DNA of 19,945 nt. Source: an uncultured bacterium. Lineage in GTDB: Bacteria; CSSED10-310; CAZUFC01. A program made the position numbers and the translations under genes. Shown one piece after another: positions 1 to 19,945 of the stretch. The notes below the pieces were generated by a model. The model searched no databases, was not told the origin of the DNA, and saw only the letters and a program-made list of their open reading frames with translations. The stretch is taken from NCBI GenBank assembly GCA_964619725.1, contig CAZUFC010000138.1:1-19945 (forward strand). The letters run 5' to 3'. The first letter of the stretch is position 1. Each line of letters begins with the position of its first letter.

Positions 1-689
1 GATTGTCCAAAAATTTGGGCTGATTTTGACCCTATTTTAACGATTTCTGAAGTTCTTCTTTCTTTCTCAAATTTATCAATATCGCCGATTTTCACTAGAA
101 ACGGACCGTCCCATATGCCTATGGCGTCACGTGTCTGACATTTGTAAAGGTGATAATCTTCAGATTCAACGCCCGCACTTTTTACGACAATCTCGGAATG
201 CTGTCTGAACAACCTTTGTAATAATTGTTCATATTCATCGGTCAATTCAATTCCCGCTTCCAGATTCATTTTTAAATTTAGGTTCGTATTCATCAGAAGA
301 TAATGGCGGACTTTTTGGCGTAAAACGTCTCCAAACTTTGGGTCCGATTTCTGGATAAAATCCTTGGAGCCGTAGACGAAGGTCTTTATTACTTCTTCCG
401 GTAAAAAATGAGCGTAAGCGGACGTCATAATAACCGGAACGTCTGAATTTAACTTCACCAGATTAAGTACTGCGTTAACGCCCGTTTCACCTTTTGCAGG
501 CGAATTTTTGCTTTTGGGTATCCTTAAATCGACAAGGCTAAGGTCAAAGGAAAATTTTTTGAATAATTCAATTCCTGAATCCATAGTCGATTCTGAATGA
601 ATCTCATAATTTTCAGATTCAAGAGCATCGTAAAGTATCTCAATCCATTCTGACTCGTCCTCAATTATTAATATCCTTCCTTTTCTCAT
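1..689 (-). CDS. Response regulator: canonical N-terminal receiver fused to a probable protein-kinase-like (phosphotransferase/TCAD9-like) domain; 3' end truncated by the window edge
   Basis: Not in the ORF track; translated by hand from ATG at 689 (upstream GGGGGG RBS): MRKGRILIIEDESEWIEIL...FDLSLVDLRIP...PVIMTSAY...DFIQKSDP. The acidic pair, phospho-Asp, T/S and Lys are all present. It continues LLQRLFRQHSEIVVK...GPFLVKIGDIDKFEKE with no stop up to position 1. Confidence 0.85.
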   Translation of the reverse strand, partial: MRKGRILIIEDESEWIEILYDALESENYEIHSESTMDSGIELFKKFSFDLSLVDLRIPKSKNSPAKGETGVNAVLNLVKLNSDVPVIMTSAYAHFLPEEVIKTFVYGSKDFIQKSDPKFGDVLRQKVRHYLLMNTNLNLKMNLEAGIELTDEYEQLLQRLFRQHSEIVVKSAGVESEDYHLYKCQTRDAIGIWDGPFLVKIGDIDKFEKERRTSEIVKIGSKSAQIFGQ

Positions 690-755
690 CTTGTCCCCCC
701 TCTTAAAGGTTGGGTTATTCTACCACTTTTCTATCTGCTTCAAATTTTCAAAAAT

Positions 756-784
756 ATTATAGCCTTTTTTAAAATAATGGTCAA
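756..784 (-). promoter_or_regulatory. Sigma70-type promoter for the response regulator gene
   Basis: Minus strand TTGACC (784-779), 17-bp spacer, TATAAT (761-756), about 67 bp upstream of the ATG at 689. Confidence 0.7.
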
Positions 785-1007
785 TACAAATCAGAATATG
801 TTGCTCTTGCACATTTTTTCTCGCCGTCTTCATTAATTTATCTTTAAATACAATGGATTATCAGAACAACTTATTGGAAACCACAGAAAAATAACAGGAA
901 AAAGTGTGTTATCTTTTTATATTTTTTGAATTTCTATCGAGTCTACAGGCTGTATATGCTGCTCACTCAGCATTGATAACTTCGCTGAGTTTTGAATAGT
1001 AATTTTT

Positions 1008-1355
1008 TCAAATAGTCAAAGCGGAAAACAACTCGCTTTTATTGACTATGGTTTTAAATCCTTCAGCGCTGTATGGTTTTTTGTGAACATATAAAGCGCC
1101 GTCGCGCATATACTGGGTGATTTTTTCCAGTCCTAAATTGGAACCGACAATTACGACCGGTATTCCCGGAAATTTACGCTTAACGTTTTTTAATAATTCC
1201 GGCCTTTCATTCATGTCGGGATTCAAAACAATCAAATCATAGTTATTCTTCGGCGATACAGTTTTTTTGACAACATCGATTTTAAATTCCTTTTTCAAAC
1301 GCTCAGATATACTGACTCCCCAACGTTTGTCGTCTGTGATTAAAAGAATTTTCAT
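1008..1355 (-). CDS. Single-domain receiver (CheY-like) protein, atypical (Asn at the phospho-Asp position)
   Basis: MKILLITDD...YDLIVLNPDM...IPVVIVGS...GALYVHKKPYS receiver pattern; AGGGG RBS; 33 bp downstream of the kinase stop. Confidence 0.85.
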   Translation of the reverse strand: MKILLITDDKRWGVSISERLKKEFKIDVVKKTVSPKNNYDLIVLNPDMNERPELLKNVKRKFPGIPVVIVGSNLGLEKITQYMRDGALYVHKKPYSAEGFKTIVNKSELFSALTI

Positions 1356-1388
1356 CTGGTTACCCCTGCTTTACCCACACTGGATTTA

Positions 1389-4300
1389 TTATGAATCATA
1401 GCATTTCCTCAATTTAAGAAAAAAACTGACTCCTTCTCCATAATTATTCCTGACAGAAATTTCGCCGCGCATATTCCGCATAACATGCTTGCAAAACCAA
1501 AGCCCGAATCCGGACCCCGGTCCCTTAGTACTGTAAAATGGGGCAAAAATGTATTCTTCCTGCTCCGGTGATATGCCGCCGGCGTTATCCGAAAATTCTA
1601 TCACTATGAAATCATCTCCGAATTCGATTGATCTGATTTTTATAAACATTTCATCCTTCGGCGCTTTTTTAAATGCCTCCAGAGAATTGACAATAAGATG
1701 ATGAATAACGCTCAGAAATTTGTCAGAATCCGCTGATATCTTCGGGAGTTCATCGGAAATTTCCAAGATAAAATTGACGTCCATGAAATTGTTGGCAGCT
1801 AAAGCATCTGTATATATTCGATATATTTCGCTCGTCATCAAGTGAAGCTCGACTGGAACAGTTTCAATATTCGACATAGGCACTGCCAGGTCCTTCTTAA
1901 GTTTCAACAAGCTCGTCAGGTTATTTTTAATTTGGATAAAACGTTCTTTGAAAATCGCTTTTTCAGGCTCTTTCATCTGGGGTTCTTTGAGCCATTTTCC
2001 CAAGTAATAATTAGCAGCGCCCAACCTGGTTTCAATCCAGTGACCGTATTCACGCATAGCCAGATTGTAAGCGCGAGACCGTTGTTCCTGTTCTGATTTT
2101 TCCTTTATCTGAGTGTTATTGATGGCTACGGCCGCCTGTCTTCCCAATATTTCAAAAATCATTTCATCATCTCCAACGAAAGCTTTTTTCTTCGACGAAA
2201 CCGCCGCCAGCAAACCAATTTTTCTTTCTTCACAGATCAAAGGTACCAGCAATTCCGATCTGATCTTTTCTCCGCCCTTTAACCCTACGCAGTGACTGAA
2301 AATTGACTCCCTATCAGAATCATTTATCCGACGAACTTTTTTCTCATTCATCCAATCGACAAACTCCTTTGACACACTCATCAAGTCCGTCCCTTCAATT
2401 TTAACTGTTTTTGAATCGTATATCAAAATTTTGAACTGTTTATTGATGGGATCATACCGGAAAATGATCAAATCAGCGTTCAAAATGTTCGCGCCTTTTT
2501 CGATTATCGTTTTCAACACTTCATCCAGTTCCAAAGATGAGGTAATGGCTGCCGTGACTGTTGAAAGGTTCTTTAAGCGCCTGACCTGCTTACGGATTCT
2601 GCTGTCGGCCTTAACAAAATGTCCTGCATTTGTGAGGGCAATCATGGCATAATCAGCCAGTCTGACCATGGATTCTCTGTGCTTATCAAAAGCATTCTTT
2701 CTTAAGGATTTTAAATTTAAAACGCCTCTGGTTCTACCTTCTGAACTCAGTTTAACCGCGAGAACCGATTGGATATTTTGTTTGATAAGCTCATTATAAC
2801 CTTTAAAAAAATCGGGGGCGTCAGAGGGATTTTTGTAATAAATATAAGGCTCCTCGCTTTTGTATACTTCACGGGTAGTGGAAAGCTTTTGCGGTGTGAT
2901 GATGTCCTTCTGTATCTTCTTTTTTTGAGCATCACTCAAGCCTTTAGCAGAGATTATCTCGAAACTTACCGGATCAACCCCTTTTCCCACATAACCGTAT
3001 GCGCTTCCTGTCACTTCAAGAGCATTATCAAGGATTGCATCAATAACGGATTTTTCATCTCTCACCTGGGAAAGGATTTTTTTTGAAATATCATCGATCA
3101 ATTTCATATTCTTGTTATATTCTTCTTTATCAAACGCCATGGAAAGGACTTTTGCAGCTTTTTCAAGAGTGTTTTGAGTATGCGAGGAAAACCGCCTCTT
3201 ACCGAAACCTATCTTTCGAATGACCATCATGACAGCCTGAATTTCTTTTTCTTTTTCCACAGGAACGAAAATCGCGTGAAAACCTGTTTCTGAAAGCATT
3301 TCATTAATGTCTTTCAATTCATTAACTATCTGATTCGATAAGTCCGGATTATCCTGGAGTTCTGGAACATCATTAATGATTCTTGCTTTCATGTCGCAAA
3401 GGATTTTCCGGAACAGCGCATTCGGAATTCTATTGGTTTCGAATGCCGGCTTCTTGTTTTCGCTGTTAATGATTCCTTTATCATCATAATGAATCCGACG
3501 GAAAACTTCTTTTTTCCCGTTGTTCATGAAACATTTAACGATGTGGGACCGTATCCGCCATTTTCCCGTACTGACATGCTCAAAAATAAGTCCTTCGTCC
3601 GCTTCCAAAGTCCTGACCATGGTTTCAAGCCCCGCATAATAATAGTCCTTTTCGGGACCCTTATCATGTAAAATGATGTTCAGATCAGCAAGGATGTCTC
3701 TCTCCCGCAGAGTTAAAGCACGATCGACAGCTCTCACAGCTTCATTTCCAAACAGTTTTAAAATCTGCATATCTGAATCGGAGATGGGTTTTTCTTCAAA
3801 TTTATTATCCACATAGAGGACCCCCTGCCTTTCAGGCGTAAAAAGAGGAATCACTGCAAAATGTTCGCTGGCGATATTTTCAACCAATTCCACATTTATC
3901 GGAGCGTCTCCTCTTCCGGGATGATAATTGAAGGTTCGTCTCTTTTTGGCGCATTCGGATAGAACCGTATCACCGGCGGACAAATTTATTTCCATATTTA
4001 TTATAGTCCTATTGAAAGGATCGGAAAAATCAATATAAGGTCTTTCCTGCGAAAGCAGTTTATCTAAATTTAACTCTTTATCGACCATGTCCTCCCATTT
4101 CCTTTTCGCTTCTTCGGCAGTCAAGGACCCCACGCCGAGCATTCCATCCAGCACGTCACGTTTCTCATCATACAGAAAAAGAGCCGCCCTGTTAAAAGCC
4201 AGTCCGTCTTTGATGGTTACGCCTGTCAATGTATAATACATGGTTTCATTTAAAGAACATTGAGCGCTTTGAATGTTGGCGCTGACCCGGGCCAATGTTT

Positions 4301-6227
4301 TCATGGCATTGTTTCTTTCTCTTTCTTTCTGAATAAGTCGTTCTTTCCAGATGGCTATGGCGGCCTGATCAGCGAATCGCGTGAGAATCGGCATATCCGA
4401 GCTTAAATCGAAAGCATCTTCCCTGCTGACGTTCGATAGCTGAAGGACTCCGATCGGTTTATTGTCATAGCGAAGAGGAATACTAAGTATTGATTTATCG
4501 TCATGTTCAAGCAGGTCATCAAGCCATTTAGGGTCTGCCTCCAAAACAGTCCCATCCATTAGCTCCAGTTCCGCTTTTCCCGTTTCAGTAAATCTTTTCG
4601 CATAAACGGCCTGATCCCTCTGCAGGCATATTCCGCACAGACCTTCGTCGCTGCGTATTTCAATATCTTTTAATTTTCTTTTAGTCATTCCCTCCACCAT
4701 GCTGACTTTTAATTTACTTTTGCCTTTCACCAATTCCAGTATTCTTACTTCGTCAGCCTGAGGAAAAAGTTCGTAACATTTCTGCGCTACAATTTTCAAC
4801 GTTTCCTGCAAATCCTGTTTAGTTCCGATCGCTTTCGTTATATTTTCCATGTCTTTCATGATCTTGTAGCTTCGAGAAGTATTCTCGATTATTACGGCAT
4901 ATTGTCCCAATGATTCCAATAAGCTTAGCTCCATATCAGTAAAGCAGCTTTTTCCTTCAAACCTGTCTACGGAAAGTACACCCTGAATCTTATTATCTTT
5001 TGCGATCAGGGGGACGCCCATCTGACATCGGACATCTTTATCATCTGCAACCTTGTACCCCCTCTTCTTGATATCCTCTATTCTCGGCTTGCCCTCTTTA
5101 AATATTTCGACGACCAATCTCTTCTTTTCATTGAGAGAAATTTCACACGGACCAGTCTGATAGAGTTCGCAGTCCAATCCACAGCGACAAACCAACGCAT
5201 TCTTATGGGGATCATACATCACGAGACACCCTCTGTCTGCATTCGTCAGTTCATCAGCATGCTGAATAATTCCGGCCAGGATTCTATCATCATGATGATG
5301 CTGCAGTAGGTTTATGTTTTCTCCGACTTTGTTGAATGCCGCAATAATTTCATTGCGGTAACGGGCATTCTGTATCGCCACTGCAGCCTGATTGGCGAGC
5401 GATTCCATCAGCAGCGCTTCTTTTTGTTTAAAGCCTCCTGTACCTTTTTTATGTGCATTCATCGCTCCAAGTATGTTATTTCTGTATATGAGAGGAACCG
5501 ACAGCATTGAGAGCAGATTCAGAGGCGCGAATTCTTCAATGTATTTATGTTTTTTACCCTTGTATTTTTTCCTGATATCAGCAATATTTGCTGTTTCTCC
5601 TGTTGCAGCGACGGTTCCCGTAATTCCTTCCTCGACCTTCATTTCAAATTTTTTCAAAAATTCGTCACTGTATCCTTCAGATGCGGCAATTTCCAGGTCG
5701 GTTCCCTTTTTCAAAATAATCGAGCATGGAAACCAGCCTAAAATATTTTTTATTGTCCTTACAATTTCATCCCGAATTATTTCGTGCGAATAATCAGAAC
5801 AAATTGTTTTTCCGACTTCATCAATCAGAAGCATTTTTCTATTGTAATCTCTTTCATTTAAACATTTTTGAACGGCGAATTCGATTTCACGTCCCGTTAT
5901 CTCCTTTTCCAGAAACGCATAGGCTTCGACTTTGTTTAAATCTTCTGACCAGGCTTCTTCGCCTTGATCAGTCAACAATATTATGGAGACTCCAGGATAT
6001 TCCTTCTTTATCTCACGTGCAGATTCCAGTCCCGTTAAACCTTTTTTTCCATATTTTATATTCATGAGCAAAATATCAAATCCGCCGTCCTGACTTCTTA
6101 TAAGCTTCAGGGCTTCTCGTCCTGAATCAACTTCTTCAACAGAGTAATTATGTTTTAAGAGACGTTCTCTAAAATCATTTTTGCTGTCTTTATAGTCAAT
6201 GATCAATATTTTCGGTCTTTCATACAT
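1389..6227 (-). CDS. Hybrid sensor histidine kinase: atypical REC, about 7 GAF domains, HisKA-like domain, HATPase_c; no obvious transmembrane helix
   Basis: N-terminal KILIID...FDILLMN receiver. Repeated GAF signatures (SMLSVPL..ILGAMN..LANQAAVAIQNAR; MGVPL..GVLSVD; SILSIPL..IGVLQL..ADQAAIAI; FAVIPL..GVLYVDN; SVLAVKL..GVLNL; SELLVPL..IGLL..GRQAAVAINN). C-terminal N/G1/F/G2 boxes LIVNSLEA, DNAGGI, FAPFYSTK, GSGFGL. GGAGG RBS. Confidence 0.93.
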   Translation of the reverse strand: MYERPKILIIDYKDSKNDFRERLLKHNYSVEEVDSGREALKLIRSQDGGFDILLMNIKYGKKGLTGLESAREIKKEYPGVSIILLTDQGEEAWSEDLNKVEAYAFLEKEITGREIEFAVQKCLNERDYNRKMLLIDEVGKTICSDYSHEIIRDEIVRTIKNILGWFPCSIILKKGTDLEIAASEGYSDEFLKKFEMKVEEGITGTVAATGETANIADIRKKYKGKKHKYIEEFAPLNLLSMLSVPLIYRNNILGAMNAHKKGTGGFKQKEALLMESLANQAAVAIQNARYRNEIIAAFNKVGENINLLQHHHDDRILAGIIQHADELTNADRGCLVMYDPHKNALVCRCGLDCELYQTGPCEISLNEKKRLVVEIFKEGKPRIEDIKKRGYKVADDKDVRCQMGVPLIAKDNKIQGVLSVDRFEGKSCFTDMELSLLESLGQYAVIIENTSRSYKIMKDMENITKAIGTKQDLQETLKIVAQKCYELFPQADEVRILELVKGKSKLKVSMVEGMTKRKLKDIEIRSDEGLCGICLQRDQAVYAKRFTETGKAELELMDGTVLEADPKWLDDLLEHDDKSILSIPLRYDNKPIGVLQLSNVSREDAFDLSSDMPILTRFADQAAIAIWKERLIQKERERNNAMKTLARVSANIQSAQCSLNETMYYTLTGVTIKDGLAFNRAALFLYDEKRDVLDGMLGVGSLTAEEAKRKWEDMVDKELNLDKLLSQERPYIDFSDPFNRTIINMEINLSAGDTVLSECAKKRRTFNYHPGRGDAPINVELVENIASEHFAVIPLFTPERQGVLYVDNKFEEKPISDSDMQILKLFGNEAVRAVDRALTLRERDILADLNIILHDKGPEKDYYYAGLETMVRTLEADEGLIFEHVSTGKWRIRSHIVKCFMNNGKKEVFRRIHYDDKGIINSENKKPAFETNRIPNALFRKILCDMKARIINDVPELQDNPDLSNQIVNELKDINEMLSETGFHAIFVPVEKEKEIQAVMMVIRKIGFGKRRFSSHTQNTLEKAAKVLSMAFDKEEYNKNMKLIDDISKKILSQVRDEKSVIDAILDNALEVTGSAYGYVGKGVDPVSFEIISAKGLSDAQKKKIQKDIITPQKLSTTREVYKSEEPYIYYKNPSDAPDFFKGYNELIKQNIQSVLAVKLSSEGRTRGVLNLKSLRKNAFDKHRESMVRLADYAMIALTNAGHFVKADSRIRKQVRRLKNLSTVTAAITSSLELDEVLKTIIEKGANILNADLIIFRYDPINKQFKILIYDSKTVKIEGTDLMSVSKEFVDWMNEKKVRRINDSDRESIFSHCVGLKGGEKIRSELLVPLICEERKIGLLAAVSSKKKAFVGDDEMIFEILGRQAAVAINNTQIKEKSEQEQRSRAYNLAMREYGHWIETRLGAANYYLGKWLKEPQMKEPEKAIFKERFIQIKNNLTSLLKLKKDLAVPMSNIETVPVELHLMTSEIYRIYTDALAANNFMDVNFILEISDELPKISADSDKFLSVIHHLIVNSLEAFKKAPKDEMFIKIRSIEFGDDFIVIEFSDNAGGISPEQEEYIFAPFYSTKGPGSGFGLWFCKHVMRNMRGEISVRNNYGEGVSFFLKLRKCYDS

Positions 6228-6362
6228 TTTTTCATCCTCCTGAACATCAGCGAGCTACAGGCAACAGGGCAATCGCGTTTATAAAATTTAATGTCCAAGT
6301 CATCTCTGTCTTATTCATTACTGAATTAAGCGCTTTTGCGATTCTCACCGTTGTTTTCAAGT

Positions 6363-6393
6363 ATTATGTAACAGGAAAGCAGAAAATAGTCAA
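6363..6393 (-). promoter_or_regulatory. Possible sigma70 promoter of the kinase gene
   Basis: Minus strand TTGACT (6393-6388), 17 bp, then TACATA (6370-6365) preceded by TGn; CATAAT at 19-bp spacing is an alternative -10. Confidence 0.4.
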
Positions 6394-6501
6394 AAAAATC
6401 GTCGCCGTCCGCAGAATGTATAAGAAACCGCAGCGCTTTGCCGGCATTAAAAACCAAATGGCGAATCGAATTTATGGACATGCGCGAATTAAGGGTAATC
6501 G

Positions 6502-9417
6502 TTACCCCTCAGCGATAAAATCCATTATTTCCCCATAATTAGGACCGTCCGGGTCCCAGCCGTTCGGATCGACGATTCTGTCTCTGAGCAACTCGAAACC
6601 TTCTCCGCCCGGCTGATATTTAGGATCATTGTTGAAGGGATTGTAATCGTCTTTTCCGAAGTAATCTTTATCGTATCGGAGTATCTGTGTGCGCCAGGAC
6701 GTTTGCCCGTCAGCGGCTTTTTTGATCCATTGGAAGCCTTCCCATGGATCAAATACTCTGAAACGATCCTGGGGTTTCAAATTCAGATGCTCGGCCCAGG
6801 ATTCAATCCGGAAGTTCCGCATCAGCGGTCTTACGCCGTTTTTCAACGATCCGTCTACTATATCTGCGTTAATTTCAACGTCGTAGGTCATGGAACGATA
6901 TCCGGTGTTGGAGGAACCTATGCTCAGGTAAATGTCGTCGATGAGCATGCATTTGGCATGGACGTAAGTGGGATTGTTCGCATCGTTAATCAGGTGAAAA
7001 ACCAGCAGACGCTCCTGCAAATCCTGCGGCGACATGCCTTGTGATATGTATTCTATGAAGTTTCTTCTCAGATGATAAAGAACGGAATTAGCCAGTTCAG
7101 GGTCTTCGCCTAATTCTCTCGGTATCAAAATGGCGACGAATTTCAGCGGCGGAGCGCCGTCAGTTCCCTGGAGGCGTTCTTTTATGGCCCGGGCTATACT
7201 TTTTTCGTTGTGGGGCGTCTGGTCTCTGTGCATGACGAGGTACTGGTCCTGAAGATAGATATATTTTCTGGCGTTTTCTATGGCTTTGATTCTTGAGTTC
7301 AGACATCCCAATTCTCCTTCATCGCCTACGAAAGAATTGTATGGCGTCAAATGAGGTGAAATCGTGCGCCTTATGCTCACGAAATGCGGTGCGCCGGGTA
7401 TGGGGGCGATCTGTTCCTGATCCAGCGGGGTTTGTGTTCTCCCTTCGGTATTGCTGTCGGGATTGGCGTTCCAGCGTTGTCTGAAGTTTTTTTCTACGTC
7501 GTCTACCGCCGGTCCTTTTATCATGCAATGGATATCATGCCAGCAGCCGCCCTGGCGCCTGGGGTCTTCGTCCAGGTGCTGCGTAGAGTCCCAACGTCCT
7601 CTGGAAAGGTCAATCCCGCCCAGGAAAGCGACCCTTCCATGCCTGTTTTTGATCACCGTCGCCTTCTGATGATGCGAACCCGTGGCTCGACAGAGATTAT
7701 CCCTTATCGCTTCACCTCTTTTTATCGTTCCATCGTTGGCCGTTATCTCCGCATTAATTGCATTCACCGTCGCAGTGTTGTTCGATTTGTGATTCGGTTC
7801 CATCTCCAATTGCCGCCAGAAAAGGCCCCTTACCTTTACGCCCTGCTTTACGGCAGCTTTCAATATTCCCATGATGTGTCCCTTTGGATTAAAGTCCGCT
7901 CCCGGCGGGTCCGTTACTTCTCCCTGTTCATTGAAATCAACTTTGTAATCCGGGTCGGGCAGCGGCGGCAGATGCAGATCAGGACTTAACCGCCAGTTGC
8001 ACAGGTATATGTAATTCTGGGCGGCTTCGTCGAAAGGCAAAGGCGAGCCGTCAGGCAAATCTTCATCCGAAGCATATTCTTCTGTGCTGAAAGTCGCCCT
8101 CAGGGCGCGATACGTTTTCCTGAAGGTCGTCTCGCCGTCGATAAGCGGCACGGCTATGTTGCCCCTGGTATATCGCCGTGGAGGTCCGTCCGGTATAGCG
8201 TTGGGCTGCTCGGCGAACCACTTGTTCAAGTCAAGTATCTGCACGCAAAGGTAATCGTCAGCCATTACCGACCGGGGCAGAGGATTATCCGCATTCGGAG
8301 CGTCCGGCAATACCGCAGCAGTCAAGCCCTCATCCGGAAAACCAAGCGACATTCTCCTGACTCCCAATGGATCGCCGCCCGCCTCAAGCTCTTCACCCAG
8401 CCATAATCCCCACTCATTCGACGCCTTCGGTTCAACCGTTTCAAGCTCCTCCGGTTCCTCCCTTTCCTGCTCCCACAGGAATTCGATGCCTGCAGGACCC
8501 GCCGGCGTCTGGAAAATCAACGGCTCATTGTATTCATCCCTGAAATCTATGATTAATCTTTCAGGCAGCATGCCCGGAAGAGGATGATTCTCTATAGCAT
8601 CCTTATCAGGAACAAGGACATTGCTCAGAAACGGAACAGCCGGCACATCGACAATATCGATCATTCTGCGCAGAAAGAATCCCGGCGAAATTATTTGCCC
8701 GAACTGGTCCGCAATTTTTATGGTTAATCTTTTGAAATTGTGTGCGCCTGCAGGTATGGGAATGGCTGCGTCATGATTATCCGCAGCCTGTCCGATCACC
8801 TGTCCCGCACGAACCAATACAGGCAGCTCTCCCGCCAGGAAAGCATCGATCATGTCCGGCACGTCCTGCGTATGATACGGATCGGGTTTTTCCGTTTTTA
8901 TAAGAGGCTCGATAGAGGCGTTCAATATTGCGGTATCTACGTTTTCATACAGAATGATCGACGGTACGGGTCTTCCTCCTTTTCCCTCTGACGTCTGCGG
9001 CGTTAGGGGCGAACCGTCCCGCAACATCCTTTTCAATTGCTTGATCAATGTCGGCCAAACTTTCAACGCCAGTGTCGGGGCATCAGCCGTCATATCTTCG
9101 CCGGAGCGCTTCTTCACGCCCTCGATCTTCTCTCCTGCCGGCACGTATTGCATGAACCCGTGAGTCATCGCTATCAGGCTGTGCAGGGGAATATTAGACT
9201 CGCCGTAGTCAGGAATGCCCGTTTCGCTGAATGCAATATTGGCCCAGGGATACCTCGCTGAAGCGCTGCCGTCGATCCATATGTCCAACCCCTCGGCGTT
9301 TTCCACCGGAATGCCGAAACTGCGGCCGGTACGGTAATGAACCGCTCCCCCAGCGCCCGGATTGGGCAACGGCATCGATAACTCAAGATTGTGAACATTT
9401 CCTGTTATATAAGCCAT
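6502..9417 (-). CDS. Phospholipase D family protein (two HKD-type motifs, eukaryotic PLD-like flanking motifs) with a ~410-aa N-terminal extension
   Basis: GNIAVPLIDGETTF; IYLCNWRLSPDL; GVKVRGLFW; SHHQKATVIK...AFLGGIDLSRGRWD; WHDIHCMIKGPAV..NFRQRWN; AIENARKYIYLQDQY; YVHAKCMLIDD..SIGSSN..RSMTYDVEI; WAEHL. AGGAG RBS. Confidence 0.92.
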   Translation of the reverse strand: MAYITGNVHNLELSMPLPNPGAGGAVHYRTGRSFGIPVENAEGLDIWIDGSASARYPWANIAFSETGIPDYGESNIPLHSLIAMTHGFMQYVPAGEKIEGVKKRSGEDMTADAPTLALKVWPTLIKQLKRMLRDGSPLTPQTSEGKGGRPVPSIILYENVDTAILNASIEPLIKTEKPDPYHTQDVPDMIDAFLAGELPVLVRAGQVIGQAADNHDAAIPIPAGAHNFKRLTIKIADQFGQIISPGFFLRRMIDIVDVPAVPFLSNVLVPDKDAIENHPLPGMLPERLIIDFRDEYNEPLIFQTPAGPAGIEFLWEQEREEPEELETVEPKASNEWGLWLGEELEAGGDPLGVRRMSLGFPDEGLTAAVLPDAPNADNPLPRSVMADDYLCVQILDLNKWFAEQPNAIPDGPPRRYTRGNIAVPLIDGETTFRKTYRALRATFSTEEYASDEDLPDGSPLPFDEAAQNYIYLCNWRLSPDLHLPPLPDPDYKVDFNEQGEVTDPPGADFNPKGHIMGILKAAVKQGVKVRGLFWRQLEMEPNHKSNNTATVNAINAEITANDGTIKRGEAIRDNLCRATGSHHQKATVIKNRHGRVAFLGGIDLSRGRWDSTQHLDEDPRRQGGCWHDIHCMIKGPAVDDVEKNFRQRWNANPDSNTEGRTQTPLDQEQIAPIPGAPHFVSIRRTISPHLTPYNSFVGDEGELGCLNSRIKAIENARKYIYLQDQYLVMHRDQTPHNEKSIARAIKERLQGTDGAPPLKFVAILIPRELGEDPELANSVLYHLRRNFIEYISQGMSPQDLQERLLVFHLINDANNPTYVHAKCMLIDDIYLSIGSSNTGYRSMTYDVEINADIVDGSLKNGVRPLMRNFRIESWAEHLNLKPQDRFRVFDPWEGFQWIKKAADGQTSWRTQILRYDKDYFGKDDYNPFNNDPKYQPGGEGFELLRDRIVDPNGWDPDGPNYGEIMDFIAEG

Positions 9418-9457
9418 GTTATGCTCCTAAAGAAAAGTGAACATCATCATTCCCGAT

Positions 9458-12400
9458 TCACCTGCCGGTCGAAACGACCGCAACATCGCCGTAAACGACA
9501 TGTCCTGCATTATCCCTGCATTTTATGCGATAACGATAAATTTCACGACGCTGGACATTCTCGTCCCAAAAATCGAACACTCCCATTCTGAGCCAGTCCG
9601 ACACCGGACGAAACGCTCCGGTTTGTCCCCTGGCTTTCAACACGATACACCTCAAGGTTCTATCGGCCGAAGTCCATCGCAACCTGATCCGTGTTCCGTC
9701 AAAACGGCTCTGTATCCATTCCGGCGGTTCAGGAGCGGGTTTCAGCGGCGATGCCCGGACAGCTTTCGAGGCCCTGGAACGATTGCCTGATGCATCTTCA
9801 GCAACCAGGCGATAAAAATAAGTTTTTCCTGGCTCGACATCCTGGTCCTTAAAAACCAAAATTCTACTCCTGTCGTTATCGTCATCCGGCAAATCAGTCA
9901 TCTCCGGTTTAGTTTCACCGCCGACAGTCGTCTCGATTCTTTTCATACGCCTGATTCTTTCATCGCCTTCGGTCAGCAGCTCATCCGTAATTTTCTTCAT
10001 GAGTCTGAAATCTTCGGCTTCCCGCAAAGTTTCCGCCCGGAAAATTCTGTATCCGTCCAGGTCTTTTTCCGTATTGGGCAGGAAGGCTGCTTCAACATAA
10101 CCGATTCCCGGAGCGACGAAAGCCCACTTCGGTCGGCCTGGCGGCGTAACGTCGTGCAGGTCTACGACTACGGCTGTCGAAGCCGGGTCAGCATCAGGGC
10201 CTCTTTCCGGCCAGGGAGCCAGGTTTCCCGCAGGATCAATGGACCGAATCCGGTAAATATAACGATTATCGACCTTTCCGTTTATCCTGTCGCGGTATTT
10301 CATCGGTCCGCTGGAACGGCACACAAGCGGTTTCTCCGTTACTGCATTGAAAGCGCTCACGTTTTCCTTCCGGCTCCCCAGGTCTTGAAGTATAAGACGC
10401 TGATGATCGTCGTCCTGCGATTCATATTGCTCAAAATTATAACCCGCCTGCTTCAACAAATCGCTGTCCAGCGCCCTGTATATCATGTATGAATAAGGCG
10501 CCTGCCCCTGCCATTTGAATTCAAAATAGGAGTGACCGTAATAATCCGCACGCGTCGCATAGTTAACCAGGGGAAATTCCAGTTCCGGTAACGGCGGCGC
10601 CTGGCGATAAACCGCAAATATGCCCGCTACAGGTGATACGCTTCCGTGATTGCCCCATTGATCAATGCTGTTTATTCCGATCTGCGCGTGCCGTTTGGGC
10701 ATTTCCACTGAAGTCGCTAAAGACACTCCGCCGATCGTCGCTCTGTATCTCCGGTGATAACCACCGAATTCCGCCCCCTCCAGCATCAATTCAACCTTGA
10801 TATCCTCTTCGTCCAACCCGCCGGGAACACTTGTCGCGTTTCCTTCATAATCTACAACCAACGGTCCCGGCTCCGCATATGTTCCGGGATCATGATCGAA
10901 ACCTTGCCAATGCGATTCATCGTCAAAGGATTTGTGCGCCGGATGCGCCTGTTTTGCCGGTTCAGCGCCTTCAGCCGGAGCGTGTTTGCCTAAATTCAGC
11001 GTCGCTTTGCCGGGTGCAGGGTTTGTTTTGGGCGCTGCCCGGACCGTCAATACGCTGTTTGCTCCTGATGCGACGGTCAGAATTCTGTAATTAACGCCGT
11101 TCTGCCTGACAAACCCGATATTGACCGTTTCCTGTTCACTCGAAAAATCAGGTCCCGGCATCAGAATATCGGTATCAAGCCGGTATTTTTCACCTCCCAG
11201 ATGCGCCACGTGCGTTATGCTCCCCCGCATGGAATTGAAACGTCCCGGATAATAAAATAATTGAAAGAATTTTAAATCAGGCGCCTGCTTCTGTCGCGAT
11301 ACCGGCCATACCCATTCTATGATGATCCCCGGTTTGCTCTGCACTCCCGGCAGCCTGTTCCTGTTTATCCAGTTCAATGCCGCACTGTTCGCCGTTTCCT
11401 CATCTTCAGGGTCCAGGTAAAGCACCTTCACATTTATGGGAGGCGGCGGAGCGACCGTATCCGAAAGCGTAACCTTCTTCGGACTTGTCGCAGCGCTTAT
11501 CCTGCCGAACAGGTCTATTCCTGATATCCTGTAATAGAAATCTCCGTATCCCGGACCCCGGTCGGTAAAATAATCGTCGTTTATATCGGCATCCTCGGCA
11601 TCCTCCGGCGCCGGCGCCGGAAAAATCGGACGGTCGTCTATGCGGGTTCCTTCGGAATCGCTGACCTGTTCTTTAGTTAAAAACTTGTAAGGTCCTTCCG
11701 GGCCGGCGTCCGCTTCAGTCCTTTCCACATGATAGGAAATATGCCAGGTTGAAGGCGAGAGCATGTCCCGTTCGGAAGGCCTGTCCCACCTCAATACGGC
11801 ATCAGCCTGGCATGCATTCACGACTCCGGCGACTTCTCTTGCCGGCGCTTCTTTTGACTTCACCGTCAGTCCTTCCGGAGGTTCCAGCTCTGGAACAGCC
11901 TGGGGCAGACAATTACGGCAAATCCATATGAAATCGGATGATTGACCGTCAATGCTCCAGTTCCCTTCCAGCTTGTAGTCACGCGGTGCGGCCGCCTCCC
12001 TGTCGACATAATACAAACCGAGAATTCTCGCAAAATAGGGATCAAGCGACGCGCTCAACAGAGAGGCCAGTATTTTGATGTTCATTTTTGCCCCGTCTCC
12101 GCCTTCGGACCTCAACTGCTCGTCGACATCCATCATGGGCATTGTCAACGAACGGAACAACATGGATTTGATATAACCCGTCAAATCATCATATTCATCT
12201 CCCGCATACCGCCGCCTGATATCGTCCATATCTGGAGCGTCAGCAGGCAGTTCGACTGCATCGGGAATGCGGGCAAGCGCGCACGCTTCATCTGTCGGGA
12301 ATCCGTGGTCAAACGGATATGCAGCTCCTGCCATCCTCACCGGAAGCAATAACGGAACAGCCAGATCACGCCAGGGAGAGGTCGAACTCTCCGTCTCGGC

Positions 12401-13270
12401 CAGCCAATACTCCACCGACGTCAAAATCGCATTATTGCCGGTTATTTCCACCCTCTCGACAGCATCAGCGGTCAGCGTAATATCGGTAACTTTACATTCC
12501 ATGCGAGCGTCCCACATTCTCGCCGGATGCAATTCGTCGATTATGCTCTTCTTCTTCAATATATCCTTATCCAGACCGGGATAGGAACTTATTCGCCGCA
12601 ACAGCTCCATCCGTATTTTTTTCAATCTTCTTACCGCATTCATTCTTTCCGACTCGTGAAGCGATTTCAGAGTCATTCGGGGTCCCCGCGCCATGCGTGT
12701 CTTCAAATGCCTTCCCGCTATGATAGTTTCACCATTGGGCAGCCTGAGTTTACTCCTGTCCAGAAAACGTCTTCTCCGAAAATGAAAAACAGGGCGACCC
12801 ACAGACTCATAATCGCTAATAACATCACGATGATAAGCGGCTGCGGTACAATTGCCCTTGTAAGCGAACGTCAGCCTGACCTTCCAGGCTTGTTTACGCA
12901 GCGGATCGACCGGCGAATCCCTGAATTCCATGATCAGCGGTTGTCCGTCAAGCTTGACTCCGTGCTGACCGCACAGTCTGGTCAGTTCAATATCGCTCAG
13001 GTCTTTCCGGTGAAAAACCAGTCCCTTGCCGTAAATGCATTTCAGGCTTTCGGCATGATAGTTCTTGCCTATCATGTAACTCAATTCGCCGTCCGTGTAA
13101 CCCTCTTTCGCGTCATGGTCCCTGTAAAAGAGCCTGAATCCGGCACGCGGAAAGCCCAGTTCCGGCGCAAAATTAATACGGAGATGAACGCCGTCCTGGA
13201 GAATGTTATGATTCAAAGCGCCCAGAGTCAGCATGGACAATAGCGGATCGTTATAATAGGTCGCGCTCAT
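9458..13270 (-). CDS. Large protein with about 5 fibronectin type III-like domains, function unknown
   Basis: 1270-aa ORF with repeated FN3 hallmarks: PPEGLTV..LRW..YHVER..YYRISGIDLFGRIS; DTVAPPPP; YIYRIRSIDPAGN; DVTPPGRP..DLDGYRIFR..GKTYFYRLVAEDASGNRS; IRLRW..YRYRIKCRDNAG. The start overlaps the upstream stop (TGATG) and has an AAGGAG RBS. Confidence 0.85.
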   Translation of the reverse strand: MSATYYNDPLLSMLTLGALNHNILQDGVHLRINFAPELGFPRAGFRLFYRDHDAKEGYTDGELSYMIGKNYHAESLKCIYGKGLVFHRKDLSDIELTRLCGQHGVKLDGQPLIMEFRDSPVDPLRKQAWKVRLTFAYKGNCTAAAYHRDVISDYESVGRPVFHFRRRRFLDRSKLRLPNGETIIAGRHLKTRMARGPRMTLKSLHESERMNAVRRLKKIRMELLRRISSYPGLDKDILKKKSIIDELHPARMWDARMECKVTDITLTADAVERVEITGNNAILTSVEYWLAETESSTSPWRDLAVPLLLPVRMAGAAYPFDHGFPTDEACALARIPDAVELPADAPDMDDIRRRYAGDEYDDLTGYIKSMLFRSLTMPMMDVDEQLRSEGGDGAKMNIKILASLLSASLDPYFARILGLYYVDREAAAPRDYKLEGNWSIDGQSSDFIWICRNCLPQAVPELEPPEGLTVKSKEAPAREVAGVVNACQADAVLRWDRPSERDMLSPSTWHISYHVERTEADAGPEGPYKFLTKEQVSDSEGTRIDDRPIFPAPAPEDAEDADINDDYFTDRGPGYGDFYYRISGIDLFGRISAATSPKKVTLSDTVAPPPPINVKVLYLDPEDEETANSAALNWINRNRLPGVQSKPGIIIEWVWPVSRQKQAPDLKFFQLFYYPGRFNSMRGSITHVAHLGGEKYRLDTDILMPGPDFSSEQETVNIGFVRQNGVNYRILTVASGANSVLTVRAAPKTNPAPGKATLNLGKHAPAEGAEPAKQAHPAHKSFDDESHWQGFDHDPGTYAEPGPLVVDYEGNATSVPGGLDEEDIKVELMLEGAEFGGYHRRYRATIGGVSLATSVEMPKRHAQIGINSIDQWGNHGSVSPVAGIFAVYRQAPPLPELEFPLVNYATRADYYGHSYFEFKWQGQAPYSYMIYRALDSDLLKQAGYNFEQYESQDDDHQRLILQDLGSRKENVSAFNAVTEKPLVCRSSGPMKYRDRINGKVDNRYIYRIRSIDPAGNLAPWPERGPDADPASTAVVVDLHDVTPPGRPKWAFVAPGIGYVEAAFLPNTEKDLDGYRIFRAETLREAEDFRLMKKITDELLTEGDERIRRMKRIETTVGGETKPEMTDLPDDDNDRSRILVFKDQDVEPGKTYFYRLVAEDASGNRSRASKAVRASPLKPAPEPPEWIQSRFDGTRIRLRWTSADRTLRCIVLKARGQTGAFRPVSDWLRMGVFDFWDENVQRREIYRYRIKCRDNAGHVVYGDVAVVSTGR

Positions 13271-16200
13271 CAGTCAATCTCCTTTTCCGGAGTTTCGGTC
13301 AGCCGGAAGCGGAGATTCGCTTCCAGGTCATCTTCAACCCCTTTAATCTTAAGGTCACGTTCGCCGTCGACGTCCGTCATCCTGTAAATGAATTTCATTC
13401 TGTATGAACCTTGCGGCAAATCGCCCACACGATTGTTGCCTCCGACCGTCACAACGGGGATAATGAAGCACCGCGTTTCGTCCGCTGTCCGCACCGCACG
13501 GCAATTCACCGTCTGCCAGACGTTCATGGAGAATTCTCGTCCCCGGAGACTGACCGTGCGTCTTACCAGGCGCTTCAGCTTGAATGAAACTCGCTTCCGG
13601 TTGAATAAAGGTTCAGGACTCTTAAACAGGAGCATCTTTCGCCGGTATCGTTCATTCGGCATCCTGTCCCATACAGTCGTTATCTCCGGTTTTTCTGCAT
13701 CAGGATCATTCGCCAGGCCCAGATGCTCGAACCATATATTCCGAAATGCCTGGTCCTCGGAAAAAACATCCTCTTCATCAAAACTTTCGGCTTCCGCCAT
13801 AACAGCGTTCAGCAAGCTCTTTTCCATACTCTCCATCACGACAGACCAGGATTTTTTGTCGAAAGCCTCTATGTGATCGTTGAAACTCCCGTAAAGGCTC
13901 GTCGTAAATTGGAATTCGAAAAGGGACTTCCGGAGTTTGTCGCCGTATAACTTTACCTGGTATTGCGTTGCCGGCTGTATCAGTGCGCTGATCCTTATCC
14001 TGTCGTTGGAGGGTATCTTTGTCAGATCGAGCTGCATACAATCAGCCTCAGACAATGTATCAACATAAATCTCATTTTCAGGCGTCAATGCCGGGTGTTC
14101 GCTTTTTTCCAGGTATCTTTCCGCGTCGACTTCCCTTCCGTCCATGTCGAACACCCTGGCGTGCAATCCTTCCCCCGCTTTTCTATACATCGCCTCCACA
14201 TAAATCCTGTTGAAAGAAACCTGAAGATCGTGGTTCGGATAAACCGGAACAGCGCCGTCAGCAGGATACGTCCACTCAACGTAAGGAGAAATATCCGCCG
14301 GCGGACCGCTTGTACGTATCTCGAAAGTTTCTTCCCGTGTAGGCGTCGAAGCGTGAGGAGGTCCGTTAATGTCGTCAGCATCATTGAAGATGTCGGCCCG
14401 GTGTTTAATTCTTATTTTGTATATCGAATTCGGTTCGTGAATCAGGCAGGAACCTGTCGGCTCTTCGAGGTTCTCTTCTGATGCCGCCTTATCCAGTAAG
14501 GCCAGTTTCCTTCCCAGGGCAACTCGCATTTCTTCCTGCTTCTCCTCGGCCCTGATTCGAGATAACGGCATATAACACAATTCATACAGGCTGGGGCGTT
14601 CAAAAACATGATCGATCTTTTCGACAGTCGGCAAAAGCGACCTGAACCACAAAATAACGTTGTCGAATTCTTTGTCCTCCAGTTTTACTTCAAACTCGTG
14701 CCTGGTTATTTCATAGTTATGCACGACATTTTTGCCCAACCTCAGCAAAAGTATGCCGGACTGGTATTTCGTGTCGAAAATGATATGTCCCGACAACATG
14801 TTGCTGAGCGGCACTTCGATCCTTACGCCGCAGATGTTTTGTCTGCAGAATTCCGCTTCCGGGCGGTTCATTGCCAGCAATTCCGTCAGCAACAGGTATT
14901 TACCTGTTTGCCGAATTCGGGGGTCTGCCTCTCTGACTTCCATCGGGTTAATTGCGGAGAAGGGGAAAATCTGTTCGTTGACCAGACCTGACCCCTCGTA
15001 AGGAAACGCCCGGAAGGTCGATTTCAAGCCGTCGTCCGTTTCATGATTCAACGTGGGGTCGTATGCATCGCTTTCATATTCGTCAAACCGGATGCAGACA
15101 GGTTCTGCAGAAACTTCTTCCCCGCAGGGATAAGCCGGGTAAAGATGCAGAAATGAATCTATCCAGGCTGCATCGATCCTGGCTTCCGGCCAACCGACAT
15201 TGCTTAATATCGGAGAAAACGGATTAAGCTCAAACAGCGCCAGCCGGTCCGAAGCCGGTCCGTTACTGTCGCCGATCTGAGGAACCCATTCAGCGGTAAG
15301 CGTTTCTTCAAGATTATACTCGCCGGTCTCTTCTCTCAGCTCCGGATCAAGCGGTTCCACAGTTATAAATATTTCTTCAAGGATATACCGGTAAAACTTG
15401 TCTCCGACCTGATCAGGCTCAGGATCATGCGACGGATGCACGGCAGGTTCCCATTCAGCCGCCATGGGCGTTCGGAAAGCGATTATAATGCGTCCGTCCA
15501 TGGGAAGTTCGGCAGCAGGGTCATATTGTTCCGTCCTGGAATATACTCTTTCAGAATAGCCGATAAGCGAACTTTCCAGGCTCATGTTTTCGACCAGGGG
15601 ATTCAGCGGTTCCGGCAGTCCTTCCGCATCGCCCCAATTAAGTTCCACGTCCACTTTAACGTCGGGCAGCGGCCAGGGCAATCCCAGGGTAGCCCTCACC
15701 ATACCCTTGAGTTTAAAAGGTTCTGGTCCCTGCGCTGCCAGAGAGGCATGCAATCCCAGTCCAAAACCGAAGCCCCATATTTTAAAGCTCAATTCACCAT
15801 GCGCCGTGACCTGGCCGAAAAGAAAGAAGGGTTCGCTCGAAAGCGCTGCGTCGAAAGCAAACCAGGCTGCGATCACAACGCGCACAGGCCCCAGTTTCCA
15901 CCGTTCGTCAAAACCCATTTTACCGCCTGCGGCAAATGATATGCCTGATAGTTGCAGATCGCCCAGTTTCAATCCCGCTCCGTCCAGCATTAAATAGGCT
16001 TCCCAGCCGCTCAACTTCAATACCTTGCTTCTTATCCGCTTTTCCGGCGGCGCATAACGGCCCGCGTAAATATGCCAGTTTGATGATGAGTCCGCATCGA
16101 AATAAACCTCGGCATCAGCATGCATATCGAATAATATGCCGCTTTCCGGGATGCGATAATCGAATTCGATGCTCAACTGGAACAAACCGTCGTCAAAATC

Positions 16201-18336
16201 GATCAGCAACAAAGCCGTCAATGCCGCTTCACTGTTGGAGTCTTTGAATCCGGGCATGGGTTTCAGCAGATTGGCCTTGGCCGCAATGATGAATTCGTAA
16301 CCCGGAATCGTCAGCATAACGACCCCTTTCAGGTTCAACGTCCAACCCGTGTCAAACGAAGTGCCTACGGTCATTCCCAGTCCGAAAGCATAATTGTCCG
16401 GCAAAGGCGTCCATTTAACGGGATGCAGCACGTCGAAAGCCCCCTGACCGGGAGAAGGCTTGTACCAGTGATGATACCAGTTGAAATCATCGCCGTGATC
16501 GCCGGTTATCAGCTTGTTAGGCGCAACGTTGATCCCGGCCAGTCCGCAAAAACCGTAAATGCTGGACGCTCCTATAAAGGGAATTCCCGATGGAAAACCG
16601 ATGTCCAGGGCCAGGTAAAAAAACTTCTCGCCGGCAAATTCTCCGAACATGATATTGGCCTGACCGCTGATTTTCCAGGCAATTATGTCCACCCCTATAC
16701 GGCCCCGATATATCACGGGCGAATCGTCCGCCATACCGTAAGGGTCCGGCGCCGTCGTCATTCCCACAAAACCCTCCACGGAAATGATCTCGGCTATGGT
16801 GAATTGAAGCCCTATGCCGTCGAATTCAACATAAGGGTCGCCGCTGCCGCCGAAATATATTTTTAATCCCGATACCGACGTTCCCGCAGGAATCCCTTCG
16901 ATCAACTTCACGCCGGCATCCAGTCCGATCCAATAACCGTCGTCAGCCTGACCGAATCCATAACGGCTCACCGTTATTTCGCACGGACCCAGGCGATGAC
17001 TTATCTCTTCGCTCAATGTTATCCATACGCCCAGAGGCAGTATAACCTCAAATTCCGGCGTTATCTGAAAAACCAGCTCGCGGCATCCCAGCTCAACACC
17101 GCCCAGCAAATCGCCCGTCACGACAGCGGATTCATCGAATTTTAAATCTCCGGTTAATATGATGTCCAGGTATTTCGTCGTTTCATCCCCACGCGACGGA
17201 TCGAAATCATGACGCACGCCTATGCCCGTGATGTTCAAATCGGCAATGTAAAGAGGAAGAACAAGCCCCTCGCCGGGAGTCCCCGCATCAGGCTGCTGCG
17301 AGGACAAACCTGCGCTCCATCCCAGCGCATCATACCCCGAAAGCAGATCATGCGTTTTGTAATGCAAACCGGCATCGAAATACAAAACAGCATCTTCAAA
17401 AAATTCAAGCTTGACCGCAAATTGTATCAGCCCCTTAACCAGAGCGCCGGACTGAAAACCGACGGTGAAGGAGCGCAATGCGAACACGCGGCCTGACATT
17501 GAAGGCGCAGCATCCCACAAAACATAAGTCTCGCCCGAAACACCCGAATCGGATATATACCAGTTCTCCAGGCTGAGCGATACCGGAAGCTCTTCCCATA
17601 ACTGCTTCAAGCCGTACAAGGACAAACTCCGGAAAAATATCCCCTTCCAGCCCGCCGGCAATTCCACTCCCTCAGGAAGAAAATCAGGAACATTATCCGA
17701 TTCGCTGAAATCGAAAACCACGTCCTCCGCCTTTATCACCAGTTGCGTGTCTCCAACAAATACATAATCCAGGTCCAACTGCGGAAGTGAACCGAACGTT
17801 AAGCCGGACTCAGTAGAAATATTCAAACTCGTCGTAAAAACAAACTCGGCATAACTCCCATCAGGAGCCGGATCGAATCCCTTTCCCAGATCATTCGCAT
17901 CCTTCGGAACCGCCGGCGTCAGAATATCCCGCCCGAAACGGAGTTTTACCTCAATCTCAGGAAAATGCACAGCGTAAGGCGGCATCAGCAAATCAAAATC
18001 AACCCGCAAGGAATCGTCGTCCCACTCTTCTTCAATATCGACGACATCCCGGCCCAGCTTCAATTCAACAGGAAAAACGGTCAGCCCGCCGCCGGCATCG
18101 CCCAGAACAAGAAAAACGCCCTTCAGTCCGGGTATTTCAAATGACAATTCACCCTCTACCGCCATTCTCCCCAACACAGTAAAATACCCGTCATGCTCAA
18201 TCGTCCGGAATGTCCGAAATCCAATCCCCTGGAACAACAACGGGTTCATCCCAGGAATATTCGACAAGGGCAGCAAATCAAAAGGCCAGTAAGGCAATAA
18301 ATCAGGATAAGGCACGAAATACTTGTCCGCAACCAT
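13270..18336 (-). CDS. Giant beta-rich protein (~1688 aa), DUF6603-like central region plus a C-terminal Ig-like (SbsA/Big_5-like) segment
   Basis: Start moved from 18438 to ATG 18336 (MVADKYF; upstream AAAGGCGGAG). Long Gly/aromatic amphipathic strand run ending GFGLGLHASLAAQGPEPFKLKG..LPWPLPDVKVDVELNWG, which I recall as DUF6603-like. WTYPADGAVPVYPNHDLQVSFNR resembles the start of an SbsA-type Ig domain. The ORF is certain; the family assignment is tentative. Confidence 0.75.
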   Translation of the reverse strand: MVADKYFVPYPDLLPYWPFDLLPLSNIPGMNPLLFQGIGFRTFRTIEHDGYFTVLGRMAVEGELSFEIPGLKGVFLVLGDAGGGLTVFPVELKLGRDVVDIEEEWDDDSLRVDFDLLMPPYAVHFPEIEVKLRFGRDILTPAVPKDANDLGKGFDPAPDGSYAEFVFTTSLNISTESGLTFGSLPQLDLDYVFVGDTQLVIKAEDVVFDFSESDNVPDFLPEGVELPAGWKGIFFRSLSLYGLKQLWEELPVSLSLENWYISDSGVSGETYVLWDAAPSMSGRVFALRSFTVGFQSGALVKGLIQFAVKLEFFEDAVLYFDAGLHYKTHDLLSGYDALGWSAGLSSQQPDAGTPGEGLVLPLYIADLNITGIGVRHDFDPSRGDETTKYLDIILTGDLKFDESAVVTGDLLGGVELGCRELVFQITPEFEVILPLGVWITLSEEISHRLGPCEITVSRYGFGQADDGYWIGLDAGVKLIEGIPAGTSVSGLKIYFGGSGDPYVEFDGIGLQFTIAEIISVEGFVGMTTAPDPYGMADDSPVIYRGRIGVDIIAWKISGQANIMFGEFAGEKFFYLALDIGFPSGIPFIGASSIYGFCGLAGINVAPNKLITGDHGDDFNWYHHWYKPSPGQGAFDVLHPVKWTPLPDNYAFGLGMTVGTSFDTGWTLNLKGVVMLTIPGYEFIIAAKANLLKPMPGFKDSNSEAALTALLLIDFDDGLFQLSIEFDYRIPESGILFDMHADAEVYFDADSSSNWHIYAGRYAPPEKRIRSKVLKLSGWEAYLMLDGAGLKLGDLQLSGISFAAGGKMGFDERWKLGPVRVVIAAWFAFDAALSSEPFFLFGQVTAHGELSFKIWGFGFGLGLHASLAAQGPEPFKLKGMVRATLGLPWPLPDVKVDVELNWGDAEGLPEPLNPLVENMSLESSLIGYSERVYSRTEQYDPAAELPMDGRIIIAFRTPMAAEWEPAVHPSHDPEPDQVGDKFYRYILEEIFITVEPLDPELREETGEYNLEETLTAEWVPQIGDSNGPASDRLALFELNPFSPILSNVGWPEARIDAAWIDSFLHLYPAYPCGEEVSAEPVCIRFDEYESDAYDPTLNHETDDGLKSTFRAFPYEGSGLVNEQIFPFSAINPMEVREADPRIRQTGKYLLLTELLAMNRPEAEFCRQNICGVRIEVPLSNMLSGHIIFDTKYQSGILLLRLGKNVVHNYEITRHEFEVKLEDKEFDNVILWFRSLLPTVEKIDHVFERPSLYELCYMPLSRIRAEEKQEEMRVALGRKLALLDKAASEENLEEPTGSCLIHEPNSIYKIRIKHRADIFNDADDINGPPHASTPTREETFEIRTSGPPADISPYVEWTYPADGAVPVYPNHDLQVSFNRIYVEAMYRKAGEGLHARVFDMDGREVDAERYLEKSEHPALTPENEIYVDTLSEADCMQLDLTKIPSNDRIRISALIQPATQYQVKLYGDKLRKSLFEFQFTTSLYGSFNDHIEAFDKKSWSVVMESMEKSLLNAVMAEAESFDEEDVFSEDQAFRNIWFEHLGLANDPDAEKPEITTVWDRMPNERYRRKMLLFKSPEPLFNRKRVSFKLKRLVRRTVSLRGREFSMNVWQTVNCRAVRTADETRCFIIPVVTVGGNNRVGDLPQGSYRMKFIYRMTDVDGERDLKIKGVEDDLEANLRFRLTETPEKEID

Positions 18337-18433
18337 GCTCTCCGCCTTTGAATAGAGTAAAAGAAAATGAAAATTGAATCCTGAAAAAAATATCGAAACG
18401 TTCGTAAACCCGAAGACCATCCACTGAAAGAGG

Positions 18434-18648
18434 GGCATTGATCAAAAATGCGTCTTTTGAGGTTACAATTCGAAATAATATCTCATCATTTTGTTTCGAT
18501 TGCGATTGAGACCCCGATGCCGACCCCGATACCGATGCCGATGCCGATACCAATCCAGACCCCGAACTCAAAACCGAACCCGAACCCGATTACTGAAACA
18601 ACCTGTAAAAAGTTTTGAAAGAAGTGTAACCCCGGTCTGATCAGTCCC
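18434..18648. mobile_element. 215-bp MITE-like element A with an 8-bp target-site duplication
   Basis: Ends GGCATTGATCA / TGATCAGTCCC (9 of 11 inverted match). Flanked by direct repeat GAAAGAGG at 18426-18433 and 18649-18656. Subterminal GGTTACA boxes at both ends. No transposase. Confidence 0.75.
18495..18590. repeat. Degenerate hexamer tandem repeat (NCCGAT-like, 16 units) inside element A
   Basis: ttcgat tgcgat tgagac cccgat gccgac cccgat accgat gccgat gccgat accaat ccagac cccgaa ctcaaa accgaa cccgaa cccgat. Confidence 0.9.
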
Positions 18649-18758
18649 GAAAGAGGCTTATTAACCAAAACCCTGAGTAAGTTTCCAGGACAGGAAGGAA
18701 CCGCCGAAGCATTGGGGATAAGAAATAATTCCATTAATCAAATCGGATAGCCTTTTGT

Positions 18759-18787
18759 ACAATGGCATTAATTTCAAAAAAAGGCAA
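18759..18787 (-). promoter_or_regulatory. Weak candidate sigma70 promoter pointing toward the three-gene operon
   Basis: Minus strand TTGCCT (18787-18782), 17 bp, CATTGT (18764-18759) preceded by TGn, in an AT-rich context. Confidence 0.25.
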
Positions 18788-18915
18788 GCCGAATCAGAGA
18801 ATCCTGTTTGCAAAATTTATAATCATTGGCATTGACCGGATATCCGTGTTGCGCGGTTACAATTTGCACGGTCTTTAACAATTGAGAAGCTTTGAAAATC
18901 TTATAAAGACATTAC

Positions 18916-19154
18916 GGGACTGATCAAATAAGGGTTACAAATTGTGATCTCGATATTCAAAAAGAACTTTCGTGCTCAGCGGAGCGGCGCTCGTGCTCGT
19001 AATCGATCGCTTCAAATGATTGTCCTACTTTAATTTCAAACGACTGTACAGATCAGGCCAATGTTTCGATTATGATTACCGCTGCACTGAGCACGAGCAC
19101 AAAGGATTCAAACTCAGAATTGTAACCCTGACATGGCCATTTTTGATCAGCGCC
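18916..19154. mobile_element. 239-bp MITE-like element B, same end family as A, in inverted orientation
   Basis: Left end GGGACTGATCA-N6-GGTTACA. Right end (reverse complement) GGCGCTGATCAAAAATG-N10-GGTTACAATTC, same spacing as the left end of A. Internal imperfect inverted repeat. No target-site duplication seen. Confidence 0.65.
18968..19104. repeat. Imperfect inverted repeat pair (GTGCTC/GAGCAC-rich) inside element B
   Basis: Left arm TCGTGCTCAGCGGAGCGG..CGTAATCGA versus the reverse complement of the right arm, TCGTGCTCAGTGCAGCGGTAATCATAATCGA; about 60-bp spacer. Confidence 0.7.
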
Positions 19155-19278
19155 CCGATACGATACCGATCCCGACGACGATACCGATACCGATTGCGAT
19201 ACCGATACCGACCCCGATCCCGGAACCGATTGCGATACAGACCCCGATACCGATACCGATACCGATTGTGATGGCGAC
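19155..19278. repeat. Hexamer tandem repeat (ACCGAT consensus, about 20 units)
   Basis: cgataccgatcccgacgacgataccgataccgattgcgataccgataccgaccccgat...accgataccgataccgat. Confidence 0.92.
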
Positions 19279-19491
19279 ACAAATTGTCCAAAATTTTGAA
19301 AGAATTCCCGGCTTGATCAGTCCCGATTTTCTGCAAGAATATTTATGAAATATGCGGTAGAGGCCGAAAACAAAGGAAAGAGGGGGCTGAGTATCTGGAT
19401 TAAGACATGCAGGCGGAAATGATTCTAAAAAATTTTTGACCTGTATAAGATTTCATCGAAATAATGAATTTTTGAAAATCCCAGGATGCGT

Positions 19492-19892
19492 CATACCAAT
19501 GAGCAATGATCTTCTTCAGCCCCGGAAGGGCATATGAACTCCTCAAATCTATTATGCGGACGTCAATACCAATGCGCGACGATCCTCTCAAGCGCCGGAG
19601 GGTAATGCTTGCCCCTCGAGTCTATTATGCGAACGGCAACATCAATGAGCGACGATCCTCTCAAGCGCCGGAGGGTCATACTTGCCCCTCAAGTCTATTA
19701 TGCAGACGGCAATACCAATGCGCGATTATCTTCTCAAGCGCCGGAGGATCATGCTTGCCCCTCAAGTCTATTATGCAGACGGCAACATCAATGTGCGAAA
19801 ATCCGCTTAAGCGCAGGAGGAACATACTTCCTACTAAAATTTATTCATGGGACGATAATATCAATCCGCGACGATCCTCTTAAGCGCCGAAG
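19492..19892. repeat. 73-bp tandem repeat array (about 5.5 copies), noncoding
   Basis: The AAGCGC anchor recurs at 19590, 19663, 19736, 19809 and 19882 (degenerate CAGCCC at 19517), an exact 73-bp period. Consensus approx. AATACCAATGCGCGACGATCCTCTCAAGCGCCGGAGGGTCATRCTTGCCCCTCAAGTCTATTATGCAGACGGC. Confidence 0.93.
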
Positions 19893-19945
19893 GCGCGTTA
19901 TGTGAAAGCCTACGGTATCGCTCACAATACCAATATCAAGTTAAT

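Follow-up and report, generated by a model that had tools for sequence, protein, structure and literature searches.

Three large genes, here called A, B, and C, lie tightly joined on the minus strand of the window (the whole stretch of DNA that was analyzed, 19,945 nucleotides in length). A first-pass annotation had described three co-directional genes of about 1688, 1270, and 971 amino acids (aa) with a TGATG overlap and a 40-bp gap, each preceded by a ribosome-binding site (RBS). The coordinates of the open reading frames (ORFs) confirm this arrangement (Table 1), and we located the ribosome-binding sites as GGAGAG (A), AAGGAG (B), and AGGAG (C). The overlap of the A stop and the B start suggests that translation of the two genes is coupled. 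Because each of the three has many full-length homologs, we regard them as real genes; their origin from a single frameshifted gene was considered and rejected.

Table 1. Features of the three-gene locus, in positions of the window.
Feature	Position	Strand	Evidence
Gene A: giant all-beta protein, 1688 aa, signature gene of the cassette	13270..18336	-	ORF, RBS/start, Pfam DUF6603, profile relatives, AlphaFold model
A, N-terminal beta-rich region (residues 35–440 of P0001)	17119..18336	-	Conserved across homologs
A, conserved core of long beta hairpins (residues 440–1130)	15049..17121	-	Alignment, AlphaFold
A, DUF6603-matching stretch (residues 854–945)	15604..15879	-	Pfam E 5.8e-7, profile positions 358–442 of 502
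A, C-terminal region, partly conserved, without confident model (residues 1131–1722)	13273..15048	-	Conserved alignment motifs
TGATG, A stop/B start overlap	13268..13272	-	Sequence; AAGGAG upstream
Gene B: 1270-aa multi-FN3 protein, constant partner of A	9458..13270	-	ORF, family profile, AlphaFold model and Foldseek
B, N-terminal family-defining domain, beta-sandwich with helical inserts (residues 1–455)	11906..13270	-	HMM, AlphaFold
B, array of FN3-like beta-sandwich domains (residues 456–1270; last ~100 unmodelled)	9461..11905	-	Profile, Foldseek
B–C spacer, 40 bp, with AGGAG	9418..9457	-	Sequence
Gene C: 971-aa putative payload enzyme, N-terminal domain followed by eukaryote-type phospholipase D (PLD)	6502..9417	-	ORF, Pfam, family profile
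C, N-terminal module (about residues 60–260)	8638..9240	-	hhalign to three other payloads
C, PLD catalytic region (about residues 520–900)	6718..7857	-	Family profile vs solved PLDs
C, first HKD-type motif (H582/H583, K585, N591, G600-G601, D603, R608-W609-D610)	7588..7671	-	Invariant in 18/18 family members; aligns with human PLD1 motif
C, second HKD motif (H820, K822, D827, G834-S835-S836-N837)	6907..6960	-	Invariant in 18/18 family members; Pfam PLDc_2

The neighbors of the three genes in the window encode a 1612-aa RR-GAF-histidine kinase and two response regulators. As the first-pass annotation had stated, the window contains no VgrG, Hcp, PAAR, or tail genes; it also contains no transporter gene. 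In a survey for immunity genes that covered the interval between C and the kinase gene of this window, no ORF reached 60 aa (the largest has 51 aa), and neither the window nor the related loci yielded a linked gene for secretion, lysis, or immunity (ORFs shorter than 150 aa were surveyed in the window only). Rfam gave no matches in the window, and scans for promoters (33 found vs 28.5 expected) and terminators (22 found vs 21.7 expected) were at chance level. The window DNA is present in four sequencing runs, all from one microbial-mat study, and no RNA sequencing run containing it is listed. The source genome encodes ribosomal protein L31 and lacks L31e, so the source organism is a bacterium, and an archaeal origin was rejected; no rRNA genes were found in this genome. 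Its completeness is estimated at 90.9 per cent and its contamination at 6.5 per cent, and the GC content is 51.2 per cent in the cassette and 39.6 per cent in the flank vs 47.2 ± 2.1 per cent in the genome (10-kb windows). Given the contamination estimate and these departures in GC content, the contig may have been mis-binned.

The open frame of gene A spans positions 13270–18438. The ATG at position 18336 (M35 of the longer frame, yielding 1688 aa) is the likely start, since GGAGAG lies just upstream, the database model P0005 has 1688 aa, and the N-termini of homologs start equivalently. The 34 extra codons up to position 18438 are hydrophobic and have no counterpart among the homolog N-termini listed. 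The AlphaFold model of A is all-beta and of moderate confidence (pLDDT 67.7). The pLDDT is mostly 62–88 in the N-terminal region (model residues 41–100 and 121–330), with a dip to 42–48 at residues 101–120, and mostly 79–93 in 10-residue blocks of the core, with short dips to 41–65; it falls below 50 over model residues 1073–1198. Within the core, a Gly-rich hydrophobic hairpin is conserved near residues 604–640, and the Kyte–Doolittle hydropathy of A homologs has its maximum (about 2.0) at residues ~600–650. The C-terminal region matches relatives from loci of A-B-C order with E-values of about 1e-57 and other relatives with about 1e-6.

The description of A as DUF6603-like is borne out weakly: the Pfam model (PF20248) scores 28.9 bits against a gathering cut-off of 27 and covers only residues 854–945, about 90 in all. 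No paper was found in the literature under the identifiers DUF6603, PF20248, or IPR046538. The core itself (~690 aa) is 25–30 per cent identical to 23 core sequences in a full-length alignment, and its profile retrieved 2297 representative clusters at E ≤ 1e-3, 1135 of them at E ≤ 1e-30, with proteins listed at 800–3300 aa from many phyla. A sequence search of the PDB found no relative of the core, and comparison of the A fold with solved and viral structures gave no match, with TM-scores (on a scale of 0–1) of at most 0.25. The weak top matches at these scores were LptD, ApoB100, chorein-N proteins, SlpA, and ushers; Pfam found no AsmA, TamB, or LptD lipid-conduit domain in A, and the TM-scores of the LptD fold matches were at most 0.20. 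The Protein Atlas provided only unnamed clusters or weak leads, with values of 0.91 and 0.90 for A and at most 0.88 for the N-terminal domain of B.

That N-terminal domain of B has no known relative. Its pLDDT is mostly 80–94 in 10-residue blocks and 35–70 over roughly residues 160–260 and 370–400. The rest of the protein is well described by the earlier label of multi-FN3: the B family profile matches titin FN3 domains (E = 8e-8), the AlphaFold model (pLDDT 82) matches FN3 arrays (Foldseek probability 1.0, E = 1e-12 to 1e-8), and Pfam detects fn3 in the B homolog P0012 (E = 3.4e-6), while a Pfam search with B itself produced no match to FN3 or any other family. Some distant relatives of both A and B carry LamG or ConA-like domains (precomputed Pfam annotation). 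Similarity between A and B is limited to two weak local BLAST matches, via an inserted domain. A complex prediction for residues 35–440 of A (with an alignment) and residues 1–455 of B (as a single sequence only) had a score of 0.00, which speaks neither for nor against an interaction.

On the evidence of its motifs, C is a member of the PLD superfamily with two HxK-type motifs and intact catalytic residues. It matches the Pfam families PLDc_2 (E = 6.4e-11) and PLDc (E = 2.3e-5), and its family profile recovers, as the nearest relatives of solved structure, plant PLD alpha 1 (E = 3.5e-25), human PLD1 (E = 5.9e-22), and the P. aeruginosa phospholipase D entry 7v53 (E = 6e-20), in line with its earlier designation as a two-HKD, eukaryote-like or Tle5-type PLD. 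H583/K585, H820/K822, N591, and N837 are invariant in all 18 aligned family members; the first HKD motif lacks a conserved acidic residue. A cardiolipin synthase (Cls/ClsB) identity was rejected, as the NCBIfam models score 37.6 bits against a cut-off of 290 and 17.2 bits against 281.

The N-terminal 520 residues of C match no PDB chain, PldA included. However, the module at about residues 60–260 is common to the payloads of three cassettes that have another gene order and different catalytic parts (hhalign E = 1.8e-5 for L019, 5.2e-4 for L015, and 3.6e-3 for L009, vs 0.038 for the best of 51 controls), and its motifs are colinear in these alignments. The comparison thus detected the module in only three of the other payloads, 25 in all; a further round of searching brought no more, and its scores over all payloads are not above those of controls (Mann–Whitney P = 0.14). 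A universal payload adaptor was rejected: phmmer with the C N-terminus found nothing among the other payloads, and profile comparison linked only the three.

No Sec/Tat-type signal peptide was recognized on any component. A Kyte–Doolittle scan found no hydrophobic N-terminus in C, in B, or in A from M35, as the first-pass annotation had noted, and reading by eye gave the same picture for the N-termini of homologs.

Judging from gene neighborhoods, the three genes belong to a widespread, self-contained module, present here in one copy, in which A and B always occur together beside a slot for an exchangeable enzyme, here a eukaryote-type PLD. A B-type gene adjoins the A-type gene in 26 of 26 assessable species-genome loci from many phyla; four further genome loci are cut by contig ends and were left out of this count. 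B was recognized by the N-domain HMM in 23 genome loci and the majority of metagenome loci; the other B assignments were made via BLAST or clustering. In the reverse search from B, A was present in 28 of 40 metagenome loci (27, plus L046 by tblastn); of the rest, L057 has neither gene labelled, and the other 11 are short contigs. Ten of 12 such metagenome loci share the A-B-C order of the window and carry the same C protein of 965 aa (the other 2 are cut), and an Agromyces genome has B and C homologs on adjacent locus tags.

The third-gene slot holds a PLD in 10 loci, a beta-helix protein in 5 (with OmpA and PMP repeats in one of them), a PhoD-like protein with DUF2272 in 1, and in 9 a protein with nothing above the Pfam cut-off. 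An S53 protease and small helical proteins also occupy the slot in soil metagenomes, the latter in many loci. In one type of metagenome locus, the S53 pro-kumamolisin protease is fused to the ‘S’ domain, a small helical unit that fills the slot by itself at other loci. The ‘S’ family was tested for kinship with the C family and found to be unrelated (hhalign E = 0.62). The payload families of the slot are typical of envelope-acting or extracellular enzymes. The first-pass annotation had proposed that two constant genes followed by a variable third enzyme would support a carrier with a cargo, and this pattern is what the loci display.

Of the 14 genomes from the window's phylum, one carries the cassette, as do 2 of 41 relatives and 7 of 301 genomes in the phylum of genome G041. 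On these counts, its distribution is patchy, accessory, and horizontally spread. Its hosts, going by sequence-record descriptions, are mostly large-genome environmental bacteria of both single- and double-membrane lineages; a cassette is also present in the amoeba endosymbiont Candidatus Paracaedibacter symbiosus (L015). NUDIX genes flank three of the cassettes (L024, L036, and, by clustering, L028), and FGE-sulfatase/trypsin genes flank two (L020 and, by clustering, L035).

We favor, with a probability of roughly 45 per cent, the interpretation that the locus encodes a putative new module of carrier and payload, by which enzymes that degrade envelopes are brought to their target. A and B would assemble into a large particle with A as its body, and B would be an arm that attaches via its conserved N-terminal domain and reaches the target through the FN3 spacers. 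The particle would carry the payload enzyme to, or present it at, a surface that is foreign or extracytoplasmic, and the PLD of this copy would cleave membrane phospholipids of the target cell. The module would thus deliver enzymes for antagonism or predation and exchange its payloads in the manner of polymorphic toxins. The linkage of A and B with their TGATG overlap, the varying slot, the LamG/ConA-type modules, the shared N-module of C, the invariant PLD residues, and the patchy, accessory distribution of a family that is nevertheless large speak for this reading. It is weakened by the absence of signal peptides and of a linked secretion, lysis, or immunity gene, by a moderate A model without a fold match, by the nine payloads of no recognizable family, by the presence of the N-module in only 3 of 25 payloads, and by the chance that the contig was mis-binned. 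With signal peptides lacking on all components, the proteins would have to leave the cell in a non-classical way, through lysis or some other route, for instance. A PLD that is toxic to its own cell but has no immunity gene would also call for an explanation of its own; it might be latent or specific for certain targets. We hold only tentatively, and as a whole think somewhat unlikely, the more far-reaching proposal that A and B form a previously undescribed delivery machine (a beta-sheet body with an FN3 arm) that is unrelated to Tc, T6SS, and contractile injection systems, loads one exchangeable enzyme via adaptor modules (the PLD N-module or the ‘S’ domain), delivers it to other cells, and has spread by gene transfer across more than 10 bacterial phyla.

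Several of these observations would also fit other functions. The patchy, horizontally spread distribution, the swappable slot, and the lack of signal peptides are compatible with a conflict system that works inside the cell, for instance abortive infection against phages, in which A and B would be the sensor or scaffold and the third protein a suicide effector, with the PLD destroying the cell's own membrane; the small helical proteins in the slot at many loci and the NUDIX and FGE-sulfatase/trypsin genes beside a few cassettes could be read likewise. We consider this unlikely, since PADLOC matches none of the three proteins and Pfam detects neither an NTPase nor a nuclease nor any other of the usual sensor domains. 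Moreover, beta-helix/OmpA/PMP, PhoD-like, and pro-domain sedolisin payloads would be unusual as suicide effectors, and FN3 arrays with LamG-type tips point to the binding of external targets. Another alternative is a scaffold for degradation or nutrient scavenging, comparable in principle to a cellulosome, on which A and B would hold exchangeable hydrolases at the surface or in released particles, for feeding rather than killing. In its favor, the payloads hydrolyze lipids, phosphoesters, proteins, and probably glycans, most hosts are environmental bacteria with large genomes, and a non-toxin enzyme would be expected to lack an immunity gene. Yet neither an export signal nor an anchoring domain was found, each cassette has one payload instead of many enzymes per scaffold, one cassette resides in an amoeba endosymbiont, and the PLD belongs to the type that T6SS effectors employ (PMC9550806), which makes such a scaffold distinctly unlikely.

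We give little credence to an envelope-biogenesis or lipid-handling machine, in which the long beta-sheet of A would act as a conduit or belt for lipids and the PLD would remodel the cell's own phospholipids. Although the folds at the top of the weak matches to A consist of large, curved beta-sheets with lipid-handling or membrane-spanning roles, and the PLD superfamily includes cardiolipin synthases, all those fold matches have TM-scores of at most 0.25, and C falls far below the cut-offs of the cardiolipin-synthase models (37.6 and 17.2 bits vs 290 and 281). The occurrence in 1 of 14 genomes of the phylum is hard to reconcile with a housekeeping role, and the cassette is found in single- and double-membrane lineages alike. 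Because the slot also takes non-lipid enzymes, membrane remodelling is the weaker of the two options that the first-pass annotation had offered. That the three genes are unrelated neighbors has a next to negligible chance of being correct, given that their synteny is kept across many phyla, that their exact order is found again in 10 metagenome loci, and that the A stop and B start overlap.

Should A and B be a carrier, as we favor, they would represent a new bacterial route for enzyme delivery and would also offer lipases, proteases, and enzymes active on glycans from a new source; a defense or scavenging device would still be a new modular architecture. The A-core family comprises ~2300 clusters from many phyla and has no matching known fold or relative and no paper under its identifiers. 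The PLD copy is a good entry point, with an assayable predicted activity and close relatives in named, presumably culturable Actinomycetota (Agromyces and Microbacterium).

The first-pass annotation had matched the locus to no characterized system, and our comparisons with PADLOC, Pfam, NCBIfam, the PDB (by sequence and fold), and the literature (by identifier) were equally empty in this respect. Specifically, PADLOC assigned no family to A, B, or C at E ≤ 0.01, and the only PHROGs match (E = 0.004) falls on an FN3 stretch. A exceeds the DUF6603 cut-off only just, and its core profile retrieves a large family; the Pfam model, however, covers ~90 of its residues and stands for a family without a described function. 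The likeness to Tc (ABC) toxins of Photorhabdus, Yersinia, and their relatives, which had led to the label ‘toxin-complex-like’, turned out to be an analogy of organization only: both have three large genes that point in one direction and lack signal peptides, an enzymatic part that varies, and, possibly, a beta-shell in one giant component. The defining Tc features are absent, as A, B, and C have no RHS/YD, SpvB, or TcA-type Pfam domains, and Foldseek matches to TcB-TcC and teneurin shells have probabilities of at most 0.20 and TM-scores of at most 0.10. In addition, the payload is a separate protein here, whereas in Tc toxins it is the C-terminus of the shell protein.

C shares the eukaryote-type two-HKD PLD with the Tle5 effectors PldA and PldB of P. 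aeruginosa, and its profile matches 7v53 (1099 aa; E = 6e-20). PldA hydrolyzes membrane glycerophospholipids and is neutralized by an immunity protein (PMC9550806). In contrast, VgrG, Hcp, and PAAR genes are absent from the window, and neither TssC (PF05943) nor Phage_sheath_1 (PF04984), the sheath of contractile injection systems and tailocins, was found in the 90.9 per cent complete source genome. The N-terminal 520 residues of C also have no PDB match, and no ORF of at least 60 aa separates C from the kinase gene. We rejected the identity of C as a T6SS effector on the lack of VgrG/Hcp/PAAR linkage and of TssC.

Modular defense with exchangeable effectors, such as CBASS, resembles the module in having a constant core, a swappable effector gene, and a patchy distribution, but A, B, and C have no PADLOC match and no cyclase, NTPase, or nuclease domains, and the payloads are of other classes. 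FN3/Ig-array arms, such as the receptor-binding fibers of phages and GhpA, the grappling-hook protein of Aureispira, resemble B in that its model matches FN3 arrays, among them the GhpA fragments 9fly, 9flp, and 9flw (probability 1.0), but the match is to a generic FN3 repeat, with TM-scores of 0.10–0.15 over the query; furthermore, unlike such FN3-array arms, B has no signal peptide, and its N-terminal domain has no known relative. Finally, although C lacks the C2, PX, and PH domains of eukaryotic PLDs and has instead a bacterial N-terminal domain of unmatched fold, PLD alpha 1 and human PLD1 and PLD2 are the best solved relatives of its catalytic region and have in common with it the GG-x-D-L...G-R-W-D context of the first motif.

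The three minus-strand genes of the cassette, which encode a giant all-beta protein (A), a multi-FN3 protein (B) and a phospholipase D (PLD) payload (C), are real genes. The ATG at 18336 is the most likely start of A (1688 aa), because it is preceded by GGAGAG, agrees with the database gene model of that length and corresponds to the residue at which homologues start. The reading frame stays open to 18438, and the 34 additional codons specify a strongly hydrophobic, Phe-rich peptide that, if translated, would give A a membrane-anchor-like N-terminus seen in no homologue. As the first-pass annotation had described, the stop codon of A and the start codon of B overlap as TGATG, B and C are separated by 40 bp (a spacer that contains AGGAG), and neither A (from its likely start) nor B nor C has a hydrophobic N-terminus. 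The 1.5 kb upstream of A is filled with repeats and has no long ORF; it holds 5.5 copies of a 73-bp tandem repeat and two CCGATA-type hexamer arrays, each adjoined by a similar ~40-nt segment. Rfam gave no match to this region.

Coordinates of features in the window and at related loci (L numbers)
Feature	Sequence	Positions	Strand
A, B and C together	window	6502-18336	minus
Upstream extension of the A frame	window	18337-18438	
Repeat-filled region	window	18440-19945	
Tandem repeat	window	19493-19893	
Hexamer arrays	window	19155-19266; 18510-18565	
1612-aa hybrid of response regulator (receiver), 5xGAF and histidine kinase, plus two further response-regulator genes	window	1-6227	
Tandem PLD payloads	L026	5738-8877	
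NUDIX protein	L024	1386-2702	
NUDIX protein	L036	316-1725	
NUDIX protein	L028	311-1981	opposite
Hemopexin-repeat protein	L034	1121-3658	
S-family slot region	L052	7062-7574	
S-family slot region	L056	13712-14206; 14416-16620; 16633-17145	

The PLD assignment of C holds: Pfam detects PLDc and PLDc_2, and the family profile matches solved structures of plant PLD alpha 1 (E = 3.5e-25), human PLD1 (5.9e-22), PLD2 and a 1099-aa P. aeruginosa entry, 7v53 (6e-20). Across 18 of 18 family members, the two HxK motifs and their partner residues do not change; judged by these catalytic residues, C is an intact eukaryote-type PLD. No solved structure matched its residues 1-520. Cardiolipin synthase was rejected as an identity, the NCBIfam models scoring far under their cut-offs. 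The DUF6603 domain proposed for A is marginal only (28.9 bits vs a Pfam cut-off of 27). PADLOC matched nothing in A, B or C, PHROGs nothing meaningful, and a full-text literature search for DUF6603, PF20248 and IPR046538 found no paper; no known system matches the cassette.

A scan of one genome per species with the A-core profile returned 30 loci, whose record titles include Nitrospirales, Chloroflexia, Flavobacteria, Nitrospinota, Acidobacteriota, Alphaproteobacteria (including Candidatus Paracaedibacter symbiosus), Saprospiraceae, Planctomycetes, Ktedonobacteraceae, Myxococcota, Rokubacteria, Actinomycetota and Clostridia. Four (L007, L016, L021 and L031) were left out of the linkage count, as the contig ends where B would be. 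All 26 remaining loci carry a B-type gene in the cassette, in the order B-slot gene-A in 24 and A-B-slot gene in two (L034 and L035). Among assessable loci, A and B are obligatorily linked. L010 and L011 are not independent: their B, beta-helix and A proteins are identical on contigs binned to a Nitrospinota and a Thermodesulfobacteriota genome, reflecting either one contig put in two bins or a very recent transfer. In L018, which holds 200 N, A is present only as a tblastn match. In L028, L035 and L036, where two to five successive ORFs make up A, the gene is either split or in decay. Homologues of B and C have adjacent locus tags in one Agromyces genome, and seven B/C pairs lie on contigs of matching length.

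The third position, or slot, is exchangeable, and the neighbourhoods follow the pattern that the first-pass annotation had put forward, a constant first pair with a varying third enzyme. Specifically, the slot gene is of PLD type in 10 loci (L007, L008, L009, L013, L023, L024, L026, L027 and, with weaker assignments, L034 and L035), encodes a right-handed beta-helix in five (L010, L011, L015, L017 and L029, the last also with OmpA and Chlamydia-PMP repeats) and is PhoD-like with DUF2272 in one (L033); in nine loci it has no family over the Pfam cut-off. The single slot of L026 holds two tandem PLD paralogues of 513 and 514 aa. The flanks share no recurring transporter, lysis, tail or immunity gene; the only genes that do recur there encode NUDIX (three loci by clustering, two Pfam-checked) and FGE-sulfatase/trypsin proteins (three proteins in two loci by clustering, one locus Pfam-checked). 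The NUDIX proteins (440-560 aa) lie directly upstream of B, that of L028 being assigned by clustering only. In L034 (Acidimicrobiia), the protein encoded upstream of A is 845 aa long, contains 11 hemopexin repeats and weakly matches a reprolysin-like zinc peptidase.

Among 40 metagenome loci found with the B family, 12 have the window's gene order. Ten of these are complete (A ~1675, B ~1220 and C ~965 aa), five of them being the same sequence from different samples, and two stop before C. B is followed by A in 17, and in at least 10 of these one or two ORFs of ~160-190 aa intervene. Their products form a single, probably helical family (S), rich in Ala, Leu, Ser and Gln, in soil and peat loci (L051-L069). 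The slots of L056 and L058 additionally encode a pro-kumamolisin (S53) protease of 734 aa that ends C-terminally in an S domain; this domain resembles a docking or payload module. The remaining 11 loci are on short contigs, with B only in 10 and neither gene labelled in L057.

The C-family profile (residues 1-330) was set against the N-terminal 350 residues of 25 other payloads. A common region with four colinear motifs aligned in three of them: an unknown enzyme (L019, E = 1.8e-5), a beta-helix (L015, 5.2e-4) and a PLD (L009, 3.6e-3). The best of 51 unrelated controls (55 drawn at random, less four payload proteins) reached E = 0.038. Taken together, the 25 payloads did not score higher than controls (P = 0.14), and a further search round brought in no additional members. 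This shared N-terminal region and the S-domain fusion suggest that payloads may carry docking modules.

The A-core profile matches 2297 representative clusters at E <= 1e-3 and 1135 at E <= 1e-30, with lengths of 821-3279 aa among the 150 matches listed. Within lineages the gene is nonetheless rare: one of the 14 genomes in the window's phylum has it, as do 2 of 41 relatives and, in the phylum of another genome, G041, 7 of the 301 genomes sampled. The window proteins share only 32-45% identity with their nearest same-order relatives, which look high-GC from amino-acid composition; ancient horizontal acquisition of the cassette fits. The source bin (9.17 Mb, 344 contigs, 90.9% complete, 6.5% contamination), of which the window is one entire 19,945-bp contig, is bacterial, since it encodes ribosomal protein L31 but lacks L31e. 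The cassette has a GC content of 51.2%, vs 47.2% +/- 2.1 for the genome's 10-kb windows and 39.6% for the adjoining kinase flank, which is below their first percentile (41.8%). This contrast indicates that the contig is either a mosaic or mis-binned, and mis-binning may have occurred.

We favour a reading in which the payload acts on foreign or external surfaces: A and B would assemble into a particle with B as its arm, and the payload would be taken to a target and act outside the cytoplasm. Two features argue for such action: the kinds of payload, and LamG/ConA-type modules that some relatives carry. Neither export signals nor an immunity gene were found, which counts against surface action and keeps three rival roles alive: defence, scavenging and lipid handling.

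The A model (residues 35-1234, numbered from the extended frame; 43 sequences) is all-beta with long hairpins and a mean pLDDT of 67.7, rising to 79-93 in most core blocks (residues ~500-900). Teneurin/Tc shells are among its best PDB fold matches, with SlpA, LptD, usher pores and ApoB100, yet TM-scores do not exceed 0.25; against viral models they do not exceed 0.20, and the core profile found no relative in the PDB by sequence. The predicted A fold is effectively unmatched. The multi-FN3 architecture claimed for B has no Pfam match but is borne out by its model (residues 1-1170, 40 sequences, pLDDT 82.1), in which an N-terminal beta-sandwich domain with helical inserts precedes a string of FN3-like domains. 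Titin, cytokine receptors, LAR and the grappling-hook protein of Aureispira all match this model with probability 1.0, and it is in the predicted string of FN3-like domains that B resembles the grappling hook.
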